Source of the DNA: a virus
Lineage: Duplodnaviria > Caudoviricetes
Direction: 5' to 3' (one strand)
DNA: 58,586 nucleotides
IMG/VR virus record: IMGVR_UViG_3300036770_003690
Span: 1-58,586 of that record
Shown: positions 1 to 58,586 of the stretch, in pieces
Layout: every line of letters begins with the position of its first letter
How positions within the stretch are numbered: the first letter of the stretch is position 1
Made by a program: the position numbers and the translations under genes
Notes under the pieces: model-generated
What the model was told of the DNA's origin: nothing
Seen by the model: the letters and a program-made list of their open reading frames with translations, nothing else
Database searches by the model: none

Positions 1-808
1 CACCAGCAGTAGTGAAGAAATCAAGGATTTCTGAACGGTATGCTGAAGGAACCCAAGCCATTTCGGTGTTACGAACCTTTGGACCAACGGTTACAGTGAA
101 GTCGTCACCTACAGGGAACTGATAGTAGATACGGTCAAGTTCTACAGTATCACCAGTAGTTTCTGCCTTATCCAGTTTGAACAGGGAAGAACTTGAACCA
201 AAAGGTAGTTCACTGAAGTTACCAGCACGAAGACGGGTACGGAGTAGGTCACGACCAGTAAATGAGGTATCAAAGTTCAGACGAACATCATAATTGAATG
301 AGGTTCCATCTGCCTTAGTACCACGACTTTCGTAACCAGGAACACCACCGAGAACAAAGTTTACCTCACCATTCAGTTTGGTAGTGGTGGAGAATTGCTG
401 TGCTTCAAGAACACCAACCTTAGTCTCTAGACCATCTACACGGGCACGAAGAACAATCAGTTCTGCCTTGAATTCTTCCTGAAGTTTACGAATTTCATCG
501 GTGACTTCAGTTACACGGTCAAGGCAAGCATTGAAGAGTGCTGCTGCTTCATAACGGGTCATTGCCTTACCGCCACCAAAAGTGCCGTTAGGATAACCAG
601 CAACGCAACCGTAACGTTCTACAAGATTGCTAAGTGCCTGATATGCCCAATCTGTAGGTTGAACATCAGAGAATTGATTGATACTTGTAACTTGCTCTGA
701 GGTTGAATACTGATTTACTCCTTCCATATTGAGTTCTGCGGCAGTCGCAGAGGGAGCAATCAGACCAACAGCAACAGGTGCAAGCATCAGTTGTTGAAAT
801 AGTTTCAT
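1..808 (-). CDS. Cyanobacterial-type outer-membrane porin (SomA/SomB, OprB-like) with SLH domain; 3' end outside window
   Basis: Not in ORF track. ATG at 808; manual translation MKLFQQLMLAPVAVGLIAPSATAAE...FSDVQPTDWAYQALSNLVERYGCVAGYPNGTF...MTRYEAAA...QFSTTTKLNGEV is the typical cyanobacterial porin N-terminus. Confidence 0.92.
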   Translation of the reverse strand, partial: MKLFQQLMLAPVAVGLIAPSATAAELNMEGVNQYSTSEQVTSINQFSDVQPTDWAYQALSNLVERYGCVAGYPNGTFGGGKAMTRYEAAALFNACLDRVTEVTDEIRKLQEEFKAELIVLRARVDGLETKVGVLEAQQFSTTTKLNGEVNFVLGGVPGYESRGTKADGTSFNYDVRLNFDTSFTGRDLLRTRLRAGNFSELPFGSSSSLFKLDKAETTGDTVELDRIYYQFPVGDDFTVTVGPKVRNTEMAWVPSAYRSEILDFFTTAG

Positions 809-860
809 AAATTTTTTTGTTTTAGTACTAAACGACATTCTTGGGTCAATCCCAAGAATA

Positions 861-894
861 TATTTAGCATATAACATTTTAAACTATTTGTCAA
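861..894 (-). promoter_or_regulatory. sigma70-type promoter with overlapping late-type TAAATA, upstream of porin
   Basis: Minus strand TTGACA-N17-TATGCT, then TAAATA; hairpin ATTCTTGGG/CCCAAGAAT at 837-859 in the leader. Confidence 0.65.
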
Positions 895-900
895 CCAATT

Positions 901-1311
901 TCATAAAATTCCAAAAGGAAGAGATCCTAATCCTCTACCACCAAGAAGAGGTGATGGTCTTGGAGGAGTGACATTTTGTCTTTCTTTCTTTTCTGCTTTC
1001 AATTCCAACTCATAAATTCTTTCTTCCATAACTTCAATAGAAGCATGAAGATTGGTTAGATAATCAATCAATGATTCTCTATCATCTACTATCTTTTCAA
1101 TCTCTTCACGAAGTTCTTTTTCTTTCTTTTCAACTTCAAGCTGGTCGGCATCAATTAAATTATTTTTTGCCATATAATAATCGGCAATAGCACGGGCATC
1201 ATTTAAGTCTATACCCTCAAGTTCAGAAGATGTTGTATCAACTACTTCTTCAGTTTCTTCTTCAGCATAAGTTATTTGATGAATAACTTCTGTTCTTCTT
1301 TCCTCTTCCAT
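901..1311 (-). CDS. Hypothetical acidic coiled-coil protein
   Basis: 136-aa ORF abutting the pcyA stop; E/K-rich heptads. Confidence 0.7.
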   Translation of the reverse strand: MEEERRTEVIHQITYAEEETEEVVDTTSSELEGIDLNDARAIADYYMAKNNLIDADQLEVEKKEKELREEIEKIVDDRESLIDYLTNLHASIEVMEERIYELELKAEKKERQNVTPPRPSPLLGGRGLGSLPFGIL

Positions 1312-2012
1312 TAGACCTCTGGATAATCAAATAACATTTCTGAGATGTATTTATTTGCGAACTCGTCACCAAAAATACTTTTTAAAACTCTAAAAGTCTT
1401 ATCATTTTTTCTTTGCTTTTCACAGTAATACTTGTGACCCTCATAATTTTTCTGTACATTATCAAAATTTGGTTGAGTAATATTTGAAATAGCACAATGA
1501 TAATTCAAATAAGTGAAAGCAACATTTACAAACTTTTGATATTCATCTTCTGTTGGTCTTACGAAAACACAATACTTTGAAAAGACATCTCCCCACTCGG
1601 GCATTTTTTTATCTTCCTTGAATTCTTCATTAACAATATCAAGTATATCATATGAACTAGGAAGAGTTCTGTCTTCACGAATAGAACTAATGTCTACAAT
1701 AGCAGCACCCACAGCTTTTGGAGATGCTACAATATCTGCACCAAAGATTGGAATATCATACTCATATCTTGGGTACATATTTGTGTGAAGAATGTTTAGT
1801 CCAGATTTCATTTTTGCTACTTCCAAATGAATTTTTCTGAACTTTTCAGTCTCCCACATATAATTTTCAATTTCAACTTTCTCATCATCAGTTGAGTGTT
1901 CAATCTCTCTGAACTCTTCTGGAACTTCAATAGGAACTAATTCCAGATGTTCACTCCAAGATTTAAGAATTGATTCAGACAGATTAGTAATAAGTGGGTG
2001 TAAATTTTCCAT
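1311..2012 (-). CDS. pcyA: Phycocyanobilin:ferredoxin oxidoreductase
   Basis: FRKIHLE, ILHxxMYP, PIFGADIV, PEWGDVFS, YCEKQRKNDKT motifs; catalytic Glu/His/Asp equivalents present. Confidence 0.9.
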   Translation of the reverse strand: MENLHPLITNLSESILKSWSEHLELVPIEVPEEFREIEHSTDDEKVEIENYMWETEKFRKIHLEVAKMKSGLNILHTNMYPRYEYDIPIFGADIVASPKAVGAAIVDISSIREDRTLPSSYDILDIVNEEFKEDKKMPEWGDVFSKYCVFVRPTEDEYQKFVNVAFTYLNYHCAISNITQPNFDNVQKNYEGHKYYCEKQRKNDKTFRVLKSIFGDEFANKYISEMLFDYPEV

Positions 2013-2014
2013 AT

Positions 2015-2383
2015 TTAAAACAAAGAATTTAAAACAAGTGTGTTATATTTTTTATTATCTCCCTTTTCCCAAACATATCCCTTTAGAAACATAATCCAAT
2101 TAATAGAATCTTCAAACTCATCAGTATATAATTTTCCCCAAACATTATCGTCATGATATTCTTCAACTTCAATATAAACTGGAACTTTTCTAATGTAATA
2201 ATGTAATTTATCTCTTGCTCTTATCGCATAATCTTTTTCACTTTCAATATTTAGAGATGGTGAATGAATACCAGAAAGAATTATTTTTTTCTTAAGGTAT
2301 ACTCCCATCCCCAAATTTATTATACCCTCAAAAGAAGAACCGTCAAATACCTCAAGAACTCTGCTTATTTGGTATTTGTACAT
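2015..2383 (-). CDS. Thermonuclease (SNase)-fold protein with degenerate motifs
   Basis: MYKY...VFDGSSF..INLG..V.....I.LSGI.SP pattern; paralog of 52331-52720. Confidence 0.65.
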   Translation of the reverse strand: MYKYQISRVLEVFDGSSFEGIINLGMGVYLKKKIILSGIHSPSLNIESEKDYAIRARDKLHYYIRKVPVYIEVEEYHDDNVWGKLYTDEFEDSINWIMFLKGYVWEKGDNKKYNTLVLNSLF

Positions 2384-2393
2384 AAGGAATTAT

Positions 2394-5351
2394 TTACTCC
2401 CTAAACATATATTTAACAACGTTTACTGTTTCATCGGATACACATTTCATTTTTTCAACGATTTCTGGAGAAATCAGTTCTGGATGATACCACCAATCTT
2501 CAAATGGACTATTATCATTTGGTGAAACATTTGCGACAAGCATTTCATATCCCATAAGTTTCAGATACTTTCTTGACTTATCACGATAAGAACCAGTCAT
2601 ATCTACATAATGGTCATGTTCATATGTAATGATTCCAAATCTATACTTATCGAATGGCATAGCAAGTAAGCATTCAAAAGTAACTCTTGAGGGTTCAACA
2701 TCCAATTGTAAATAATCAAAGTCAGTTCCCTTATCAAATTTATCTAGAAGTTTTAGATAATCAATCTTGGTCGCATCTTCACAGATAATTTGGTTGTTTC
2801 TTTCTCTTTCAAATTGAGCACAAAGGTCAGGAAGAATTTCAATTGAGATACCGTCCCATCCATATTCTGTCTCAAGCAATGCTGTATTGTTTTGATAGAA
2901 AGGTTGTTGAGCACCAATCTCAAGATACAAACCATTTCTCTTACCATTTGTAGCAGCAAGAATAAACATATCTTGAAATGCCTGAGAATGATTTTTCTCA
3001 ATATTTTCAGAACCATCAAACTTAAAATTAAGTTTTTCGTGCTTATTCTTCTGATACTTAATCACCTCTTCTGGAATATGCCCAGAACCCATCTGCATTA
3101 GATTGTTTTGAACAAGATTATAATGTTGTTCATCAAGTTCATAATTATTCTTGAGGTCTTGAAGAAGTGCTCTTGATTCATCACCTTTTCCCCATGACCA
3201 AGCAGCAAGTGACTTTTCAAAAATTAGACCATACTTTCCTGGATACTCAACATTTGTATGGAGTGGTTGACAATCAAAATCGCAGAATTGTAATGCCCAC
3301 TGACATAGAATATAACAATCTTGCCACCACTGACGTTTTTCACAGAATCTAGCAAGAAGATAATAAGCTTCAGGTCTTGTAGGCATTACACATAATGCTT
3401 GCTGCAATAGACCTTTTGCTGTTGCGTCTCTAGTTCCTTGCCTATCATAAGCATTAGAAGCATGAATTAATGCCTCATAAGCAAGCAAATCATCATCAGT
3501 TCTTTCAGCGCATCTTAAAAAGTATGAAAGTGCTGCTGAATTATGCCTTTCATTTTCATACCAGATTCCAAGATTAAAATTATGCTCTGGATTTTCTGGG
3601 TCCAGGGCATACTTTGTAAGTAGTGTTTCTAATTCTGTTTTTCCAGAAAAGTCAATTGGAGTAACATCCAATTCTCTTGGTTCATTTATTTCTCTAATTT
3701 CAAAAGTCTTTCCCATAAGTTCCTCAATTGTTTTATGAATGCCTTTATCTTTCCACCAATTTATAATGAAGTCGTGAGTAAAGTAATGATTTCTTTTTTG
3801 CCCATCTTTTACATCACCATCATCACCTTCAAATGTTGAGGTAAAATTAATATTCTCTACAAAAAGTGGAATTGTATAGCATTTATGTGTACTGGCAAAT
3901 AGTATATTTTCTATAAGAGGCATTACTTCAGCATCTTTTAATTCAAGATGATAAGTATCACCAACAATATAATTATCTATAATAAATTTAGCATAGTCTC
4001 TTTTGACAATATAAGCAGTTGCTGCCCAATCATCCCAGTATCTTCCACGAATTTTAACATCCTCAAATTCACCACGAATACAAAGTAACTGAACACAATC
4101 CCAATCTTCAGGAAGATTTTCTATAAGTTCATTCCAAGTAAAGTTCCAATAATCGACAGTATCAAAACTTAAATCATCTTCACAGAAAAATCCATACTCT
4201 TGGTCTGTAGTTTCATACCAATCCTTAATTGCTTTTAAGTGAGAAACACAGCAACCTTTTGTACCATCATTTAATTGATAAACATACTTACCTGTTACTA
4301 CATCATCACACTCGGAAAATCTTTTAGAAATGATTGAACGAATATCTTCAACACCATGACTGCTTAGAGTTTCTTCAATATTTTTTTGTCTTTCTTTACT
4401 TTCTTCTAGACTTACATAATAAACTGTTTTTAAACCACTGAGTTTTTTAACTTTCTCTTTTCGGAAAGCATAGTAATTTTGTCCATCCATATTTTGAAGT
4501 TCCCACTCGTAAATTCTTTCAATATAATAATCATCAAGATCAGAAAATAGTCTTTCATTTTCTTGAACGTTCATTTTCGCAAGAAGATATTCATAGTTCC
4601 ATCTATCTGCATCAGATGTATTTGGATCAGAAATTTTTCTCTTTACATTTTCGATATTATTATCATCCGAATCTTCACCGTATCCTTCAAAATTTTCATA
4701 ACGTTTTTTATCTGGGTGAGGTATATGTATTAAAGTATGATTTTGTTCTAATTTTTTACACTCAAGACCCATCATAGTAAGTCTTTTTGTCATTTGATCA
4801 TCTTCAAAAGCATAATACTTACCCATTCTTTCATCATAACCACCAACCTTCCAATAGTTTTCTCTAGTGACAAAACAAAGTCCTGTTAAAAATTTAAAGT
4901 ATGGGCTGTATGAATGGGCATATTTCATTAACTCCCCAACGTCCATCCCATAAAAATTAACGGCATATGCCCCCAAATTTTCATCCCAATATTCATGTTT
5001 ACACTCATACGAGTCTTGACCACATAAGAAAGAATTATTATCAATTAGATAACTTTCAAAAAATGGAAAATATGGATTGATAATATAATCACAATCAAGT
5101 TTAAGAATATAATCTCCAGTGGCAAGACTAGCTGCCAAATTTAATGGTTGTGGTTGGTTAAAATACTTTTCGTTTTCTACACGAATGATTTTAATTCTTT
5201 TATCTAACTTTGTAAGATGGTTGATTGGTTCATCAGAACTCCAATCAACAATAATAATTTCTTTAATTTCATCAAATGCCAACCAAGAATTCAAAGAAAC
5301 TCTTAAAGCATCATAACGATTTTTACAGGCACAAATTACTGATACATTCAT
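2394..5351 (-). CDS. Multidomain glycosyltransferase (GT2/GT7C-like + GT25-like + TPR + FkbM-like methyltransferase)
   Basis: IIIVDWSS, LKLDCD, VGGYDE..YAFEDD; GCCVSHLKAI..FCEDD; TPR-like helices; SQAFQD, YLEIGA, DYLQLDVEP. Start at MNVSV gives an ATGA overlap with the upstream stop. Confidence 0.8.
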   Translation of the reverse strand: MNVSVICACKNRYDALRVSLNSWLAFDEIKEIIIVDWSSDEPINHLTKLDKRIKIIRVENEKYFNQPQPLNLAASLATGDYILKLDCDYIINPYFPFFESYLIDNNSFLCGQDSYECKHEYWDENLGAYAVNFYGMDVGELMKYAHSYSPYFKFLTGLCFVTRENYWKVGGYDERMGKYYAFEDDQMTKRLTMMGLECKKLEQNHTLIHIPHPDKKRYENFEGYGEDSDDNNIENVKRKISDPNTSDADRWNYEYLLAKMNVQENERLFSDLDDYYIERIYEWELQNMDGQNYYAFRKEKVKKLSGLKTVYYVSLEESKERQKNIEETLSSHGVEDIRSIISKRFSECDDVVTGKYVYQLNDGTKGCCVSHLKAIKDWYETTDQEYGFFCEDDLSFDTVDYWNFTWNELIENLPEDWDCVQLLCIRGEFEDVKIRGRYWDDWAATAYIVKRDYAKFIIDNYIVGDTYHLELKDAEVMPLIENILFASTHKCYTIPLFVENINFTSTFEGDDGDVKDGQKRNHYFTHDFIINWWKDKGIHKTIEELMGKTFEIREINEPRELDVTPIDFSGKTELETLLTKYALDPENPEHNFNLGIWYENERHNSAALSYFLRCAERTDDDLLAYEALIHASNAYDRQGTRDATAKGLLQQALCVMPTRPEAYYLLARFCEKRQWWQDCYILCQWALQFCDFDCQPLHTNVEYPGKYGLIFEKSLAAWSWGKGDESRALLQDLKNNYELDEQHYNLVQNNLMQMGSGHIPEEVIKYQKNKHEKLNFKFDGSENIEKNHSQAFQDMFILAATNGKRNGLYLEIGAQQPFYQNNTALLETEYGWDGISIEILPDLCAQFERERNNQIICEDATKIDYLKLLDKFDKGTDFDYLQLDVEPSRVTFECLLAMPFDKYRFGIITYEHDHYVDMTGSYRDKSRKYLKLMGYEMLVANVSPNDNSPFEDWWYHPELISPEIVEKMKCVSDETVNVVKYMFRE

Positions 5352-6190
5352 AGTGAAATCCAATGAGGCAATCTTAATTCTTTAGAGTCTAAATGTAAGT
5401 AGTCGGATGAAAACCAATTTTTAGGACAAATAGTTTTTTCACTCTTTGCCAACCAAGATCCCCACCAACTATATGAACTGTTAGCAATAATATGATAGTT
5501 ACAAAGAGACATTAAACACAAATCAATGTAAGTATTATTACTTTTCATCATTATAAATCTATTACTATTAAAAATATTTTGAGACTCACACCATTCAATA
5601 TCATCTGAAAATACTAAAACTGGAATTGAACAATCAAATTGAGACAAAGAATTTTCATAATATTCCAAAGAAAGAGTATTTAAAACAGAAGATTCTAGAT
5701 AATCTGTCCTTCTTATATGTAGTGCTATAGTTTTTGACTCAGAAAATATTTCATTAAAATAAGATTTACATATTTTACTATAATTTGATTTGAAAGTAAA
5801 TATTTTCCGAAGATCATTTTCTACATTTTTAAAATAATTATAATTTTGGAAAAATCCAAAAATACTTTTATTATCATGATTTGTATTAAAAAATTGATTA
5901 TCAAAATTAGTATTTAAAAGATTGTCCCACTGATCATGATTATTTAAAATCAATACAGTATGATTATCTTTAATTGTAACTTCATTCCCCAGATTATGTG
6001 CTCCTACAAAATCTGGATTATAATAAGATTTAATTTTATTTGGTATATTAAAGCATTTGTATAATTCCAAATTCGTTTTACCTATTGAAAAATCAATTCC
6101 ATGTTTTTTCGATATTCCAACCAAAGCAGCATATTGGAACATTTGATTTCCAAGTCTTCCAAGATACCCAAGATGAGGAAAAGTAATCAT
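5348..6190 (-). CDS. Alpha-1,2-fucosyltransferase (GT11)
   Basis: GRLGNQMFQYA, HIRRTDY, FSDDIEWC, IIANSSYSWWG. Confidence 0.9.
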   Translation of the reverse strand: MITFPHLGYLGRLGNQMFQYAALVGISKKHGIDFSIGKTNLELYKCFNIPNKIKSYYNPDFVGAHNLGNEVTIKDNHTVLILNNHDQWDNLLNTNFDNQFFNTNHDNKSIFGFFQNYNYFKNVENDLRKIFTFKSNYSKICKSYFNEIFSESKTIALHIRRTDYLESSVLNTLSLEYYENSLSQFDCSIPVLVFSDDIEWCESQNIFNSNRFIMMKSNNTYIDLCLMSLCNYHIIANSSYSWWGSWLAKSEKTICPKNWFSSDYLHLDSKELRLPHWISL

Positions 6191-8367
6191 TGCCCTAAAA
6201 ATTTATACAAACAAAGACCAACAGAATCAGAACTTTGAACTCCTTCCAAAATTTCAACAGGTTGCCAAACTAAAGAATTAGATTCAATATACCTTCTAAT
6301 TTTTAATGATTTTGTAGAAGTTTGCCCATCATATTTTCTAGGAACTACTTCCCAATCATGCATCGAAAAATAGCATCCTGGTTGAATATATTTTTCTAAA
6401 GCAATAATATCTCTCATAGCAACATCAGGATCTTCTGGTCCATCAAAAAATAGATAATCAATTTTTATATTATTTTCAATAAGATATAAAATTAACTCAT
6501 TAGAATAAATTGGTCTATAATCTACATTTTTTTGCTTTTCTAGAAATTCTTCAGATGGACCTCTTCCGGGATCGCAAGAATAAACTTTTCCAAGAGATTT
6601 ACATTTTTTCATTCCCTCAGAAATATAATAAGTTCCTCCACCAGTTCCACATCCTATATCCAGGACATTACTTGGTTTTATAATTTCAGATACCCAAGTA
6701 TATAATTTATATCTTTCATAAGGAAGCATTTCAACTCCAGGATATATTTCCTCCAAATTATAATTAAGTTCTGGATTAATGTGCCAAGTAAATCTTTCTG
6801 TATTCTTACAGTGAATATGAAGATTTGCTAGTGGATATTTTTCTCCATTCTTTTCAACATATGGTTTGGTATTTACAATCATAGGAGTTAAAATACCCTC
6901 ACCAATTTCTCTACCAACGACATGGTGATTTCCATACCACCCAGGAGGATGCCCATTATTTGTTCCCCCTAGATATTGACCATAAGATGAAGGGTCAAAT
7001 ACGATTCCATTTTCATTTGGAAATACATCCAATCTCTTTATTAGATCAGGTCTTCTTTTATAAATTCCTCCAAGAAGTTGCATTTCATTTGGCATGATTG
7101 ATGCATATTCTTTTTGTTTTTGTTCATCAAACACTATTTCACACAGAATATTACAAATCTCATCTATCTTATTAATATCTCCAAATTTTGAAAACCCAAA
7201 TACTACTTCATCTTCTGTATGGTATGTAATGGATAATCCATCAGAATCATTTATTAAATGTTCAAATTTTGAAGAGGGTTCAAATAGTAAAACATCAGAA
7301 TCAAAATGATAGCAATTTTTTAAATTCAAATATTTTATGCAATCTCTCACAAGAAAAACTCTAAAAATTGATGTTCTCCAAAGAACATTATCATCTTCAC
7401 TAAACAAACTCATATTTAAAACTTTTAAAGTTTGTTCAGATGCTATATCATAAATTTTTAAAATTTCTACACCATCAATTTCTATACTTTGATCTGTAAT
7501 CAAAATCAATCTAGCAGAAGGTTCTACTTCATAAATGCTTCTAAAAGAATCTATGAGATAAGAAGGAACTTTTCCTAAATGGCAATGGACGTAATTTGAC
7601 ATAATTAATGACTCGTAATTTTCTCGTAAATATGCATGGCAAGATACAAAATCAAGATTTTTATCTAACAAATTTAAATCTGGAAGATAAGAAATATTTT
7701 CCCAAAACAATTGTCTTTCTTCACACATTTCAGGATGATTAATAATAATATAGTTAGAATATAAATCCCATTCACTTAAAGAAGAAATTTCATTATAATC
7801 TATAGAACTTAAAACACAATCAAAAAATGAATTAGACTTAAAACGTTTTTTAACATTTTCTATCATCTCATTTAATATGTTTTTATTAAAAATCATATGA
7901 TGAGAAATAGTTGAAAATCCGATTGTTTTTTCTAATCCTAATATTTTTTTGATTGAAGTTATATAAGGAAGATGATATTCATCTGCTACACAATAATAAA
8001 ATTTATTAGGATCAAATAAAATAGGTTTAAGAAATATTGTATCAGAATCAACAATTACATATGAATCTGTTAGTTGAGGAATAACTTTTGCAGAAAATAA
8101 TTTTAAAAATTGCTGATAAATCCAACCACTTCTGTAAGAATACTGTGGATTATAATACTCAAAATTTTTTACTATTTTTTGAATATCAATATATTCTTTA
8201 TAATTATTTTCTGGAATATAAGTTATTCCTTTAATATTTGGATTTTTATTTGATACAACATAAATGTTATTCAGATTAAAAATATTCTTTTTAATCCCGT
8301 CTATACATAAACCTAATGAATGAAAATCTTTTTCATGACAAGGAATTAAGCAGTCAAGTTTGATCAT
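6187..8367 (-). CDS. Fusion of two GT-A-like domains and a C-terminal class I SAM methyltransferase
   Basis: GWIYQQFLKL/VDSD domain; second HFDSD domain ending NLHIHCK; VLDIGCGTGG and FFDG. Confidence 0.65.
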   Translation of the reverse strand: MIKLDCLIPCHEKDFHSLGLCIDGIKKNIFNLNNIYVVSNKNPNIKGITYIPENNYKEYIDIQKIVKNFEYYNPQYSYRSGWIYQQFLKLFSAKVIPQLTDSYVIVDSDTIFLKPILFDPNKFYYCVADEYHLPYITSIKKILGLEKTIGFSTISHHMIFNKNILNEMIENVKKRFKSNSFFDCVLSSIDYNEISSLSEWDLYSNYIIINHPEMCEERQLFWENISYLPDLNLLDKNLDFVSCHAYLRENYESLIMSNYVHCHLGKVPSYLIDSFRSIYEVEPSARLILITDQSIEIDGVEILKIYDIASEQTLKVLNMSLFSEDDNVLWRTSIFRVFLVRDCIKYLNLKNCYHFDSDVLLFEPSSKFEHLINDSDGLSITYHTEDEVVFGFSKFGDINKIDEICNILCEIVFDEQKQKEYASIMPNEMQLLGGIYKRRPDLIKRLDVFPNENGIVFDPSSYGQYLGGTNNGHPPGWYGNHHVVGREIGEGILTPMIVNTKPYVEKNGEKYPLANLHIHCKNTERFTWHINPELNYNLEEIYPGVEMLPYERYKLYTWVSEIIKPSNVLDIGCGTGGGTYYISEGMKKCKSLGKVYSCDPGRGPSEEFLEKQKNVDYRPIYSNELILYLIENNIKIDYLFFDGPEDPDVAMRDIIALEKYIQPGCYFSMHDWEVVPRKYDGQTSTKSLKIRRYIESNSLVWQPVEILEGVQSSDSVGLCLYKFLGQ

Positions 8368-9010
8368 TTATATAAGTCCAAAGTTTTTCTCTTCCAGATA
8401 CTGTAACTTCATGATAATCATATTTTGTTAACAAGTTTTCAATAAGATCTACAGAAGGAATATCTCCATCAATAAGACCATATTCAAATTGAACAAAAGT
8501 TATCTTTTTTTGCTCCAAAAGTTTTTTTGCCCCAAGAAGTATTTTATACTCTGCTCCTTCAGTGTCAATTTTTAGATAATCAATTTTATCTAGTTGATAC
8601 TCTTGAAAAAGAGTATCAAGTTTTTTACATTCAACTTCCTTAAGATTTAATGGTTCACCTTTAAAATCTTCCCTAATATAAAAACTAGAAAGAACATGTC
8701 TCTGACCGGGAAAGAATAAAAATTCTGATCCATCTTTATCTGATAAAGCAATCTTTAAAAGATCAACTCTGCTATCATTACCCCATCTTTCTTCAAATTT
8801 CTCCCAATGCATAGGTTCTATTGCTATGCATTTTGATTGAGGAAACTTTTCCAAAAAAAGAAAAGTAAAATCATCATTCCAATTTTCAATCCATTCAACA
8901 TTTCCCATTTCAATAATAGGGTTAATATTACACCCCACATCAAACACAACTGGGTTATTTGGTAAGTAATTTAACACACTTTGAATGCATTGCCTATAAT
9001 CAAAGCTCAT
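8354..9010 (-). CDS. FkbM-family methyltransferase
   Basis: VFDVGCN, IEP, IDYLKIDTEGAE, VQFEY. Confidence 0.88.
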   Translation of the reverse strand: MSFDYRQCIQSVLNYLPNNPVVFDVGCNINPIIEMGNVEWIENWNDDFTFLFLEKFPQSKCIAIEPMHWEKFEERWGNDSRVDLLKIALSDKDGSEFLFFPGQRHVLSSFYIREDFKGEPLNLKEVECKKLDTLFQEYQLDKIDYLKIDTEGAEYKILLGAKKLLEQKKITFVQFEYGLIDGDIPSVDLIENLLTKYDYHEVTVSGREKLWTYINDQT

Positions 9011-9600
9011 AGTTGTGAATTTTCAATAAGTGATACTTCTTTTTCACCAGAATTAAATAGGTGCTTTATATTATACTTTTTAAGAGGAAAAAACTTACAG
9101 GAAAGAGGTCTATTTCTTTCTGGTGTATCTTGCCAATCTTTTTCTTGTGGTGAGCTATTAGTTATCAGTATAAACTTAAAGTTATTTACAACCTCATCTA
9201 AAAATGCAGTTATTTCTTCATTTCTCCAATGTTGCAAAACATCTTTTATGAGCAAAAGATCACCTTTATTTTTATAAAATTTTTCAGTATCTTTTAAATA
9301 TAAAAATTTTATATTATCACTCTTATAATCTTTATTGTTATTATCAATAACTGATTTTACTACATCTACACCAGTATATTTAACAGAAGACCAATCAATT
9401 AGTCTACTAAATGTCCAATCTCCACATCCAAAATCATACACTCTTTTAATATTTTTTTCAATAAGAAATTTCTGTAGAAATTCTCTATATTCAATTGTGT
9501 TTTGTGGTAAAGATCCTCCACCACTTCCACATTCACCACCCCATCCACCACCGGCATAGATTTTACTAAAATGCTCATGATGATCACTAAAATTTGTCAT
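9007..9600 (-). CDS. Class I SAM-dependent methyltransferase
   Basis: WG..GSGGGS, DFGCGD, YTGVDVV, KDVLQHW. Confidence 0.82.
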   Translation of the reverse strand: MTNFSDHHEHFSKIYAGGGWGGECGSGGGSLPQNTIEYREFLQKFLIEKNIKRVYDFGCGDWTFSRLIDWSSVKYTGVDVVKSVIDNNNKDYKSDNIKFLYLKDTEKFYKNKGDLLLIKDVLQHWRNEEITAFLDEVVNNFKFILITNSSPQEKDWQDTPERNRPLSCKFFPLKKYNIKHLFNSGEKEVSLIENSQL

Positions 9601-9613
9601 TTAAATTCTCCTA

Positions 9614-10588
9614 TTAACTTACAATAAATTTCCAAACTAATTCTTTATTTACTCTTAAAAGATATGAAGCATTATCCTGAAATCCAAAGGTAATCAAATA
9701 ATCTTCTTTGTATTCCGTCATACCAACAGCAAATTCAATCTCTCCTTCTAAAAAGGAAAACTGTGGAGATACTTGAACAATATCCCAGTCCTTATCCCAG
9801 ACAATAAATCTATGTCTGTAAATTCCATCCTTACGGTCTTGTTCACTACGAGTTAAATAAGTCTCGTGACATAATGTAATATGACCTTCACCAAAAGGAA
9901 GAACTTGAGAACCTCCACGTAAATCAATACATCCCAAATCTTTCCAGTGCTTTAAAGCAACTTGTTTCGTAGTATTGGTTTCAATATCATAATGGACTAC
10001 TTCTGTACCATTTGTCCACTTAACAAAGTGATAAGGCATATCTATAATAGGCATCCAATTCTTTTCACAATAAGAATCATTTGCTCCTGGAGTTGGAATA
10101 CGGTGTTGAGATATTTCTTTTACATATCCATTATTAATTTCTAGTTCTGATAGTTCCATTCTACCAGTTCCAATAGTATCTAGGTCTCTTCTTACCCCAC
10201 AAATATAAAGTTTACCATCCCAACGAACAATACGAGCATCTTCTAATCCAACAAATTCCCATAGTTCTTTATCAGGGAAGTTGGAAGTATCAATGTGATG
10301 ATACCATTTTAGTTGCATATTTTCATCATACTCGCACATAATATTCTTTGTACGAAGCTTCCAATCATTCTCGGGATGAATATAAACTAAAGGACCCCAA
10401 GGATGTTCGTATTTTTTCTTTTCCGAATGATATAAAGTATAATTGATATTCCTTAAATTAACTAATATTTTATCTCCATCCAAATAAATTGATGGATTAG
10501 TTAAAGATGGTCCTTTTAGATCAGAGGAAGGAATGAGTAGTGGATGTATTGAACCACCATTTTCTATACAATGTTTTACAAAGTTCAT
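9614..10588 (-). CDS. Five-bladed beta-propeller glycosidase/phosphorylase-like protein
   Basis: NPSI, GLEDARI, EKNWMP, LRGGS, IEFAVG, FGFQD motifs (GH43/GH130-like). Confidence 0.65.
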   Translation of the reverse strand: MNFVKHCIENGGSIHPLLIPSSDLKGPSLTNPSIYLDGDKILVNLRNINYTLYHSEKKKYEHPWGPLVYIHPENDWKLRTKNIMCEYDENMQLKWYHHIDTSNFPDKELWEFVGLEDARIVRWDGKLYICGVRRDLDTIGTGRMELSELEINNGYVKEISQHRIPTPGANDSYCEKNWMPIIDMPYHFVKWTNGTEVVHYDIETNTTKQVALKHWKDLGCIDLRGGSQVLPFGEGHITLCHETYLTRSEQDRKDGIYRHRFIVWDKDWDIVQVSPQFSFLEGEIEFAVGMTEYKEDYLITFGFQDNASYLLRVNKELVWKFIVS

Positions 10589-10675
10589 ATGGAATTATAA
10601 AGTTCTTATTATCTATAAGGATTTAAAAAGTATTATTAACCTTTCATCCTGGACAAACCTAGTCTACTCATATTT

Positions 10676-13600
10676 TTATATCTTGTCAATACCCAAGTAT
10701 TTCTTAAGAACTTCAATTTGTATTTGCTGCTCCTTTACAGCTTCTATAAGAACTGCTATGATACCATTGTAATTAACTGTCTTTGTATTATTTTCGGTAA
10801 CTAATTCAGGTAGAACTTGTTCAATTTCTTGAGCAATAACTCCTAAAGATGGATTATTATTATCTTTCCATCTGAATTTGACACCATTAATATTTTCAAT
10901 TATTTCAATTGCATTTTCAATCTTGTTAATATCTTTTTTCTGAGTTATATCAGATAGTGAATTGAATATAGTCGCAGATAAAGTTCCAGAGGAAGGATTA
11001 TATTCAAGTTTTGTAGATGATGTATTAACAGCAGTAATTGTTCCGGAAGTTTGATCACCAAAAAGAACATATCGAGTTGAGTTTGTAGAAGTGTCATTTG
11101 TTACATTAATTGCTGATCCAGTTCCAGCAGCACCTTGATTTCCTTGATTACTTAAACCTTGGAGACCCTGAGCACCTTGTCTTCCTTGGGCACCCTGAGC
11201 ACCTTGTCTTCCTTGGTTACCTTGGTTACCTTGAAGACCTTGAGCACCTTGTCTTCCTTGGTTACCTTGGTTACCTTGAAGACCCTGATTGCCTTGGAGA
11301 CCTTGATTACCCTGACTTCCTATACCTTGGTTACCTTGTACTCCTTGATTACCTTGATTTCCTTGAAGACCTTGATTTCCTTGTCTTCCTTGAGCACCCT
11401 GAGCACCTTGTCTTCCTTGGTTACCTTGGTTACCTTGAAGACCCTGATTGCCCTGAAGACCCTGATTGCCCTGACTTCCTATACCTTGGTTACCTTGTAC
11501 TCCTTGATTACCTTGATTTCCTTGATTACCTTGTACTCCTTGATTCCCTTGACTTCCTATACCCTGACTACCTTGCAATCCTTGATTACCTTGATTTCCT
11601 TGAAGACCTTGATTTCCTTGTCTTCCTTGGGAACCCTGAGCACCTTGTCTTCCTTGGTTACCTTGATTTCCTTGTAATCCTTGGTTACCTTGATTTCCTT
11701 GATTACCTTGGAGACCTTGATTTCCTTGATTACCTTGGAGACCTTGATTTCCTTGATTACCTTGGAGACCTTGATTTCCTTGATTTCCTTGATTGCCTTG
11801 TAAACCTTGATTACCTTGAACACCTTGATTACTTAATCCTTGGTTTCCTTGTCTTCCTTGGGCACCCTGAGCACCTTGTCTTCCTTGGTTACCTTGATTT
11901 CCTTGTAATCCTTGGTTACCTTGATTTCCTTGATTACCTTGGAGACCTTGATTTCCTTGGATACCTTGGTTACCTTGATTTCCTTGATTTCCTTGGAGAC
12001 CTTGATTTCCTTGATTACCTTGGATACCTTGGTTACCTTGATTTCCTTGATTTCCTTGGAGACCTTGATTTCCTTGATTACCTTGGAGACCTTGGTTACC
12101 CTGATTTCCTTGATTACCTTGAACACCTTGATTACTTAATCCTTGGTTTCCTTGGACCCCCTGGTTACCTTGTCTTCCTTGTGTTCCCTGAAGACCCTGA
12201 TTACCTTGTCTTCCTTGTAATCCCTGAAGACCTTGGTTTCCTTGGTTACCTTGTAATCCTTGATTGCCTTGGTTACCTTGATTTCCTTGGAGTCCTTGAT
12301 TACCTTGGAGTCCTTGATTTCCTTGGTTACCTTGGAGTCCTTGATTTCCTTGGTTACCTTGGAGTCCTTGATTTCCTTGATTACCTTGTAAACCTTGGTT
12401 ACCTTGATTACCTTGGAGACCTTGAACTCCAGACTTAGTAAATGTAATTGCTAACTCAAGATTATTTGCTGGAAGTGTTCCTGAAATATGAGTTACTGGA
12501 ATCTTGTAATACCCTGCTGCTACCGTAACTGTTCCAGTTACCCTAAAGACATTAACTGTATTTTGAGAACTGTTAGCAGAAGTTATGTATAAGTAACCTC
12601 TATCACTAAAAATAGTATCATCCCAAGTATCATACCAACCAGTTTGAGTATTTCCAAGTGAATCTAAGTTGTCAATATAAATTTGTGTTACAGATCCAAT
12701 AGTCGCATTATTATATCTTAAGACTCCATTTCCTGGATCAGCATCAGTAACTGTAGTTGAGAATGTATAAGGAACTCCACCACGGTTACCAATGTTTCCT
12801 TGGAGTCCTTGTAAACCTTGTAAACCTTGATTTCCTTGGAGACCTTGGTTTCCTTGGTTACCTTGTAAACCTTGATTACCTTGATTACCTTGGTTGCCTT
12901 GTAGACCTTGATTACCTTGTCTTCCTTGGAGACCTTGGAGACCCTGATTTCCTTGGTTACCTTGGAGTCCTTGATTACCTTGATTACCCTGATTTCCTTG
13001 GAGACCTTGGTTACCTTGTCTTCCTTGGAGACCTTGGAGACCTTGATTTCCTTGGTTACCTTGTAATCCTTGATTTCCTTGGAGACCTTGATTACCTTGA
13101 ACACCTTGAGTTCCTGATAAGGAATAACTTAAGAAAACTCCTTCACCATTTGTTAAACTTCCATTTGAACTTATTAATGAAATTTGAAGACTTGACCATC
13201 CAGCACTACCTGAAGATTGAGTAGTTATATTTTGTAGTTCATATAATCCATATCTTGAGGGATCACCTGTTGCTTGTAACTTAATTAGACCTCTCTTATT
13301 AGGAGATCCATAAGTTTGTAGTAAACTGTAAAGTGTGGATAGGTCAGTTAGATAACGATCTTGGTGATCGACAAAAATTTGTGTAGCAGTACTTAATGAT
13401 CCATTAAGTCTTAAAAATGTGCTTCCTGGATCTGCTTGTGTTGTAGTTGAAGAATAGAAATATTCAAGAGTATTTTCAGCATTAATTCCAGTTATACCTT
13501 GATTACCTTGATTACCTTGTAATCCTTGATTTCCTTGTCTTCCTTGTGTTCCTTGTAATCCCTGGTTTCCTTGGTTACCTTGGAGACCTTGATTTCCTTG

Positions 13601-16600
13601 ATTGCCTTGTAACCCTTGATTACCTTGGAGACCTTGATTTCCTTGATTACCTTGAAGTCCCTGATTTCCTTGATTACCTTGTAAACCTTGGTTACCTTGT
13701 CTTCCTTGGGTTCCTTGTAATCCTTGATTACCTTGATTGCCTTGTAACCCTTGATTACCTTGGAGACCTTGATTTCCTTGATTACCTTGGAGTCCTTGAT
13801 TTCCTTGGTTACCTTGTAAACCTTGGTTACCTTGTCTTCCTTGGGTTCCTTGTAATCCTTGATTACCTTGATTACCTTGTAGACCTTGATTACCCTGTAA
13901 ACCTTGATTTCCTTGGTTACCTTGGAGTCCTTGATTTCCTTGGTTACCTTGTACTCCCTGAACTCCAGATTTAGTAAATGTAATTGCTAACTCAAGATTA
14001 TTTGCTGGAAGTGTTCCTGAAATATGAGTTACTGGAATTCTATAATATCCTGTTGCTGCTGTTACTGAACCTGTAATTTGGAATACGTTTACTGTATTTT
14101 GAGAACTGTTAGCAGAAGTAATATACAAATATCCTCTGTTACTAAAAACAGTATCATCCCAAGTATCATACCAACCAGTTTGATTGTTACCTAAAGAATC
14201 AATATTATCAATATAAATCTGAGTTACAGATCCAATAGTCGCATTATTATATCTTAAGACTCCATTTCCTGGATCAGCATCAGTAACTGTAGTTGAGAAT
14301 GTATAAGGAACTCCACCACGGTTGCCAATGTTTCCTTGGAGACCCTGTAGACCTTGGTTTCCTTGGAGACCTTGGTTTCCTTGGTTACCTTGTAAACCTT
14401 GATTACCTTGATTACCTTGATTACCTTGTAATCCTTGATTACCTTGGAGACCTTGATTTCCTTGCCTTCCTTGATTTCCTTGGAGACCCTGATTACCTTG
14501 ATTACCTTGTAAACCTTGATTGCCTTGGTTACCTTGGTTACCTTGTAAACCTTGATTACCTTGTCTTCCTTGGGTTCCTTGTAATCCCTGATTACCTTGA
14601 TTACCTTGTAGACCTTGATTGCCCTGTAAACCTTGGTTTCCTTGATTGCCTTGAAGACCTTGGTTTCCTTGGTTACCTTGATTGCCCTGTAATCCTTGGT
14701 TACCTTGATTACCCTGTAATCCTTGGTTACCTTGATTACCTTGGAGACCTTGATTACCTTGATTACCTTGGAGACCTTGATTACCTTGGTTACCTTGGTT
14801 ACCTTGTACTCCCTGAACTCCAGATTTAGTAAATGTAATTGCTAACTCAAGATTATTTGCTGGAAGTGTCCCTGAAATATGAGTTACTGGAATTCTATAA
14901 TATCCTGTTGCTGCTGTTACTGGACCAGTAACTCTAAAGACATTAACTGTATTTTGAGAACTGTTAGCAGAAGTTATGTATAAGTAACCTCTATCTGAAA
15001 AAACAGTATCATCCCAAGTATCATACCAACCAGTTTGGGTGTTACCTAAAGAATCAAGGTTATCAATATAAATTTGTGTTACTGATGAAATAGTTGCATT
15101 ATTATATCTCAGAATACCATTTCCTGGATCAGCATCAGTAACTGTAGTTGAGAATGTATAAGGAACTCCACCACGGTTACCAATGTTTCCTTGGAGACCC
15201 TGTAGACCTTGGTTTCCTTGGAGACCTTGATTACCTTGTCTTCCTTGATTACCTTGGAGACCTTGGTTTCCTTGGTTACCTTGTAAGCCTTGATTTCCCT
15301 GATTACCTTGGAGTCCTTGATTACCTTGTAATCCTTGATTTCCTTGATTACCTTGGAGTCCTTGATTACCTTGATTACCTTGTAAACCTTGGTTACCTTG
15401 TCTTCCTTGATTACCTTGTAAACCTTGGTTTCCTTGATTGCCTTGAAGACCTTGGTTTCCCTGTCTTCCTTGGTTACCTTGGAGACCTTGATTGCCTTGT
15501 AAACCTTGATTGCCTTGATTGCCTTGGTTACCTTGTAATCCTTGGTTGCCTTGGAGGCCTTGATTACCTTGGTTTCCCTGCAATCCTTGATTGCCTTGAT
15601 TTCCTTGATTTCCCTGTAAACCTTGATTCCCTTGTAATCCTTGGTTTCCTTGATTGCCTTGGAGACCTTGGTTTCCCTGTCTTCCTTGGTTACCTTGTAA
15701 TCCTTGATTACCTTGATTGCCTTGGAGACCCTGATTACCTTGGTTACCTTGTAATCCTTGATTACCTTGATTTCCTTGGAGACCTTGATTACCTTGATTT
15801 CCTTGGAGACCCTGAACACCTTGAACCCCAGATTTTGAAAACCCTACTGTTAATAAGTTATTATTTGTAGGAATTGAACCAGAAATATAATCTACTGGTA
15901 TTACATAGTAACCAGATTGAATTGATACTACACCATTAACTCTAAAAACATTTGCAGTAGAACTTGAACTATCAGCAGAAGTTATATAAAGATACCCTCT
16001 ATCACTAAAAACAGTATCATCCCAAGTGTTATACCAACCAGTTTGATTGTTACCTAAAGAATCAAGATTATCAATATAAATTTGTGTTACAGATCCAATA
16101 GTCGCATTATTATATCTTAAGAAACCATTTCCTGGATCAGCATTAGTAGTAGAAGAACTAAAAGTGTAAGTAATTCCGCCACGATTACCAATGTTTCCTT
16201 GTAGACCTTGTAGACCTTGATTTCCTTGAAGACCTTGATTGCCCTGATTTCCCTGCAAACCTTGGTTTCCTTGATTTCCTTGGAGTCCTTGGTTTCCTTG
16301 TAATCCCTGATTACCTTGGTTTCCTTGTAATCCCTGATTACCTTGTAATCCCTGATTACCCTGTAATCCTTGGTTTCCTTGATTTCCTTGGAGTCCTTGG
16401 TTTCCTTGTCTTCCTTGATTTCCCTGTAGACCTTGGTTTCCTTGATTTCCCTGTAGACCTTGGTTTCCTTGATTACCTTGGTTACCTTGGAGTCCTTGAT
16501 TACCTTGGAGACCTTGGTTACCTTGATTACCTTGGAGACCTTGATTACCTTGATTTCCTTGGAGACCTTGATTACCTTGTAATCCTTGGTTACCTTGTCT

Positions 16601-19600
16601 TCCTTGGAGACCTTGTAATCCCTGATTTCCCTGAAGTCCTTGATTACCTTGGAGACCTTGTAATCCTTGAACTCCAGACTTTGTGAAAAATACTGTTACT
16701 TCTTGATTATTATTTGGAAGATTACCTGTCAAATAATTAACAGGAATTGTATAATAGGTTGTATTATTTCCTATAACTCCAGTTACTTCAAATACCGCAG
16801 TTACATTTGTGGAACTATCTGCAGAAGTAATGTAGATATATCCACGATTCAGTCCTACATTTAGAATGGTGTCATCCCAAGTTTCATACCAACTACCTTG
16901 ATTGATACCAAATTCATCAGTATCATCAAAATACATTTGAGTTACTGAAGAAATAGTTGCATTATTGAATCTTAATCTTCCTTGTCCTCCAGAACCTGCT
17001 GTAACTGTGGTATCAAATAAGTAAGGAATACCTCCACGATCACCAAGCATTCCTTGGAGACCTTGATTTCCTTGTAGACCTTGGAGACCTTGGTTACCTT
17101 GATTACCTTGTAAACCTTGATTTCCTTGTCTTCCTTGATTTCCCTGAAGACCTTGATTACCTTGTAATCCTTGATTGCCTTGATTACCTTGATTACCTTG
17201 TAATCCCTGATTTCCTTGGAGACCTTGGTTACCTTGATTACCTTGTAAACCTTGATTTCCTTGTCTTCCTTGATTTCCCTGAAGACCTTGATTACCTTGT
17301 AATCCTTGATTGCCTTGATTACCTTGATTACCTTGTAATCCCTGATTTCCTTGGAGACCTTGGTTACCTTGATTACCTTGTAAACCTTGATTGCCTTGAT
17401 TACCTTGGTTACCTTGTAATCCCTGATTTCCTTGGAGACCTTGGTTACCTTGATTTCCTTGGAGACCTTGGTTACCTTGATTCCCCTGTAATCCTTGATT
17501 TCCTTGGAGACCCTGCAATCCTTGATTACCTTGTCTTCCTTGGAGACCTTGAAGACCTTGATTGCCTTGATTGCCCTGTAAACCTTGATTACCTTGTACG
17601 CCTTGTAAACCAGCTAAACCAAAACTTATGTAAAGTTCTTCATTATTAACAAATCCATCTCCTGCGGCAACAGCATTTCCTAATTCAAATGTGCTCCATC
17701 CAGTTTCTCCGAATACTTCTTCAGTGAGAAGAATAATTGTAAAGACATAAAAATTAGTAGGATCACCTATGGATTGAATTTTAATAAAACCTTTATTACC
17801 CGGAGATCCATATTCATTAACTAAAGTGAAAAATTCACTTAAATCAATACCATCTTTGTCTTGGTGATCAAGATATAACTCTGTTGAATTTTCAATAGTT
17901 GAATTGTTAAAACGAATAAATCCTGATCCTGGATCTGCAGATACAGTAGAAGTGCTAAACAAATATTCAAAAGTATTTCCTGCACTAACACCATCAATTC
18001 CTTGGAGACCTTGAACACCTTGTAATCCTTGATTTCCTTGGAGTCCTTGGTTACCTTGTAAACCTTGGTTACCTTGGTTGCCTTGTAGACCTTGGTTTCC
18101 TTGGAGACCCTGAAGGCCCTGATTTCCTTGGTTGCCTTGTAAACCTTGGTTTCCTTGGAGACCCTGAAGGCCCTGATTTCCTTGGTTTCCTTGTAAACCT
18201 TGGTTTCCTTGGAGACCTTGATTACCTTGGAGACCTTGATTACCCTGTAATCCTTGGTTTCCTTGGAGACCTTGATTACCTTGGAGACCTTGATTACCCT
18301 GTAATCCTTGGTTTCCTTGGAGACCCTGGAGACCCTGATTTCCTTGGTTTCCTTGTAAACCTTGATTTCCTTGGTTTCCTTGTAAACCTTGATTTCCTTG
18401 GTTGCCTTGTAAACCTTGGTTTCCTTGGTTTCCTTGGAGACCTTGATTACCTTGGAGTCCCTGGAGACCCTGATTCCCTTGGTTGCCTTGTAAACCTTGG
18501 TTTCCTTGGAGTCCCTGGAGACCCTGATTCCCTTGGTTGCCTTGTAATCCTTGGTTTCCTTGGAGACCCTGGAGACCTTGTGTTCCCTGAACACCAGATT
18601 TTGTAAAGAGTAAAGCTAATGCATCTGTATCATTTGGGAGACTTCCAGAAACATAATCAACAGGAATTCTGTGATATCCACTTTCAATTGTAATTGGAGA
18701 TTTAGTTCTAAAGATATTAATAATTGTATTTTGAACATCTGCAGATACAATATACAAATATCCTCTATCACTAAATTCAGTATCATCCCAAGTATCATAC
18801 CAAGCACCTTGGTTATTACCTAAAGAATCAAGATCATCAATATAAAGTTCAGTTACTTGTGTAATATCTGAGTTATTATATCTTATTAAACCTGGACCTG
18901 GATCTGAATTTGTAGTAATATTATCAAAATTATAAGGAACACCTCCACGATTTCCACTTGTACCTTGAAGTCCTTGCAATCCTTGATTGCCTTGAAGACC
19001 TTGTAATCCTTGATTGCCCTGTAAACCTTGGATACCTTGTAATCCTTGATTACCCTGTAAACCTTGGAGACCTTGTAATCCTTGGTTTCCTTGGAGTCCC
19101 TGGAGACCCTGATTTCCTTGATTACCTTGTAATCCTTGGTTTCCTTGGAGTCCCTGGAGACCCTGATTTCCTTGATTACCTTGTAATCCCTGATTTCCTT
19201 GGAGACCTTGATTTCCTTGTAGACCTTGGTTTCCTTGGAGACCTTGAAGACCTTGGAGACCTTGGAGACCTTGAAGTCCTTGTAAACCTTGATTGCCCTG
19301 TAAACCTTGATTGCCCTGTAAACCTTGGTTACCTTGGTTACCTTGGTTACCTTGTAATCCTTGGTTACCTTGTAATCCTTGATTGCCCTGGAGACCTTGG
19401 TTTCCTTGGTTACCTTGATTACCTTGTAATCCTTGATTGCCCTGGAGACCTTGGTTTCCTTGGTTACCTTGTAATCCTTGATTGCCCTGGAGACCTTGTA
19501 ACCCCTGGAGACCTTGTAAGCCTTGTAAACCCTGATTACCTTGGTTGCCTTGTAAACCTTGTAACCCCTGGAGACCTTGTAAACCTTGTAAACCTTGTAA

Positions 19601-22351
19601 ACCCTGATTACCCTGGTTTCCTTGGTTTCCCTGGAGACCTTGGTTTCCTTGGTTTCCTTGAAGACCTTGATTACCTTGGAGACCTTGGTTACCTTGATTG
19701 CCCTGTAATCCTTGATTTCCTTGGAGGCCTTGATTACCTTGGAGTCCCTGAATACCAGTTCTTACAAAGAAGAGTGAAAGAACATCAGTATCATCAGGTA
19801 ATGTTCCTGAAATGTGCTCTACTGGAATAATGTAATAACCAGTAGCAGGATTTACTACAGAATTAATTCGGAATATATTTACACTTGTTCCAGATAAATT
19901 ATCAGCAGATACAAAATACAAATATCCTCTATCATCTGCTTCAGTGTCATCCCAAGTATCGTACCAAGCAGTATGATCGTTACCTAAATCATCTAAATTA
20001 TCAATATAAATTTCAGTGACAGCAGATATTGATGAATTATTATATGCAAAATTTCCATCACCTGGATCAGTATTTGATGTAGATGTACTAAAGACATATC
20101 TAATACCACCACGGTCTCCAATACCACCTTGAAGACCTTGAAGACCTTGAAGACCTTGATTACCTTGATTTCCCTGAACACCCTGATTACTTAATCCTTG
20201 GTTTCCTTGGAGACCTTGTGATCCAAGACCTTGCATCCCCTGAAGACCTTGAACACCTTGCTCACCTTGAACACCTTGTAGTCCTTGATTTCCTTGGAGA
20301 CCTTGGTTTCCTTGATTTCCCTGAAGTCCTTGATTACCTTGGAGACCTTGATTTCCTTGTAGACCTTGATTTCCTTGTAGACCTTGTAACCCTTGTAAAC
20401 CTTGAACACCTTGTAAAGCAGCATTTTGAATTGTTGCTTTTTTTAAAGTTGCTGTGCTTGTATCATAAATTAACAAATAATCATCAGGTTCAGCATCAAA
20501 AGTTAATTCTGGTTTATTAGAAATTAATGCTGGAGAAACATTTGTTAAACTAGAATTTGTTACTCCAGTTCCTAATGAAGTTTCAGATAAAACATCATTT
20601 CCATTAATTTTATATACTTTACTAGAAGGAATATTTACATTTTCACTAATTCTTATAGATGAAGTAGAATTTTGCCAAGTAATTGACTTTTGGATATTAG
20701 TTGATCCTATACCAATTCCAGCGCCATCAAGAAGAATATCAGTTGTTACTGTTCTTGCAATACCAATAAGAAAATCATTGATGCTAATTTCACCAGTTGT
20801 AACTGCAAGTTGTTCACCGTCAACAATTAAGTTTCCTTTAATTCTAACAGATCCAGTGTTATCTCCAATAACTGCTGGGTCAATAATTAATTGGGACGGT
20901 CCAGTTATTGTATCTTGTGTAAGTATAATTCCAGTACCAGCAAGTCCTGTTTGTATTTGTGATGCACTTACAATTCCTGATACATAAAGATCTGTTCCAT
21001 CAAAAGTAAAATTATCAGAACCTGCAGGTTCATTTAAACTATCTTTGTAAACAACCTGACCAGCAGATCCTGCTACAGGACCAAAAGCACCTTGGAGACC
21101 TTGGAGACCTTGGAGACCTTGAACTCCTTGGAGACCTTGTAAACCTTGTAAACCTTGAAGACCTTGAACACCTTGTAATGCAGCATTTTGAATAGTATCT
21201 TTCTTTAATTGGCCATCAGTAACATCATAAAATAAGATGTAATCTGTTGCTGCAGCAGATGTATGTGTTCTATCTGAAATAATTCCTGGGTTTACATTTC
21301 TCAGATTTGAATCTGTAATTCCAAGACCAAGAGATGTTGCTGTTAATACAGTATTAACGCCAACATAATATGAATAAGTTTGACCAATTCCAACTCCAAC
21401 ATTAGATTGCCAAGCATCTAAATCATACTCATAATACCAAGTTTTTCTAATAGAAGTAGAACCAACTCCAACTCCAGCACCATCTAGTAACTCTGGATCT
21501 TGTTCATTTGAAGCAAGAATTAAATTCTTCTCAGTTAAAATTACATTACTTCCACTAAAAAATCCAACAGTTCCTTCATTAAATTGGAGAGGAGTATTTT
21601 TAACTACAAGGTCCCCTTCAATAAAAACAATACCTTCTTCAAAAGGAGCAATTGTAATACTTGAAGGTCCAAGAATACTTGTTTCAGTTATTGTTAATGA
21701 AGTACTAGTGTCAAATCCAGTATTAAACTGTTGAGCTGTGAGAACACCAGCAATAACTTGTCCTAAAGTAGCGTTTCCTCCTTCTGAAATAACACCCTTT
21801 ACTCCAACATAACGATATCCAACAATATAAATGTTATTAGTTGTTACTCCAGTGGGAACAACATCTCCATTAAAGTTTAAAATACCTGAAGAATAATCAA
21901 AGAACCAAGTATCATTTAATCCAGCACCAGCAGCAGATAACTGAACACCACCACTATTAGGATCTCCTCTATAAATTTTAATAACGTAATCTGATCCAAA
22001 CTGAGGATCAATCCAATCCCCAAGAAGTTCAGAATTAGTATTATTATGAGTCTCAAATCCAATAAATGTTCTATTACCTGAGACGGTAGAATCTACCGTC
22101 ATTCTTATAGGATTTGTAGCAGAATAAACACCAACAACTCCTGTAGTTATACCAGGGGGAGCAACTGGTATTTCACTAGACTTTGCCCAAATTGTTGTAT
22201 TAGGAACAACTAGAGGTGATGGAATTGCTTCCGCAAATGGAGCCTTTTTTGTTCCTGACAAAGAAGAATCTTCGGCAATACCAGTCTTAGATGCGGTATA
22301 ACCGATTTTCTTTAATAGATAGTCTACCTTTTGCTCTTGAGATGCTGCCAC
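10676..22351 (-). CDS. Giant collagen-like virion fibre with interspersed globular domains and C-terminal S74 intramolecular chaperone
   Basis: 3891 aa; long G-[LNRVA]-Q tracts; nine ~120-aa spacer domains; C-terminal LSDITQKKDI...GVIAQEIEQVLPELV...VNYNGIIAVLIEAVKE. Confidence 0.85.
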   Translation of the reverse strand: MAASQEQKVDYLLKKIGYTASKTGIAEDSSLSGTKKAPFAEAIPSPLVVPNTTIWAKSSEIPVAPPGITTGVVGVYSATNPIRMTVDSTVSGNRTFIGFETHNNTNSELLGDWIDPQFGSDYVIKIYRGDPNSGGVQLSAAGAGLNDTWFFDYSSGILNFNGDVVPTGVTTNNIYIVGYRYVGVKGVISEGGNATLGQVIAGVLTAQQFNTGFDTSTSLTITETSILGPSSITIAPFEEGIVFIEGDLVVKNTPLQFNEGTVGFFSGSNVILTEKNLILASNEQDPELLDGAGVGVGSTSIRKTWYYEYDLDAWQSNVGVGIGQTYSYYVGVNTVLTATSLGLGITDSNLRNVNPGIISDRTHTSAAATDYILFYDVTDGQLKKDTIQNAALQGVQGLQGLQGLQGLQGVQGLQGLQGLQGAFGPVAGSAGQVVYKDSLNEPAGSDNFTFDGTDLYVSGIVSASQIQTGLAGTGIILTQDTITGPSQLIIDPAVIGDNTGSVRIKGNLIVDGEQLAVTTGEISINDFLIGIARTVTTDILLDGAGIGIGSTNIQKSITWQNSTSSIRISENVNIPSSKVYKINGNDVLSETSLGTGVTNSSLTNVSPALISNKPELTFDAEPDDYLLIYDTSTATLKKATIQNAALQGVQGLQGLQGLQGNQGLQGNQGLQGNQGLQGNQGNQGLQGNQGLQGVQGEQGVQGLQGMQGLGSQGLQGNQGLSNQGVQGNQGNQGLQGLQGLQGGIGDRGGIRYVFSTSTSNTDPGDGNFAYNNSSISAVTEIYIDNLDDLGNDHTAWYDTWDDTEADDRGYLYFVSADNLSGTSVNIFRINSVVNPATGYYIIPVEHISGTLPDDTDVLSLFFVRTGIQGLQGNQGLQGNQGLQGNQGNQGLQGNQGLQGNQGNQGLQGNQGNQGNQGLQGLQGLQGLQGLQGLQGNQGNQGLQGLQGLQGLQGLQGNQGLQGNQGNQGLQGNQGLQGNQGNQGNQGLQGNQGLQGNQGLQGNQGNQGNQGLQGNQGLQGNQGLQGLQGLQGLQGLQGLQGNQGLQGNQGLQGNQGLQGNQGNQGLQGLQGNQGLQGNQGNQGLQGLQGNQGLQGLQGLQGNQGLQGIQGLQGNQGLQGLQGNQGLQGLQGTSGNRGGVPYNFDNITTNSDPGPGLIRYNNSDITQVTELYIDDLDSLGNNQGAWYDTWDDTEFSDRGYLYIVSADVQNTIINIFRTKSPITIESGYHRIPVDYVSGSLPNDTDALALLFTKSGVQGTQGLQGLQGNQGLQGNQGNQGLQGLQGNQGLQGNQGNQGLQGLQGNQGLQGNQGNQGLQGNQGNQGLQGNQGNQGLQGNQGNQGLQGLQGNQGLQGNQGLQGNQGLQGNQGLQGNQGLQGNQGLQGNQGLQGNQGNQGLQGLQGNQGLQGNQGNQGLQGLQGNQGLQGNQGNQGLQGNQGLQGNQGLQGVQGLQGIDGVSAGNTFEYLFSTSTVSADPGSGFIRFNNSTIENSTELYLDHQDKDGIDLSEFFTLVNEYGSPGNKGFIKIQSIGDPTNFYVFTIILLTEEVFGETGWSTFELGNAVAAGDGFVNNEELYISFGLAGLQGVQGNQGLQGNQGNQGLQGLQGRQGNQGLQGLQGNQGLQGNQGNQGLQGNQGNQGLQGNQGLQGNQGNQGNQGLQGNQGNQGLQGNQGLQGNQGNQGNQGLQGNQGLQGNQGRQGNQGLQGNQGNQGLQGNQGLQGNQGNQGNQGLQGNQGLQGNQGRQGNQGLQGNQGNQGLQGLQGNQGLQGMLGDRGGIPYLFDTTVTAGSGGQGRLRFNNATISSVTQMYFDDTDEFGINQGSWYETWDDTILNVGLNRGYIYITSADSSTNVTAVFEVTGVIGNNTTYYTIPVNYLTGNLPNNNQEVTVFFTKSGVQGLQGLQGNQGLQGNQGLQGLQGRQGNQGLQGNQGLQGNQGNQGLQGNQGNQGLQGNQGLQGNQGNQGNQGLQGNQGNQGLQGNQGRQGNQGLQGNQGNQGLQGNQGLQGNQGLQGNQGNQGLQGNQGLQGNQGNQGLQGNQGNQGLQGNQGLQGLQGNIGNRGGITYTFSSSTTNADPGNGFLRYNNATIGSVTQIYIDNLDSLGNNQTGWYNTWDDTVFSDRGYLYITSADSSSSTANVFRVNGVVSIQSGYYVIPVDYISGSIPTNNNLLTVGFSKSGVQGVQGLQGNQGNQGLQGNQGNQGLQGNQGNQGLQGNQGNQGLQGNQGRQGNQGLQGNQGNQGLQGNQGLQGNQGNQGNQGLQGNQGNQGLQGNQGLQGNQGNQGNQGLQGNQGLQGNQGRQGNQGLQGNQGNQGLQGNQGRQGNQGLQGNQGNQGLQGNQGNQGLQGNQGLQGNQGNQGLQGNQGNQGLQGNQGRQGNQGLQGNQGLQGLQGNIGNRGGVPYTFSTTVTDADPGNGILRYNNATISSVTQIYIDNLDSLGNTQTGWYDTWDDTVFSDRGYLYITSANSSQNTVNVFRVTGPVTAATGYYRIPVTHISGTLPANNLELAITFTKSGVQGVQGNQGNQGNQGLQGNQGNQGLQGNQGNQGLQGNQGNQGLQGNQGNQGNQGLQGNQGNQGLQGNQGLQGNQGNQGLQGTQGRQGNQGLQGNQGNQGNQGLQGNQGNQGLQGNQGRQGNQGLQGNQGLQGNQGNQGNQGLQGNQGNQGLQGNQGLQGLQGNIGNRGGVPYTFSTTVTDADPGNGVLRYNNATIGSVTQIYIDNIDSLGNNQTGWYDTWDDTVFSNRGYLYITSANSSQNTVNVFQITGSVTAATGYYRIPVTHISGTLPANNLELAITFTKSGVQGVQGNQGNQGLQGNQGNQGLQGNQGLQGNQGNQGLQGTQGRQGNQGLQGNQGNQGLQGNQGNQGLQGNQGLQGNQGNQGLQGTQGRQGNQGLQGNQGNQGLQGNQGNQGLQGNQGLQGNQGNQGLQGNQGNQGLQGTQGRQGNQGLQGNQGNQGITGINAENTLEYFYSSTTTQADPGSTFLRLNGSLSTATQIFVDHQDRYLTDLSTLYSLLQTYGSPNKRGLIKLQATGDPSRYGLYELQNITTQSSGSAGWSSLQISLISSNGSLTNGEGVFLSYSLSGTQGVQGNQGLQGNQGLQGNQGNQGLQGLQGRQGNQGLQGNQGNQGNQGLQGNQGNQGLQGLQGRQGNQGLQGNQGNQGNQGLQGNQGNQGLQGNQGLQGLQGLQGNIGNRGGVPYTFSTTVTDADPGNGVLRYNNATIGSVTQIYIDNLDSLGNTQTGWYDTWDDTIFSDRGYLYITSANSSQNTVNVFRVTGTVTVAAGYYKIPVTHISGTLPANNLELAITFTKSGVQGLQGNQGNQGLQGNQGNQGLQGNQGNQGLQGNQGNQGLQGNQGLQGNQGNQGNQGLQGNQGNQGLQGLQGRQGNQGLQGTQGRQGNQGVQGNQGLSNQGVQGNQGNQGNQGLQGNQGNQGLQGNQGNQGNQGIQGNQGNQGLQGNQGNQGNQGIQGNQGLQGNQGNQGNQGLQGNQGNQGRQGAQGAQGRQGNQGLSNQGVQGNQGLQGNQGNQGNQGLQGNQGNQGLQGNQGNQGLQGNQGNQGNQGLQGNQGNQGRQGAQGSQGRQGNQGLQGNQGNQGLQGSQGIGSQGNQGVQGNQGNQGNQGVQGNQGIGSQGNQGLQGNQGLQGNQGNQGRQGAQGAQGRQGNQGLQGNQGNQGVQGNQGIGSQGNQGLQGNQGLQGNQGNQGRQGAQGLQGNQGNQGRQGAQGAQGRQGAQGLQGLSNQGNQGAAGTGSAINVTNDTSTNSTRYVLFGDQTSGTITAVNTSSTKLEYNPSSGTLSATIFNSLSDITQKKDINKIENAIEIIENINGVKFRWKDNNNPSLGVIAQEIEQVLPELVTENNTKTVNYNGIIAVLIEAVKEQQIQIEVLKKYLGIDKI
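11130..20415 (-). repeat. Collagen-coding 9-bp-periodic tandem arrays
   Basis: Plus-strand units such as ccttgatta/ccttggtta/ccttggaga, interrupted by the spacer-domain sequences. Confidence 0.95.
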
Positions 22352-22371
22352 AGATCCTACTTTCCCTTATC

Positions 22372-24492
22372 TTATGTATTTGAGAATGACATAGCAGTTA
22401 TTGACTGCCCAGAGTTCAATTTCCAACGAATTAGAATACGATTATTTGTATCATTAGAAGATGATTCTGTACCGAAAACACAAGTGAAGTTTCCACTAGA
22501 ACCAGTCATTACACCACCAGAAGAACATCCAGGTTCTGCTGATGTTGGAATACCAGCACCTCTATATGCTTGGAACATATTTGCCCAACCATTAGTACCC
22601 GACAAAGATGTAGTCCATGCTGAGTTATCAGGCATACACACCCAACAACCAGCATAAGAACCAGTCACAGAAATTCTGAACTGAGATACCTGTGACCTGA
22701 TAATTTGTATTTGAAAATATTGAGAACCAGTTCTTCCTGAGGAATAATCTGGACCTACTGGCAAATATCCTGTAGAATAATTAGTTTGATCGTGCCTTAA
22801 AACAGCACCCCTGACAACTGCTTCATAAGAAGCAACTGAATTTGAGGCAACCCAAGAAGTATAAACAGGAGTTGGATTATCCCCAGTTGCTCCAGCATTT
22901 ACTCTTATTGAATTTCCGGAACCAGTTCCTAAGTTTGAAACTAGTATATTATCTTCATCAATTTGAGCAGTTGTTGCGGTTGTTCCCATAATATTAACTG
23001 CTTGAGTTATAACTGCTCTCACAGTTCCAGTTCCATATGGAGTTGTTGCTGTATAAGTAGAAAATCTAGTCGCATCAGTAGTTACCGTAGTATGTAAATC
23101 TCTAGGAATTTGAGTCACTAAACAAGTAACACCAGTTCCAACACCAAAATCTTTTGCTGGGGGGTTAGTTCCTCCAGCAAAATCTGTGTAAGATTTAGTT
23201 CCACCATTTTGGAAACCAGAAGTTTGTCCACTGGATGCCAAAAATGTAGAAGAAGTATACATATCACCTGTAGCATTTTCACAGGTAATTACATAATTAA
23301 ACCCATTATTTGCTGCCTGGGTATAATGAGGAACTCCTGAAGAGTATGATAAAGTTGGTGAACTTGGAGTTTCGGGTGTAGAAGCAGATAAAACGGGAGC
23401 AGCAACAGTACTTGGGTCTTCATACCAAAATGCTTTTTGAGTTTGTAATCCACCTTGTTGAATAAAAGCCTTATTAAATCCATCAGGACAAGGAGCATTT
23501 AATAATCTAGCATCATAGACTTCATAAAACAATGATGCAATTCCAGTATTTCTTGTTGAGAAAAAAGCATCTTTATCATTAGCAATTTGGAGAGAACCAT
23601 AAATTCCATTATTTACTCCAGGAGAAAGAGTAGTAGTTCCAACACCTACAGCATTAACAAATCCAATTACAGTTCCAGCATCTCCTGGACCATATTCTGT
23701 AATATAATTTGAAGTAACTGTACTATCAATATTTCTGTCATATTGAGTTCCAGCAACAGGAGTTAATTCTCCATCAGTATTATTTGTGGGGGAAAACCCA
23801 GCACATAGCCTACCAGTTCCAGTTAGTGCGGTAAGAGTGAACGCAACATTTTGTATTGTAGTTGGTGGTTTTGGAACTAGTTTTCCAAGAATAAAGTTAA
23901 TTTCATTCACAGAATCTTTAGTATAATCACTAGTATCAATTCCTACTGCTCCTGGTAAAAACCCTCCAGTTGGTGTTCCAATTACTTGATCCCCATAATA
24001 TTCAGTGGCAGTTACAATTCCACTTGCTCTTATATCACCTTGAACTGTAAGTTTTCTATCAGGATCAGTTAATCCTAAACCTACGTTTTTAGTGTTTGGA
24101 ATAAAAACAAATGTTTCTTCAACAGAAAATCCAGTAACAATTCCTGAAGTTGCAGTTAAAAATCCAATATATCTTGCTTCAGTTCCTGTAGCAACCTGAA
24201 TCTTATTTGATAATACATTATCTAATGTAGAACCATCTCCATAATATGCAACAGCACTAACAATACCAGAAGAAGAAATATCTCCTGATATTATTAAATC
24301 ATTTTTAATTTCAAGGTCTGAGGTAGTTAATATTCCAGTAACCTCAGCATCTCCAACTACATATAAATCCGATTTTGCAAGGGCAGTTCCTATACCAACT
24401 CTACCTGTTACTTCAAGTACAGTAGAATTATCGGTATAAGATGATATACCAATTCTTAAATTTTTAACTCTTTCGCTAAGAAATTTTGCCAT
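22372..24492 (-). CDS. Virion structural protein (fibre-associated)
   Basis: 706 aa, G/S/T-rich; VGIGT and GIVTA motifs typical of cyanophage fibre proteins; late-type TAAATA at 24557-24562. Confidence 0.7.
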   Translation of the reverse strand: MAKFLSERVKNLRIGISSYTDNSTVLEVTGRVGIGTALAKSDLYVVGDAEVTGILTTSDLEIKNDLIISGDISSSGIVSAVAYYGDGSTLDNVLSNKIQVATGTEARYIGFLTATSGIVTGFSVEETFVFIPNTKNVGLGLTDPDRKLTVQGDIRASGIVTATEYYGDQVIGTPTGGFLPGAVGIDTSDYTKDSVNEINFILGKLVPKPPTTIQNVAFTLTALTGTGRLCAGFSPTNNTDGELTPVAGTQYDRNIDSTVTSNYITEYGPGDAGTVIGFVNAVGVGTTTLSPGVNNGIYGSLQIANDKDAFFSTRNTGIASLFYEVYDARLLNAPCPDGFNKAFIQQGGLQTQKAFWYEDPSTVAAPVLSASTPETPSSPTLSYSSGVPHYTQAANNGFNYVITCENATGDMYTSSTFLASSGQTSGFQNGGTKSYTDFAGGTNPPAKDFGVGTGVTCLVTQIPRDLHTTVTTDATRFSTYTATTPYGTGTVRAVITQAVNIMGTTATTAQIDEDNILVSNLGTGSGNSIRVNAGATGDNPTPVYTSWVASNSVASYEAVVRGAVLRHDQTNYSTGYLPVGPDYSSGRTGSQYFQIQIIRSQVSQFRISVTGSYAGCWVCMPDNSAWTTSLSGTNGWANMFQAYRGAGIPTSAEPGCSSGGVMTGSSGNFTCVFGTESSSNDTNNRILIRWKLNSGQSITAMSFSNT

Positions 24493-24511
24493 CCATCAAC
24501 CCTTGCATGTT

Positions 24512-24546
24512 CGGTATATACCGTAGATCCCGTTATATAACGGGAT
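24512..24546. promoter_or_regulatory. Two adjacent perfect palindromes in the leader of the structural gene
   Basis: cggtatataccg (24512-24523) and atcccgttatataacgggat (24527-24546). Confidence 0.5.
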
Positions 24547-24562
24547 ATTATAAAGTATTTAT

Positions 24563-24832
24563 TCAATTAAAGGTTTCTTCTTCTGAGATTTCTTCTAAGA
24601 AATCATCTGAAGATTGATTAGACTTTTGTTTTCTTTTATTATTCCTTTCTGTTGCTTTAGTGAGTTTATTTACATTATCTGTGAGTTTTTCTACCAAAGA
24701 ATTTAAAGTTGCAACTTTAGCTTCTAAAGAAATATTTTCATTAAATAACTTAAAAGTTTTTTGTTGATAAACAGATATCAAAGTCTTATAATCATCTTCT
24801 GAAATATACTTGTACTCTTCTTCTTTAGACAT
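24563..24832 (-). CDS. Small coiled-coil hypothetical protein
   Basis: 89-aa ORF with heptad pattern. Confidence 0.7.
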   Translation of the reverse strand: MSKEEEYKYISEDDYKTLISVYQQKTFKLFNENISLEAKVATLNSLVEKLTDNVNKLTKATERNNKRKQKSNQSSDDFLEEISEEETFN

Positions 24833-24864
24833 AAAAAAAATAGGTGTAATATTTACACCTATTT
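24833..24864 (-). terminator. Intrinsic terminator overlapping a late-type TAAATA
   Basis: Minus strand AATAGGTGT-loop-ACACCTATT followed by a T run. Confidence 0.65.
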
Positions 24865-24889
24865 ATTTGATTATTATTATTAACTTTTT

Positions 24890-25231
24890 TTAATTTAGAG
24901 TTTCAAGTACACTAACAATAAACTTAACGTTAGTGTTAGTGCTTCCTACAACTTTTAAACTATCACCTTGCTCAAGAACAAGTTTTCCTGCTAACAAGTT
25001 AACAGAATCATTTGCTGGAATTGGAAACTCATTGAATAACTCTGTAGTTACAGCAACTCCTGCTCTTGTTCTTACGTGAGCAACACTGATATCTTGACTT
25101 GTTGAACCAACATTTGCAGCTTGTGCCAGGAGGAGTACTCCAGTGTATCCCACTGGAGCAGTATAAATTCCTACTGGTTCTGTCGATACAATACTAGTGA
25201 TTGTTCGGAATACGTTAAGGGCTAATGCCAT
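24890..25231 (-). CDS. Small virion-associated protein
   Basis: 113 aa, IYTAP...KLVLEQGDSL...SVLE pattern; directly follows the large structural gene. Confidence 0.7.
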   Translation of the reverse strand: MALALNVFRTITSIVSTEPVGIYTAPVGYTGVLLLAQAANVGSTSQDISVAHVRTRAGVAVTTELFNEFPIPANDSVNLLAGKLVLEQGDSLKVVGSTNTNVKFIVSVLETLN

Positions 25232-25235
25232 CGGA

Positions 25236-28200
25236 TTACTCTCCTCCTAATGCTAGAATGAATGGGGTTAAGGTTGAGAACAAGCTCTTAGAATAAGATG
25301 TTCCAGAAATTGTTCCAGTATTTTGGTTAATAATCAATCCATCACCAATCTTGAAGTTACCTGACTGGTCAGTGCTTGTGTAAACTACTAGTCCACCATT
25401 TACACTGATTGTTTGATTTTCAGGTTTAGTAACTCCACCATTCTGTGGAAGAGCACCTTTAACATCAGTTCCAGCACCAATGAATTCAAATGAAATACCA
25501 GCAGCAAGAATTCTACTTTGCTTGTAGAAGTAAACAGGCATTCCTTCAGTAACTTCATATGGAATTTGAGTATCAAATGTTACTGTTGAAACTCCAGCAG
25601 ATGGTAAAGTTGCTTTAGAAACCGTATAGTATACAGGTGCCATTTCAACTGTCACTCTTGCTTGAGTTCCACCAGAAGGAGGGGCAGAGATTGAAACGGT
25701 AGGAGGAACAATAAATCCTCTACCACTAGACACAACCTCAACAGAAACAACTCTACCGTCTTCAACGGTTGCAATTGCCTGAGCAGGAACTCCCCAATCT
25801 GTAGTTGGACCTCCAAGTGTAACTTCTGGAGTATCTGTATATCCACTTCCCCCATTAGTAACATTAATCTTATTCACCTGATAATATAGTTTATCAAATA
25901 CTGCAACTTGTCCATCAAATGGTCTTACTGCATTAATCTGAACAGTTCCACCAGAAGTATAATAGTGTGGGAATGGACCAGCACCAACGTTAGCAGTAAA
26001 GAAAGTGCTTGCTGCTGATACTGCTACAGTTGTAGCAGTTCCTGCGATAATTGCTTCAGTTGCAATTCCAATCAAGCTGTCAATAGTATCTTGAACATTC
26101 TGACATCCTTCTGGGGAATTATTTGATCCGGTAAGAGGATCTTCAACAAGTGAGAAGTTCTTATTATTCAGTTGATTATTAATAGCAAGTTGCATATAAT
26201 CGCCAGAAGCACGGAATGCTGTTACAGTCTCTGCTTCCTCACCAACAAGAGCATCGGAGAGTGGATTTCCAAAAGCATCAAAGTAGTAGTTAGTTGCCTC
26301 AATTGTATTTGCGTTGGTGAAGTTTTCTAAGTCCTTAGAAACCGCATCAACAAAGTATCCAATATCTCTTCTACACTTAGCTTCTTGGTCAAGGAATCCA
26401 CCAACATTAACAGTGACACCATCAAGTGCTGTGAGAGTTCCAATTCCGATTACAGAAGTAATAATTCCAACTCTGTTATCAACAAAGTCCTGAACATCCT
26501 GACAAGTTTCAGCATTTCCAGATCTATTATAAACAATGTCTGGAGTAGAAGCACCGTAAACAGCAGGACCAAATGATAATGTTAGATCCTTGGCATAAAG
26601 TTGATTTGTCAATGCTCTCTTCATATAATCTCCAGCAGCATCAAATGCTGTTACAGATTCTGCTCTTTCAACATCAAGACCTGGGGCAATAGGATTACCT
26701 TGCTCATCAAAGTATTGCTTAGCAAACTCAATTGAGTAAGTATTTCCACCAACAAATACATCAGTAGAAACAGCATCAACAAGATAACCAATGTCTCTAG
26801 CACACTTATAACCACCTGGGGAACTGGTAGTTCCTAACCCAACTAAATCCCCTGCCGTAGTTCCAAATCCAACAGTCTGATTGAATTCCCCAAGAGTCTG
26901 ATAGAAGAATCCACTGCTGATTCCGATTGAACCATCATAAAGGGCAGCAGTATTTCCTGCTCCGATTACGGTAGTAATAATTCCAACGAGAGTTTCAATG
27001 TTGCCCTGAACATCTAGGCAAGTTTCAGCATTGCCAGAGGCATTGTAAGTTACAATTCCAACTCCACCAAAACTAGAAGGACCAAATGAGAGAGTTAGGT
27101 CTTTTCTGTAAAGTTGGTTAGTAATTGCCTTCTGCATCAATCCAGTAGAAGATTCAAATGCAGTTAGTGAAGGTAGTTCCTCACCAGCCAGACCACCTCT
27201 GATTGGGGTTCCATCGGCATTGTAATACTGCTCTGAGAATCCTCTAGAGTAGACATTACCACCAGTAAATACGTCGGTAGAAACGGCATCTACGAGGAAT
27301 CCAAGGTCTCTAGCACACTTATAACCACCTGGGTTCTCAGTAGTTCCAATACCAGAAGTTCTATCGAAGATTCCAGTATTATACTCTAGACCTGAGAATG
27401 AAGCAGTGCTTCCTGCTCCAAGAGCAACTGTTACGATACCAACCAAGTTGTCAACTTCGTCCTGAACATCTAAACAAGATGCTTCATTTCCTGAAGGAAG
27501 AACAGGAATGGAAGTACCAGCACCAGCATAATATGCCTTACCTGAAGAAATGCCAACATCCTTTCTGTAAAGTTGATTAGTAAGAGCATCCTTCATAAAT
27601 TCACCAGCACCTACCAATCCAATAACTGTTGGATGTACTTCATCCCCATCAATGTAAATTGCTCCACTGTTATCAAAGTACTGGAGGGTATATTCTTGAG
27701 AATACTTATTGCCAGCAATAAAGATATCGGTTGATACTGCGTCGATGAAGAAACCTACGTCTCTAGCACACTTATAACCACCTGGAGTATTTGTAGTTCC
27801 AAGACCAACAGATTGTGAGAAGTAACCATCTGTGACTGAAGGTAGAGAAGCAGTGCTTCCTGCTCCAAGAGCAACGGTTACGATACCAGCAAGAGTATCA
27901 AGATTGTCTTGAATATCAAGGCAAGCAGTTGGGTCTGTATTTGGAACGTCAGAACCGACGTTGTAGTAGGTTCCACCGATTGAAATTGTTAAGTCTGAAT
28001 ATGCGGCACCAACCAGTGAGTTGGTAATCGCATTCTTCATATAACCAGTTGCTGCCTCAAATACGAAGATTGATTCATTGATTTCACCATCAAGACCATT
28101 TGTGATTAATGAACCACCTTCAAAGTATTGGAATGTGAACTCTCTTGAATAGGTATTTCCACCAGTAAGAGCATCGAGTGAAATAGCATCAATGAAGAAT

Positions 28201-31200
28201 GCTGTGTCCCTCTTACACTTATCCATTACAGCAGCAAAGTCGAACGCAGAGAATGCTGGTTCATTAACAGCATCGGTAAATGCTAGTCCAACAATAACAT
28301 CCTTATTGAGTTGAATTAGACGATAAGCATCATAGAATCTTGATCTTTCGTTCTCTTCCGCATCACCTGGGAAGAAGAATGTATCATAAGCATCATATCC
28401 AACAGCAATCTCACCGATAGATCTATCAATGATTTCTTGTCTGTTCTGCTGAATGAGACGGTATGAATCGAAGAATCTATACTGCTCATCATCTCTTTCA
28501 TCAAATCCTGGGTTGATTGTTGGTAGTGAAGTTGTAGTTCCAAGACCAACAGCAACGGTAGCAATTCCTACGAGGTTCTCAATGAGTGCCTGAACATCAG
28601 CACAGGATTCTGGGCTTCTGTTATCATCAGTGAGATAATCTGGAGAAATTGTAAGATCTTGTGAATTGAGTTGGTTAGTTACTGCTGCTCTGGAGAGATC
28701 TCCAAAAGCAGTAAATGCGGTAACTGATTCTGATTCTTCACCGAGGAGACCATCAGAAATTGGGTTTCCAAGGGCATCGAAGTAGCTTAGAGCAAATCCT
28801 ACGGTATTCTTGTTTCCACCAGTCCATACGTCCTCTGCGAGGGCAAAGTGGAGGAATCCAAGGTCTCTAGCACACTTGAATCCACCTGGGGAACTGGTAG
28901 TTCCGATACCTGACTGGTTAAAGTATCCTTCATTTACAGCAGGTAGATTTGTGGTAGTTCCAAGTCCAACAGCAGTTGTGGTAATACCGATGAGGTTATC
29001 AATTTCATCCTGAACATCTTGGCAAGCATTAGGATTACCAGAGAGTAGAACAGGTTCTGAAGTTCCTACACCAGCATAAACTGCTGTACCTGAAGAAATG
29101 CCTACATCCTTACGGTTTAGTTGGTTAGTAATTGCCTTCTTAGCATAATCTCCAGCAGCACCGAATGCTACAACTGAAGGTGCTTCTTCTCCAAGTAATC
29201 CTTCAGCAGTTGGATTACCATTCTCATCAAAGTAGAAGAGTGAGAAGTCAACTGAGTAACTGTTACCACCAGTAAATACGTCAGTAGCAACGGCATCTAC
29301 CAAGTATCCAAGGTCTCTAGCACACTTAACACCACCTGGGGAAGTTGTTCCGAGACTGATTGTATTGAGAGTTAACTTGGTGAATGGATCAGTGTTGATT
29401 ACGAAGTTACCAAGATTGAGTGAAGAACCTGATGGTAGAGTTGTAGTGGTTCCAAGACCAACAGCAACGGTTACGATACCAACAAGGTTTTCAATGTTTG
29501 CCTGAACGTCGATACAAGCATTAGGATTACCAGACTTAAGAACTGGGATTGAAGTTCCTGCTCCAGCATATGATGCCTTACCTGAAGAAATTCCTACGTC
29601 CTTAGCATTGAGTTGGTTAGTTACTGCTCTCTGCATATAATCAGCAGCAGCAGAGAAGGCAACAAGTGATTGTGCCTCTTCACCAACTAATCCATTAGAG
29701 ATTGGAATACCAGCACCATCGAAGTATTGGAGAACAAACTCTCTTGCATAGCTGTTACCACCAACGAATACGTCAGTAGATACGGCATCTACAAGGAAAC
29801 CAATGTCTCTAGCACACTTAAATCCCCCTGGGGAACTTGTAGTTCCAACACCAGATTGTGCGAAGTATCCAAGGTTAATATCTGAAGTTACATCTCCAGC
29901 AGTGGCCTCAGTTCCAAGTCCGACAACTGAAGTAACAATACCGATAAGTGTATCAATGTTATCTTGAACGTCAAGGCAAGCAGCAGCATTTCCTGAAGGA
30001 AGAACTGGGATTGAAGATCCTGCTCCAGCATATGATGCCTTACCTGAAGAAATACCTACATCCTTAACATAAAGTTGGTTGGTAATCGCATCCTTCATAT
30101 ACTCACCAGCAGCAACGAATGCTGTGAATGAAGGACCTTCTTCTTCATAAAGACCGTCAGAGATTGGATTACCATTCTCATCAAAGTACTGAAGAATGAA
30201 TTCTCTTGAGTAGTTATTACCACCAGTGAATACGTCAGTAGAAACAGCATCTACAAGGAAACCTACGTCTCTAGCACACTTAATTCCACCTGGAGAATAA
30301 GTGCTAACTCCAAGAGTAAGATTAAACTCACCTACATCAAGAGTATTTGTTTGTGATGGTAGGAATCCGATAGTTCCGAGTCCAACAGCAACAGTAACGA
30401 TACCTACAAGAGTATCAATACTATCCTGAACATCAAGGCAAGCAGAGGCATTTCCTGATCTGAGAACTGGAACTGAAGTACCAGCACCAGCATAGTATGC
30501 CTTACCTGAAGAAATGCCAACATCCTTATTAAAGAGTTGGTTGGTAATCGCATCCTTCATATATTCACCAGCACTTTCAAATGCTACAATAGAAGGACCT
30601 TCTTCACCGAGAAGACCATTAATAATTGGAGCAGCATTTTCAAAATACTGAAGTGCAAATCCATCTGAATAGTAGTTACCTGCGGTAAACAAGTCAGTTG
30701 AAATTGCATCAATGAAGAATCCAAGATCTCTTGCACACTTAAATCCACCTGGGGAACTAGTAGTTCCAACACCAGCAATTGATGGACTAAAGTAACCATA
30801 ATTAATTTCTAAAGTTACATCAGCAGCAGTAGCAGTGGTTCCAAGACCAACAACTGAAGTAACAATTCCAATCAGAGTATCAATGTTATCTTGAACGTCA
30901 AGGCAAGAAGCAGCATTACCTGAAGGAAGAACAGCAATGGAAGTACCAGCACCAGCATAGTATGCCTTACCTGAAGAAATACCTACATCTTTGGTGTTAA
31001 GTTGGTTGGTAATCGCATCCTTCATTAATTCACCAGCAGTGATGAATCCATAAAGGGATTGAAGTTCTTCTTCATAAAGACCTTCAAGAATTGGTTCACC
31101 AGTTCCATCATCAAAGTATTCAAGAATAAATTCTCTTGAATATACATTACCACCAGTAAATATGTCAGTGGAAACAGAGTCTACAAGGAAACCAATGTCT

Positions 31201-34013
31201 CTAGCACACTTGAATCCACCAGGAGTGCTAGTAGTTCCAATTCCTGTCTGAGCAAAGAATCCTACGTTTCTTGTAGAAGCAAAGTTTGCAGTAGTTTCAT
31301 TAGTAATAGCAGTTGTAACAATTGCTACGAGGTTCTCAATGTTTGTCTGAACGTCAGCACAAGCAGCAGTATCAGTATTTGAAGAAGCACCAGTAGAAGT
31401 AGTAATACCCAAATCTTTAACAGTAAGATTATTGGTGATTGCCAACTTCATTCTGTCTCTAGCATAATTAAATGCGTAAACAGATTGTACTTCTTCACCT
31501 TCAATTGAAGTTGAAGTAATTGATCCATTTGCAAAATACTGAAGAGTAAAGTCTTGTGCGTAAGAGTTACCACCAGTAAGAATATCTGTTGAGATTGCAT
31601 CAATGAAGAAACCAAGGTCTCTCCTACACTTAACTTCAGCAAAGTTTAGTGAAGCACCAAAGTTATTTCTAGTAGCAGTCCAAGTCTCATTTACAATCTG
31701 CTCTTTGTTCTTCTGAATCAGACGATAAGCATCGTAGTATCTTGATCTTGCGTTAGTTACTTCATCTCCGGGGAATACCCAATCAGTTGGATATTGATCG
31801 TAATTAAGAACAATACCACCGATAGACTTATCAATAATCTCTTGTCTATTCTGTTGAATTAGACGATATGAATCATAGAATCTTGATCTCTCATTGGTTT
31901 GAGCATCATCTGGGAAGTAGAAATCAGGATATGAAATTGAAATAGAAGCAAGTGACTTGTCAATAATCTCTTGTCTATTTTGTTGGATTAGACGGTATGA
32001 GTCGTAGAATCTTGATCTTGCTGTAGTCTGGTCATCTCCAGGGAAGAAGAAGTCTGGGTTATCAATCGCAATCGCAGCAAGTGACTTATCTACGATTTCT
32101 TGCTTGTTTAACTGAATGAGACGATATGAATCAAAGAATCTTGATCTTTCATTAGTCTCCTCATCACCTGGGAAGAAGAATTGATCATAGTTAAGAGCAA
32201 TCGCAGCAAGTGATTTATCAACAACTTCTTGCTTGTTTTGATTAATTAAACGATAAGCATCATAGAATCTTGATCTTGGGTTAGTTTCTTGATCACCTGG
32301 GAAGAAGAAATCTGGATATAAATCATAGTTAAGTGAGATAGCAGCAAGTGACTTATCTACAATTTCTTGCTTGTTCTCAAGAATTAAACGGTATGAATCA
32401 AAGAATCTTGATCTCTCATTGGTTTGAGCATCATCTGGGAAGTAGAAATCAGGGTGATATAAAGAAATAGTGGCAAGTGATTTATCAATTAACTCATCCT
32501 TATTAGCATTAATTAGATTGTATGAATCTTTGAATCTATTTCTGCTTGAATCTGGGAAGTAGAAATCGGGATGATCAATTGAAATAGAAGCAAGTGAACG
32601 GTCAATGATTTCCTGTCTGTTCTGCTGAATCAGTCTGTAAGAATCAAAGAATCTTGATCTTGCGTTTGTTTGCTGATCATTTGGGAAATAGAAATCAGGA
32701 TGATCTACAGCAATTTGAGCAAGTGAACGGTCAATGATTTCTTGCTTATTCTGCTGAATTAGTCTATATGAATCATAGAATCTTGAAGATGAATTAGTCT
32801 GATCTTCTCCAGGGAAGAAAAAGTCTGGATGATTAAAGGCAATAGCAGCAAGTGACTTATCAAGAATCTCTGTTCTGTTTGCCTGAATAGATTCACTTGC
32901 ATCTACATATCTTCCAGGAGCAACAGTTCTTGCTTCAAATACATATCCATAATTACCTGAAGGATATTCTAATTCTATAACACCACCATCAGAATCACAA
33001 GTAAATCCAAGACCGGCAATGGTAACACCCATCCCGACAACTAATTCATGTGCTCTATCTAATACAAAAGTTGCAATTCCAGTAACATGATCATATGAAG
33101 CATCAACTACGTTCATTATAGGAGCATTTGCTTCTAAATTAATTCTTACAGTTGAAGCATCTGTCCCAGCATTTGCAGTAACAATACCAACATACTTAAG
33201 ACCTGATACACCATCGGCAACTAGTCCAAAGTCACCGAATGATGAGTTTGAGTTGGTAAGGTCGCAACCACCACCAGAATCACATCTAACACCAGTTCCA
33301 CTACAGATAGTGAAGAGTGATACGAGCTGAGCATATGCTCCATTGAACATATATGCTCCAATACCACCTGGATTAATTTGAGTATAGGAGTCAAGAACCA
33401 TTGACTTGATAGGACCAATGGCATGTTTTCCGTTAATATTAAGACCAATACTTCCTGGAATAAAGTTAGTGCAGTTCTGAATATAAGGTGATTGATCAAT
33501 ATATGGAACTACTTCAGGGTTAAATGTTACAATTGCTGCTCCTGGAGCTGCTGGTCCAATGAAGGACATTTCAGCAATATAGCATCCATTGTCCAACCAA
33601 AATAGGTCTGTTTTATTCTTAGGAGTTACAGTTACTTCTCTAAGACTATCTCCTACAACAGAAACGTTATTTGGAAGTACAATTGGGTTATCTTCTAGAT
33701 AAACTCCAGCACTAATTTTAATAACTGTTCCTGGGACAGACTCTGCGACGGCAGCTTTAATGGTTCTTTTTGCGTCTCCGAGCTTTTTGCCTGTGTTGTT
33801 GTCGTTACCATCTTGTGTTACATATAGAACATTTATTACTGTTGCTCCAGCACCGACCCTTATAATGTCAGTACCAATTCCTGGCCTTTCTCTGGCCATA
33901 TAGACTTCACCATCAAACGTATTGATGGCTATTTCGCCTAAAGGAAGATCTGATACAGTTGGAATCTTATTTGGAACTGATGATCTCTTAAATCTAATCT
34001 TAGGACTTGCCAT
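25236..34013 (-). CDS. 2925-aa virion structural protein with beta-helix-like region and 12 split repeat domains
   Basis: IRFKRS...GEIAINTFDG anchor; YVTQDGNDNN..G..RTIKAA; SPYIQNCT; 12 RFxDxYRLI-type and 12 KCxRD-type repeats; late-type TAAATA upstream. Confidence 0.8.
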   Translation of the reverse strand: MASPKIRFKRSSVPNKIPTVSDLPLGEIAINTFDGEVYMARERPGIGTDIIRVGAGATVINVLYVTQDGNDNNTGKKLGDAKRTIKAAVAESVPGTVIKISAGVYLEDNPIVLPNNVSVVGDSLREVTVTPKNKTDLFWLDNGCYIAEMSFIGPAAPGAAIVTFNPEVVPYIDQSPYIQNCTNFIPGSIGLNINGKHAIGPIKSMVLDSYTQINPGGIGAYMFNGAYAQLVSLFTICSGTGVRCDSGGGCDLTNSNSSFGDFGLVADGVSGLKYVGIVTANAGTDASTVRINLEANAPIMNVVDASYDHVTGIATFVLDRAHELVVGMGVTIAGLGFTCDSDGGVIELEYPSGNYGYVFEARTVAPGRYVDASESIQANRTEILDKSLAAIAFNHPDFFFPGEDQTNSSSRFYDSYRLIQQNKQEIIDRSLAQIAVDHPDFYFPNDQQTNARSRFFDSYRLIQQNRQEIIDRSLASISIDHPDFYFPDSSRNRFKDSYNLINANKDELIDKSLATISLYHPDFYFPDDAQTNERSRFFDSYRLILENKQEIVDKSLAAISLNYDLYPDFFFPGDQETNPRSRFYDAYRLINQNKQEVVDKSLAAIALNYDQFFFPGDEETNERSRFFDSYRLIQLNKQEIVDKSLAAIAIDNPDFFFPGDDQTTARSRFYDSYRLIQQNRQEIIDKSLASISISYPDFYFPDDAQTNERSRFYDSYRLIQQNRQEIIDKSIGGIVLNYDQYPTDWVFPGDEVTNARSRYYDAYRLIQKNKEQIVNETWTATRNNFGASLNFAEVKCRRDLGFFIDAISTDILTGGNSYAQDFTLQYFANGSITSTSIEGEEVQSVYAFNYARDRMKLAITNNLTVKDLGITTSTGASSNTDTAACADVQTNIENLVAIVTTAITNETTANFASTRNVGFFAQTGIGTTSTPGGFKCARDIGFLVDSVSTDIFTGGNVYSREFILEYFDDGTGEPILEGLYEEELQSLYGFITAGELMKDAITNQLNTKDVGISSGKAYYAGAGTSIAVLPSGNAASCLDVQDNIDTLIGIVTSVVGLGTTATAADVTLEINYGYFSPSIAGVGTTSSPGGFKCARDLGFFIDAISTDLFTAGNYYSDGFALQYFENAAPIINGLLGEEGPSIVAFESAGEYMKDAITNQLFNKDVGISSGKAYYAGAGTSVPVLRSGNASACLDVQDSIDTLVGIVTVAVGLGTIGFLPSQTNTLDVGEFNLTLGVSTYSPGGIKCARDVGFLVDAVSTDVFTGGNNYSREFILQYFDENGNPISDGLYEEEGPSFTAFVAAGEYMKDAITNQLYVKDVGISSGKASYAGAGSSIPVLPSGNAAACLDVQDNIDTLIGIVTSVVGLGTEATAGDVTSDINLGYFAQSGVGTTSSPGGFKCARDIGFLVDAVSTDVFVGGNSYAREFVLQYFDGAGIPISNGLVGEEAQSLVAFSAAADYMQRAVTNQLNAKDVGISSGKASYAGAGTSIPVLKSGNPNACIDVQANIENLVGIVTVAVGLGTTTTLPSGSSLNLGNFVINTDPFTKLTLNTISLGTTSPGGVKCARDLGYLVDAVATDVFTGGNSYSVDFSLFYFDENGNPTAEGLLGEEAPSVVAFGAAGDYAKKAITNQLNRKDVGISSGTAVYAGVGTSEPVLLSGNPNACQDVQDEIDNLIGITTTAVGLGTTTNLPAVNEGYFNQSGIGTTSSPGGFKCARDLGFLHFALAEDVWTGGNKNTVGFALSYFDALGNPISDGLLGEESESVTAFTAFGDLSRAAVTNQLNSQDLTISPDYLTDDNRSPESCADVQALIENLVGIATVAVGLGTTTSLPTINPGFDERDDEQYRFFDSYRLIQQNRQEIIDRSIGEIAVGYDAYDTFFFPGDAEENERSRFYDAYRLIQLNKDVIVGLAFTDAVNEPAFSAFDFAAVMDKCKRDTAFFIDAISLDALTGGNTYSREFTFQYFEGGSLITNGLDGEINESIFVFEAATGYMKNAITNSLVGAAYSDLTISIGGTYYNVGSDVPNTDPTACLDIQDNLDTLAGIVTVALGAGSTASLPSVTDGYFSQSVGLGTTNTPGGYKCARDVGFFIDAVSTDIFIAGNKYSQEYTLQYFDNSGAIYIDGDEVHPTVIGLVGAGEFMKDALTNQLYRKDVGISSGKAYYAGAGTSIPVLPSGNEASCLDVQDEVDNLVGIVTVALGAGSTASFSGLEYNTGIFDRTSGIGTTENPGGYKCARDLGFLVDAVSTDVFTGGNVYSRGFSEQYYNADGTPIRGGLAGEELPSLTAFESSTGLMQKAITNQLYRKDLTLSFGPSSFGGVGIVTYNASGNAETCLDVQGNIETLVGIITTVIGAGNTAALYDGSIGISSGFFYQTLGEFNQTVGFGTTAGDLVGLGTTSSPGGYKCARDIGYLVDAVSTDVFVGGNTYSIEFAKQYFDEQGNPIAPGLDVERAESVTAFDAAGDYMKRALTNQLYAKDLTLSFGPAVYGASTPDIVYNRSGNAETCQDVQDFVDNRVGIITSVIGIGTLTALDGVTVNVGGFLDQEAKCRRDIGYFVDAVSKDLENFTNANTIEATNYYFDAFGNPLSDALVGEEAETVTAFRASGDYMQLAINNQLNNKNFSLVEDPLTGSNNSPEGCQNVQDTIDSLIGIATEAIIAGTATTVAVSAASTFFTANVGAGPFPHYYTSGGTVQINAVRPFDGQVAVFDKLYYQVNKINVTNGGSGYTDTPEVTLGGPTTDWGVPAQAIATVEDGRVVSVEVVSSGRGFIVPPTVSISAPPSGGTQARVTVEMAPVYYTVSKATLPSAGVSTVTFDTQIPYEVTEGMPVYFYKQSRILAAGISFEFIGAGTDVKGALPQNGGVTKPENQTISVNGGLVVYTSTDQSGNFKIGDGLIINQNTGTISGTSYSKSLFSTLTPFILALGGE

Positions 34014-34063
34014 TAATCCCTTAAGTAATTTTTCTCGTTGATATTATTTATCAAATAAATGCT

Positions 34064-34576
34064 TCAAAGCCCGTAGGCACCGCAGTCAATAGAAATATTT
34101 GTCAGTAATCTTTCACCATCTTCACAATCAATTACTTGTGATTGTCCTGCACAATCATTTATCCAAAGTGCTCCAACTTCTAAAGCAGCATATGCTTCCG
34201 CAACGACACTATTTCCCACCAAAGATGCTTGCCTTACAAACTTCATTCTATCATCATCATTATCATAATACATTGCTGCTTTTTCCGCAGAACTAGTAGC
34301 AGTGTCAAAATAATTTAATACAATACCAACGTCATTACCTAAATCAGCAGAAGGAGGTACTAATTCATTAGTTTCTGGATCTATGACTAATCCAAGTTCA
34401 ATTAATGGATCTCTTAAAGTAAAGGATTCTGAATCAACCAAAAATCTTCCACCATCAACAAATAAATCACCTGTAATATTAGCATTTCCAATAACTGTTA
34501 ATACAGTTTCAAAATCAGTGTAGTCTCTTACACCAATAGTTAGTTCCCTTTGAGTAGGACTTAAATACTTTGCCAT
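34064..34576 (-). CDS. Virion-associated protein
   Basis: 170 aa; N-terminus paralogous to 22372-24492. Confidence 0.7.
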   Translation of the reverse strand: MAKYLSPTQRELTIGVRDYTDFETVLTVIGNANITGDLFVDGGRFLVDSESFTLRDPLIELGLVIDPETNELVPPSADLGNDVGIVLNYFDTATSSAEKAAMYYDNDDDRMKFVRQASLVGNSVVAEAYAALEVGALWINDCAGQSQVIDCEDGERLLTNISIDCGAYGL

Positions 34577-34621
34577 CTTTTCTACAGGAAAGTGTTTTTA
34601 TTTCTAGATATTATTTAGGTA

Positions 34622-35413
34622 TTAATATTCGCCAGCATCAACATCGATTCTATTATCAAGATCTTCATCAAGTTGATCAAGGAATTCATTTGGCAATCCT
34701 TCTTCAGTCTCTTCAGTAACAGATGCTCTGAGAACTTCATCTGGGTTAACAGTTTGGTAAGTTCTAGTATCTGCATCGTACATAATCACATACTTGTCTA
34801 AGACACTTAGATCATTAACATTTGCAAGATCTCCAAGTGTTAGATTTTCCAATTCATTACTTAGTTGATTTAATGCTTCAGCAAGAGCTTCTGGTATAAG
34901 AACCTCATTTAAGTAATTTAATACATTTGCAGGAAGTCCATTTTCATCAACAGCAGAACTTAAGATTTCATCAGGATCAACTGCTTCATATTTTCCAGCA
35001 GTTTCATCATATCTTATTAAGAAAGTATCTGAAGCAGTGTCAACAGATTCTTTAACATTAGCAAGTCTACCTAATGTTAGACTATTGATATATTCGTAAA
35101 TAGCAATTACAGCATCTATTAGAGATTGTGGATTCAATACGTCATTGAGATACTCAATAAATCCTTCAGGTAATCCATTAATCAATGCATCTGATAATAA
35201 CTGATCAGGATCGAAGAATTTATATTTTTCTGAAGCAGCATCATATATCATTACATAATTATCTTGAACATTACTAGTGTCCACATCCATTAAATCTGAA
35301 AGTTTTCTTGCCATAATTATCCCTGACCTTGAGGCAACTTTAATTGGATTTTTTGATCTTCTAACTCTAGCAGAGTATGTTGGAGTTACGACTCTGACAT
35401 TGATTGGTGCCAT
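34622..35413 (-). CDS. Acidic protein with three internal repeats, probably virion-associated
   Basis: Three copies of L.DL..V...D..V..YD....KY...DPD..L...GLP. Confidence 0.7.
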   Translation of the reverse strand: MAPINVRVVTPTYSARVRRSKNPIKVASRSGIIMARKLSDLMDVDTSNVQDNYVMIYDAASEKYKFFDPDQLLSDALINGLPEGFIEYLNDVLNPQSLIDAVIAIYEYINSLTLGRLANVKESVDTASDTFLIRYDETAGKYEAVDPDEILSSAVDENGLPANVLNYLNEVLIPEALAEALNQLSNELENLTLGDLANVNDLSVLDKYVIMYDADTRTYQTVNPDEVLRASVTEETEEGLPNEFLDQLDEDLDNRIDVDAGEY

Positions 35414-35748
35414 TATAGGGTAGTGTCCTCTACTATGATTGATCCAGTTACCACTCTGGTCCTAAAATCAAGTTCAGTATTTGTAATAAAGACATCAAAA
35501 TAAGTTCTTCCTGATGGAAGAGTAGAAGTCATAGTTCTTCCCATAGAAATAGATATTTCACCATCAGCAGTAGTTATGCCGACATTGAAATTATAAGATG
35601 TTGGTGAAGTAGGATATTTTTTTAATCTTGCTTCAGCAGTAGTATAAAGAAGGTTTAACATCCCACCATCATCACCAGTCAGATAAAAAGAAGTCTCAAA
35701 ATCAGTTCCTTTTTCTATTACTAAATTTACGACAGGAACTACAGACAT
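35413..35748 (-). CDS. Small structural protein (BppU-N/baseplate-like)
   Basis: NLVIEKGTDF...GRTYFDV...RVVTGSIIV; TATAAATA at ~35773. Confidence 0.6.
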   Translation of the reverse strand: MSVVPVVNLVIEKGTDFETSFYLTGDDGGMLNLLYTTAEARLKKYPTSPTSYNFNVGITTADGEISISMGRTMTSTLPSGRTYFDVFITNTELDFRTRVVTGSIIVEDTTL

Positions 35749-35782
35749 TTTTACTTTCTTATACTATAAAAATATTTATAAA

Positions 35783-36301
35783 TTATTGCTTATCAAATTC
35801 AAACATACCGTGTTCTGATCCCCAAATCATTTCTTTTGTTTCAGGACAATAACCTCTATCAATTACTCTATAGGTTCTTTCTCTTAATTCAGACATAGTA
35901 AAAAGAAAGGATGTTTTTCCATTCTTTTCAACAATACAATCACATCCAATTATTCTTCCGTAATAAGTATCATCTTTCTTTATGAAAATACAATCACAAC
36001 CTTCATTTTTTTCCAAGTCTTCCTCTTTAATATTTTCTATATCTTTAAAATATAAAAACTTTCCACCATCCTTTACCTTATAGCTACTAACTACAATTTT
36101 CTCATTAATTTCTTTTACCTCCAAAACGAATTGTCTATATGGAGGTTGTTTACGAACACTATACCACTGCTCACCATATATCATACCGTTCGGCAAAAGA
36201 ACGTGCTTCAGAGAAATTTGAGAATATTGTGAAGGAAAAGAAAATGCTTGTCTTCTATTGTTAAAAGAACCAAGAAGAAATTCTTTAAATTCATCAATCA
36301 T
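35783..36301 (-). CDS. cpeT: CpcT/CpeT-family phycobiliprotein lyase
   Basis: GSFNNRRQAF..P, EQWY..PYRQ, GCD, DRGY...IWGS..G.FEF; overlaps ho1. Confidence 0.85.
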   Translation of the reverse strand: MIDEFKEFLLGSFNNRRQAFSFPSQYSQISLKHVLLPNGMIYGEQWYSVRKQPPYRQFVLEVKEINEKIVVSSYKVKDGGKFLYFKDIENIKEEDLEKNEGCDCIFIKKDDTYYGRIIGCDCIVEKNGKTSFLFTMSELRERTYRVIDRGYCPETKEMIWGSEHGMFEFDKQ

Positions 36302-36995
36302 TTTCGGTACTACCTCTCCTTTGACGACTTGTTAAACTTGAAAAAAGAACTTTTCCAATTGCTGAAATTAAATTACCTTCAACTTCCTTGAATACTTTCA
36401 TATTCAATCTAAAGGCATTATTTGCTTCAGCAATAATAGAATTTATAGTCCCTTCAGTGAAAGGAAGTGAATCTAAAGTTTTTCTATAATTATCTTTGAA
36501 CTCTTTTTCATCAGGGATATCTTTAAAGATATAAAAGTTCATACCAGAATCATCTACCTTCAAAGCCGTTTGAGCAATCTTTTTGAGTACCTGACCACCA
36601 GATAAATCACCAATATATCTTGTATAGTGATGAGCAATTAAAAGTTCTGGAAATACATCAGAAACTTCTTTTATTTTACTAACATATTCCTTACAAGAAT
36701 CAGTCTGAGTAACACTTTGTTTCCATTCAGGTCCAAAATAATACTCCAAATCTTTTTCTATAGATTCTTTGCGAAAAAGTTCTGGGAAATAAATCTGACT
36801 TAAAATTGGATGCTCTTTATGTCTATCAAACTCTTCTTCCATCGCAGAGTAGACGTGATATAAGTCAGATAGCAATTTAACATAAGATTTTTTTTCAACG
36901 ACACCCTTCAGAAAGCACGTAATAAAACCAGTGTTTTCTGCCATCGTGTGAGATTTTTTTGTTCCTTCTCTTATTTGTTTTGATAAATCGGTCAT
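36294..36995 (-). CDS. ho1: Ferredoxin-dependent heme oxygenase
   Basis: REGTKKSHTMAENTGFITCFLKG, AHHYTRYIGDLSGGQ, EANNAFRLNM. Confidence 0.95.
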   Translation of the reverse strand: MTDLSKQIREGTKKSHTMAENTGFITCFLKGVVEKKSYVKLLSDLYHVYSAMEEEFDRHKEHPILSQIYFPELFRKESIEKDLEYYFGPEWKQSVTQTDSCKEYVSKIKEVSDVFPELLIAHHYTRYIGDLSGGQVLKKIAQTALKVDDSGMNFYIFKDIPDEKEFKDNYRKTLDSLPFTEGTINSIIAEANNAFRLNMKVFKEVEGNLISAIGKVLFSSLTSRQRRGSTEND

Positions 36996-37783
36996 TCTTT
37001 TGCTCCTGAAGATTCGGTTACTTTTCCAAGATATGGATTATAATCAGTAATTTGTTCAATAGTTATATTTGCTCCAGCAGTTTGCCAGAAATTAAGGATT
37101 GCATTGTAAGAATTTTTATGAAAAATATCAATATGCTCTGGGTGAATAGTAGAACCTAATTCTAATCTGTAAAGAAGTAATGGTGAAGCATAGGTGCAAC
37201 CAGAGTTATAAATTAAGTCATCAGCAACAGCTCTAGGCTTTACTCCATTATCAATCTTATATTTACCATCCCTATAATGATTCCGGATTAGTTTTTCAGC
37301 GTGGTGTCTTGTAATCACATAACAAGCAGTTGAAAAATCATTTACAAAACGATTGTGAATAGGAACAACAATATCCCCAGTACAAATAATCGCAAGTTGT
37401 AAAACATCCCAAGCATAGGGTGCTCTAGCAACTAAATCACTCCAAGTAAAGTTCCAATACTTTACGGTCTCAAGACTACAATCATCTTCCATAATTACGG
37501 CATATGGAGAGTCTGAAGTTGTATACCAATGATGGATTGCCTTTAGATGAGAAGTTACACATCCAACTTCACCAGATGACATAAGATCGGGGTATCTTCC
37601 TTTTATAATATCACTTAAATCATCTTCTCTACCATCATATGCAGAAATACGAGTATAGTTTTCTATCTCCCAGTATTTAAATTGTTCTTCCATATACTCC
37701 TTTCTTTCTGGTTGCCCATCAAGATTTAAGTAATATATTGGACCAAAATTTTTCAGTTTATACGCAGATTTATTTTTATCCAT
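36992..37783 (-). CDS. GT25-family glycosyltransferase
   Basis: YYLNLD..PER, RISAYDG, EVGCVTSHLKA, IMEDD. Confidence 0.85.
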   Translation of the reverse strand: MDKNKSAYKLKNFGPIYYLNLDGQPERKEYMEEQFKYWEIENYTRISAYDGREDDLSDIIKGRYPDLMSSGEVGCVTSHLKAIHHWYTTSDSPYAVIMEDDCSLETVKYWNFTWSDLVARAPYAWDVLQLAIICTGDIVVPIHNRFVNDFSTACYVITRHHAEKLIRNHYRDGKYKIDNGVKPRAVADDLIYNSGCTYASPLLLYRLELGSTIHPEHIDIFHKNSYNAILNFWQTAGANITIEQITDYNPYLGKVTESSGAKE

Positions 37784-37797
37784 AATATTTCATTAAT

Positions 37798-38535
37798 TTA
37801 TTTTAAGAAAAAAGTCAATACTCTATTTAATACCTCATCTTTTTTTGTGTTTTTAGAAACTTCAAATTGATTATTCCAAAAACAAGCATTTCTATAATGT
37901 AGGAACTTCTCTTCCAAATGAAGTTCAAATCCATAGTCAGAATCTATATTTTTTAAATCAACATCTTCAAATAAATCAGGATAAACTACTTCATATGGTT
38001 TATACTTAAAATTATCAAAAAGTTTATAAGTCCCACCACCAGAATCTAATGTTATTCCATTAATGGATATTGGAAGAAAATTTAATTCAAATCTATTCAA
38101 AGATTTCATATTCAAAAATAATAATCCAGGCCAAACATAATTAACATTATTTCTAGATTGAAGAAGTCCAGAAAAATCATAATCATTTAGGTATTCTAAA
38201 ATATCAAACTCTTCAAGTAAAAATATATCATGATCTAACATTAAAACACAATCTTCCGAATGCTTTGTTAAGATTATGTTTTGATATGTCCAATTAAGAC
38301 ATTCCCCATGATAATAACTCGGAGTATAATTACCTTCTGGAGAGTTATGCTCATAGAAATTTAAATTGTTATTTTTACATATCAATTTAAATTGATCAAG
38401 ATAATCTGGGGTTCTATAGTTGCAAATTACATTTATTTCATAGTTATTATTTTTTATATTTTTTCTAAGACATTCAACTTGTGTTTCTAAAAAATCTGGT
38501 CTATTAAAAGTGAATATAAAAATTTGAATCTTCAT
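37798..38535 (-). CDS. Putative GT-A-fold glycosyltransferase
   Basis: FNRPDFL N-terminus and LDHD (DxD) motif; cluster context. Confidence 0.6.
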   Translation of the reverse strand: MKIQIFIFTFNRPDFLETQVECLRKNIKNNNYEINVICNYRTPDYLDQFKLICKNNNLNFYEHNSPEGNYTPSYYHGECLNWTYQNIILTKHSEDCVLMLDHDIFLLEEFDILEYLNDYDFSGLLQSRNNVNYVWPGLLFLNMKSLNRFELNFLPISINGITLDSGGGTYKLFDNFKYKPYEVVYPDLFEDVDLKNIDSDYGFELHLEEKFLHYRNACFWNNQFEVSKNTKKDEVLNRVLTFFLK

Positions 38536-39413
38536 TTTTTATTTTTAATCCAATCTAAAACTGAAATAGTATAATTCCATCCAAGATGTGTTTTTATCTT
38601 TGATATATCTGCTCTTGAATGAAGAACTTCTCCGATTCTTTCGGGAATTCTAACTTGATAGGATGAAATTAAATCAGCAATATCTGAAATTTTAGTTCCA
38701 ATACTTGTACCTACATTAAATTCTTCTCCATAAGAAGTTAATTCTTTTTGAGAAGCTAGAATATTTGCGTTAACAACATCAGAAACATGTATAAAATCTC
38801 TTGTCTGATAACCGTCTCCAATTATAGTTAATGGTTCACCACTTTCTTTTTGTCTCATAAAGATTGACATTACTGGAGCATATTGTCCTGTTTTATGTTG
38901 CCTCTCTCCATATACATTGAAATATCTGAAAATAACTGTTTTCAATCCATATAGTTCATAATACATTTTACAAAGTTGTTCTCCAGTATGTTTTGAGATT
39001 GAATAAGTGTTTAGGCACTTAACTGGATTGGTTTCTACACTAGGTAAGAATAAACTATTTCCGTATACTGCAGAAGTGGAAGAAAACATAAATTTATTTA
39101 CTTTATGAAGTCTAGAGCACTCCAAAACATTCATAGTAGACAAAGTATTATTTGCCATACTTTCATTTGGTTTTTCTACACAATAAGGTATAGAAACATC
39201 AGATGCTAAGTGAAAAACATTATCTACTCCCTCAAAATAGTGAACAAACTTATAATAGTTTTCAGATAAATCTTGAAGATAATATTTTGCTTTCTCGTTT
39301 TTATAATTAGGTAATACTCTATCTAATACTATAACATCGTGTCCTATTTCCACTAAAAGATCTACAAGATGAGAACCAATAAAACCGCATCCACCAGTCA
39401 CTAAACTTTTCAT
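38532..39413 (-). CDS. NAD-dependent nucleotide-sugar epimerase/dehydratase
   Basis: VTGGCGFIGSH, SSTSAVYG, YSISK, RYFNVYG; start placed at MKSL. Confidence 0.9.
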   Translation of the reverse strand: MKSLVTGGCGFIGSHLVDLLVEIGHDVIVLDRVLPNYKNEKAKYYLQDLSENYYKFVHYFEGVDNVFHLASDVSIPYCVEKPNESMANNTLSTMNVLECSRLHKVNKFMFSSTSAVYGNSLFLPSVETNPVKCLNTYSISKHTGEQLCKMYYELYGLKTVIFRYFNVYGERQHKTGQYAPVMSIFMRQKESGEPLTIIGDGYQTRDFIHVSDVVNANILASQKELTSYGEEFNVGTSIGTKISDIADLISSYQVRIPERIGEVLHSRADISKIKTHLGWNYTISVLDWIKNKK

Positions 39414-39414
39414 A

Positions 39415-39960
39415 TTAATAAACCTTAAAGCAAAGAACATTTCCTATTAATTGATGCTTATAATTTGGATTAATAGTTTTTACAAAATCAATTACATCGT
39501 CTAGTTTTAGATAATCAAACATCCAAGTTTCAAAGCACTGAAAATCATCAATCAAAATAACATGATCTTTAATGGGATGATTTTTAATTATTTCCAACTC
39601 TTTCATTAAAGGACAAGGATCAATACCTTCCTTTACTGATATTGGACCAAATCCCAAATCCTGTCTAGTTTCATCAAAAGGCATAAAATGTGCATCAAGA
39701 AAAATCATTACTTTTTCATTAATTTCAGACAAAACTTTTTCAAGAAAAACTTGAGATTCTTCAACCTCAGCAATTACATTTTTGCCCTTAAACTTTTCTC
39801 TTGCATCTGAAATAAAATCTGGATTGATATCGCAGGTATATACCTGCTCAAACCCAGATAAAAGAGCCCTTTCAACTCCATCCCCCTTCCAACATCCGGT
39901 TTCAATAAAAACCTTTATGCCTTGATTATATTGAGTAAAAACTTGAACTGAACTTGTCAT
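39415..39960 (-). CDS. Methyltransferase-fold protein
   Basis: FIETGCWKGDG, FLDAH, ILIDD. Confidence 0.65.
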   Translation of the reverse strand: MTSSVQVFTQYNQGIKVFIETGCWKGDGVERALLSGFEQVYTCDINPDFISDAREKFKGKNVIAEVEESQVFLEKVLSEINEKVMIFLDAHFMPFDETRQDLGFGPISVKEGIDPCPLMKELEIIKNHPIKDHVILIDDFQCFETWMFDYLKLDDVIDFVKTINPNYKHQLIGNVLCFKVY

Positions 39961-40709
39961 AAAATTTTTGTCGGTAAAAAATATCCTGGTATACCATTTA
40001 CGTCTTTCATCTCAATGAGAGGTTTTAATGGTGATTTGAAATTACTATTAATTTTATAATAGTTTTCGTCTTCTGTCAAAATTCTATTGAATAGTTTATT
40101 TGAAGTATCTCTACCTAAGGATACTTCACTTATTTTTCCTGTTGTAACAGCACTCCATTCATACTGCCTAAAAAGAGGAGAATCAAAAGAATAAACATTA
40201 TAATATCTATGAATCTCAGCAAATCCTATATCCAAATGATTCTCTATTTCATAACCAGAGTGATATGAAATACGTTTACATATATCAACATAACAATCAG
40301 ACAGATACATTATAGCATGAGTTGCAAGCATATTATGAACTCTTACAATTTCATCATTAATTTTAGTAGTATGAACATATGGACCGGAATGATTTAAATA
40401 TCTCCCCCAATGTGAAATACCAAGATATAAAGCATCTGCATCATCAGGTAGTTCTACACTATCAAAAAATTCTCTATTTAAGGAACAATCATCCTCTAAA
40501 ATTATGAATGGGGGAGTTTGAGTTTTAAGAATCTCATAATGAGATCGAGCACATCCGATTATTCTCCCTGCCTCATGTCTTATTGCGGAAAATCTTTGGA
40601 CATATTTGAATCCAAGAATTTTAAGCATTTCTTCTGTTCTTTTTCTTTTTTCATCTTCACCATCAAGATTAATATAAAAAACAGGAATTTCAGTTAATTT
40701 AATATTCAT
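39957..40709 (-). CDS. GT25-like glycosyltransferase
   Basis: FYINLD, IGCARSH, IILEDD. Confidence 0.7.
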   Translation of the reverse strand: MNIKLTEIPVFYINLDGEDEKRKRTEEMLKILGFKYVQRFSAIRHEAGRIIGCARSHYEILKTQTPPFIILEDDCSLNREFFDSVELPDDADALYLGISHWGRYLNHSGPYVHTTKINDEIVRVHNMLATHAIMYLSDCYVDICKRISYHSGYEIENHLDIGFAEIHRYYNVYSFDSPLFRQYEWSAVTTGKISEVSLGRDTSNKLFNRILTEDENYYKINSNFKSPLKPLIEMKDVNGIPGYFLPTKIL

Positions 40710-41614
40710 AAAATAGAAAGTAGACTTTGAACACGATTTAAATAAGTATGATTCTCTTTTATAAATTCTTGATTATCTTTTAAGACTTCTTTTGTTGCAT
40801 TTTTAGATGCCTCTTCAGTTTCGGTATAAAGATTATTTAAGTCTTCGTTGGTAGTAATTCTTCCATCAAAAAACTTATTCATTTTAATTGAATTTGTTCC
40901 AATCCAACATCCATAACTCAATGCCTTAAAAATTCTACAAGGAATGTATCCATTGTCTAAATGCTGAGGTGGTCTTAAATCGAAATTTAAATAAGATTTT
41001 TTTGTAAGATCTATATTTTGATTGTCATCCATAAACCCATTATTTTTTCTACTGCGAATACCGGAATATCCTCCATAATTAACAAACTGCTTTCCATTAG
41101 AATCGACAACAGAAGTAATTTTTTGAATATATTCTCCAGAAAGAGATCCAATATAATTTACAGTATCTTTTGTATTATCGAAAAGAACTTGATCTTGAGA
41201 ATCAATTTCATCCGGAAGAAGATCAGTTCCCCACATTATAACAGCAGTTTTAGTGTCAGGATGATACCAAGAATATTCATCAATATTTTTTACATCATCA
41301 TTCCAATTATATTGCTCATGATAAACTAAAAGGTTATATACATTATCATGCTCAATTTTATTTTGAGAATGAAATCCATCCTCTATATTGTGAATAAAAT
41401 ATTTTGAAGAATCAACGATTGGAAGATGTCTACGGCAATTATTTTCAGAAATTATGATAGCATCTGATAGATCTTCTTGAGAATATTCTTCACTATCATC
41501 ATACCATACTACATCATAATCCAAATAAGAAAATGCTTTTGCAAATCCAAGATGTATATAAGAATGTGTATGAGTATGTGGTGGGTATCCCCATATTACT
41601 ATTTTTTTAGTCAT
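40706..41614 (-). CDS. Putative GT-B-like glycosyltransferase
   Basis: GYIPCRIFKALSYG and NHTYLNRV C-terminal motifs. Confidence 0.6.
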   Translation of the reverse strand: MTKKIVIWGYPPHTHTHSYIHLGFAKAFSYLDYDVVWYDDSEEYSQEDLSDAIIISENNCRRHLPIVDSSKYFIHNIEDGFHSQNKIEHDNVYNLLVYHEQYNWNDDVKNIDEYSWYHPDTKTAVIMWGTDLLPDEIDSQDQVLFDNTKDTVNYIGSLSGEYIQKITSVVDSNGKQFVNYGGYSGIRSRKNNGFMDDNQNIDLTKKSYLNFDLRPPQHLDNGYIPCRIFKALSYGCWIGTNSIKMNKFFDGRITTNEDLNNLYTETEEASKNATKEVLKDNQEFIKENHTYLNRVQSLLSIL

Positions 41615-41615
41615 T

Positions 41616-42320
41616 TTAATTTCTCACTTTAGAATGGTTTTTTTCTAAGGCCATAATTTTAGGATCAAATGGAACATTCCATCCCATTGGATTAAATTTA
41701 ACTGCCTCAGGATAACAATAAGAAGGTGTTAGTTCTAGTGTAGGAGGATTATCAATTAGATATCTATTCATATGACTTTCATCATGCCATACTGCTATTA
41801 TATCTTGTTGAAAATCTTTTTCGACATTTTCAACTATAGTCTCTGCCATTTTCAAAAAATATTCTGGTTTCCCTCCATTAAATCCACCAGCATAATACAT
41901 TGACCCCTCACCATAGGGGACATAAGCAGTAGATTTAGGACGACGTTCATATGAAAATTCATCTTTATTTTTAAACCAGAATCCAGGATGTTGAGTAGCA
42001 ACTAAGTCTCCCAAAACTTCATCACCAACCTTGTCAACAATTCTCATATCAACATCCATATAGAAGCAATAATCAAATTGAGAAATATATTCTTTTTCCT
42101 TTACAAAGTAGTGATACCTTTTTAAAGTTGGAATAGGCCAAGGTTCGTGTTCAATTTGAGATATTTTTACATTATCAGAAACTTCTTCAATTTCATGATT
42201 AGTAAAAATTAAGGCAGAAATATCATGACCATTTAAAAAGTTTTCTTCAACTGAATTTAAAAGTTGCTCTACAAATTGAATATATTTGTTTGTAGCAATG
42301 TTAAGTATACAAATTTTCAT
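41616..42320 (-). CDS. GT6-family (ABO-type) alpha-1,3-glycosyltransferase
   Basis: IATNKY, MDVD, HPG, YERRP.S.AY, YYAGGFNGG, AVWHDESHMNRY. Confidence 0.92.
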   Translation of the reverse strand: MKICILNIATNKYIQFVEQLLNSVEENFLNGHDISALIFTNHEIEEVSDNVKISQIEHEPWPIPTLKRYHYFVKEKEYISQFDYCFYMDVDMRIVDKVGDEVLGDLVATQHPGFWFKNKDEFSYERRPKSTAYVPYGEGSMYYAGGFNGGKPEYFLKMAETIVENVEKDFQQDIIAVWHDESHMNRYLIDNPPTLELTPSYCYPEAVKFNPMGWNVPFDPKIMALEKNHSKVRN

Positions 42321-42329
42321 AGGACTTTT

Positions 42330-42986
42330 TTAATTTTTTTCTATTTTATTTCTAATCAAAACAAGTAATTTATCATTATCAAAGGGATATGTCATTTTAT
42401 TATTATGATCTGTTTCAATAAATGACATATTACTAAAATACATTGTGTGATTATAAGCTGAAATTTCTTGATAATATTGAAATTCATCTTTGGAACTATC
42501 TATATCCTCAATGATTAAATATCCTCCAGGGTTTAAATAATTGTAAGCAGTTCTAATAACTTTTATTTGATCCCAAAATTGATGACTAGCATCGTCAATA
42601 ATAATATCAAATTTTACTCCAGTCTTATCAAAACATTCTTTAATAGAATCTTCTGAAGAAGCATCCATTTGGTCATAATAAACATTTTCCAAATTCTGAC
42701 CTCTTGCATATTCCAATAAATCAGGATTGCTATCCCACGCATAAATGTTTGCATTTGAAAAATACATTCTCCACATTTGAATAGATGCATTTTTCAAAAT
42801 ACCTATTTCTCCAATATTAATTTCTTTATATCTCATCGAAGAAAAAAGAATATCATAAAAAGGAGTATATCCATGTCTCCATTGACCAGAATTGTATGGA
42901 GATTTATCTGATTGAAAAAGAGACCCAAGTTTACATAAATCAGTGTTAGTATTATTAGAATTAAAAATAATTTTATTAATAGTCAT
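42330..42986 (-). CDS. Sugar O-methyltransferase-like protein
   Basis: SDK..HGYTPFY, EIGI, FDIIIDDASH, LNPGGYLIIED. Confidence 0.8.
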   Translation of the reverse strand: MTINKIIFNSNNTNTDLCKLGSLFQSDKSPYNSGQWRHGYTPFYDILFSSMRYKEINIGEIGILKNASIQMWRMYFSNANIYAWDSNPDLLEYARGQNLENVYYDQMDASSEDSIKECFDKTGVKFDIIIDDASHQFWDQIKVIRTAYNYLNPGGYLIIEDIDSSKDEFQYYQEISAYNHTMYFSNMSFIETDHNNKMTYPFDNDKLLVLIRNKIEKN

Positions 42987-43615
42987 ATTAACTTCAATGT
43001 AAATAGAGCATAAACCATACTCTTTTTTTCTAAAAATCCAATTTCACTAAATTTTGTTTCAATATTCAATTCTTTAAATGATTTTTCAATTAGGTTGGGT
43101 AGAGTGTATATAGAAAACCAATAATTGTGATCTGGATGAACTGATTCCAAATAATAATCTTCTTGATCCGTATTTGCTTTAAATTGACTTTCTACAAAGG
43201 CATTTGGTGCAGTTATAAGTATCTCTGTATCTTCTTTTACATTTTTTAAAATAGAATGTAAAAATAATTCTACATTATTTACATGTTCTATTGTTTCTGG
43301 TATTAGTAAAAAATCATATTTTTTATCTGGGATTTCAAAAAACAAAGTATCATTTTTAAATAATCCACTATCAATCATTTTAGTGATTGTTTCTTTATCT
43401 TTATCAAACCCATCAATAGTATCAATGGTTTTAGACAATGAGTAATGTAAATTTGTATTTTGATTGTATATCGGCCAATCAGCACAACCATAATGAAGAA
43501 CTGTTTTGTTTTTTAACTTTTCTTCAAAAAAATTCAATCTAGATATTTTTACATTATTTGTTTTTACTTTTTGAATGTAAAAATTATTAAAAGATCTTTT
43601 TATAATATCTGTCAT
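42983..43615 (-). CDS. Class I SAM methyltransferase-like protein
   Basis: VLHYGCAD, ETIEHV, ITAPNA. Confidence 0.7.
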   Translation of the reverse strand: MTDIIKRSFNNFYIQKVKTNNVKISRLNFFEEKLKNKTVLHYGCADWPIYNQNTNLHYSLSKTIDTIDGFDKDKETITKMIDSGLFKNDTLFFEIPDKKYDFLLIPETIEHVNNVELFLHSILKNVKEDTEILITAPNAFVESQFKANTDQEDYYLESVHPDHNYWFSIYTLPNLIEKSFKELNIETKFSEIGFLEKKSMVYALFTLKLI

Positions 43616-44422
43616 TTAAATAACGATCCAATCAGAACAATAAAGGTCTTTTGTATCCTTAGTTTCTTTGAGTTCACCAGCAAACCATTCTTTAGGAGCA
43701 ATTACTTTTTTACTTTTTGCTAACCATGCTCCCCACCAACTATAAGAACTATTTGCGATAATGTGATAATCACACATAGTCATAATACAAAGATCAGAAA
43801 TAGGATCTTCTCCTTGAGATAAAAAGAATCTATCATCTGAAAAGATTTCTTGATCATTGCACCACTTATGGTCGTCAGAAAAAATTATAACAGGAATCTG
43901 ACTGTCAAAGTGAGATAGTGCTTCTGTATAATACTCTAAAGGTTGAACTGGATGATTAGGATTAGTTAAATAATCTCCTCTACGAACGTGTAGGGAAATT
44001 ACTTCTGTATCCATAAAGTGCTCATTATAAAAAGATTTGCAATCAGACAAAATTGTATCTTTAAAAGTATAATCTTCTCTAATTTCATCTTCAATATGCT
44101 TGAAATATTTTTCAGTTTGAAAATATCCAAGTAAATCAGTTCCGTCTTCGCAAGTATTAAAAAACTCTTCATTAAAATCAAACCGTGATTCCATAACCAC
44201 CTTGTTTGATGTAAGATTTACATTATTTTTACTTTCTAAATCAAACACATCATAAATGCAAACACGATCTTGTCTAACATTTGCATCAAAAACCCCAAAT
44301 ACATCCTTTGGGGGAATACAAAAATCAAATCCACGATTTGCAGCAATTCCTTTCAAAGAAGCATATTGAAACATTTGATTGGCAAGTCTGCCAAGATTTC
44401 CAAGATTATTAAATGATAACAT
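43616..44422 (-). CDS. Alpha-1,2-fucosyltransferase (GT11)
   Basis: GRLANQMFQYA, GYFQTEKYF, HVRRGDY, IIANSSYSWWGAWL; start placed at MLSF. Confidence 0.9.
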   Translation of the reverse strand: MLSFNNLGNLGRLANQMFQYASLKGIAANRGFDFCIPPKDVFGVFDANVRQDRVCIYDVFDLESKNNVNLTSNKVVMESRFDFNEEFFNTCEDGTDLLGYFQTEKYFKHIEDEIREDYTFKDTILSDCKSFYNEHFMDTEVISLHVRRGDYLTNPNHPVQPLEYYTEALSHFDSQIPVIIFSDDHKWCNDQEIFSDDRFFLSQGEDPISDLCIMTMCDYHIIANSSYSWWGAWLAKSKKVIAPKEWFAGELKETKDTKDLYCSDWIVI

Positions 44423-45341
44423 TTTCTTTAAACCACTCGTATGTTTTAGTAATTCCAGAATAAAGATCAATATTTGGTTTCCAACCCAATGCCTTTATCT
44501 TTTCAATATTTAGAACCTTTCTTGGAGTTCCATTAGGCTTAGATTCATTCCAAATAATTTCTCCTTTATATCCTACAATGTCACTTATTGTTTCAGCAAG
44601 TTCTCTAATAGTAATATCTTCACCAGTGCCGACATTAATGTGATCTTCACTATCATAATCCCGCATACAAACAAAACAAGCATCTGCTAGATCATCTACG
44701 TGAAGAAATTCCCTCATAGGAGTTCCATCTCCCCAGCATTGAACATAAGGAAATTGTGAAACTTTTGCTTGATGAAATTTAGCAATAAGTCCTGGAAGAA
44801 CGTGAGAACTTTCTAGATCAAAATTATCATTAGGACCATATAGATTTGTTGGCATTAATGAAATTGCATTAAATCCATATTGCTTACGATATGCCTGACA
44901 CATTTTAATTCCTGCAATCTTAGCAATCGCATAAGCATCATTTGTAGGTTCTAGAGCACCAGTCATCAACTGATCTTCAGTAATTGGTTGAGTTGCAAAC
45001 TTAGGATAAATGCAAGATGAACCAAGAAATAAAAGTTTTTTAACACCAAATTTTCTAGATGCTTCTATGATATTTGATTGTATCATCAAGTTGTCATAGA
45101 TGAAATGAGCAGGATAATCATTGTTAGCACAGATGCCTCCTACTTTAGCAGCAGCAAGATAAACATATTCAGGTTCATTAATTTGAAAAAATCTTTCCAC
45201 TTCTTCTTGCCTTCTTAGATCCCAATGAGAAGAAGGTGATGAGATAATGTTTATATACCCTTTCATATGAAGCATACGGACAATGGCAGATCCAACCATT
45301 CCCGTATTTCCAGCAACATATATTTTACTATCAGCGTTCAT
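44409..45341 (-). CDS. fcl: GDP-L-fucose synthase
   Basis: [40 protein letters not shown]. Confidence 0.95.
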
Positions 45342-46335
45342 TTTTACACATATCCTCCACTAATTGATCAAATGAAATTTTTGGTTCCCATCCAAGTTTT
45401 TGTTTTGCTTTTGTTGCATCTCCTAAAAGAGTTTCAACTTCAGAAGGTCTAAAATATTTTGGATCCACTATTACACGCACTAATCCAGTATTCTTATCAA
45501 TTCCAATTTCATTACCATAAACATCAAACTGCCATTCAATATCCATTCCAAAGTAAGGTGCTGCTCTCTCGACAAACTCACGAACTGAATATTGCTTTCC
45601 AGTAGCAATTACAAAGTCATCAGGATCATCTTGTTGAAGCATCAACCACATTGCCTCAACATAGTCCTTTGCGTGTCCCCAGTCTCTTAATGCATTCAAA
45701 TTTCCCAGTTTAAGAACAGTTTGCTTACCTTCAGACATTGCCTTAAGACCTCTTGTAATCTTACGAGTTACAAAAGTTTCACCTCTTCTTGGAGATTCGT
45801 GATTAAAAAGAATACCTGTACAGGCATACATTCCATAAGATTCACGATAGTTTTTCGTAATCCAATATCCATAAACCTTAGAACATCCATAAGGTGAACG
45901 TGGATAAAAAGGAGTGGTTTCAGTCTGAGGAATTTCTTGGACTAAACCAAACATTTCAGAAGTTGATGCCTGATAGATACGAACTTTATCTTCAATTCCC
46001 AGGAGACGAACTGCCTCAAGAATACGAAGAGTTCCAAGACCATCAACCATACCAGTATATTCTGGCATCTCAAAAGATACTTTTACGTGACTCTGAGCAC
46101 CCAGATTATAAATCTCATCTGGTTGAACTTGCTGTATAACTCTTACTAGATTGGTAGAATCAGTAAGATCACCATAATGAAGACGAATGCGATTATAAAT
46201 GTGATCAATGCGATGAGTATTGATAAGGGATGCTCTTCGGATAATCCCGTGAACTTCATAACCTTTTTCAAGTAATAACTCAGCGAGGTAAGATCCATCT
46301 TGTCCTGTAATTCCTGTGATTAGTGCTATTTTCAT
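45331..46335 (-). CDS. gmd: GDP-mannose 4,6-dehydratase
   Basis: [44 protein letters not shown]. Confidence 0.97.
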
Positions 46336-46673
46336 ACTCTACCAAAATCATCCTCAAAACGTTCGATATCTTCCTCTAAACAAAAATCACCGTGCTGAAC
46401 TTCAATCAAAGTAATCCCTGTTGATCCACCTTTTAATCTGTGCTTTACAGTCTTTGGAATAAAAACAAAATCTCCAGTTTGGATTTCTCTAGTATTTTCC
46501 CCAACTTCTACCAAACCATCACCTTGAACAACTGTCCAGTATTCATTGCGATGATTATGCAGTTGTAAAGAAAATCTAGAATCTGGGTTTAAATAAATTC
46601 TTTTAACTTTATATTGGGGAGTCTCTGAAAATGATTCTTCATACCAACCCCAAGGTCTTTCAATTCGTTGCAT
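46332..46673 (-). CDS. Mannose-6-phosphate isomerase-like cupin
   Basis: [22 protein letters not shown]...[13 protein letters not shown]. Confidence 0.88.
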
Positions 46674-46699
46674 ATGTAATCAATAATATCCATATATGT

Positions 46700-46739
46700 A
46701 TCATAACAAAAAAGATGGGCATTGTAAACCCATCTTTTT
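46700..46739 (-). terminator. Intrinsic terminator overlapping a sigma70-type promoter for the PMI-gmd-fcl operon
   Basis: AAAAAGATGGG-loop-CCCATCTTTTTT; TTTACA in the loop, N17, then TATGAT after the T run. Confidence 0.7.
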
Positions 46740-46799
46740 CAGCATATTCAGGTCAACTTGACTCCACCAGTTCTGTTTAAGTCCATCCGTGACTAATCA

Positions 46800-47012
46800 T
46801 CAAACTTCAACTACTTCAAGATCCTCATAAAGATAATCAATTAGCATTTCGTAATCGTCTTCAGGATCACCTGAAAATACAACTCCATTTTGCTCATAAT
46901 AACGTTTTACTTTTTTGTAAAGTTTTGGATTTTTCACATCAAGGTAAAATTCTCCATTAGCAGCAGCACGAAGAGTATTTACGTCTTTTTTAAATTTTGA
47001 AGTAAGAGTCAT
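46800..47012 (-). CDS. Hypothetical protein
   Basis: 70-aa ORF preceded by TTGACT-N17-TATACT (47036-47064) and AAGGA. Confidence 0.75.
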   Translation of the reverse strand: MTLTSKFKKDVNTLRAAANGEFYLDVKNPKLYKKVKRYYEQNGVVFSGDPEDDYEMLIDYLYEDLEVVEV

Positions 47013-47074
47013 TTCCTTAATTGGTTTACCTGAATAGTATAGGTCTTTGAGAGGTAAAAGTCAAGTGGTCCAGA

Positions 47075-47260
47075 TTAGCAACCGTCTTCGTGCTCTGTGT
47101 GAATGCGAATAATGTCATCGAGTTCTTCGCAATTATTACCACAAGGAACAAGAACTGCTGTTCCATACTCACCTTCAATCATAAATGACTCACCATTTTC
47201 TACTCTTTCAATAAGTTCATCAAAATATATTTGAAATTGCTCTACTGTAAAACTTTCCAT
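47075..47260 (-). CDS. Phd/YefM-like antitoxin-fold protein
   Basis: TVEQFQ..FDELIERVENGESFMI....GTAVLVP resembles the Phd/YefM N-terminal pattern. Confidence 0.6.
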   Translation of the reverse strand: MESFTVEQFQIYFDELIERVENGESFMIEGEYGTAVLVPCGNNCEELDDIIRIHTEHEDGC

Positions 47261-47316
47261 TTATCAATTTTTCTAATAAGGTTTTAATAATTTATAAAAG
47301 TTTTGTTTTTAAAATA

Positions 47317-47390
47317 TCGGGCATAAAGGATTTGAACCTTTGACCTTCCCGCCCCAAACGGGACGCGCTACCAAACTGCGCTAATGCCCG
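47317..47390 (-). tRNA. tRNA-Pro(TGG)
   Basis: Cloverleaf; TCCCG-TT TGG GG-CGGGA. Confidence 0.93.
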
Positions 47391-47400
47391 GTATATTATA

Positions 47401-47440
47401 TATCATATCAAATGCTACATTATCATATCAAATGCTACAT
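47401..47440. repeat. Exact 20-bp tandem duplication within a promoter
   Basis: tatcatatcaaatgctacat x2; overlaps minus-strand TTGACA-N17-TATGAT (47422-47450). Confidence 0.9.
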
Positions 47441-47446
47441 TTGATG

Positions 47447-47641
47447 TCAAGTGCCATTGATAAACTTTTCATATTTATTTTGAACCTCAGAATCTACCTG
47501 ACTTAGGTTTCCCAAAGGAGGCATCCAATTTTCTTTGATTACATAATCAGCAAACCTATAAGAATAGGTTGATATTGGTATTCCTAATCTGCGAAGAGAA
47601 CTTAAAATAAATGCTCTTTGCTGAAGAATATTACTATCCAT
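47447..47641 (-). CDS. Hypothetical protein
   Basis: 64-aa ORF overlapping the upstream small ORF. Confidence 0.6.
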   Translation of the reverse strand: MDSNILQQRAFILSSLRRLGIPISTYSYRFADYVIKENWMPPLGNLSQVDSEVQNKYEKFINGT

Positions 47642-47780
47642 TGCTTAAAAATTTATTCATAGGATCTTTTTTGGATTTTACAATTTCACAAGCTCTTTTG
47701 TAAAAGGCATTATCAAGATTTCCAGATTCTTCAAAAATTTGTTTTATTTTTACCCAGTTGGCGTAAGTATGATCGTCCAT
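47634..47780 (-). CDS. Small hypothetical protein (48 aa), not in ORF track
   Basis: MDDHTYANWVKIKQIFEESGNLDNAFYKRACEIVNPKKDPMNKFLSNG*. Confidence 0.65.
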   Translation of the reverse strand: MDDHTYANWVKIKQIFEESGNLDNAFYKRACEIVKSKKDPMNKFLSNG

Positions 47781-47893
47781 TGGGTTTTATTCGTAGATAT
47801 TATTATATAATAAATCTTATATTTTCAGTGTCAACAAAATATGTTCATTTTGTAACACTGTTGAAGAAATTATTAAATTAGTATCATATAAAA

Positions 47894-47976
47894 CGGAAAG
47901 AACAGGAATCGAACCTGCGAGGGTGTTATCCCCAGCCGCTTTCAAGGCGGTGTCCTCGACCAACCGGACTCTTTCC
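47894..47976 (-). tRNA. tRNA-Ser(TGA)
   Basis: CT TGA AA loop, long variable arm, G discriminator. Confidence 0.85.
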
Positions 47977-47987
47977 AATAAAAGTCC

Positions 47988-48248
47988 TCAACGGACTTCA
48001 AAATCTAAACGACGAACTTTACGTTGTCTTCTTGCCTCCTGCCACATAATATCCTCATTTGTAAGAATATTATTTTTTTGTTTTTTATTTGGAGAGTTTA
48101 GCATGACTATTTGAGATAGGTCAAGTGCAGTAATGTTAGTGTTGTTTCTTATAGTTGCCATATTAGGACAACCACAAGAAACTGTTTTTGCTGGACGACC
48201 TTCTATTTCTTTATTGCAAGATTTACATCTGATTCGTAAATTTTCCAT
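47988..48248 (-). CDS. Small Cys-rich (zinc-ribbon-like) protein
   Basis: CKSC...CGC motifs. Confidence 0.7.
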   Translation of the reverse strand: MENLRIRCKSCNKEIEGRPAKTVSCGCPNMATIRNNTNITALDLSQIVMLNSPNKKQKNNILTNEDIMWQEARRQRKVRRLDFEVR

Positions 48249-48279
48249 AATATTCTCATATTTTTCTAATTATTTAGAA

Positions 48280-48352
48280 CTGGGGTGGCAGGGATCGAAC
48301 CTGCGACCTAGATGTTAACAGCATCCCGCTACTACCGCTGAGCTACACCCCA
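48280..48352 (-). tRNA. tRNA-Asn(GTT)
   Basis: GGATG-CT GTT AA-CATCT. Confidence 0.9.
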
Positions 48353-48353
48353 T

Positions 48354-48428
48354 TGGGAGCGAAGGGTGGAATTGAACCACCTACCCGAAGCTTATGAGAC
48401 TTCTGTGCAACCGTTACACTTCTTCGCA
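48354..48428 (-). tRNA. tRNA with CAT anticodon (Met-type, 1:72 mismatch)
   Basis: GAAGT-CT CAT AA-GCTTC; encoded CCA. Confidence 0.8.
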
Positions 48429-48432
48429 GTGA

Positions 48433-48465
48433 GACAATCATAAAGTATATATACCAGATTGTCAA
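48433..48465 (-). promoter_or_regulatory. sigma70 promoter embedded in GACAATC-N17-GATTGTC inverted repeat
   Basis: TTGACA-N17-TATGAT. Confidence 0.75.
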
Positions 48466-48466
48466 G

Positions 48467-48538
48467 TGGGAGATACTGGAATCGAACCAGTGACTGCTTG
48501 CTTGTAAGGCAAGAACTCTACCGCTGAGTTAATCTCCC
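48467..48538 (-). tRNA. tRNA-Val(TAC)
   Basis: CTTGC-CT TAC AA-GCAAG. Confidence 0.93.
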
Positions 48539-48562
48539 GATAGGTGATCTCTCAACCATCTT

Positions 48563-48591
48563 ATAATACCCTATAAGATTTAATTTGTCAA
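48563..48591 (-). promoter_or_regulatory. sigma70-type promoter upstream of tRNA-Val
   Basis: TTGACA-N17-TATTAT. Confidence 0.7.
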
Positions 48592-48606
48592 GTCCTAAGA
48601 TGAAAA

Positions 48607-48684
48607 TGGCACTCTCTGCAGGATTTGAACCTGCGACTTCTTGGTTCGTAGCCAAGCACTCTATCCAGACTGAGTTAAGAGAGC
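48607..48684 (-). tRNA. tRNA-Arg(ACG)
   Basis: CTTGG-CT ACG AA-CCAAG; CCA encoded. Confidence 0.93.
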
Positions 48685-48687
48685 ACA

Positions 48688-48761
48688 TGCCCGTGATAGG
48701 AGTCGAACCTACACTGTATGGATTCTAAGTCCACCCTCTCTACCAATTGGAGTACACGGGC
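48688..48761 (-). tRNA. tRNA-Leu(TAG), short variable region
   Basis: GTGGA-CT TAG AA-TCCAT; 74 nt. Confidence 0.85.
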
Positions 48762-48766
48762 ATAGG

Positions 48767-48838
48767 CGAAGGGCCAGAGACTTGAACTCTGATCTTTGGT
48801 TTTGGAGACCAAGATGCTACCAATTGCACCAACCCAAC
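48767..48838 (-). tRNA. tRNA-Trp(CCA)
   Basis: TTGGT-CT CCA AA-ACCAA; two U-U mismatches in the acceptor stem. Confidence 0.82.
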
Positions 48839-48841
48839 ATT

Positions 48842-48918
48842 TGGTGTCCGTGAGAGGATTTGAACCTCCAACACCTACCCCCTCAAGGTAGTGCCTCTTC
48901 CAGTTGGGCTACACGGAC
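48842..48918 (-). tRNA. tRNA-Leu(GAG), short variable region
   Basis: CTACC-TT GAG GG-GGTAG; CCA encoded. Confidence 0.85.
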
Positions 48919-48992
48919 TGGCTGGGGAACTAGGAGTCGAACCTAGATAAACACGGTCAAAGCGTGGTGTCCTGCCTTTAGACGATTCCCCA
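48919..48992 (-). tRNA. tRNA-Gln(TTG)
   Basis: CT TTG AC loop; U1-A72; CCA encoded. Confidence 0.9.
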
Positions 48993-48993
48993 T

Positions 48994-49068
48994 TGGAGTT
49001 TCAGGTCGGAATCGAACCGACGATTAGAAGTTTTGCAGACTTCCGCCTTACCACTTGGCTACTGAAAC
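48994..49068 (-). tRNA. tRNA-Cys(GCA)
   Basis: GAAGT-CT GCA AA-ACTTC; U73; CCA encoded. Confidence 0.93.
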
Positions 49069-49071
49069 AAG

Positions 49072-49143
49072 AGCCCTCAATCGGATTTGAACCAACGACC
49101 TACTCATTACTAGTGAGTTGCTCTACCACTGAGCTATAAGGGC
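49072..49143 (-). tRNA. tRNA-Thr(AGT)
   Basis: ACTCA-CT AGT AA-TGAGT. Confidence 0.88.
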
Positions 49144-49145
49144 GG

Positions 49146-49217
49146 GGTGACGTGCGGGAATCGAACCCGCATACCTGGATTCACAAACCAGTTCCTTAAC
49201 CATTAGGATAACGACAC
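49146..49217 (-). tRNA. tRNA-His(GTG)
   Basis: TT GTG AA loop; C73; the -1 base is T, not G. Confidence 0.85.
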
Positions 49218-49219
49218 AG

Positions 49220-49291
49220 TGGCTGTGGGTGGATTTGAACCACCGACGACTTCCTTATGAGAGAAGTGTTCTACCCCTGAACTACACAACC
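49220..49291 (-). tRNA. tRNA with CAT anticodon (elongator Met or Ile2)
   Basis: CTTCT-CT CAT AA-GGAAG. Confidence 0.85.
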
Positions 49292-49377
49292 TGGCGGAAG
49301 ATGTTGGGATCGAACCAACGGAGGTTTTACCCTCACGGTTTAGCAAACCGCTGCATTAACCACTCTGCCAATCTTCC
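49292..49377 (-). tRNA. tRNA-Ser(GCT)
   Basis: GCGGT-TT GCT AA-ACCGT; long variable arm; CCA encoded. Confidence 0.93.
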
Positions 49378-49381
49378 AAGT

Positions 49382-49471
49382 AGGGAGAAGGTGGAATCGA
49401 ACCACCATTGCCAAGGGACGGAATCGAACCGTCTCTGATACCGTCGTACCCACCGTCCAAGGTGCTCTCCC
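49382..49471 (-). ncRNA. tRNA-like RNA with two T-arms and no anticodon loop
   Basis: Acceptor-like GGGAGAG/TTCTCCC; two GG-TTCGATT-CC arms; 4-nt loop at the anticodon-arm position. Confidence 0.65.
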
Positions 49472-49474
49472 AAG

Positions 49475-49546
49475 TGGAACCGACAAGATTTGAACTTGTG
49501 ACCGCTCGGTTATCAGCCGAGTGCTCTACCACTGAGCTACGGTTCC
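49475..49546 (-). tRNA. tRNA-Ile(GAT)
   Basis: CTCGG-CT GAT AA-CCGAG. Confidence 0.93.
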
Positions 49547-49549
49547 AAG

Positions 49550-49623
49550 AGGGAACAATCGGATTTGAACCGATAACACCTTGATCTTCAATCAAGTGCT
49601 CTACCAATTGGAGCTATGTTCCC
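49550..49623 (-). tRNA. tRNA-Phe(GAA)
   Basis: CTTGA-TT GAA GA-TCAAG. Confidence 0.92.
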
Positions 49624-49626
49624 GAA

Positions 49627-49700
49627 TCTGAGAGGCAGGATTTGAACCTGCGACCTGAGCGTTCCAAACACCCAGCTCTACCAAACTGAGCTACTCCCAG
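49627..49700 (-). tRNA. tRNA-Pro(TGG), second divergent copy with A37
   Basis: GGGTG-TT TGG AA-CGCTC; C1-G72, A73. Confidence 0.85.
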
Positions 49701-49703
49701 ATG

Positions 49704-49830
49704 ATGGAAGGGGTATCCCACAAGGTGATGATTTAAAATCATCGGGCAGAAATCCCTTCCCAATTCCAGTTATTACTACAACATTCTTCTGCAAACTGGC
49801 AACCTCTGAAGAATGCGTGGGATTTCTCCC
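49704..49830 (-). ncRNA. Structured inter-tRNA RNA with possible pseudoknot
   Basis: AGAAATCCC/GGGATTTCT, CATTCTTC/GAAGAATG, loop CCAGTT complementary to AACTGG, GATGATTT/AAATCATC. Confidence 0.6.
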
Positions 49831-49832
49831 AA

Positions 49833-49903
49833 TTGCTCCGACTGGAATCGAACCAGCGACCAACCCCTTCGACGGAGCTGCTCTACCACTGAGCTACAGA
49901 GCG
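49833..49903 (-). ncRNA. Atypical tRNA-like RNA, anticodon undetermined
   Basis: Normal D and T arms, C1:A72 mismatch, GCTCC-GTCGAA-GGGGT with a 6-nt loop. Confidence 0.65.
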
Positions 49904-49955
49904 GTTCAGTTTATCAATACTGCCCACACACAAAACTGAATAAGTGTAGGGACGA

Positions 49956-50027
49956 CGACCCTAACGGGATTTGAACCCGTGATAATACCGTGACAGGGTA
50001 TCGTGATGACCACTTCACTATAGGGTC
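49956..50027 (-). tRNA. tRNA-Asp(GTC)
   Basis: ATACC-CT GTC AC-GGTAT; G73. Confidence 0.92.
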
Positions 50028-50031
50028 AAGG

Positions 50032-50114
50032 TGGGAGGAACAGGATTTGAACCTGTGAAGGACAGAGCCGTCTGATTTACAGTCAGATTCCTTTAACCAC
50101 TCGGAAATCCTCCC
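50032..50114 (-). tRNA. tRNA-Tyr(GTA)
   Basis: TCTGA-CT GTA AA-TCAGA; long variable region. Confidence 0.92.
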
Positions 50115-50118
50115 ACGA

Positions 50119-50193
50119 TGGGACATCTGGGATTTGAACCCAGGACTAACCGATTAAAAGTCGGATACTCTGACCTGACTGAGTTAATGTCCC
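50119..50193 (-). tRNA. tRNA-Lys(TTT)
   Basis: CT TTT AA loop. Confidence 0.92.
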
Positions 50194-50232
50194 ATTAAAA
50201 ATGTAAAGTTATTATGTGTGGAAAATATTCAG

Positions 50233-50327
50233 TTGTCGATGTTCGGTGTGGTCTCTCGACCACTTGATTAGAATACCACCGTTTGGTCTCTTGGGGAGTA
50301 GGTGGTGGACACTTGTGAAACCGTCAC
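50233..50327 (-). promoter_or_regulatory. Putative promoter lacking -35 (palindrome + extended -10), followed by a hairpin and boxA-like element
   Basis: GTGACGGTT-N4-AAGTGTCCAC, N29, TATTCT preceded by TGG; GTGGTC-GAGA-GACCAC; GAACATCGACAA. Confidence 0.5.
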
Positions 50328-50336
50328 AAGGCAAAG

Positions 50337-50370
50337 AAAAAGGGGAGGAAACTTTGAGTTTCTCTCCCCT
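50337..50370 (-). terminator. Intrinsic terminator of the putative attenuator
   Basis: AGGGGAG-A-GAAAC-TCAAA-GTTTC-CTCCCCT-TTTTCTTT. Confidence 0.8.
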
Positions 50371-50395
50371 GTGTGTTTTGCTTTTATGGTTGGTC

Positions 50396-50497
50396 TTACA
50401 TTTGACCTACCATACACGCAAACAGGGGAGTACCCTCAATATGCCAATAACGGCAATCAAGGAGACTAAACTGTTTTGTGGGCATTTGGTAGGTCAT
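50396..50497 (-). CDS. Putative 33-aa attenuator leader peptide
   Basis: MTYQMPTKQFSLLDCRYWHIEGTPLFACMVGQM*; between promoter (50519-50549) and terminator; overlaps the antiterminator arm. Confidence 0.65.
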   Translation of the reverse strand: MTYQMPTKQFSLLDCRYWHIEGTPLFACMVGQM

Positions 50498-50518
50498 TGT
50501 TCTAATCAATTATGTGTT

Positions 50519-50549
50519 TATTTATAAGACTTTTTTTTCAAAAAGTCAA
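50519..50549 (-). promoter_or_regulatory. Composite sigma70-type / T4 late-type promoter upstream of the leader ORF
   Basis: TTGACT-N17-TATAAA, where the -10 is part of TATAAATA; GACTTTTT/AAAAAGTC inverted repeat. Confidence 0.7.
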
Positions 50550-50550
50550 G

Positions 50551-50622
50551 AGCGGGGTATCGGAATCGAACCGACGACATCTAACTTGGAAGGATAGCGT
50601 TCTACCGCTGAACTAACCCCGC
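50551..50622 (-). tRNA. tRNA-Gly(TCC)
   Basis: CT TCC AA loop; U73. Confidence 0.92.
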
Positions 50623-50628
50623 ATTTAA

Positions 50629-50661
50629 GACAATCTTACATTATATAGTAGAGATTGTCAA
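50629..50661 (-). promoter_or_regulatory. sigma70 promoter in GACAATC-N17-GATTGTC inverted repeat
   Basis: TTGACA-N17-TAAGAT. Confidence 0.7.
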
Positions 50662-50662
50662 G

Positions 50663-50733
50663 TGGAGAATAGGAGAATCGAACTCCTAATAAGTGCTTGC
50701 AAAGCACCCGTTATACCGTTTAACTAATTCCCC
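50663..50733 (-). tRNA. tRNA-Ala(TGC)
   Basis: GGTGC-TT TGC AA-GCACT; G3:U70. Confidence 0.93.
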
Positions 50734-50810
50734 TGGCGTCTCAGGAGGGACTTGAACCCCCGACCAACTGCTTAGAAGGCAGATGCTCTATCCAACTGAG
50801 CTACTGAGAC
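50734..50810 (-). tRNA. tRNA-Arg(TCT)
   Basis: CT TCT AA loop; CCA encoded. Confidence 0.93.
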
Positions 50811-50821
50811 AAGAGATGACT

Positions 50822-50856
50822 TTGACAATCATAAGTTATTTAACCTAGATTGTCAA
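50822..50856 (-). promoter_or_regulatory. sigma70 promoter in TTGACAATC-N17-GATTGTCAA inverted repeat
   Basis: TTGACA-N17-TATGAT; TAAATA within the spacer. Confidence 0.75.
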
Positions 50857-50857
50857 G

Positions 50858-50942
50858 TAGGAACGGAGAGACTTGAACTCTCACGGGTTATTCGCCCAAC
50901 GGATTTTAAGTCCGGTGTGTCTACCAATTCCACCACGCTCCC
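50858..50942 (-). tRNA. tRNA-Leu(TAA), no intron
   Basis: CT TAA AA loop; long variable arm. Confidence 0.92.
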
Positions 50943-50965
50943 ATAAAAAGACCAAAAATGGTCAG

Positions 50966-51039
50966 TGGAAATGCCGGGGCTTGAACCCGGAACCCCAGAC
51001 TTATAAGGTCTGTGCTCTGACCAATTGAGCTACATTTCC
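50966..51039 (-). tRNA. tRNA-Ile(TAT)
   Basis: CAGAC-CT TAT AA-GTCTG. Confidence 0.88.
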
Positions 51040-51046
51040 GAAGTGA

Positions 51047-51079
51047 GACAATCATAAGGCATAACCCTGAGATTGTCAA
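51047..51079 (-). promoter_or_regulatory. sigma70 promoter in GACAATC-N17-GATTGTC inverted repeat
   Basis: TTGACA-N17-TATGAT. Confidence 0.75.
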
Positions 51080-51080
51080 G

Positions 51081-51160
51081 TGCCCCCAGTCGGATTTGAA
51101 CCGACAAGCCGAAGCGGTTGATTTTGAGTCAACTGTGTTTACCAGTTTCACCACAGGGGC
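51081..51160 (-). tRNA. tRNA-Leu(CAA)
   Basis: GTTGA-CT CAA AA-TCAAC; variable arm with UUCG loop. Confidence 0.9.
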
Positions 51161-51187
51161 AATAAAGACAATTATAATCAATTGTCA

Positions 51188-51259
51188 AGCCCCCGACTGG
51201 ATTTGAACCAGCAACCTTCTCATTACAAGTGAGATGCACTACCGTTGTGCTACAGAGGC
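51188..51259 (-). tRNA. tRNA-Thr(TGT)
   Basis: TCTCA-CT TGT AA-TGAGA. Confidence 0.92.
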
Positions 51260-51262
51260 GTA

Positions 51263-51328
51263 TTTTCAAGATTCAAGTGATCCTTCCGATCACTTATTTA
51301 GAATACCACTCTCAAGGTCAAGAGTCAA
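51263..51328 (-). promoter_or_regulatory. Promoter at the head of the tRNA array with hairpin and boxA-like sequence
   Basis: TTGACT-N17-TATTCT then TAAATA; AAGTGATC-GGAAG-GATCACTT; GAATCTTGAAAA. Confidence 0.6.
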
Positions 51329-51793
51329 GTCCTTTGTACCAGATTCAGAAGTGGCAGGACAATCTGAAACCCAAGGAGAACATAATCTCATTTCTCCCCC
51401 AAGTGATTTACACTCATCAGAATAACATACAGAACTATCTATATTGTTTTCCAAATAACGAGGTGGAGATATTCTAACAATTCCATCATCTCCTGTCAAT
51501 CTTTCATAACTACCGATTGCCTCATCAACTTCTCTACGAACTTTGAATTCAAGTAATTTTGGGTCATTATTAATTCTTTCGTTGAGTTGCCTATCAATCT
51601 CATTCAAAACATTATTCTCATCAGGTAAGTCAAACTTAATCCCCTTCCTGAGTTCGTTGTAGAACTTCAAAAGGTCTTCCTGACTGATACCACACCTTAC
51701 GGTAAGAAAAGCAATCCCAGAGGCAATTAGAGCAGCAATTAGAGACCTTTTAGGAGACAGTCTGAAGCTGACTAAGAATTCAGGTATCCTCAT
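51290..51793 (-). CDS. Hypothetical protein with N-terminal hydrophobic segment and C-terminal Cys cluster
   Basis: SLIAALIASGIAFLTVRC; CYSDEC...LCSPWVSDC. Confidence 0.7.
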   Translation of the reverse strand: MRIPEFLVSFRLSPKRSLIAALIASGIAFLTVRCGISQEDLLKFYNELRKGIKFDLPDENNVLNEIDRQLNERINNDPKLLEFKVRREVDEAIGSYERLTGDDGIVRISPPRYLENNIDSSVCYSDECKSLGGEMRLCSPWVSDCPATSESGTKDLTLDLESGILNK

Positions 51794-52064
51794 AATCCCT
51801 AAGTGCTTTCTCTATTGTTCTATCTATACGAAAACGAAGTAATTCGTCATCTTTGATAATATAATCGTTTAGAATATCAACACCAAACTTTAATTGTATT
51901 TCATCAATTAGATTGAAAAGAAACTTACGGTCTACGAATGGAAGTAGGGATACAACATCTACAGTTCCTTTCAGAAGAAATCCAAGTCTTACATAATGAA
52001 AGATGGTTCTTTTTTCTGGTCCGTGTTTAAATTCAAAAATATTAAACTTAGATTTCTTGGTCAT
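51780..52064 (-). CDS. Hypothetical protein
   Basis: 94-aa ORF overlapping both neighbours. Confidence 0.65.
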   Translation of the reverse strand: MTKKSKFNIFEFKHGPEKRTIFHYVRLGFLLKGTVDVVSLLPFVDRKFLFNLIDEIQLKFGVDILNDYIIKDDELLRFRIDRTIEKALRDYEDT

Positions 52065-52338
52065 TTAAATACTCCTCGATAGCATTATCAACTATTTCAG
52101 AAGGATTAATTTTCTTAGCAGGTTCTCTTAATTTTTTTGTATCAAATGTAATGGTAGGTGTAATATCACCAGTTTCTTCCAACTTAAGTTTCATTCCCAA
52201 AGGAGTTCCTTTTGGTTGAATGTTAACCTGATTGTGTGCTTCTAATTTAATCTCACCTAACTCAGTATTCACTTTTAAATACTGAGACTTAGCAACTAAA
52301 TCAATAATCTCTTCTGGTTCTTCTGGTAGATTACTCAT
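52048..52338 (-). CDS. Hypothetical protein
   Basis: 96-aa ORF overlapping both neighbours. Confidence 0.65.
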   Translation of the reverse strand: MSNLPEEPEEIIDLVAKSQYLKVNTELGEIKLEAHNQVNIQPKGTPLGMKLKLEETGDITPTITFDTKKLREPAKKINPSEIVDNAIEEYLNDQEI

Positions 52339-52720
52339 TTAACGGTGCGAGTTCTGATAGGTCTTGTTCTTTTGATGGGTCATATGCCCAAGCATACTGA
52401 TTTGCGAATAAGTATTCACTTGCGGTTAAATTATGTCCTTGAACATAAACCTCACCTAATACTCTTCCATACTTTTCAGACTTATTAGGATTTTGAGTTG
52501 CTACAATTACTTCTGTTCCAGAGTTGATATACTCTTGTAGCTTGTCTTTTGCTCTTAATCCATATTTCTTTTCTTCTTCATTTAGTGTTCTTAATGAAGG
52601 AGCATTAATGTTACTTAAACGAATAAATTGTTTTAGAAAGATATTAAATCCTAAGTCAATTGATGCTTCAATAGTATCACCATCAATTACTCTTATATCT
52701 TTAAGATTATATGTATACAT
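52331..52720 (-). CDS. Thermonuclease (SNase)-family nuclease
   Basis: RVIDGDTI..IDLGF...IRL..INAP, EKYGRVLG. Confidence 0.85.
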   Translation of the reverse strand: MYTYNLKDIRVIDGDTIEASIDLGFNIFLKQFIRLSNINAPSLRTLNEEEKKYGLRAKDKLQEYINSGTEVIVATQNPNKSEKYGRVLGEVYVQGHNLTASEYLFANQYAWAYDPSKEQDLSELAPLNE

Positions 52721-52779
52721 AAGACTTTAGCTTCTTATATATCTATAATATTATATTACTTATCATCGGTCACAAACCT

Positions 52780-52808
52780 ATTATACACAGTTTTGATACT
52801 TGTGTCAA
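52780..52808 (-). promoter_or_regulatory. Consensus sigma70 promoter
   Basis: TTGACA-N17-TATAAT with TGTG just upstream of the -10. Confidence 0.8.
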
Positions 52809-53446
52809 CCGTATGCTTTTCTGGCAGTAGAAGAACTTGGAAGACCTTTAGATGCCCTTCTTACAGCAGCTTTTGTATGTCTTTCTGTTGATGGTTGAAG
52901 TCCTTGTTTTTGCGGATCTGTTCCAGTTTCTTTAGTATCCTTGTCTAAAGTTCTTCTCATTTCAGTTCCAACTCTACCAATTACATTTGCTCTAGTTGCT
53001 GTTCCTCTTCCCCCAACAATTCCTTTAGAAACTTCAGATTTTTTTTTCTGAAGTAATTCAGTATATTTTGATTTTGCTTTTTGTTTTGGACCAAAATCCC
53101 AAGGAACATATGCTTCAACAATCTCTTCTCTCCACTCTTCACTCATATTAACCATAATGACTTCTGCTGCTTCTGGAGTTTCGGCATAACCTTCATCAAG
53201 AAGGTGTGAGAGAATGAGGTCGTAGAGGTCGTAACTTTCATTTTTTTCTTTTTTTTGAAGAGGTCTATCTTGTTCTGATCTTCCCCACGCATCAACTTTT
53301 GGTTGTCCTTTTATTCCCCTACCACCTCTTTTAGTTGGTCTATTAACATATTTACCATCTCTAATTGATCCCTCTACGGGACGTTGCTGATTTTCAACAA
53401 CTTGCAAATATGCTTCTTGAAGATTGTGAAGTTCTTGTGCATCCAT
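52805..53446 (-). CDS. Cyanophage hypothetical late protein
   Basis: Start placed at MDAQELHNLQEAY, just after TATAAATA (53466-53473); LLDEGYAET..AEVIMVNMSEEW motif. Confidence 0.7.
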   Translation of the reverse strand: MDAQELHNLQEAYLQVVENQQRPVEGSIRDGKYVNRPTKRGGRGIKGQPKVDAWGRSEQDRPLQKKEKNESYDLYDLILSHLLDEGYAETPEAAEVIMVNMSEEWREEIVEAYVPWDFGPKQKAKSKYTELLQKKKSEVSKGIVGGRGTATRANVIGRVGTEMRRTLDKDTKETGTDPQKQGLQPSTERHTKAAVRRASKGLPSSSTARKAYG

Positions 53447-53472
53447 TTTACAATTACTTTTTAGGTATTTAT

Positions 53473-53499
53473 AAAAAAAGGAGTGCCGAAGCACTCCTT
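53473..53499 (-). terminator. Intrinsic terminator with UUCG tetraloop
   Basis: AAGGAGTGC-TTCG-GCACTCC followed by a T run. Confidence 0.9.
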
Positions 53500-53517
53500 A
53501 GAGTTGTATTTAGTTTT

Positions 53518-53886
53518 TTATACTCTTGAATAACACACCCGAGCAACTCCTTGACTAGGAGATGCGATAGAAGAAAATGCCCCATAAGAAAGGTCTAACG
53601 ACCTTCCTGCTACAAATGGTCCTCTATCATTCACACGCACAACTACAGATCGTCCATTAGATGGGTTTGTAACTCTTATACGAGTTCCAAAAGGCAATGA
53701 CCTATGAGCAGTTGAAAGTCCATAAGCATTAAATCTTTCCCCGTTTGCTGTGGTTGCACCGTGGAATCCATCATTTACTCCATAAAAAGAAGCAAATGTG
53801 CATCCTGCTGCTTGTGCTTCAAATGGAATCGCACTGAAAAATGAAATAGTAGTAATAGCAAATACTTTTTTAATTTTTGATAGCAT
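53518..53886 (-). CDS. RlpA-like (DPBB) lytic transglycosylase with signal peptide
   Basis: ASFYG, TANGERFN, TAHRSLPFGT, VRVNDRGPF, LDLS. Confidence 0.9.
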   Translation of the reverse strand: MLSKIKKVFAITTISFFSAIPFEAQAAGCTFASFYGVNDGFHGATTANGERFNAYGLSTAHRSLPFGTRIRVTNPSNGRSVVVRVNDRGPFVAGRSLDLSYGAFSSIASPSQGVARVCYSRV

Positions 53887-53892
53887 TTTAAG

Positions 53893-53943
53893 TAATAGAA
53901 CTCTACATCAGTCTTAAGATAATAAAATTATCTTTAACTGCTC
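53893..53943 (-). promoter_or_regulatory. Structured leader motif, copy 2
   Basis: GAGC-AGT-[hairpin]-ACT-GATGTAGA-GTTCTATTA just before the ATG. Confidence 0.55.
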
Positions 53944-53946
53944 ATT

Positions 53947-54600
53947 TTATGAATCAACTTCGGTTAGAACTAACTTATTTGCGTAGTTATACGCATAGTC
54001 AGTTCTTGCTCCGTGATGACCCCAACGAATCCACTTTTGAGCAAGACGCATATACTGTTGAATAGTCTTTCCTGGTGTCTTCATATAAGGTTCAATCATC
54101 TTCCAGTCACCCTCATGCAACATATAATCAAGTTGAGCATCTAGTGAGGAAGGATTAGCACCAATACGTGCTGCGTGTTTCCCTAACCCATAGAACCTTG
54201 GGGCATTAGTCCATTGAATTAGACCATATCCACCACTTCTACAGGAGTTGTAGGAAACTCTAGCACCACCTTCGCAGATATTAGGGAAAAATGTTGATTC
54301 CTGACGAATGTTTCCCATAATGGTTGCGAGGGCATTTCTATCAGTAATTCCACGACTCTGAAGAAATTCTAGAGTACGTGTTTCGTTTGAATTACATCCT
54401 TTACAAACTAGCCTTTTTTCTTTTGGCTTTTCGGGAGCAACCTCTTTGGTCGTTGTCTCCTGGGTTTTGCTTTCTTCCGTTAAAATTGCGATTTGTGGAG
54501 TAGCACTTGAAGTAGCATAACCCGGTGTTGGCAATGTTGCCGCTGATGTCGCAACCGCACCTAAAAGAGATACGGCTACAGTTGAAAGGTTTCTTAGCAT
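53947..54600 (-). CDS. Lysozyme-fold cell-wall hydrolase (phage tail lysozyme type) with signal-like N-terminus
   Basis: ATIMGNIRQES, GYGLIQWT, AQLDYMLHE. Confidence 0.8.
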   Translation of the reverse strand: MLRNLSTVAVSLLGAVATSAATLPTPGYATSSATPQIAILTEESKTQETTTKEVAPEKPKEKRLVCKGCNSNETRTLEFLQSRGITDRNALATIMGNIRQESTFFPNICEGGARVSYNSCRSGGYGLIQWTNAPRFYGLGKHAARIGANPSSLDAQLDYMLHEGDWKMIEPYMKTPGKTIQQYMRLAQKWIRWGHHGARTDYAYNYANKLVLTEVDS

Positions 54601-54606
54601 TAATTT

Positions 54607-54675
54607 TAATAGAACTCTACATCCGTATAGGTAAAGGAGAAGTTCCCCTTCTCAGGGGCAGTACCCACGGCTCTA
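54607..54675 (-). promoter_or_regulatory. Structured leader motif, copy 1
   Basis: GAGC-CGT-[insert]-ACG-GATGTAGA-GTTCTATTA just before the ATG; promoter TTGACA-N17-TATTAT at 54728-54756. Confidence 0.55.
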
Positions 54676-54756
54676 AATCAAACTCAAAGACTCATAATAA
54701 TTACCCTACTCATAATAGGGATTTTACATAATAAGTGATTATTTAGGATTTGTCAA

Positions 54757-55134
54757 TCAACGAACATCGATTTCCTGATCATCCGTCCAATCTTCATTAT
54801 TAATGGAAATATATTCGATTTCATCCACATCATCAGGAATGTTAATCCATTCATCAAATTCTGAGGCAAGAGCACGAGCATTGCGATGCCTATCTGCCTC
54901 GTGCAAAAATTCAATCTTCTTTACTGCCCAATTACGAATATCTGCAAGTTCTTGGTTATGAATAGTCACGACTTCCTCTTTTTCTTCCTCTTGATGTGAT
55001 TGGACTTCTACTTTTGGTTGCTCTACCTCTGGTTCTGATTCTTCTACCTGAGAATAATTTTCAGTTACAACTACTTTCCTATCCTCCTTTGCGAGATTAG
55101 CAGCAAGTTTAAATAGTGCCTTAAAAAATTTCAT
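54757..55134 (-). CDS. Hypothetical acidic protein
   Basis: 125-aa ORF. Confidence 0.7.
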   Translation of the reverse strand: MKFFKALFKLAANLAKEDRKVVVTENYSQVEESEPEVEQPKVEVQSHQEEEKEEVVTIHNQELADIRNWAVKKIEFLHEADRHRNARALASEFDEWINIPDDVDEIEYISINNEDWTDDQEIDVR

Positions 55135-55241
55135 GATCGTAGATGGGTGTATGAGTATTCTATATCAAAAAAGACCCCTTGTGGAGTCTTGTAGACAGTT
55201 TAGAAAGTGATTATAGATAGTTCTATTAATATGTATGTTTA

Positions 55242-55667
55242 ATGACCTGGAAATATAACAATCAAGAATTTACAGAAGCACCAAAGGGTATGGAAGGATT
55301 TGTTTATATTATTACAAATCTAACCAATAATAAAAAATATATCGGTAAGAAACATTTCTGGACTCGTCAAAAAGATCGTAAGACAGGTCGTAGAAAAACG
55401 AAAGAAAGTGATTGGCAAAAATACTTTGGATCTTGCGATGAACTAATTGAAGATGTAAAAAATCTCGGAGAAGATAAGTTTCTCCGAGAAATACTTTACT
55501 TATGTCCTCATAAGAAATCTATGAGTTTTTATGAGACTATGGAACAATTCAAAAGAGATGTAATCTTCAAAGAGGATTATTATAACACGAATGTTGAAGG
55601 TAAGTTTTTCAGTAGTGAAGTAGATAGGATTTATAATATAGTTGGAAAAAGTTTATTATTAGAATAA
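55242..55667 (+). CDS. GIY-YIG-family endonuclease
   Basis: GFVYIITNLTNNKKYIGKK, YFGS, YYN; only credible plus-strand gene. Confidence 0.8.
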   Translation: MTWKYNNQEFTEAPKGMEGFVYIITNLTNNKKYIGKKHFWTRQKDRKTGRRKTKESDWQKYFGSCDELIEDVKNLGEDKFLREILYLCPHKKSMSFYETMEQFKRDVIFKEDYYNTNVEGKFFSSEVDRIYNIVGKSLLLE

Positions 55668-55673
55668 AAAACT

Positions 55674-56852
55674 TTAAAGTTTAAATCCAGCAAATGTATC
55701 TTTCTTCACATCTTGCTTAATACCACCAACCACATAAGATTCAACTTCTGTTTCCTGGGGAGCAACTTGAAGACCCTTAGAAGAAATCCAATGTTGCGTC
55801 CAAGGAAGTGGATTATTATTCGCAGGAATATCATAAGCAGGTTTGAGACCAATTGCTTTCATACGACGATTAGCAATCCATTCAACATACTGCTGAAGAA
55901 GTTTATCATTAAGTCCAATCATAGAACCATCTTTGAACAGATAATCTGCCCACTTCTTTTCTTCATTTACAGCACGATCAAACATTTTATAAACCCACTC
56001 TTCCTCTTCTTTTGCAATTTGTTGCATTTCAGGATCATCACCTTCTCTCCACTTATTCAGAATGTTCTGAGTAAGTGCTAGGTGTTGATTTTCATCTCTA
56101 GCAATTAGGGAAATAATTTTTGCACTCCCCTCCATAAGTTTGAGTTCACCAAAAGCAAAACTACAAGCAAAACTAACATAGAAACGAATACCCTCAAGAA
56201 TATTAACGTTTGCAATAGCTCGGTAGAGTTTTCTTTTAACATCATTGAGATCTTCTTTAGCGTAATCAACTCCCTCAAGTTTGTGTTTCCATGATTCAGA
56301 AGTGCCATAAGATTGTGCTGAATTAATGAATTCATTGTATGATTCTGTAACGCTTTCTGCACGTTCTAGAATTCTTTCATCATGAATAATAGTGTCAAAT
56401 ACATCTGAAGGATCTGAATATACATTCTTGATGATGTAAGTATAAGAACGACTATGAATCATCTCCATAAATTCCCATACTGTCATACATGCTTCCAATT
56501 CTGGAAGAGAACAATATGGAAGAAATGCCATTCCAGGTCCACGTCCCTGGACAGAATCAAGCATGATCTGATACTTCAAATTTGAAGTATAAATGTGCTT
56601 TTGCTCGGGACGAAGTGTTTGATAATCTCCTCGATCTTTTTGAAGGGAGACCTCCTCAGGTCTCCAAAAATATCCTAGTTGTTGTGTTGTAAGTTTTTCA
56701 AAGATAGGATACTTATAAGAATCGTATCTTTGAACCCCTAATGGTTTACCAAAGAACATTGGTTGTTTTTTTGTGTTGACTTCTTCAGTGTTAAAAACAG
56801 TCATTCCTTTAATAGTTTCATGTTCCTTGGTTGCCATAAAATCGTACTGCAT
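55674..56852 (-). CDS. nrdB: Ribonucleotide reductase class I beta subunit
   Basis: FWRPEEVSL, DSVQGR, EMIHSRSY, LEGIRFYVSF, RDENQH, VAPQETE. Confidence 0.97.
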   Translation of the reverse strand: MQYDFMATKEHETIKGMTVFNTEEVNTKKQPMFFGKPLGVQRYDSYKYPIFEKLTTQQLGYFWRPEEVSLQKDRGDYQTLRPEQKHIYTSNLKYQIMLDSVQGRGPGMAFLPYCSLPELEACMTVWEFMEMIHSRSYTYIIKNVYSDPSDVFDTIIHDERILERAESVTESYNEFINSAQSYGTSESWKHKLEGVDYAKEDLNDVKRKLYRAIANVNILEGIRFYVSFACSFAFGELKLMEGSAKIISLIARDENQHLALTQNILNKWREGDDPEMQQIAKEEEEWVYKMFDRAVNEEKKWADYLFKDGSMIGLNDKLLQQYVEWIANRRMKAIGLKPAYDIPANNNPLPWTQHWISSKGLQVAPQETEVESYVVGGIKQDVKKDTFAGFKL

Positions 56853-56892
56853 ACTTCTTCTCTTCTAGATTTAAAAAATTTACCAAATAATA

Positions 56893-58586
56893 TCAAATTT
56901 TACAAGACTCACAGTCTTCTTCATTTCCTAATTCAAGAATTTGATTAATTAAAGAATCCACCTTATCTAATTTATCTTCGGTGATTTCGTCAGTTTTAAT
57001 ATCATAAGTGTTTTGATAATAACTTGTTTTCCAACCATACTTATATGTGGTTAAAAGATCTTGTGCCATTATGCTAACAGGAACTTCATTATTGGCATAA
57101 TTCTCCGGATTATAGGACCAGTTTCCAGAAATCGCTTGATCGAAGAATTTTTGCATAACAGCAACAATATTGATATAACCAGTATTGCTAGGCATATCCC
57201 AAAGAAGCGTATAATTGTTCTTAAGTGTTTGATATTGTGGAACAATTTGCTTAAGTGGTCCTTTCTTCGACTTTTTAATGGACAAGTAACCGCGAGGTGG
57301 TTCGATTCCGTTGGTTGCGTTTGACACAACGGAACTGCTCTCCGATGGCATCTGTGCGGACAGTGTTGAGTGCCTGAGACCGTGCTCCAGGATGGATGCT
57401 CTAAGTGATTCCCAATCATGCTCTAATGGAATGGAAGAAATTTCATCTACGTCTCTTTTATATGTATCAATTGGTAAAATACCATCAGCATATTTGGTAC
57501 GTCCAAAGTGTTCACAGTGCCCTTTCTCTTTAGCAAGTTGATTAGATGCTTTTAGAAGATAATATTGAAATGCTTCAGAAAGTCCATGAACAGCATCCCA
57601 TGCCTCCTGAGAATCATACTTGAATCCAAGTTTAGCAAGGTAATGAGCAAGGCCAATATAACCAATTCCAAGAGAACGACGACGCTTAGTGAAGTTCTCT
57701 GCTGCTTTTACTGGATAATGCTGATAATCAATAATTTCATCTAGAGCACGAACTGAAAGATCACAAAGTTCTTCTAGTTCTTCATCAGATTTCACTTTAC
57801 CGACATTGACCGCAGAAAGAATACAAGTTGCAATTTCTGCATAATTATCATCATCAATATGTTGAATTGGAGTTGTTGGTTCAGTAATTTCCTGACAAAG
57901 ATTACTCATAGTAATTTGATCCTTATAAGAACTATGAGAATTGCAATGGTCAATGTTCATAATGTAAACACGACCAGTTTCGGCACGTTCTTTTAGAAGG
58001 TCAAGAATAAGTTCTTGTGCCTTAACAGTTTTCTTTTTAATTGATGGATCATTTTCATATTTGATATAGAGATCATCAAATTCAGGAAGACCAAAGACTT
58101 CATAAAGTCCAGGAACATCATTTGGAGAAAATAGTGTAATATTTCCGTCCTCAATAAACCTTTGATAGAAGATTTTGCTTAATTGAATAGAATAATCCAA
58201 TTTACGAACACGATTATCTTCTGTTCCTTTATTATTTTTTAGAACAAGAATGTCCTCTATTTCTTGATGCCAGATTGGAAAATGGACAGTAGCTGATCCA
58301 CCACGGATTCCATTTTGTGTGCAGCATCGTACAGTTGATTCAAACTTTTTAAGGAAAGGAACAACGCCAGTGTGCTGAACTTCTCCACCTCTGATTTTAG
58401 AGTTGATTCCACGGATTCGACCCGCATTAATACCAATACCAGCCCTTTGTGCGACATACCTGCCAATAGCCATATCGCTACTAAAGATACTATCGAGGGT
58501 GTCATCAACATCAACCAGAACACAAGATGCAAATTGACGAAGGGGTGTTCTAACTCCCGCCATGATTGGTGTTGGGATGTTGATTT
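56893..58586 (-). CDS. nrdA: Ribonucleotide reductase class I alpha subunit; 5' end outside window
   Basis: QFASCVL, SNLCQEI, MPSESSS, NATNGIEP, KTSYY, C-terminal CESC. Confidence 0.97.
   Translation of the reverse strand, partial: INIPTPIMAGVRTPLRQFASCVLVDVDDTLDSIFSSDMAIGRYVAQRAGIGINAGRIRGINSKIRGGEVQHTGVVPFLKKFESTVRCCTQNGIRGGSATVHFPIWHQEIEDILVLKNNKGTEDNRVRKLDYSIQLSKIFYQRFIEDGNITLFSPNDVPGLYEVFGLPEFDDLYIKYENDPSIKKKTVKAQELILDLLKERAETGRVYIMNIDHCNSHSSYKDQITMSNLCQEITEPTTPIQHIDDDNYAEIATCILSAVNVGKVKSDEELEELCDLSVRALDEIIDYQHYPVKAAENFTKRRRSLGIGYIGLAHYLAKLGFKYDSQEAWDAVHGLSEAFQYYLLKASNQLAKEKGHCEHFGRTKYADGILPIDTYKRDVDEISSIPLEHDWESLRASILEHGLRHSTLSAQMPSESSSVVSNATNGIEPPRGYLSIKKSKKGPLKQIVPQYQTLKNNYTLLWDMPSNTGYINIVAVMQKFFDQAISGNWSYNPENYANNEVPVSIMAQDLLTTYKYGWKTSYYQNTYDIKTDEITEDKLDKVDSLINQILELGNEEDCESCKI

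Follow-up and report, generated by a model that had tools for sequence, protein, structure and literature searches.

A giant fibre protein of a T4-like cyanophage is probably a nested, branched chain of phycobiliprotein-like domains

A viral gene product of 2925 amino acids, P0001, is best explained, with a probability of roughly 0.8, as a fibre of a T4-like cyanophage consisting of a nested chain of phycobiliprotein-like domains. P0001 is encoded by one open reading frame (ORF) of the window, the whole stretch of 58,586 nucleotides that was analysed, and the interpretation is drawn from sequence comparison. The protein would be a baseplate-associated fibre of a Kyanoviridae-type phage, and its central 2300 residues would comprise twelve copies (D1 to D12) of one all-alpha domain without an N-terminal X-Y arm. 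Each copy is proposed to combine an A segment, containing helices A-B and the B/E loop (phycobiliprotein residues 39-77), with a B segment, containing helices E-H (residue 77 onward). D10 and D12 would be contiguous, and each of the other ten domains would be split in the B/E loop by another copy, at four to five residues ahead of the Cys82 position. The insert of D3 would hold two sub-trees, giving the topology D1>D2>D3>[D4>D5>D6>D7>D8>D9>D10][D11>D12], and the entire tree would sit in a turn of a beta motif of about 50 residues. The chain may run out via the A halves and back via the B halves, as a two-stranded string of beads with a long arm of about 10 beads, a side arm of 2 beads and both chain ends at the base. 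Such loop-in-loop insertion, with a 3-domain trunk and 7- and 2-domain branches, had been claimed in a first-pass annotation of this DNA, and is supported by four mutually independent tests on the sequence: 1) complementary halves, 2) nested grammar in homologues, 3) transfer of covariation, and 4) an uninterrupted form of the host beta motif.

P0001 matches the tail-fibre families PHROG 4527, 5342 and 17885, and can be assigned to the cyanomyovirus class of "short tail fibre / virion structural protein". By regular expressions and manual placement on the translation, 12 A segments (37-47 residues) and 12 B segments (133-171 residues) were located (Table 1). Every B segment starts with KCxRD and carries a second Cys within C.[DN][VI]Q. 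The order proposed earlier, A1-10, B1-7, A11-12, B8-12, was reproduced, and the A10-B1 and A12-B8 junctions are direct, as had been claimed. The variant motifs thought to mark partners were mostly recovered (I.AN in A1/A4, YFDA.GNP.SD and SPE.C in B7/B12, SIG in A9/A11, ASC in B2/B9), but AGE.MKDA is not unique to B2/B9, being carried by B3 and B4 too. In the identity matrices, A4 stands out among the A segments and B7 among the B segments. PDB sequence searches found no solved relative of either the N-terminal or the C-terminal region; the latter contains a weak He_PIG Ig-like match.

Table 1. Features of the fibre gene and its upstream neighbours in the window. Halves, domains (D) and partners are those of the proposed parse.
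Feature	Residues (aa)	Position	Strand	Assignment	Basis
Whole gene	2925 aa	25236..34013	-	P0001	ORF list, translation, PHROG
N-terminal region	1-333	33015..34013	-		Pfam PF07602 DUF1565 (beta-helix-type), aa 69-124, E 6.7e-5
Host beta motif, first half	334-367	32913..33014	-	GLGFTC...GYVFEARTVAPG	Alignment to P0024 copy
A1	368-410	32784..32912	-	N-half of D1, partner B12	Placement, parse
A2	411-453	32655..32783	-	N-half of D2, partner B11	Placement, parse
A3	454-492	32538..32654	-	N-half of D3 (branch-point domain), partner B10	Placement, parse
A4	493-535	32409..32537	-	N-half of D4 (base of 7-domain branch), partner B7	Placement, identity matrices
A5	536-581	32271..32408	-	N-half of D5, partner B6	Placement, parse
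A6	582-624	32142..32270	-	N-half of D6, partner B5	Placement, parse
A7	625-667	32013..32141	-	N-half of D7, partner B4	Placement, parse
A8	668-710	31884..32012	-	N-half of D8, partner B3	Placement, split-chain fold (weak)
A9	711-757	31743..31883	-	N-half of D9, partner B2	Placement, parse
A10 + B1	758-794 + 795-934	31212..31742	-	D10, contiguous, long-branch tip, least conserved domain	Placement, conservation, hhalign query
B2	935-1091	30741..31211	-	C-half of D9	Placement
B3	1092-1244	30282..30740	-	C-half of D8	Placement, split-chain fold (weak)
B4	1245-1398	29820..30281	-	C-half of D7	Placement
B5	1399-1562	29328..29819	-	C-half of D6	Placement
B6	1563-1712	28878..29327	-	C-half of D5	Placement
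B7	1713-1845	28479..28877	-	C-half of D4	Placement, identity matrices
A11	1846-1891	28341..28478	-	N-half of D11 (base of 2-domain branch), partner B9	Placement, parse
A12 + B8	1892-1931 + 1932-2080	27774..28340	-	D12, contiguous, short-branch tip	Placement; conservation 0.79, 0.79
B9	2081-2231	27321..27773	-	C-half of D11	Placement
B10	2232-2402	26808..27320	-	C-half of D3	Placement
B11	2403-2545	26379..26807	-	C-half of D2	Placement
B12	2546-2679	25977..26378	-	C-half of D1; end overlaps host beta motif	Placement
Host beta motif, second half	2671-2689	25947-26003	-	FFTANVG..PHYYTSGG	Alignment to uninterrupted copy
C-terminal region	2690-2925	25239..25946	-	C-terminal ends of cyanophage fibre families	PHROG 17885 and 3442 at aa 2661-2923
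LtfC-like ORF		35413-35748		Opens fibre module	Located between cpeT and fibre gene
Late-promoter-like site TATAAATA		35773..35780	-	Between cpeT and LtfC-like ORF	1 of 3 window matches
cpeT-like bilin lyase gene		35783..36301	-	1.8 kb upstream of fibre gene	PF06206 E 7e-32, PHROG 488
Heme oxygenase gene		36294..36995	-	Adjoins cpeT	PF01126 E 1.8e-79

Profile comparison shows that the A and B segments complement each other, each supplying half of a domain that is homologous to the globin core of phycobiliproteins. With hhalign, 232 contiguous A-B units were aligned with 28 cyanobacterial phycobiliproteins at a probability of 95.95% (E 5e-9, 120 columns), unit positions 4-146 corresponding to phycobiliprotein residues 39-171, and the reversed control gave 0.1%. 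An independent tandem subfamily (235 units) yielded 94.6% (E 7e-8; reversed control 0.3%). Taken apart, 467 non-innermost A segments aligned to residues 39-77 (85.6%), and 400 of 475 non-innermost B segments, including the pre-linker, to residues 77 to 125 (75.1%). Whole P0001 scored 38.8 bits against Pfam PF00502 (cut-off 22.2), with all individual stretches below the cut-off. A single A10-B1 unit gave marginal matches to phycocyanin-alpha in the PDB (E 0.04-0.75); no Pfam family was matched by two contiguous units scanned alone, no PDB chain by a 12-row B-only profile, and no usable A10-B1 match was found in the ESM Atlas. The homologous core extends from helix A to helix H. Phycobiliproteins have in addition N-terminal X-Y helices, which serve alpha-beta pairing. 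The phage domain is without these helices, since the alignments begin at phycobiliprotein residue 38-39, and successive A segments of P0001 leave insufficient space for 38 more residues. The phage domain also differs in its long G-H loop and in being present in 1 to >30 copies per giant virion protein, split and nested.

Could the A and B segments instead constitute two separate arrays? The A segments would then form a helical rod or solenoid and the B segments self-sufficient, truncated globin-like beads, with block duplications accounting for their order and equal counts. We regard this as improbable. Runs of as many as 10 A segments alone do resemble a classical tandem helical repeat, but A and B complement each other exactly within a single homologous fold, and A lies directly ahead of B wherever the domain is unsplit. 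Independent arrays would also not be expected to produce words such as AABAAABBABBB and AABncAAAABAAABBBBBBAnABABc, both of which were read in homologues. With weak hits accepted, a perfect nested parse was obtained for 29 of 43 distinct architectures, or 98 of 121 homologues, against means of 1.48 (maximum 6) for token-shuffled words and 3.19 (maximum 9) for run-order shuffles; strict thresholds gave 14-15 of 45, and since the architectures are phylogenetically related, these counts are not independent events. At most one parse error was found in 40 of the 43, and 14 were imperfect even at relaxed thresholds. The weak A hits in homologues P0101 and P0036 fall precisely at the places predicted by the grammar. 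The number of A segments equals that of B starts in 37 of the 43 architectures; the equality expected of homologues fails in P0022 (9 A, 10 B) and P0041 (4 A, 5 B), where the single excess B is in line with two arrays. The counts in P0022 were traced to the in-frame loss of 3 A units and 2 B units.

Of 138 further representatives, analysed as a second set, 19 gave perfect parses, one of them being P0122 with 12 domains. More than one error was found in 103 of 136 words of this set, most of them belonging to a subfamily of 25-32% identity, whose C-halves were missed by the HMM used. Plain tandem arrays of the intact domain are present in P0213 and P0127, and P-HM2 gp7 has two single unsplit units. 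Among parsed homologues outside the group of P0001 itself, nesting is up to 6 levels deep. Insertion within the family takes place at two or three sites, in the B/E, G-H and F-G loops.

Covariation between A and B segments was found to be specific to the nested pairing, which likewise argues against two arrays. In a transfer test, the top 25 A-B column pairs were learnt on 701 contiguous units and scored by APC-MI. The mean was 0.056 (percentile 0.70) for the nested pairing, -0.0001 (0.48) for the parent's B and -0.017 (0.36) for the child's B, while within-protein shuffles averaged 0.003 with a maximum of 0.0076. The covariation of contiguous units recurs, by this measure, under nested pairing only. 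The transfer test was relied on because total mutual information fails to separate the true pairing (504) from parent pairing (502). In Mantel tests, the nested pairing of P0001 gave r = 0.63 (P ~0.001), and 13 of 14 representative proteins showed a positive correlation, 10 of them at P < 0.05. The mirror-image "parallel" pairing beat the nested one in 5 of these 14 tests; neighbouring repeats are alike, so mirror-image pairings correlate too, as two arrays would also allow. A conservation mirror test (r 0.83) was not counted for pairing, because contiguous tip units drive the correlation.

A different arrangement, also unlikely, is complementation between chains by 3D domain swapping, in which A and B runs from different subunits of an oligomeric fibre complete each other. 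Phage fibres are usually oligomers, and A8 and B3 could be docked when folded as separate chains. This split-chain fold lends weak support to the packing of the two halves that the nested parse predicts, and fits pairing within a chain or between chains; the score was 0.33 against 0.00 for the best control (partner pLDDT at least 55; at least 58% of contacts agreeing between runs). Of the solved complexes put through the test, 58 of 80 attained the mark used, as did 2 of 110 mismatched pairs; with scores of <=0.60, only 7 of the 80 complexes attained it, and both passing mismatches fell in this range. Against swapping, an antiparallel zipper between chains requires the word to equal its own mirror complement, which A10 B7 A2 B5 does not, and the two contiguous units coincide exactly with the points at which the word turns. 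The host beta motif bears on the same question. The first-pass annotation held that the repeat block interrupts a beta domain, and this was confirmed by uninterrupted 52-residue copies of the motif in P0023 (aa 1184-1235) and P0024 (aa 1180-1231). The ends of the uninterrupted copy align to P0001 aa 334-364 and aa 2672-2689, the first half in P0001 corresponding to the first 29 residues of the P0024 copy. The two ends of this motif have to come together, and an inserted module that begins and finishes at one place in a single chain agrees with this better than swapping does.

Identity between the DNA copies of the repeat is no higher than 60-80%; the repeats are therefore old, and recent duplication or assembly artefact is excluded as their origin. 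Metagenomic misassembly of the repeat order, or an ORF not expressed as one protein, is accordingly very remote as an explanation: the 58.6-kb window, a viral contig with an estimated completeness of 26%, is unverified, and assemblers can be misled by repeats, but besides the divergence of the copies, the same 12+12 word is present in 15 independent homologues at 72-93% identity (16 close-group proteins with P0001) and, with one B split by an insert, in 5 further close-group proteins, the isolates S-PM2, S-RSM4, S-CAM1 and Syn9 have long ORFs matching the domain, and nested words were read in S-RSM4 P0073 and S-PM2 P0105. A megablast search found no close isolate relative, its sole match being 47 nt.

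The closest known counterpart of the nested chain is the Si3 insertion of cyanobacterial RNA polymerase beta', for which a survey of 2.7 million domains describes six-level nesting of 8-10 domains, one domain family being inserted recursively into itself with bifurcating nodes (PMC13114784). The Si3 fold is a beta sandwich-barrel hybrid motif (SBHM) and the P0001 domain is all-alpha and globin-like, so the families are different, as are the roles, Si3 acting at the polymerase trigger loop and P0001 as a virion fibre. Self-recursive insertion is documented in that survey to the six levels of Si3 only (PMC13114784), whereas P0001 would nest 12 copies of a single domain ten levels deep, the host motif being additional, and would include a branch point. 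P0001 would be a natural rod made of an out-and-back chain, and as such is relevant to protein evolution and protein design. No description of the domain or of its nesting was found in the literature searched.

The domain was detected in 306 cyanophage records by tblastn and in 612 protein clusters. Cyanomyovirus giants with the same domain include S-RSM4 SRSM4_214 (P0073), S-PM2d088 (P0105), the short tail fibers of S-PM2 (165928-177267) and S-CAM1, Syn9 gp101 and P-HM2 gp7, which are merely 25-48% identical to P0001. Relatives among the tblastn matches listed are annotated as tail fiber, short tail fiber, virion structural protein or gp7. P0001 owes the label "short tail fibre" to these annotations and to PHROG 4527 alone. 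In S-RSM4, S-CAM1 and S-PM2, the giant gene comes after gp5 hub/lysozyme genes and ahead of short-tail-fibre or tail-collar genes, and in the window, the gene is flanked by the LtfC-like ORF and a gene for a 3891-residue collagen-like fibre. By gene order, the giant gene belongs to a baseplate/fibre module. In S-PM2, it adjoins a separate gp12-annotated gene. A distant tandem subfamily (P0127, P0213, P0137) likewise has an A-like helix pair ahead of KCxRD and keeps the first Cys, Arg and Asp, but consists of contiguous head-to-tail units with a period of about 160 residues and lacks the second conserved Cys; no nesting was detected in it with the HMMs used.

The Cys residues of the B segments align with chromophore-related positions of phycobiliproteins, in which Cys-x-Arg-Asp is the bilin-attachment motif. 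KCxRD aligns to ACLRD of L092, a phycocyanin-beta-like ORF, at the Cys82 position, and among non-gap B hits, the Cys is conserved in 940 of 940, the Asp in 941 of 941 and the Arg in 866 of 941. All 12 P0001 domains keep Cys-x-Arg-Asp; bilin binding by the phage domain is putative. The second Cys aligns with beta-Cys153 of the phycocyanin-beta-like protein. A disulfide between the two Cys, suggested in the first-pass annotation, is not favoured. Cys82 and Cys153 are far apart in phycocyanin, and the 394 CxRD motifs of the distant tandem subfamily are without a second Cys at a fixed offset, so that the first Cys, conserved alone there, has no disulfide partner. In the subfamily of P0001, for which a disulfide is conceivable, the two Cys occur together in 706 unique segments, and the first Cys only in 9.

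One tentative reading, which we consider possible rather than probable, is that the fibre is a biliprotein: the KCxRD Cys, and here also the Cys aligned with beta-Cys153, would carry a covalent bilin, and a string of chromophores at the baseplate would sense light. Synthesis of the bilin would involve the phage heme oxygenase, and its attachment either the CpeT-like lyase or autocatalysis. Heme oxygenase catalyzes the first step of bilin synthesis, and beta-Cys153 is the site served by T-type lyases. Conservation of Cys-x-Arg-Asp, with the first Cys kept alone in the tandem subfamily, is in favour of this reading, as is the position of ho1 and cpeT directly upstream of the fibre gene. The heme oxygenase of the window is 57-62% identical to cyanobacterial HO, and the cpeT-like gene product is a possible functional partner of the fibre. 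In S-RSM4, S-CAM1 and S-PM2, cpeT precedes the fibre gene by no more than about 1-3 kb, and among the matches listed, it is similarly near by coordinates in Sf-CH11, S-RIM44, S-RIM32 and ACG-2014e, but distant in Syn9 and S-WAM1, which speaks against the reading; in phage B23, no cpeT is annotated adjacent to the fibre gene. A late-promoter-like site between cpeT and the fibre module also speaks against it. The sequence of this site, TATAAATA, which we take to be the T4-type late-promoter consensus, has only 3 matches in the window, no excess over chance.

Adsorption behaviour gives a mixed picture of the biliprotein reading. S-PM2 and P-HM2, whose adsorption is light-dependent according to one report (PMC6628666), both carry the domain, and the domain was not detected by sequence searches in the dark-adsorbing P-SSM2. 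On the opposite side, P-SSM2 carries pebS and ho1, as tabulated in a second paper (PMC3037559), yet has no detected domain, and no report of a virion pigment was found in the open-access literature searched. If true, the biliprotein reading would solve two puzzles: the presence of cpeT and of genes for bilin synthesis in cyanomyoviruses, and the light that S-PM2 and P-HM2 require for adsorption irrespective of host photosynthesis. The kinship with phycobiliproteins, together with the neighbouring lyase and heme oxygenase genes, makes the roles of phage cpeT, ho1, pebS and pcyA, and likewise the cause of light-dependent cyanophage adsorption, testable at the bench.

Segment conservation among orthologues was lowest in D10 (A10 0.62, B1 0.69), the other segments ranging from 0.79 to 0.91. 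The contiguous tip domains probably evolve fastest, and are likely to be the contact or sensing ends of the fibre.

The 2925-aa fibre-type ORF of this viral contig (58.6 kb, with an estimated completeness of 26%) contains 12 short A segments of 37-47 aa and 12 long B segments of 133-171 aa, placed by motif searches and by hand. They occur in the order A1-10, B1-7, A11-12, B8-12, with direct joins at A10-B1 and A12-B8, just as the first-pass annotation had described. PHROG matches of the ORF include 4527 ('short tail fiber protein'), 5342, 17885 and other cyanophage fibre families, and a 381-aa piece matched 306 phage records, all of cyanophages; the annotations among the matches listed are tail fiber, short tail fiber, virion structural protein and gp7 baseplate wedge initiator. 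The repeat copies are only 60-80% identical at the DNA level, and the 12+12 word is common to 16 close-group proteins (15 homologues of 72-93% identity plus the window protein itself), indicating that the repeats are real and old. Five further close-group proteins have one B segment interrupted by an insert of ~413 aa. In these relatives (P0015-P0018 and P0020; 3340-3366 aa) the fourth B is split after HMM position ~39, in the F-G loop, and the insert corresponds to aa ~1281-1695 of P0015.

The analysis shows twelve phycobiliprotein-like domains (D1-D12, each consisting of one A and its partner B) with the topology D1>D2>D3>[D4>...>D10][D11>D12]. The nested interpretation of the segments is assigned a probability of about 0.8 from sequence comparison, and the earlier proposal that each domain is inserted into the previous one gains support from grammar parses, covariation under nested pairing, complementarity of the halves and an intact beta motif in relatives. 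A and B were modelled with iterated HMMs, and homologues were read as words over A, B, n and c (n and c being the N- and C-parts of B) under the grammar D -> A S n S c. With strict thresholds the parse was perfect for 14-15 of the 45 architectures and had at most one error for 35-36. When weak matches were admitted (domain E < 1), perfect parses were obtained for 29 of 43 architectures, or 98 of 121 proteins, and parses with at most one error for 40 of 43; the weak A matches sit at the places predicted by the grammar, as in the homologues P0101 and P0036. Shuffling the words left on average 1.48 perfect architectures (at most 6 of 43), and shuffling whole runs left 3.19 (at most 9). Very different words were nevertheless balanced, such as A4B4, A6B6, A4B4A3B3, A4B4A6B6, AABAAABBABBB and ABAAAABAAABBBBBB. 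The second insertion hot spot is the G-H loop, immediately ahead of the second Cys, and the F-G loop is a minor site. An independent second set of 138 cluster representatives yielded 19 perfect parses, with at most one error in 33 of 136; failures were mostly members of the tandem subfamily, whose C-halves were missed by the B model, or fragments.

Equal numbers of A and B in homologues, as anticipated, were found in the balanced nested words of those 29 architectures but not in P0022 and P0041, which are true exceptions. P0022 (2483 aa, metagenomic) has 9 A and 10 B, having lost in frame exactly three A units (129 aa) and two B units (about 309 aa), and represents an unbalanced allele that is tolerated or, alternatively, an artefact of assembly or recombination. 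P0041 has 4 A and 5 B.

When A and B are paired by nesting, the identities among the A segments of the window protein correlate with those among its B segments (r 0.63, P about 0.001); r is 0.26 if the pairing is parallel and 0.12 if the order is simply reversed. Both A4 and B7, the partner predicted for it, stand out as outliers, an outcome not expected of two independent arrays. Nested-pairing r was positive in 13 of 14 representative proteins, with P < 0.05 in 10; parallel pairing outscored nested pairing in 5 of the 14. The most specific of the pairing tests is a transfer test, in which the 25 top-covarying A-B column pairs from 701 contiguous units were applied to 556 non-contiguous pairs. 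Mean APC-MI was 0.056 for nested pairing (percentile 0.70), -0.0001 for the parent's B (0.48) and -0.017 for the child's B (0.36), and within-protein shuffles averaged 0.003 (maximum 0.0076). Split-chain folding of A8 with B3 supports the pairing weakly, scoring 0.33 against 0.00 for the best control. Partner pLDDT was at least 55 and run-to-run contact agreement at least 58%. In the benchmark, 58 of 80 solved complexes reached the mark, as did 2 of 110 mismatched pairs; of those that passed with 0.60 or under there were only 7 of the 80 complexes, but both of the mismatches. The suggestion that the whole A/B block interrupts a small beta motif was confirmed by an uninterrupted 52-aa copy in the homologues P0023 and P0024, which requires the two ends of the 2300-aa block to come together.

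What is the repeat unit? The ORF scores 38.8 bits against the phycobiliprotein family PF00502 as a whole protein, summed across weak stretches; single units fell below threshold when scanned alone against Pfam. In hhalign, 232 contiguous A-B units aligned from 121 homologues matched 28 phycobiliproteins of three cyanobacterial genomes (Prob 95.95%, E 5e-9, 120 columns; reversed-template control 0.1%), unit positions 4-146 corresponding to residues 39-171. A distant subfamily (235 units) gave 94.6%, with a control of 0.3%. We equate the A segment with helices A-B and the B/E loop, and the B segment with helices E-H; the unit lacks the N-terminal X-Y arm in the alignment. Residues 39-77 are matched by the 467 non-innermost A segments, and the stretch from residue 77 onward by the non-innermost B segments (22-aa pre-linker included; 400 of 475 segments used), and judged by these alignments the split halves complement each other exactly. 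Unsplit units are the norm outside the nested group. P-HM2 gp7 (4454 aa) has two single unsplit units, at aa 2799-2944 and 3611-3762. The distant subfamily (P0124-P0148 and P0213; 25-32% identity, 7-33 CxRD motifs per protein) has contiguous units in both proteins examined, P0127 and P0213, where they form plain tandem arrays of period ~160 aa. In the S-PM2 record, the domain occurs in two different giant genes, at 55.6-58.1 kb and 166.4-170.4 kb (ORFs of 3340 and 3792 aa), and the RefSeq annotation places tRNA features within the second.

In the proposed architecture, the chain would run outward via the A halves and return via the B halves, giving a two-stranded rod of beads whose long arm would count 10 beads, with a side arm of 2 beads branching off at D3. 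Both chain ends would lie at the rod base, which would have the N-terminal region, with its DUF1565 beta-helix-type match, and the C-terminal region on either side. Among orthologues, conservation is lowest in the two contiguous tip domains (D10 0.62 and 0.69; D12 0.79 and 0.79; others 0.80-0.91), which fits a contact or sensing role of the tips. In relatives, gp5 hub/lysozyme genes are followed by the giant fibre gene and then by short-tail-fibre or collar genes, and the Syn9 homologue, a 6076-aa 'virion structural protein, putative fiber', adjoins a gp10-like gene. A passage of a 2026 survey of 2.7 million domains presents six-level recursive SBHM nesting in cyanobacterial RNA polymerase Si3 as an example of complex nesting (PMC13114784). 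The window protein, with 10 levels and 12 domains, is alike in type of architecture but differs in fold, context and depth; homologues outside its own group have at most six levels. The open-access literature searched yielded no description of phycobiliprotein-like domains among the structural proteins of cyanophages, nor of their nesting.

Among 1063 B matches (non-gap positions only), the first Cys is conserved in 940/940, Asp in 941/941, Arg in 866/941 and the second Cys in 842/855. The two Cys align to Cys82 and Cys153 of a phycocyanin-beta-like protein; T-type lyases are stated to serve the beta-153 site (PMC10452541, in part). In the tandem subfamily only the first Cys is invariant and no second one is conserved: across 394 CxRD motifs none recurs at a constant distance, and three proteins contain one Cys per unit and no more. 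The invariance of the first Cys is thus not explained by a disulfide, and the bond once suggested between the two Cys of each B segment is not favoured.

Of the new leads, the most consequential are the homology to phycobiliproteins, the conserved residues of the bilin site and the proximity of cpeT and ho1. The heme oxygenase and cpeT pair lies 1.8-3 kb upstream of the fibre gene, and after cpeT come an LtfC-like ORF and two small ORFs. The giant fibre gene of S-RSM4, S-CAM1 and S-PM2 also has cpeT upstream, at a distance of 1-3 kb, and among the matches listed Sf-CH11, S-RIM44, S-RIM32 and ACG-2014e have the same placement by coordinates. CpeT is farther off, without adjacency, in Syn9 and S-WAM1, and none is annotated in phage B23. 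The motif TATAAATA, which we take to be the T4 late-promoter consensus, has only three matches in the whole window, one of them just downstream of cpeT, and the fibre module may have its own late transcript start there. The role of phage bilin genes 'remains a mystery' in one account (PMC3037559, in part). Adsorption of S-PM2, P-HM1 and P-HM2 is described as needing light independently of photosynthesis, possibly via tail fibres, and that of P-SSM2 as occurring in the dark (PMC6628666, in part). The domain is present in S-PM2 and P-HM2, and two domain searches detected none in P-SSM2, although that phage has pebS and ho1. That the fibre is itself a biliprotein is a possible but tentative reading, somewhat less likely than not.

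Coordinates of features in the window
Feature	Position	Strand	Remarks
Glucosyltransferase-like ORF, 989 aa	2394-5363		apart from the sugar-modification island
Second giant ORF, 3891 aa	10676-22351	minus	at least 20 stretches matching collagen-like and tail-fibre PHROGs
Fibre-type ORF, 2925 aa	25236-34013	minus	ORF list, translation
TATAAATA, T4 late-promoter-like match	35773-35780	minus	short gap between cpeT stop and LtfC-like ORF
CpeT-family bilin lyase gene	35783-36301	minus	upstream of fibre gene, same strand
Heme oxygenase gene	36294-36995	minus	upstream of fibre gene, same strand, beside cpeT
Sugar-modification island	36992-46335	minus	
29 tRNA genes	47317-51259	minus	clustered on one strand
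ARAGORN call in tRNA cluster	49833-49903		two-base anticodon

The sugar-modification island encodes GDP-mannose 4,6-dehydratase, two NAD epimerases/dehydratases, glycosyltransferases of families 25 and 6 and two methyltransferases. The tRNA cluster includes two tRNA-Pro(tgg) genes. In the region of the second giant ORF, AT skew is strongly negative (-0.17 to -0.26), and the opposite strand carries long spurious ORFs.

Follow-up and report, generated by a model that had tools for sequence, protein, structure and literature searches.

Does the division of a phage tRNA array into a compact centre and loose flanks reflect two modes of regulation, and why is Glu the only amino acid that is missing? 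The window is the whole stretch of viral DNA analysed, 58,586 nt in length, and its tRNA array lies at positions 47317–51259. The tRNAs and the features located by position below are all on the minus strand. The array appears to belong to a T4-like cyanophage, which its relatives place in the family Kyanoviridae.

Composition of the array and the empty Glu position

ARAGORN predicts 29 minus-strand genes at positions 47317–51259, and 27 of these are canonical. The other two are a gene at positions 49833–49903, which is non-canonical with an anticodon loop of 6 nt, and a doubtful "Ser-cga" at positions 49380–49456, which has no Rfam match. Rfam gives 28 tRNA matches of at least 46.5 bits, the tRNA with the 6-nt loop among them. 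The Ser-TGA-like sequence at positions 47894–47977 matches the Rfam tRNA-Sec model with 42.9 bits, which does not reach the cut-off of 47, and is a tRNA-Ser(tga) by ARAGORN at -ps95. The combined ARAGORN, Rfam and ARAGORN -ps95 results give 28 canonical tRNAs for 19 amino acids, with two non-canonical tRNA-like units beside them. This agrees with the initial annotation, which had counted 28 tRNAs for 19 amino acids, Glu being the one without a tRNA. Its description of the anticodons is also correct: U34 is present in 9/12 flank tRNAs vs 4/16 central tRNAs (Fisher p 0.02), and 10/16 central tRNAs have G34 or A34. Much of the central G34 excess follows from the genetic code itself, as NNY boxes have no U34 tRNA.

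No Glu tRNA is found by ARAGORN or Rfam in the 58.6-kb window, which is a partial contig. Glu-TTC is present directly after Asp in 9/9 related arrays that have the central block, i.e., seven from IMG/VR, S-PM2 (LN828717) and S-CREM1 (OP535465). The idea of a link between Glu and C5 tetrapyrrole synthesis, raised by the initial annotation, is not supported, as all nine relatives carry the gene. Alignment with S-CREM1 shows that the Glu slot is cleanly empty and that a single gene is missing. The structured spacer of 131 nt (positions 49702–49832, z -2.2) is homologous to the Asp-Glu spacer of S-CREM1 and is followed by Pro-TGG in the window, where S-CREM1 has Glu-TTC. The gap thus appears to be a local loss of one gene from a conserved slot of the block and not a rule. 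GAA is the commonest codon of the phage, despite the missing Glu-TTC.

Two odd units are found in the same block. A lineage-specific insertion of 123 nt (positions 49832–49954, by alignment) consists of a 50-nt spacer and the aberrant tRNA at 49833–49903, with the anticodon loop GUCGAA; a DNA contig from run X4 connects 49831 with 49955. The second is a tRNA-like unit of 96 nt (positions 49378–49473), where folding and comparison of copies show an acceptor-like stem and two T-arm-like hairpins. Its copies in L067, L024 and S-CREM1 are 89–92% identical.

The compact central block and the heads of the two operons

The central block (positions 48607–50194, ARAGORN and Rfam) has 18 units in the order Lys-TTT, Tyr-GTA, Asp-GTC, odd tRNA, Pro-TGG, Phe-GAA, Ile-GAT, tRNA-like unit, Ser-GCT, CAT, His-GTG, Thr-AGT, Cys-GCA, Gln-TTG, Leu-GAG, Trp-CCA, Leu-TAG and Arg-ACG. 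The dense packing that had been noted is evident, with 13/16 junctions of only 0–3 nt; the remaining three, of 50, 131 and 96 nt, house the odd units. The order Lys-Tyr-Asp-(spacer)-Glu-...-Arg(ACG) is found in seven IMG/VR metagenomic arrays, S-PM2 and S-CREM1. The structural split between flank and centre is real and conserved in relatives, and by sequence comparison the centre is the conserved compact block of S-PM2-type cyanomyoviruses.

As the initial annotation had proposed, the central 16 tRNAs have no internal TTGACA promoter: there is no minus-strand TTGACA at positions 48592–50655, vs nine in the rest of the 47.3–51.5 kb region. A promoter scan gives 26 promoter-like sites vs 10.8 ± 3.3 expected, with no minus-strand site inside 48607–50194. 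The block is not promoterless, as promoter-like sites are present immediately upstream of Lys-TTT. Contigs from RNA libraries span adjoining central tRNAs, but they may represent DNA carry-over or come from relatives.

The block is preceded by a conserved head. A conserved small ORF of 33 codons (positions 50396–50497) separates the two tRNA operons; alignment with relatives shows an in-frame indel and synonymous changes, and its counterpart in S-CREM1 is the annotated 99-nt CDS SCREM1_59. Downstream of it is an intrinsic-terminator-like hairpin with a T-run (positions 50336–50370, -22.3 kcal/mol, z -5.2), which is kept in six relatives. The predicted extended -10 box TGGTATTCT (positions 50270–50278) is aligned in the window, L024, L067, L001 and L010, with variants in L064 and L069; S-CREM1 has TTGACA-17-TATCAT with TG preceding the same hairpin. 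This is a conserved leader hairpin with a GAGA loop (positions 50248–50263, -10.4 kcal/mol, z -3.3). It is followed by a degenerate boxA-like 12-mer, GAACATCGACAA (positions 50233–50244), with 10/12 matches, i.e., two mismatches to the Synechococcus ITS form; relatives have 0–2 mismatches to this form at the same alignment position. The head from small ORF to 12-mer aligns across relatives. A second promoter-like site near Lys-TTT, TCGACA-17-CATAAT (positions 50211–50239, 10/12 matches), was partly created by an 18-nt insertion that relatives lack.

A boxA-like 12-mer with at most two mismatches is present within 60 nt upstream of Lys-TTT in 9/10 sources, vs a background of 0.013 for random stretches of 60 nt. 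The whole window has 12 such matches vs 14.2 expected, which is no enrichment. Two Synechococcus genomes have the sequence GAACCTTGACAA in their 16S-23S spacer, and a passage of PMC8461337 gives the cyanobacterial ITS boxA as GAACCTTGAAAA.

The head of the whole array is of the same type. It has a promoter-like site, TTGACT-17-TATTCT with TG (extended -10; positions 51300–51328, 9/12 matches), which shares the TGGTATTCT box with the head of the block. Between this site and Thr-TGT there is a boxB-like leader hairpin (positions 51274–51296, -11.2 kcal/mol, z -6.2; 0/200 shuffles equally good), and the boxA-like 12-mer GAATCTTGAAAA (positions 51263–51274, 11/12) ends 3 nt before Thr-TGT. It has one mismatch to the ITS boxA in that passage of PMC8461337 and is the sole match with at most one mismatch in the window. 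As the upstream flank and the central block share this head type, the split is not simply one of constitutive vs conditional expression.

Predicted hairpin-enclosed promoters in the flanks

The upstream flank (positions 50550–51259, ARAGORN and Rfam) has seven tRNAs, Thr-TGT, Leu-CAA, Ile-TAT, Leu-TAA, Arg-TCT, Ala-TGC and Gly-TCC. The downstream flank (positions 47317–48538, ARAGORN, Rfam and ORF list) consists of Val-TAC, CAT and Asn-GTT, an 85-aa ORF, Ser-TGA (47893–47977), two small ORFs and Pro-TGG. Four joints have a predicted promoter enclosed in a hairpin: Leu-CAA/Ile-TAT (TTGACAATC-N17-GATTGTC, -10 TATGAT; positions 51047–51079, -12.5 kcal/mol, z -4.0), Leu-TAA/Arg-TCT (50824–50856, z -5.3), Ala-TGC/Gly-TCC (-10 TAAGAT; 50629–50661, z -4.3) and Val-TAC/second CAT tRNA (48433–48465, z -2.2). 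Directly 3' of Thr-TGT is a short hairpin, TTGACAATT..AATTGTC (51167–51188, z -3.3), with a compensatory change in its arms and a -35/-10 spacing too short for a promoter. A small hairpin with a T-run but no promoter follows Ile-TAT (50943–50964, z -3.6). The hairpin directly 3' of Gly-TCC (50522–50549, z -4.6) has TTGACT in its 5' arm, is followed by TATAAATA and is kept in relatives. Promoter-like sites also precede Val-TAC (TTGACA-17-TATTAT, 48563–48591, 11/12 matches) and Pro-TGG (TTGACA-17-TATGAT with TG, 47422–47450, by promoter scan), the latter with a 20-nt tandem duplication. The claim that flank tRNAs lie behind promoter-like motifs is mostly correct, but Leu-CAA, Leu-TAA and Ser-TGA lack a properly spaced promoter of their own; Leu-CAA and Leu-TAA do have hairpins.

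The hairpin-promoter pattern is present at five sites in the window vs 0.01 expected. Dozens of viral contigs likewise have the motif (TTGACAATC-N17-GATTGTC) at tRNA joints, and a pattern scan gives at least 118 loci. Among the matches listed, the arm distance is exactly 17 nt in 90/134, 63/85 matches with promoter geometry are at most 20 nt upstream of a tRNA, and no variation is seen at T24 and A25 of the -10 box (52/52 elements), although the search pattern left both free. Promoters not selected by the pattern that start 0–1 nt after a tRNA all form strong hairpins (4/4, z -3.6 to -6.0) and display compensatory arm changes (TTGACT..AGTC, ATT..AAT); only 1/19 of the other tRNA-proximal promoters has z < -2. 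Covariation of the inner stem is weak in one pairing register (34/500 shuffles reach the observed count) but clear in the other (0/500). The stems are not classic terminators, since no T-runs follow them. The sense strand folds better than the antisense strand in 15/52 elements among the matches listed; therefore the folding does not favour a role at the RNA level over one at the DNA level. Again among the matches listed, Gly-TCC has three different upstream partners at the element and Arg-TCT has five in relatives, plus Leu-TAA in the window.

Interpretation and comparison with known systems

The reading preferred here, with a probability of about 0.6, is an array of two modules, a compact inherited block and loose, cassette-like tRNA units with hairpin-enclosed promoters. 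The first module, 16 tRNAs and two tRNA-like units with spacers of 0–3 nt, would be inherited whole and most likely transcribed as one long precursor; cleavage by RNase P and 3' processing would follow. Its conserved head would have a terminator for transcripts that arrive from upstream and an extended -10 promoter, followed by a 5' hairpin and a boxA-like signal as in host rRNA operons. The second module would consist of loose tRNA units, single or paired, which are mostly U34 and belong to the set that is common in cyanomyoviruses. Where two of its tRNAs adjoin, a hairpin surrounds a putative sigma-70 promoter of host type; this hairpin begins 0–1 nt past the upstream tRNA and stops a few nt short of the following one. 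From the promoter, each downstream tRNA may have a start of its own, with a leader no longer than a few nt. The hairpin may delimit the upstream unit, whether through attenuation, as a signal for processing or as a site of recombination, and the units would behave as shuffled cassettes, as in the PeSL elements discussed below.

A somewhat unlikely alternative is that the split is merely historical, with an old block inherited whole beside later single cassettes, all expressed early by the host polymerase with no relevant regulatory difference. Block order is conserved and flank order is shuffled among contigs, every predicted promoter is host-type, and according to a passage of PMC3152331, transcription in the early phase of cyanomyovirus infection is believed to rely on unmodified host polymerase. 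However, the terminator and separate head of the block are conserved with 75–82% identity across relatives, which argues for a maintained separate control.

The initial annotation had proposed constitutive flanks that compensate for A-ending codons and a conditional centre that replaces host tRNAs when these fail. This is improbable, although the codon data partly fit. Phage GC3 is 0.18 vs 0.56–0.86 in Synechococcus-type loci, and the median ratio of Watson-Crick codons, phage vs Synechococcus-type genomes, is 3.57 in the flanks and 0.76 in the centre (p 0.006). Codons of the central Arg-ACG (0.21), Leu-TAG (0.19) and Ser-GCT (0.51) are rare in the phage and heavily used in Synechococcus-type genomes, so that redundancy with host tRNAs fits these better than compensation, and the centre has a different promoter type. 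The flank match corresponds to the codon-compensation idea put forward in a passage of PMC3152331, and six flank tRNA types are those of the Syn9 set, for which RT-qPCR showed expression during infection according to a passage of PMC11726456. Compensation by the flanks holds for Watson-Crick codons, but the classes are alike when wobble reading is counted (1.36 vs 1.03, p 0.27). Amino acids of the central Lys-TTT, Tyr, Asp, Phe and Ile tRNAs are over-used by the phage relative to host-type genomes, with ratios of 1.5–3.0, and these are therefore compensators too. Two expression classes are not supported, as the same promoter-hairpin-boxA-like head precedes both upstream flank and centre.

It is very doubtful that the flank-promoter inverted repeats serve as operators at which a dimeric DNA-binding protein would switch the tRNA promoters on or off: the arms (TTGACAATC / GATTGTC) are strongly conserved, overlap the -35 and start site and fold without sense-strand preference, but they change in a compensatory way and are 4 to 17 nt apart among variants (window, S-PM2, S-SRM01), so that base pairing fits and a fixed protein site does not, the repeat is restricted to sites with a tRNA directly upstream, and no candidate regulator is identified.

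The two-module reading has parallels in several known systems. PeSL (promoter-early stem-loop) cassettes of T4-type phages, as described in passages of PMC2839356 and PMC4122927, likewise combine a sigma-70-type early promoter with a stem-loop, recur between the small units of a plastic region and have neighbours shuffled at the element. Their stem-loop is beside the promoter and transcription termination has been demonstrated, whereas in the window the predicted promoter is inside the stem, whose 5' arm has the -35 and whose 3' arm has the end of the -10 and 4 further nt, the stem lacks a T-run behind it, and the units are tRNA genes and not ORFans. In term searches of the text available, "cyanophage" is absent from both papers and "tRNA" from PMC2839356; the passages of PMC4122927 that mention tRNAs do not link them to PeSL elements.

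The heads resemble the boxB-boxA arrangement in leaders and spacers of bacterial rRNA operons, with a promoter, a hairpin, a 12-mer with 0–2 mismatches to the host-type boxA and a long run of structured-RNA genes. They differ in that the putative signals are on phage tRNA operons, in two imperfect copies (11/12 and 10/12).

Compared with cyanomyovirus codon-compensating sets (passages of PMC3152331; Syn9 set, PMC11726456), the window carries a near-complete set. A passage of PMC3152331 gives the Ala tRNA of the most widespread set as GGC, and states that the greatest help would come from Lys-TTT and Glu-TTC, which are found only in S-PM2; of this pair the window has Lys-TTT and lacks Glu-TTC.

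The closest systems are S-PM2 and S-CREM1, which share the block order with the window. Ahead of Lys-TTT they have the small ORF, followed by a head with terminator, hairpin and boxA-like 12-mer, while Val-TAC, Pro-TGG and Gly-TCC are close by. The window differs from both in the missing Glu-TTC, in the extra block tRNAs Pro-TGG, Thr-AGT, Cys-GCA, Leu-GAG and Leu-TAG, in the 123-nt insertion with the aberrant tRNA, and in an upstream operon of seven tRNAs with hairpin promoters.

The tRNA array and its two classes

The gene content of the 58.6-kb contig is that of a T4-like cyanophage, with ribonucleotide reductase, tail lysozyme, a segE-like endonuclease, heme oxygenase, bilin reductase, CpeT, many glycosyltransferases and two giant fibre-like ORFs. 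It has only tRNA-sized pieces in common with the nearest named phages. A 3890-aa collagen-repeat ORF (positions 10676–22348) has a C-terminal endosialidase-chaperone domain and adjoins a 2924-aa ORF (25236–34010, minus strand), which has a weak match to a phycobilisome-protein domain (PF00502, E 1.2e-9, residues 758–826). The pigment genes, i.e., ferredoxin-dependent bilin reductase, CpeT and heme oxygenase, are at 1311–2009 and 35783–36992 (minus strand). Their neighbours are approximately ten glycosyltransferase, methyltransferase and sugar-nucleotide genes (GDP-mannose dehydratase, epimerases).

All tRNA genes are on the minus strand, at positions 47317–51259. ARAGORN lists 29 genes: 27 canonical tRNAs, a cloverleaf with a 6-nt anticodon loop (49833–49903) and a doubtful 'Ser-cga' (49380–49456) that has no Rfam match. 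Rfam displays 28 tRNA matches plus a Ser-TGA-like match below the cut-off at 47894–47977, which is a tRNA-Ser(tga) by ARAGORN at a slightly relaxed threshold. ARAGORN and Rfam together bear out the initial annotation, in which 28 canonical tRNAs for 19 amino acids were counted and Glu was absent. The central block consists of 16 canonical tRNAs and two tRNA-like units, from Lys-TTT to Arg-ACG; the other 12 tRNAs form the flank on both sides. The block is dense, as described, with spacings of 0–3 nt at 13 of 16 junctions (50194 to 48607), and the remaining three long spacers contain odd elements. No minus-strand TTGACA is present at 48592–50655, as had also been noted for the central tRNAs, and nine are found in the rest of the tRNA region. 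A consensus scan reveals 26 promoter-like sites against 10.8 expected; seven minus-strand sites match at 11 of 12 positions, and none on the minus strand is inside the central block. The flank is richer in U34 tRNAs, as stated (9/12 vs 4/16 in the centre, p 0.02). Part of this contrast is due to the genetic code, because Tyr, Asp, Phe, His, Cys and Ser-AGY allow only G34 tRNAs.

Public RNA-library runs contain 6–9% of the sampled words. Contigs from three runs (X15, X16 and X19) cover some adjoining central tRNAs (48600–48918 and 49471–49614), and an RNA-library contig covers one Val-hairpin-CAT stretch (48354–48513); contigs of this type do not reveal starts, ends or transcription.

Codon usage was determined from the phage ORFs minus the two giant repeat ORFs and compared, as a stand-in for the host, with seven Synechococcus-type loci, none much longer than ~20 kb. 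The proposed difference in codon match between the two classes is present when Watson-Crick pairing is scored (median ratio 3.57 in the flank vs 0.76 in the centre, p 0.006) and disappears once wobble reading is counted (1.36 vs 1.03, p 0.27). The flank tRNAs pair with codons that the phage uses in excess. The central Arg-ACG, Leu-TAG, Leu-GAG and Ser-GCT decode codons that the phage seldom uses; compensation cannot account for these four, which may be retained for a complete set or simply carried along with the block. The commonest codon in the phage ORFs is GAA, with 61 per 1000, about three times the value in the Synechococcus-type loci. By the logic of compensation, Glu-TTC should therefore rank among the most useful tRNAs, and the same point is made for S-PM2 in a part of PMC3152331.

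The central block, its head and the missing tRNA-Glu

The array is an S-PM2-type cyanomyovirus tRNA region with codon-compensating tRNAs, which is a known kind. In the window, the block has the S-PM2-type order Lys-Tyr-Asp...Ile-Ser-Met-His...Gln...Trp...Arg(ACG) with near-zero spacers. The gene order Lys, Tyr, Asp, spacer, Glu, then Ile, Ser, Met, His, Gln, Trp and Arg-ACG is found in nine relatives, i.e., seven metagenomic viral arrays, S-PM2 and S-CREM1, where the number of block tRNAs varies by a few. The 355 nt upstream of Lys-TTT are conserved as well, with 75–82% identity among relatives. The central block is an old module that these phages share, and it has a head of its own, the leader before its first tRNA.

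The head before Lys-TTT displays the S-PM2-type succession of small ORF, terminator, -10 box, hairpin and boxA-like 12-mer. It begins directly after the preceding tRNA with a hairpin containing TTGACT, then TATAAATA, a box that we take to be the T4 late-promoter consensus. A small ORF of 33 codons follows (50396–50497, minus strand), then a strong hairpin that resembles a terminator and carries a T-run (z -5.2, where z is the fold energy relative to shuffled sequence), the extended -10 box TGGTATTCT, a hairpin with a GAGA loop, and the 12-mer resembling the boxA of cyanobacterial rRNA spacers. The small ORF is located between the two tRNA operons, after the TATAAATA box and before the strong terminator. 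It shows an in-frame indel and synonymous changes in the aligned relatives, and in S-CREM1 a CDS of 99 nt is annotated at the corresponding position upstream of Lys-TTT.

The cyanobacterial boxA is given as GAACCTTGAAAA in a part of PMC8461337, and GAACCTTGACAA is present between the spacer tRNA gene and 23S in two Synechococcus genomes. A 12-mer with two or fewer mismatches is found within 60 nt before Lys-TTT in 9 of 10 sources; a stretch of 60 nt taken at random has such a 12-mer with a probability of 0.013. The number of mismatches is 0 in L001, 1 in S-PM2, S-CREM1, L064 and L069, 2 in the window, L024, L067 and L010, and 4 in L077. With the cyanobacterial form as the one scored, five of the nine relatives have 0–1 mismatch, and the window agrees with this form at 11/12 positions in the Thr head and 10/12 in the Lys head. 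In the Thr head, which precedes Thr-TGT and the whole array, the promoter-like site is TTGACT-17-TATTCT and includes TG; next come a hairpin with a z of -6.2 and then GAATCTTGAAAA, which stops 3 nt short of the tRNA. The order is that of rrn leaders, with the hairpin downstream of the promoter and just upstream of the boxA-like 12-mer. The initial annotation had proposed a constitutive flank set and a conditional central set. The division into two classes stands as an observation, but the upstream flank and the centre share the same head plan and start alike, and a simple constitutive-versus-conditional split does not agree with this. The interpretation of the array is partly supported; what its parts do, we infer.

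The tRNA-Glu gene has a fixed place in the block. Glu-TTC fills the slot after Asp or its spacer in all nine block-carrying relatives and is not found in the window. There, Asp is followed by a 123-nt insertion (a 50-nt spacer plus an aberrant tRNA), a 131-nt spacer and Pro-TGG. The 131-nt spacer can be aligned to the one that separates Asp from Glu in S-CREM1, Pro-TGG is present where S-CREM1 has Glu, and Phe-GAA is next in both. The Glu gene has either been lost in this lineage or been moved to DNA beyond the contig. A link to tetrapyrrole synthesis, as had been suggested, is neither needed nor supported, given the Glu-TTC in all nine relatives. This corrects an over-reading: the pattern is that of a single-gene loss in one lineage and not of a rule tied to tetrapyrrole synthesis.

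An insertion-free form exists, in that a contig from an independent DNA run (X4) joins position 49831 to 49955. The aberrant tRNA (49833–49903, minus strand) is a cloverleaf (46.5 bits) with the anticodon loop GUCGAA and a C1-A72 mismatch; its loop has 6 nt instead of 7, and it is not a canonical tRNA. It is not a decayed tRNA-Glu: the sequence is unlike the nine Glu-TTC genes of related loci and has no UUC anticodon. Its nearest cyanophage matches are tRNA-Arg (81%), annotated as Arg-TCT in the S-CAM7 record. Exact-pattern scans of viral contigs gave 0 matches to close relatives of this tRNA and its spacer. Twelve degenerate-pattern matches to the spacer end are attributed to chance, with no tRNA at any of them, and the 50-nt spacer is not supported as a decayed hairpin promoter (fold z -1.4). 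The Pro-TGG homologue in the metagenomic array L069 also has a truncated anticodon loop. Either of the two could be a pseudogene, an assembly error or an odd decoder.

Two other units of the block are structured. The 131-nt spacer (49702–49832, minus strand), located inside the compact block and conserved with S-CREM1, has a fold z of -2.2 and may serve as a processing platform or represent a small RNA. A 96-nt tRNA-like unit (49378–49473, minus strand) has a stem like that of a tRNA acceptor arm, a pair of small hairpins, and a pair of hairpins that resemble T-arms, each with the loop TTCGATT. Its copies in L067, L024 and S-CREM1 are 89–92% identical and show compensatory changes. The unit is between Phe and Ile in S-CREM1 and between Ile and Ser in the window, which implies that it moves as a unit. 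The 'Ser-cga' of ARAGORN is a miscall of part of this sequence.

Predicted hairpin promoters at the flank joints

The motif TTGACAAT...ATTGTC is present at five tRNA-tRNA joints in the window, against 0.01 expected. At four of these, TTGACA and TATGAT/TAAGAT are 17 nt apart, and the bases after the -35 pair with the end of the -10 plus the next four bases to form a stem that contains the sigma-70-type promoter (z -2.2 to -5.3). No T-run follows the stems. At the fifth joint, after Thr-TGT, the promoter spacing is lost and the pairing is retained by a double change, ATT/AAT, which argues that the pairing is maintained for its own sake. In the promoter before Pro-TGG (47402–47450, minus strand), the -10 region is present twice owing to a tandem duplication of 20 nt.

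A scan of viral contigs with 16 fixed bases and any gap of 12–20 nt gave at least 118 loci. The gap is exactly 17 nt in 90 of the 134 matches listed, and 63 of the 85 listed with promoter geometry lie within 20 nt upstream of a tRNA. Among the 52 distinct tRNA-adjacent elements listed, of which 4 are in the window and 48 in other contigs, T24 and A25 of the -10 are invariant. These two bases are unpaired and were not fixed by the search pattern; a promoter constraint is visible alongside the pairing constraint. The least biased test is provided by tRNA-proximal promoters outside the pattern in the fetched loci. All four that start 0–1 nt after the upstream tRNA fold into strong hairpins whose arms have changed in a compensatory way (TTGACT..AGTC in L114, ATT..AAT in L025, and those in S-CAM7 and L028), and of 19 others, mostly the first of a cluster, one has z < -2. 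S-PM2 and S-SRM01 have a shorter form, with the 3' arm before the -10. Covariation of the inner stem, determined from pair counts on an alignment, depends on the pairing register: one register gives weak and the other clear covariation. A preference for sense-strand RNA was not found in the hairpins; the antisense strand folds slightly better in 37 of 52. The hairpin may act at the level of RNA, by attenuation or by marking the 3' end of the upstream tRNA, or at that of DNA, as a recombination joint.

The tRNA partners of the element, upstream as well as downstream, differ between contigs. Gly-TCC is preceded by Leu-TAG, Arg-TCT or Ala-TGC, and Arg-TCT by five kinds in relatives and by Leu-TAA in the window. 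This is the pattern that cassette shuffling would give.

A possible two-tier organization and known systems

The array may represent an undescribed two-tier cyanomyovirus system, a reading to which we give about one chance in three. One tier would be mobile single-tRNA cassettes joined by a bifunctional hairpin that ends one tRNA unit and contains the promoter of the next, with almost leaderless transcripts and gene-by-gene shuffling. The other would be a long tRNA polycistron under a borrowed host rRNA-type boxA head, and the loss of Glu-TTC would then be a recent, possibly host-dependent adjustment of this modular set. Phage tRNA sets are mostly treated as anticodon lists; in the window, the wiring can be seen. 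Dozens of uncultured cyanophages have the promoter-in-hairpin element at their tRNA joints. If it works as proposed, it would explain how tRNAs are gained, dropped and reordered one at a time, and would show how each can be dosed separately. S-PM2 and S-CREM1 are cultured relatives with the same layout, which makes the idea directly testable.

Descriptions of two wiring features at cyanophage tRNA genes, hairpin-enclosed promoters at tRNA-tRNA joints and boxA-like heads of tRNA operons, were not found in a search of the open-access literature. The segE-like GIY-YIG endonuclease gene of the window (55242–55664), one of just two plus-strand ORFs, is between the lysozyme region and nrdB, ~4 kb from the array. 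In related phages such as S-WAM2, HNH or other endonuclease genes adjoin the tRNAs. The closest described counterpart of the hairpin element is the PeSL of T4-type coliphages and vibriophages, as presented in parts of PMC2839356 and PMC4122927. In term searches of the text available from these two papers, 'cyanophage' does not occur and no tie between tRNAs and PeSL elements is found. Both systems have a near-consensus sigma-70 early promoter (TTGACA-17-TATGAT in the window). Exchange of neighbouring units among related phages and mini-circles formed between elements are further traits of PeSLs. The PeSL stem-loop is beside the promoter, where it terminates transcription coming from upstream, and the units are ORFans; in the window the stem encloses the promoter, with no T-run and no separate stem-loop beside it, and the units are tRNA genes. 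The heads are laid out like the rrn-type boxB-boxA leader, a class whose further marks are NusB/NusE binding and an effect on elongation.

Follow-up and report, generated by a model that had tools for sequence, protein, structure and literature searches.

The minus strand of a tailed-phage genome carries, between positions 50549 and 50332, what is probably a transcription attenuator of the ribosome-dependent (leader-peptide) kind, controlling whether transcription from a phage promoter proceeds into the main phage tRNA block; we put the probability of this reading at roughly 60%. The segment comprises a promoter, a 33-codon open reading frame (ORF), three helices that exclude one another, and an intrinsic terminator. 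It sits 5′ of a block of 18 tRNA genes, within a cluster of 29 tRNA genes that ARAGORN places on the minus strand of the window, by which we mean the whole 58,586-nucleotide stretch analyzed (IMG/VR record IMGVR_UViG_3300036770_003690). A leader ORF with competing helices and a terminator had been noticed on this strand from the letters alone, and that observation is confirmed as real. The anatomy of the element, its conservation, the coding frame, the covariation of its helices, and their thermodynamic logic could all be read directly from the window and its relatives. The original prediction of a leader-peptide attenuator stands with respect to architecture, conservation, frame, and helix covariation, but the strict codon-by-codon mirroring of the tRNA block that it also proposed does not. 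The features, in the order in which they would be transcribed, are as follows.

50519..50549, minus strand: leader promoter; TTGACT (50544-50549), a 17-nt spacer, and TATAAATA (50519-50526).
50396..50497, minus strand: leader ORF; 33 codons plus the stop codon TAA at 50396-50398.
50471..50497, minus strand: region 1, the 5′ strand of the anti-antiterminator, which pairs with region 2 in the unconstrained minimum free energy (MFE) fold.
50437..50459, minus strand: mid hairpin in the DCRYWHI codons, from the RNAalifold consensus.
50403..50430, minus strand: region 2; CTCCCCTGTTTGC (50418-50430) and TATGGTAGGTCA (50403-50414), with region 1 or region 3 as partner.
50364..50395, minus strand: region 3, the 3′ strand of the antiterminator; GACC-A-ACCATA, GCAAA, and ACAGGGGAG.
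50332..50370, minus strand: intrinsic terminator; AGGGGAG-A-GAAAC, loop TCAAA, GTTTC-CTCCCCT, and a T-rich tail.
50240..50331, minus strand: spacer with three conserved hairpins, TTGTGA/TCACAA, CCACC/GGTGG, and GTGGTC-GAGA-GACCAC.
50211..50239, minus strand: candidate internal promoter; TCGACA-17-CATAAT, 10/12 matches, ending 17 nt before tRNA-Lys.
48607..50194, minus strand: downstream tRNA block (ARAGORN); 17 canonical tRNAs and one odd tRNA.

The spacer of the leader promoter contains an A/T-rich inverted repeat (GACTTTTT/AAAAAGTC). Its downstream element belongs to the late-promoter motif TATAAATA/NATAAATA of T4 and S-PM2, as given in the part of PMC2984593 available to us. TATAAATA occurs a single time within the tRNA cluster of the window, at the leader promoter, and lies 27 to 30 nt 5′ of the ATG in 71 of 72 distinct upstream regions. 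Just 45 of these 71 have a −35 match of at least 5/6, and the other 26 relatives have the late motif without a −35 element. Re-reading the minus strand gave the same 33-codon ORF as before at 50497-50396; its product, MTYQMPTKQFSLLDCRYWHIEGTPLFACMVGQM followed by a stop, contains 19 different amino acids and lacks Asn. In keeping with the earlier remark that the window has no clear Shine-Dalgarno (SD) sequence, an AGG located 9 nt 5′ of the ATG is nearly invariant in the alignment but is missing from the window and its nearest clade. The start codon of the window is buried in a 10-bp helix.

All helix arms were found where the original prediction had placed them. The start-codon helix pairs TGACCTACCA (50487-50496) with TGGTAGGTCA (50403-50412), and region 1 as a whole is made up of the start codon with codons 2 to 4 (50487-50497) and the AAACAG of codons 8 and 9 (50471-50476). 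The antiterminator pairs CTCCCCTGT (50422-50430) with ACAGGGGAG (50364-50372), together with TTTGC/GCAAA and TATGGTAGGTC/GACCAACCATA, and its apical loop contains the stop codon at 50396-50398. The last 7 nt of region 3 double as the 5′ arm of the terminator, whose G+C-rich stem (50370-50341, 11 to 12 bp) is followed by TTTTTCTTT. The mid hairpin, (U)GAUUGCCG-UUAU-UGGCA(U)AUU(G), shows 100% pairing in 78 sequences in the RNAalifold consensus.

The element is present in the homologous spacer of Synechococcus phage S-PM2 and is known from more than 140 environmental phage contigs. It was found in 116 of the 118 viral contigs matched in a core-motif search, and a motif-independent scan for the promoter/SD/ATG pattern revealed 28 additional loci. 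Judging from the genomes scanned, it is a phage-borne element; the core motif gave 62 matches in 185,579 prokaryote genomes, about the chance expectation, of which 61 were unrelated and one was a homologue on a 1-kb contig. A tblastn search with the 33-residue peptide against 50,697 phage records returned two irrelevant matches at an E value of 4 and missed S-PM2 itself, and its result is thus silent on distribution. Downstream tRNAs are present at 113 of the 118 homologous loci, and all 1725 of the 1725 tRNAs at these loci lie on the leader's strand. The predicted position before the main tRNA block is shared by the relatives, tRNA-Lys(ttt) being first in 109 of these 113 loci at a median distance of 246 nt. 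In S-PM2 the element is unannotated, and a doubtful antisense CDS is annotated in its place.

The homologous ORF has 31 to 34 codons in 114 viral loci, S-PM2, and the window, its ATG is kept in 70/70 distinct core-motif ORFs, and 26 of the 28 extra loci carry ORFs of 32 to 35 codons. The exceptions are one of the 116 homologues (L109), without an in-frame ATG, and the aberrant locus L185. Indels within the leader ORF measure 3, 3, 6, and 9 nt, all multiples of three, whereas those between the stop codon and the terminator measure 1, 2, 3, 5, 6, and 7 nt, in line with the conserved frame that had been predicted for related phages. The frame is open in L198 and L189 despite an almost wholly different peptide.

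Covariation was measured on an alignment of 78 distinct homologues, with register-slid helices and shuffles as controls. In the antiterminator, 92.9% of cells were paired and 8 of 23 pairs showed compensatory change (35 cells). Slid registers reached 37 to 60%, and none of 500 shuffles equaled the real value, a control that overstates helix significance because the homologues are related. The terminator was 96.6% paired, with compensatory change in 7 of 11 pairs, and the start-codon helix (alignment columns 25-35:119-129) was 79.5% paired, with compensatory change in 6 of 11. An unplanned negative control was provided by the latter helix set one column off, which was 42.9% paired. AAACAG:CUGUUU was 98.1% paired, one of its pairs being AU in 69 sequences and GC in 8, and pairing of regions 1 and 2 overall reached 90.9%, versus 27 to 44% for slid registers. 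Across the helices, the register-slid controls gave 17 to 74%. The change at alignment column 173 is matched in each of its two alternative partners (UA 66/CG 5 and AU 64/GC 6). The helix covariation expected by the original prediction in related phages was thus observed, with compensatory changes in all three helices. The N- and C-terminal residues of the leader also covary via RNA pairing (UCU:AGA versus ACY:GGU), which argues that the RNA rather than the peptide is kept by selection.

We computed equilibrium folds of the 78 sequences, using masked stretches to stand for the ribosome. In the free RNA, the terminator formed in 78/78, the region 1:2 pairing in 76/78, and the antiterminator in 0/78. 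Masking from the SD to codon 11 abolished the region 1:2 pairing (0/78) and gave the antiterminator in 28/78, the window (13 bp) included. When region 1 was masked, the terminator was still the equilibrium fold in 55/78, indicating that the switch would have to be kinetic. In transcripts cut before the 3′ arm of the terminator, the MFE fold was the antiterminator in 5/5 sequences folded. Masking codon 27 to 12 nt beyond the stop left the terminator in 78/78. Masking codons 13 to 22 left the anti-antiterminator in 74/78 and the terminator in 75/78, and stalling there should therefore not give read-through. Sensing had been attributed to codons 1 to 20; by these folds, the zone shrinks to roughly codons 1 to 13.

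From this architecture we infer translation of the ORF, regulated read-through, and the nature of what is sensed. RNA polymerase would start at the TATAAATA promoter and make a leader of about 170 nt. In the stop fold, region 1 (start codon, codons 2 to 4, and codons 8 and 9) would pair with region 2 (codons 23 to 33), and the terminator would form. In the read-through fold, region 2 would pair with region 3 into a long antiterminator with the stop codon in its apical loop, which would consume the 5′ arm of the terminator and let the polymerase continue into tRNA-Lys and the following tRNAs. A leader that is not translated would be terminated, as would one whose ribosome reaches the stop codon and covers region 2. 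Conversely, a ribosome stalled in about the first 13 codons would cover region 1, and the freed region 2 would seize region 3 before the 3′ arm of the terminator exists, giving read-through. The mid hairpin, present in both folds, may serve as a pause or timing element. The three spacer hairpins, conserved in sequence with little covariation (32 sequences folded), would be expected in the read-through RNA only. Since it samples 18 to 20 amino acids with no repeated control codon, the leader may report overall decoding speed. That speed would reflect the supply of many aminoacyl-tRNAs and exert feedback on phage tRNA output, slow decoding yielding more tRNA and fast decoding less.

The same features might instead describe a self-contained small gene or small RNA (sRNA), whose short stable RNA and/or micropeptide would act in trans, with helices that regulate the translation or stability of their own RNA, for instance by hiding the start codon, and a tRNA block transcribed from elsewhere. 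We consider this unlikely. The unit does own a promoter and a strong terminator, its start codon is sequestered in the free fold, and there is precedent in rnTrpL and peTrpL, a released attenuator RNA and a leader peptide able to act in trans. A 193-nt RNA-library contig of a relative spans the ORF and terminator (50337-50477), but contigs cannot show transcript ends. Four RNA runs were compared as contigs at 85% likeness; other cover fell on tRNAs, and 50232-50292 was uncovered, which is uninformative for contigs. The promoter-like site directly before tRNA-Lys could act independently in the window. In most relatives, however, its −10-like hexamer lies 2 to 3 nt from the 5′ end of the tRNA or is missing, an unworkable geometry that makes its function outside the window doubtful, and there it is a doubtful main driver of the block. 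A plain gene would moreover have no need of an antiterminator that covaries with the 5′ arm of the terminator, a pairing whose sole purpose is competition. Nor does this reading fit a peptide that is unconserved wherever the RNA permits change and whose N- and C-terminal residues covary by base pairing, or the fixed place of the unit before tRNA-Lys at 109 of 113 loci.

The tRNA block bears on what the leader may sense. Its order in the window is Lys, Tyr, Asp, the odd tRNA, Pro, Phe, Ile, Ser, Ser, Met, His, Thr, Cys, Gln, Leu, Trp, Leu, Arg(acg), and the relatives show the same order, Lys-Tyr-Asp-Glu-(Pro-Phe)-Ile-Ser-Met-His and so on to Arg(acg). The original prediction had counted 16 canonical tRNAs; ARAGORN gives 17 and the odd one, but the amino acid set stands, with 15 amino acids represented among the 17 (K, Y, D, P, F, I, S, M, H, T, C, Q, L, W, and R). 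As had been claimed, codons 1 to 20 of the leader use exactly these 15 in the window, and tRNAs for Asn, Val, Ala, and Gly are encoded outside the block, with sigma-70-like sites at 48591, 48465, and 50661. The odd tRNA (49833-49903) was considered as a decayed tRNA-Glu, which would extend the mirror to codon 21, and this was rejected: it is a separate conserved family and co-occurs with tRNA-Glu in one relative (L030). Among 200,000 random 20-residue windows from 35 long ORFs of the window, none had the exact set and 0.04% fell within it, for a cut at codon 20 that was chosen post hoc.

The 15/15 match is thus beyond chance in the window, but it is not a property of the relatives, being found in 1 of 56 distinct leader/block combinations. 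In the relatives, 1 to 6 leader amino acids lack a block tRNA, and Asn, never represented in the block, is present in 33 of 53 leaders. The expectation that the codon set follows tRNA content among relatives holds in part. Within clades, an association of small effect links the composition of the leader to the content of the block (permutation p of 0.005 or lower), and in 5.8 of 8 phylogenetically independent contrasts Pro codons track tRNA-Pro, with 0 opposite (median p of 0.03). In contrast, Thr, Tyr, and Glu codons showed no tracking of block tRNAs in these contrasts, and Phe codons did so weakly.

The invariant DCRYWHI core of the leader is an RNA hairpin rather than a run of sensor codons. 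These seven codons supply 7 of the 15 “mirrored” amino acids yet form the mid hairpin, which accounts for their conservation and contradicts the proposal that codons 1 to 20 are all sensors. The motif-independent scan found DCRDWHI, DCQYWHI, DMRYWHI, DYREDIAKM, DPISWDCKE, and others, all hairpin-forming, and the DCRYWHI codons differ in 28 of 120 leaders. The mid hairpin is kept in 17/17 distinct variant leaders with an intact leader; the aberrant L185 forms a different, shorter stem. D, C, Y, and H show no variation at their synonymous sites in 70/70 motif-bearing ORFs. The core peptide thus varies while the hairpin and the synonymous sites are kept, which suggests that the constraint operates at the RNA level. 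No arrest-peptide motif of the TnaC/SecM/Erm-leader type was found in the core, whose peptide varies among leaders while the hairpin persists. Each conserved stretch of the leader is a helix strand, and distant leaders have little peptide sequence in common.

These results make it improbable that each of codons 1 to 20 is matched to a block tRNA and that the switch is a backup against tRNA-cleaving host defenses. Such a design would explain the exact match in the window, the Pro tracking, and the within-clade association of composition, and phage tRNAs are reported to counter tRNA-targeting defenses in the parts of PMC10264068 and PMC11555353 available to us. It would fail, however, to explain why the match is exact in a single one of the 56 combinations, why so many leaders contain Asn, and why the hairpin-forming DCRYWHI codons vary and do not free the antiterminator when masked. 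tRNA-Lys is first downstream and Lys codon 8 is invariant, but this codon is also fixed by the AAACAG:CUGUUU pairing. Furthermore, in most relatives the block Ser(gct) does not read TCT, which is the common Ser codon at position 2.

In the 78 core-motif leaders, the bases left unpaired in the loop and bulges of the mid hairpin are invariant, which goes beyond the needs of pairing and would suit factor-dependent antitermination. In that case a phage or host protein, or an RNA (a tRNA, for instance), would set read-through by binding either the mid hairpin or the antiterminator, and the ORF would be secondary. Protein-bound hairpins control terminators in other systems, including BglG/LicT RAT, PyrR, TRAP, and lambda boxB. 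We nevertheless see only a slim chance of this, as a factor-only switch would need neither a conserved frame and length of the ORF nor a stop codon in the antiterminator loop, and loop sequences differ among the variant leaders found without the motif. An Rfam scan of 47000-52000 at E values up to 1 returned tRNAs and weak tRNA-like matches only, and no family, T-box included, in the spacer (50195-50549).

Finally, a real gene on the opposite strand (a 106-codon open frame, 50207-50527, plus strand) is hardly credible and was rejected, for although S-PM2p160 is an antisense CDS annotated there in S-PM2, the antisense frame is open over the mid leader in 77/77 relatives tested, and the 3n indels inside the leader ORF fit either strand, its length varies from 47 to 161 codons with unconserved ends, it crosses a tRNA gene in S-PM2, and the indels of 1, 2, 5, and 7 nt between the leader stop and the terminator would break it.

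Within the leader-peptide attenuator reading, the amino acid content of the ORF suggests what might be monitored. The real frame encodes a mean of 18.45 different amino acids, versus 14.1 and 14.2 for the other frames and 15.6 for shuffled open frames, and at least 19 different amino acids occur in 0.42% of random 33-residue windows. Clustered regulatory codons were sought in the leaders, and no codon runs were found, with 18 to 20 different amino acids instead; absent a control-codon run, the sensed signal is unreadable from the sequence. We tentatively suggest, with the odds leaning somewhat against it, that the element is an “all-amino-acid” attenuator of T4-like cyanophages, which gauges the speed of decoding for nearly every amino acid and adjusts how much the phage transcribes its own tRNA genes.

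The reasons for which phages maintain tRNA genes, and the uses to which they put them, have been debated for decades, and to our knowledge the control of phage tRNA expression is almost unexplored. Proposed roles, in the available parts of PMC10264068 and PMC11555353, are codon compensation, replacement of degraded host tRNAs, and escape from tRNA-targeting defenses. With a trp-type leader ahead of the main tRNA block, the phage would be tuning its tRNA supply to its own measurement of decoding. An all-amino-acid attenuator would place a virus-encoded part of the translation apparatus under demand-driven feedback and could also respond when host defenses deplete tRNAs. No published description of the element was found in the literature searched, including the available parts of PMC10690425 and PMC5931967, the latter an RNA-seq study of S-PM2 infection, with supplements outside the scope. 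If correct, this would be the first known attenuator of tRNA genes and the first to sense the whole tRNA pool rather than one amino acid. It would extend ribosome-mediated attenuation to viruses, to RNA-gene targets, and to leaders that sample 18 to 20 amino acids. Automatic annotation of cyanophage tRNA regions would overlook such an element. The question becomes testable with a reporter of about 170 nt, as S-PM2, which is in culture with its host Synechococcus WH7803, carries the element.

Several known systems share parts of this design. The leader promoter resembles the overlapping early/late promoters of T4-like cyanophages, as presented in the available part of PMC2984593, in that TTGACT-17-TATAAATA combines a sigma-70-like −35 element with NATAAATA/TATAAATA, a likeness that is limited to the promoter and does not extend to the attenuator. 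T-box riboswitches similarly let the state of a tRNA choose between terminator and antiterminator before genes of the translation apparatus. However, they bind uncharged tRNA directly and have no leader ORF, whereas the phage element has one, and the T-box covariance model found no match in 50195-50549 (Rfam, E up to 1).

The bmrB leader of bmrCD, the toiL leader of topAI, and the erm and cat leaders are ORFs that sense general ribosome stalling. In these leaders, as in the proposal made here, the ORF detects slow elongation in general rather than shortage of one amino acid, and the response is a change in the expression of the downstream genes. Unlike the phage element, they respond to antibiotics and control resistance or stress genes, and some work on translation or via Rho rather than through an intrinsic terminator. 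We know of no such leader before tRNA genes or in a phage. In E. coli, pheST has an attenuator of the leader-peptide type that senses Phe codons and controls an aminoacyl-tRNA synthetase, and it likewise uses ribosome-mediated attenuation to feed decoding information to a component of the decoding machinery. It is restricted to Phe and a synthetase, whereas the phage element precedes up to 18 tRNA genes and has a leader unbiased toward one amino acid.

The leader-peptide attenuators of the enterobacterial amino acid operons trp, his, leu, thr, ilvGMEDA, and pheA repeat the codons of one or a few amino acids and control biosynthetic genes, whereas the phage leader uses 18 to 20 different amino acids in 31 to 35 codons and precedes tRNA genes. 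The phage element further differs in being viral with a T4-type late-promoter motif, in its extra constant hairpin between regions 1 and 2, and in a region 1 that includes the start codon. Both have a short leader ORF, a 1:2 anti-antiterminator, a 2:3 antiterminator, and a 3:4 intrinsic terminator, with region 1 inside the ORF and region 2 blocked by a ribosome at the stop codon. The folding model predicts the same outcomes for both: absent or fast translation would terminate transcription, and a stall in region 1 would allow read-through.

The spacer between tRNA-Gly and tRNA-Lys, re-read on the minus strand, has exactly the sequence that the original prediction described, and no Rfam family matched it in an Rfam scan. 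ARAGORN placed 29 tRNA genes at 47317-51259 on the minus strand of the window. On that strand the cluster has nrdA, nrdB and sugar-modification genes as its neighbors, and the records nearest to the window are cyanomyoviruses. The features of the locus are as follows.

50550-50622, minus strand, tRNA-Gly, upstream border of the spacer
Minus strand, leader promoter (TTGACT, 17-nt gap, TATAAATA), first feature of the spacer
50497-50396, minus strand, leader ORF of 33 codons
Minus strand, long but imperfect hairpin whose apical loop holds the stop codon, next in order after the leader ORF
50370-50332, minus strand, terminator with a G+C-rich stem and a T run
50240-50331 (~90 nt), minus strand, three conserved spacer hairpins between the terminator and tRNA-Lys
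50239-50211, minus strand, promoter-like site just ahead of tRNA-Lys
50117-50194, minus strand, tRNA-Lys, downstream border of the spacer
Minus strand, tRNA block of tRNA-Lys and 17 more tRNAs, ending with tRNA-Arg(acg) at 48607
50207-50527, plus strand, antisense open frame (2782-3138, minus strand, in the homologous locus L001)

One of the three spacer hairpins has a GAGA tetraloop (GTGGTC-GAGA-GACCAC), and Synechococcus phage S-PM2 has GGTGGG...CCCACC at the same position. In some relatives the stretch from terminator to tRNA-Lys is longer by ~90 nt with more hairpins, and four carry a ~480-nt insertion.

S-PM2 was the sole homologue found by blastn over 50,697 phage records; its copy, which is unannotated, is bordered by tRNA-Arg(tct) and tRNA-Lys. 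A degenerate search pattern built on the common core matched at least 118 viral contigs, and among the matches listed (118 contigs) 116 were homologues and 2 were chance. These at least 116 homologues comprise 114 complete ORFs, one cut by a contig end and one (L109) with its ATG out of frame. All counts from this and a second pattern scan are lower bounds on loci that are related to each other, the host being known solely for S-PM2. In 118 homologous loci, window and S-PM2 included, all 1725 tRNAs lie on the strand of the leader. Lys(ttt) is the first downstream tRNA in 109 of the 113 loci having downstream tRNAs (median distance, 246 nt); the usual order after it is Tyr, Asp, Glu, (Pro, Phe), Ile, Ser, Met, His ... 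Arg(acg). Run against 185,579 prokaryote genomes, the core pattern gave 62 matches, approximately the chance number; because just one of them was a homologue, on a 1-kb contig, the element belongs to phages. A decayed or rearranged copy, L185, has a normal leader start (MSYPMAPKQFTILDCRY...) followed by a divergent 42-codon frame with no terminator downstream.

Unusual tRNAs occur in the cluster and in relatives. One at 49833-49903 (minus strand) has a 6-nt anticodon loop (ARAGORN, "anticodon cg, Arg|Ser"; Rfam tRNA, 46.5 bits) and conserved homologues in two relatives, L030 (cg) and L087 (ta). There is no canonical tRNA-Glu anywhere in the window, and a decayed tRNA-Glu was considered for this gene and rejected, as the L030 homologue adjoins a normal tRNA-Glu. 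A second class, "???(gc)" in ARAGORN, lies between tRNA-Ile and tRNA-Ser in L009 and L046; it is identical in both contigs and, compared with other aligned tRNAs, carries an insertion of 12 nt in the D-arm region. A tRNA-Sec-like Rfam match at 47894-47977 (minus strand; 42.9 bits, under the gathering score of 47; no ARAGORN call) falls between tRNA-Pro (47317-47390) and tRNA-Asn (48280-48352) and adjoins a conserved 86-residue ORF (47988-48248, phrog_8074). Besides Arg(acg), wobble-A anticodons occur in Thr(agt) in the window (49071-49143, minus strand) and in Leu(aag), Val(aac) and His(atg) in relatives.

Conservation of the frame in relatives, a check named in the original prediction, was borne out. 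All 70 distinct leader ORFs start with ATG and have 31 to 34 codons. In an alignment of 78 sequences, gaps within the ORF are of 3, 3, 6 and 9 nt, with two exceptions, L030 (altered C terminus) and a 1-nt gap past the earlier stop of one clade; gaps between the leader stop and the terminator are of 1, 2, 3, 5, 6 and 7 nt. The leader is thus maintained as an open frame.

The three competing helices recognized in the window recur in the same 78 sequences, each with compensatory changes. The 23 pairs of the antiterminator are 92.9% paired, with both-side changes in 8 pairs (35 cells). None of 500 shuffles reached this value, a figure that overstates significance because the aligned sequences are related; the both-side changes and the slid registers (37-60%) are the better guide. 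The terminator is 96.6% paired (7 of 11 pairs compensatory), and the helix over the start codon 79.5% (6 of 11), against 17-59% in slid registers and 42.9% at the off-by-one register. On this alignment evidence all three are real. Folding added a helix of AAACAG (Lys8-Gln9) with CUGUUU (Leu25-Phe26); it is 98.1% paired, with a compensatory AU/GC change at one pair in 8 sequences, and the "conserved" Lys-Gln is explained by this pairing. Helix pairing likewise couples the changes at leader residues 2 and 31 (Ser/UCU with Arg/AGA; Thr/ACY with Gly/GGU).

The free window leader is predicted to form region 1:2 (anti-antiterminator), the mid hairpin (codons of the DCRYWHI core, between regions 1 and 2) and the terminator, at -63.5 kcal/mol. 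Transcripts ending before the terminator 3′ arm formed the mid hairpin and the antiterminator (region 2:3) in 5 of 5 sequences folded. Unconstrained folds of the 78 sequences contained the terminator in 78, region 1:2 in 76 and the antiterminator in none. Masking from the SD to codon 11, as a ribosome mimic, left region 1:2 in none and gave the antiterminator in 28, the window among them (13 bp), with the terminator still the equilibrium fold in 55. Region 1:2 persisted in 74 and the terminator in 75 with codons 13 to 22 masked, and the terminator in all 78 with codon 27 to 12 nt beyond the stop masked. These results thus suggest that read-through into the tRNA block would be favored only when a ribosome is held up early in the ORF, and the modeled logic is trp-like. 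The choice of fold must, in such a model, be kinetic because region 3, which also supplies the terminator 5′ arm, is synthesized ahead of the 3′ arm. On sequence evidence we propose, with a probability of about 0.6, that the element is a ribosome-dependent attenuator gating entry into the tRNA block. The leader would sense general decoding speed early in the ORF and would feed back on tRNA supply. That the element is instead a self-contained unit yielding a small RNA or a peptide appears rather unlikely.

One 193-nt contig (run X19; a relative, 15 mismatches) covering 50337-50477 indicates presence in an RNA library only, and contigs do not show transcript ends. The site ahead of tRNA-Lys has workable spacing in the window only; in most relatives a -10-like hexamer ends 2-3 nt ahead of tRNA-Lys, or none is present. 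At the leader promoter, 71 of 72 distinct upstream regions have TATAAATA 27-30 nt ahead of the ATG, and just 45 of these 71 have a -35 element. According to PMC2984593, TATAAATA is the late-promoter motif of T4, found as NATAAATA in S-PM2, a phage described as having early and late promoters that overlap. The leader promoter holds the sole TATAAATA of the window's tRNA cluster, the other tRNA promoters there being sigma-70-like.

The minus strand of 47000-52000 has 26 near-consensus sigma-70-like sites versus 10.3 expected, splitting the cluster into many small units. Sites such as TTGACA-17-TATGAT occur at 51499, 51079, 50856, 48591, 48465, 47834 and 47450, and the 18-tRNA block from Lys to Arg(acg) holds none of the sites with 11 of 12 matching positions. 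The leader-promoter spacer (50528-50547, minus strand) is taken up by an A/T-rich inverted repeat, GACTTTTT/AAAAAGTC. In S-PM2 this repeat is GAGTTT/AAACTC, both arms having changed together relative to the window; it could be an operator, or the 3′-end hairpin of upstream-tRNA transcripts. Seven loci (L005, L013, L025, L052, L059, L079 and L091) have a ~520-nt insertion between tRNA-Arg(tct) and the leader; there the -35 element is gone and TATAAATA is retained.

The original prediction held that codons 1 to 20 mirror the 15 amino acids of the downstream block. The mirror is exact in the window, and in a random-sampling check none of 200,000 random 20-residue windows equaled the set and 0.04% stayed inside it, but this is the sole exact case among at least 56 distinct leader/block combinations. 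Even so, leader composition is associated with block composition (Jaccard index 0.707 versus 0.692 when permuted within clades, 0 of 5000 permutations reaching the observed value; 0.447 versus 0.436 for the N-terminal part alone, p 0.005). In contrasts on a tree built from the DNA between the leader and the tRNA-block traits, tRNA-Pro in the block and N-terminal Pro codons co-changed in 5.8 of 8 independent contrasts (median p 0.031), with none in the opposite direction. Phe leaned the same way (3.2 of 9; 0.1 opposite), leader codons for Thr, Tyr and Glu did not track block tRNAs, and leader Trp, Met and Ser residues never change in the tree set. The leader frame is extraordinarily diverse, with a mean of 18.45 different amino acids (19 in 40 of 79 peptides, all 20 in 5) versus 14.1 and 14.2 in the other two frames and 15.6 in shuffled open frames; at least 19 occur in 0.42% of random 33-residue windows of the window's proteins. 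The very divergent leader of L198 has all 20.

The core codons GAT TGC CGY TAT TGG CAT ATY are present in 70 of 70 motif-bearing leaders, with no synonymous change at D, C, Y or H though the search pattern permitted it. RNAalifold predicts a 9-bp hairpin there in which both variable third positions remain paired. A core-independent scan (promoter/SD/ATG pattern) matched at least 120 contigs, 92 already known and 28 without the exact core; among the matches listed, 26 of these 28 have a 32- to 35-codon ORF and the same terminator. The mid hairpin is retained in every core variant listed (DCRDWHI, DCREWHI, DCQYWHI, DCLYWHI, DMRYWHI, DCGRTWQHI, DYREDIAKM, DYRWYIVG and DPISWDCKE; 17 distinct intact leaders) and is absent in the aberrant L185. 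It survives by loop changes, pair-preserving G-to-A changes or entirely different complementary strands, covariation that the motif-based set was unable to show. The DCRYWHI core is, on this comparative evidence, an RNA hairpin, and 7 of the 15 mirrored amino acids, which come from it, are therefore no evidence for codon sensing. A strict codon-by-codon mirror with a defense role, as first proposed, is thus quite improbable, and we consider a factor-dependent switch acting at the retained mid hairpin very improbable.

The strand opposite the leader is also open in relatives, and in S-PM2 it is annotated as a CDS, S-PM2p160, running antisense through tRNA-Arg; a true antisense gene is hardly credible and was rejected, since the frame varies from 47 to 161 codons without fixed ends, and S-PM2p160 is probably a mis-annotation hiding the leader.

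No description of the element was found in the openly searchable full-text literature. The attenuator proposed here fits the structural definition of leader-peptide attenuators. In contrast with these, it lacks clusters of regulatory codons and has tRNA genes as its targets. It would therefore represent a variant of the leader-peptide attenuator, outside the described families.
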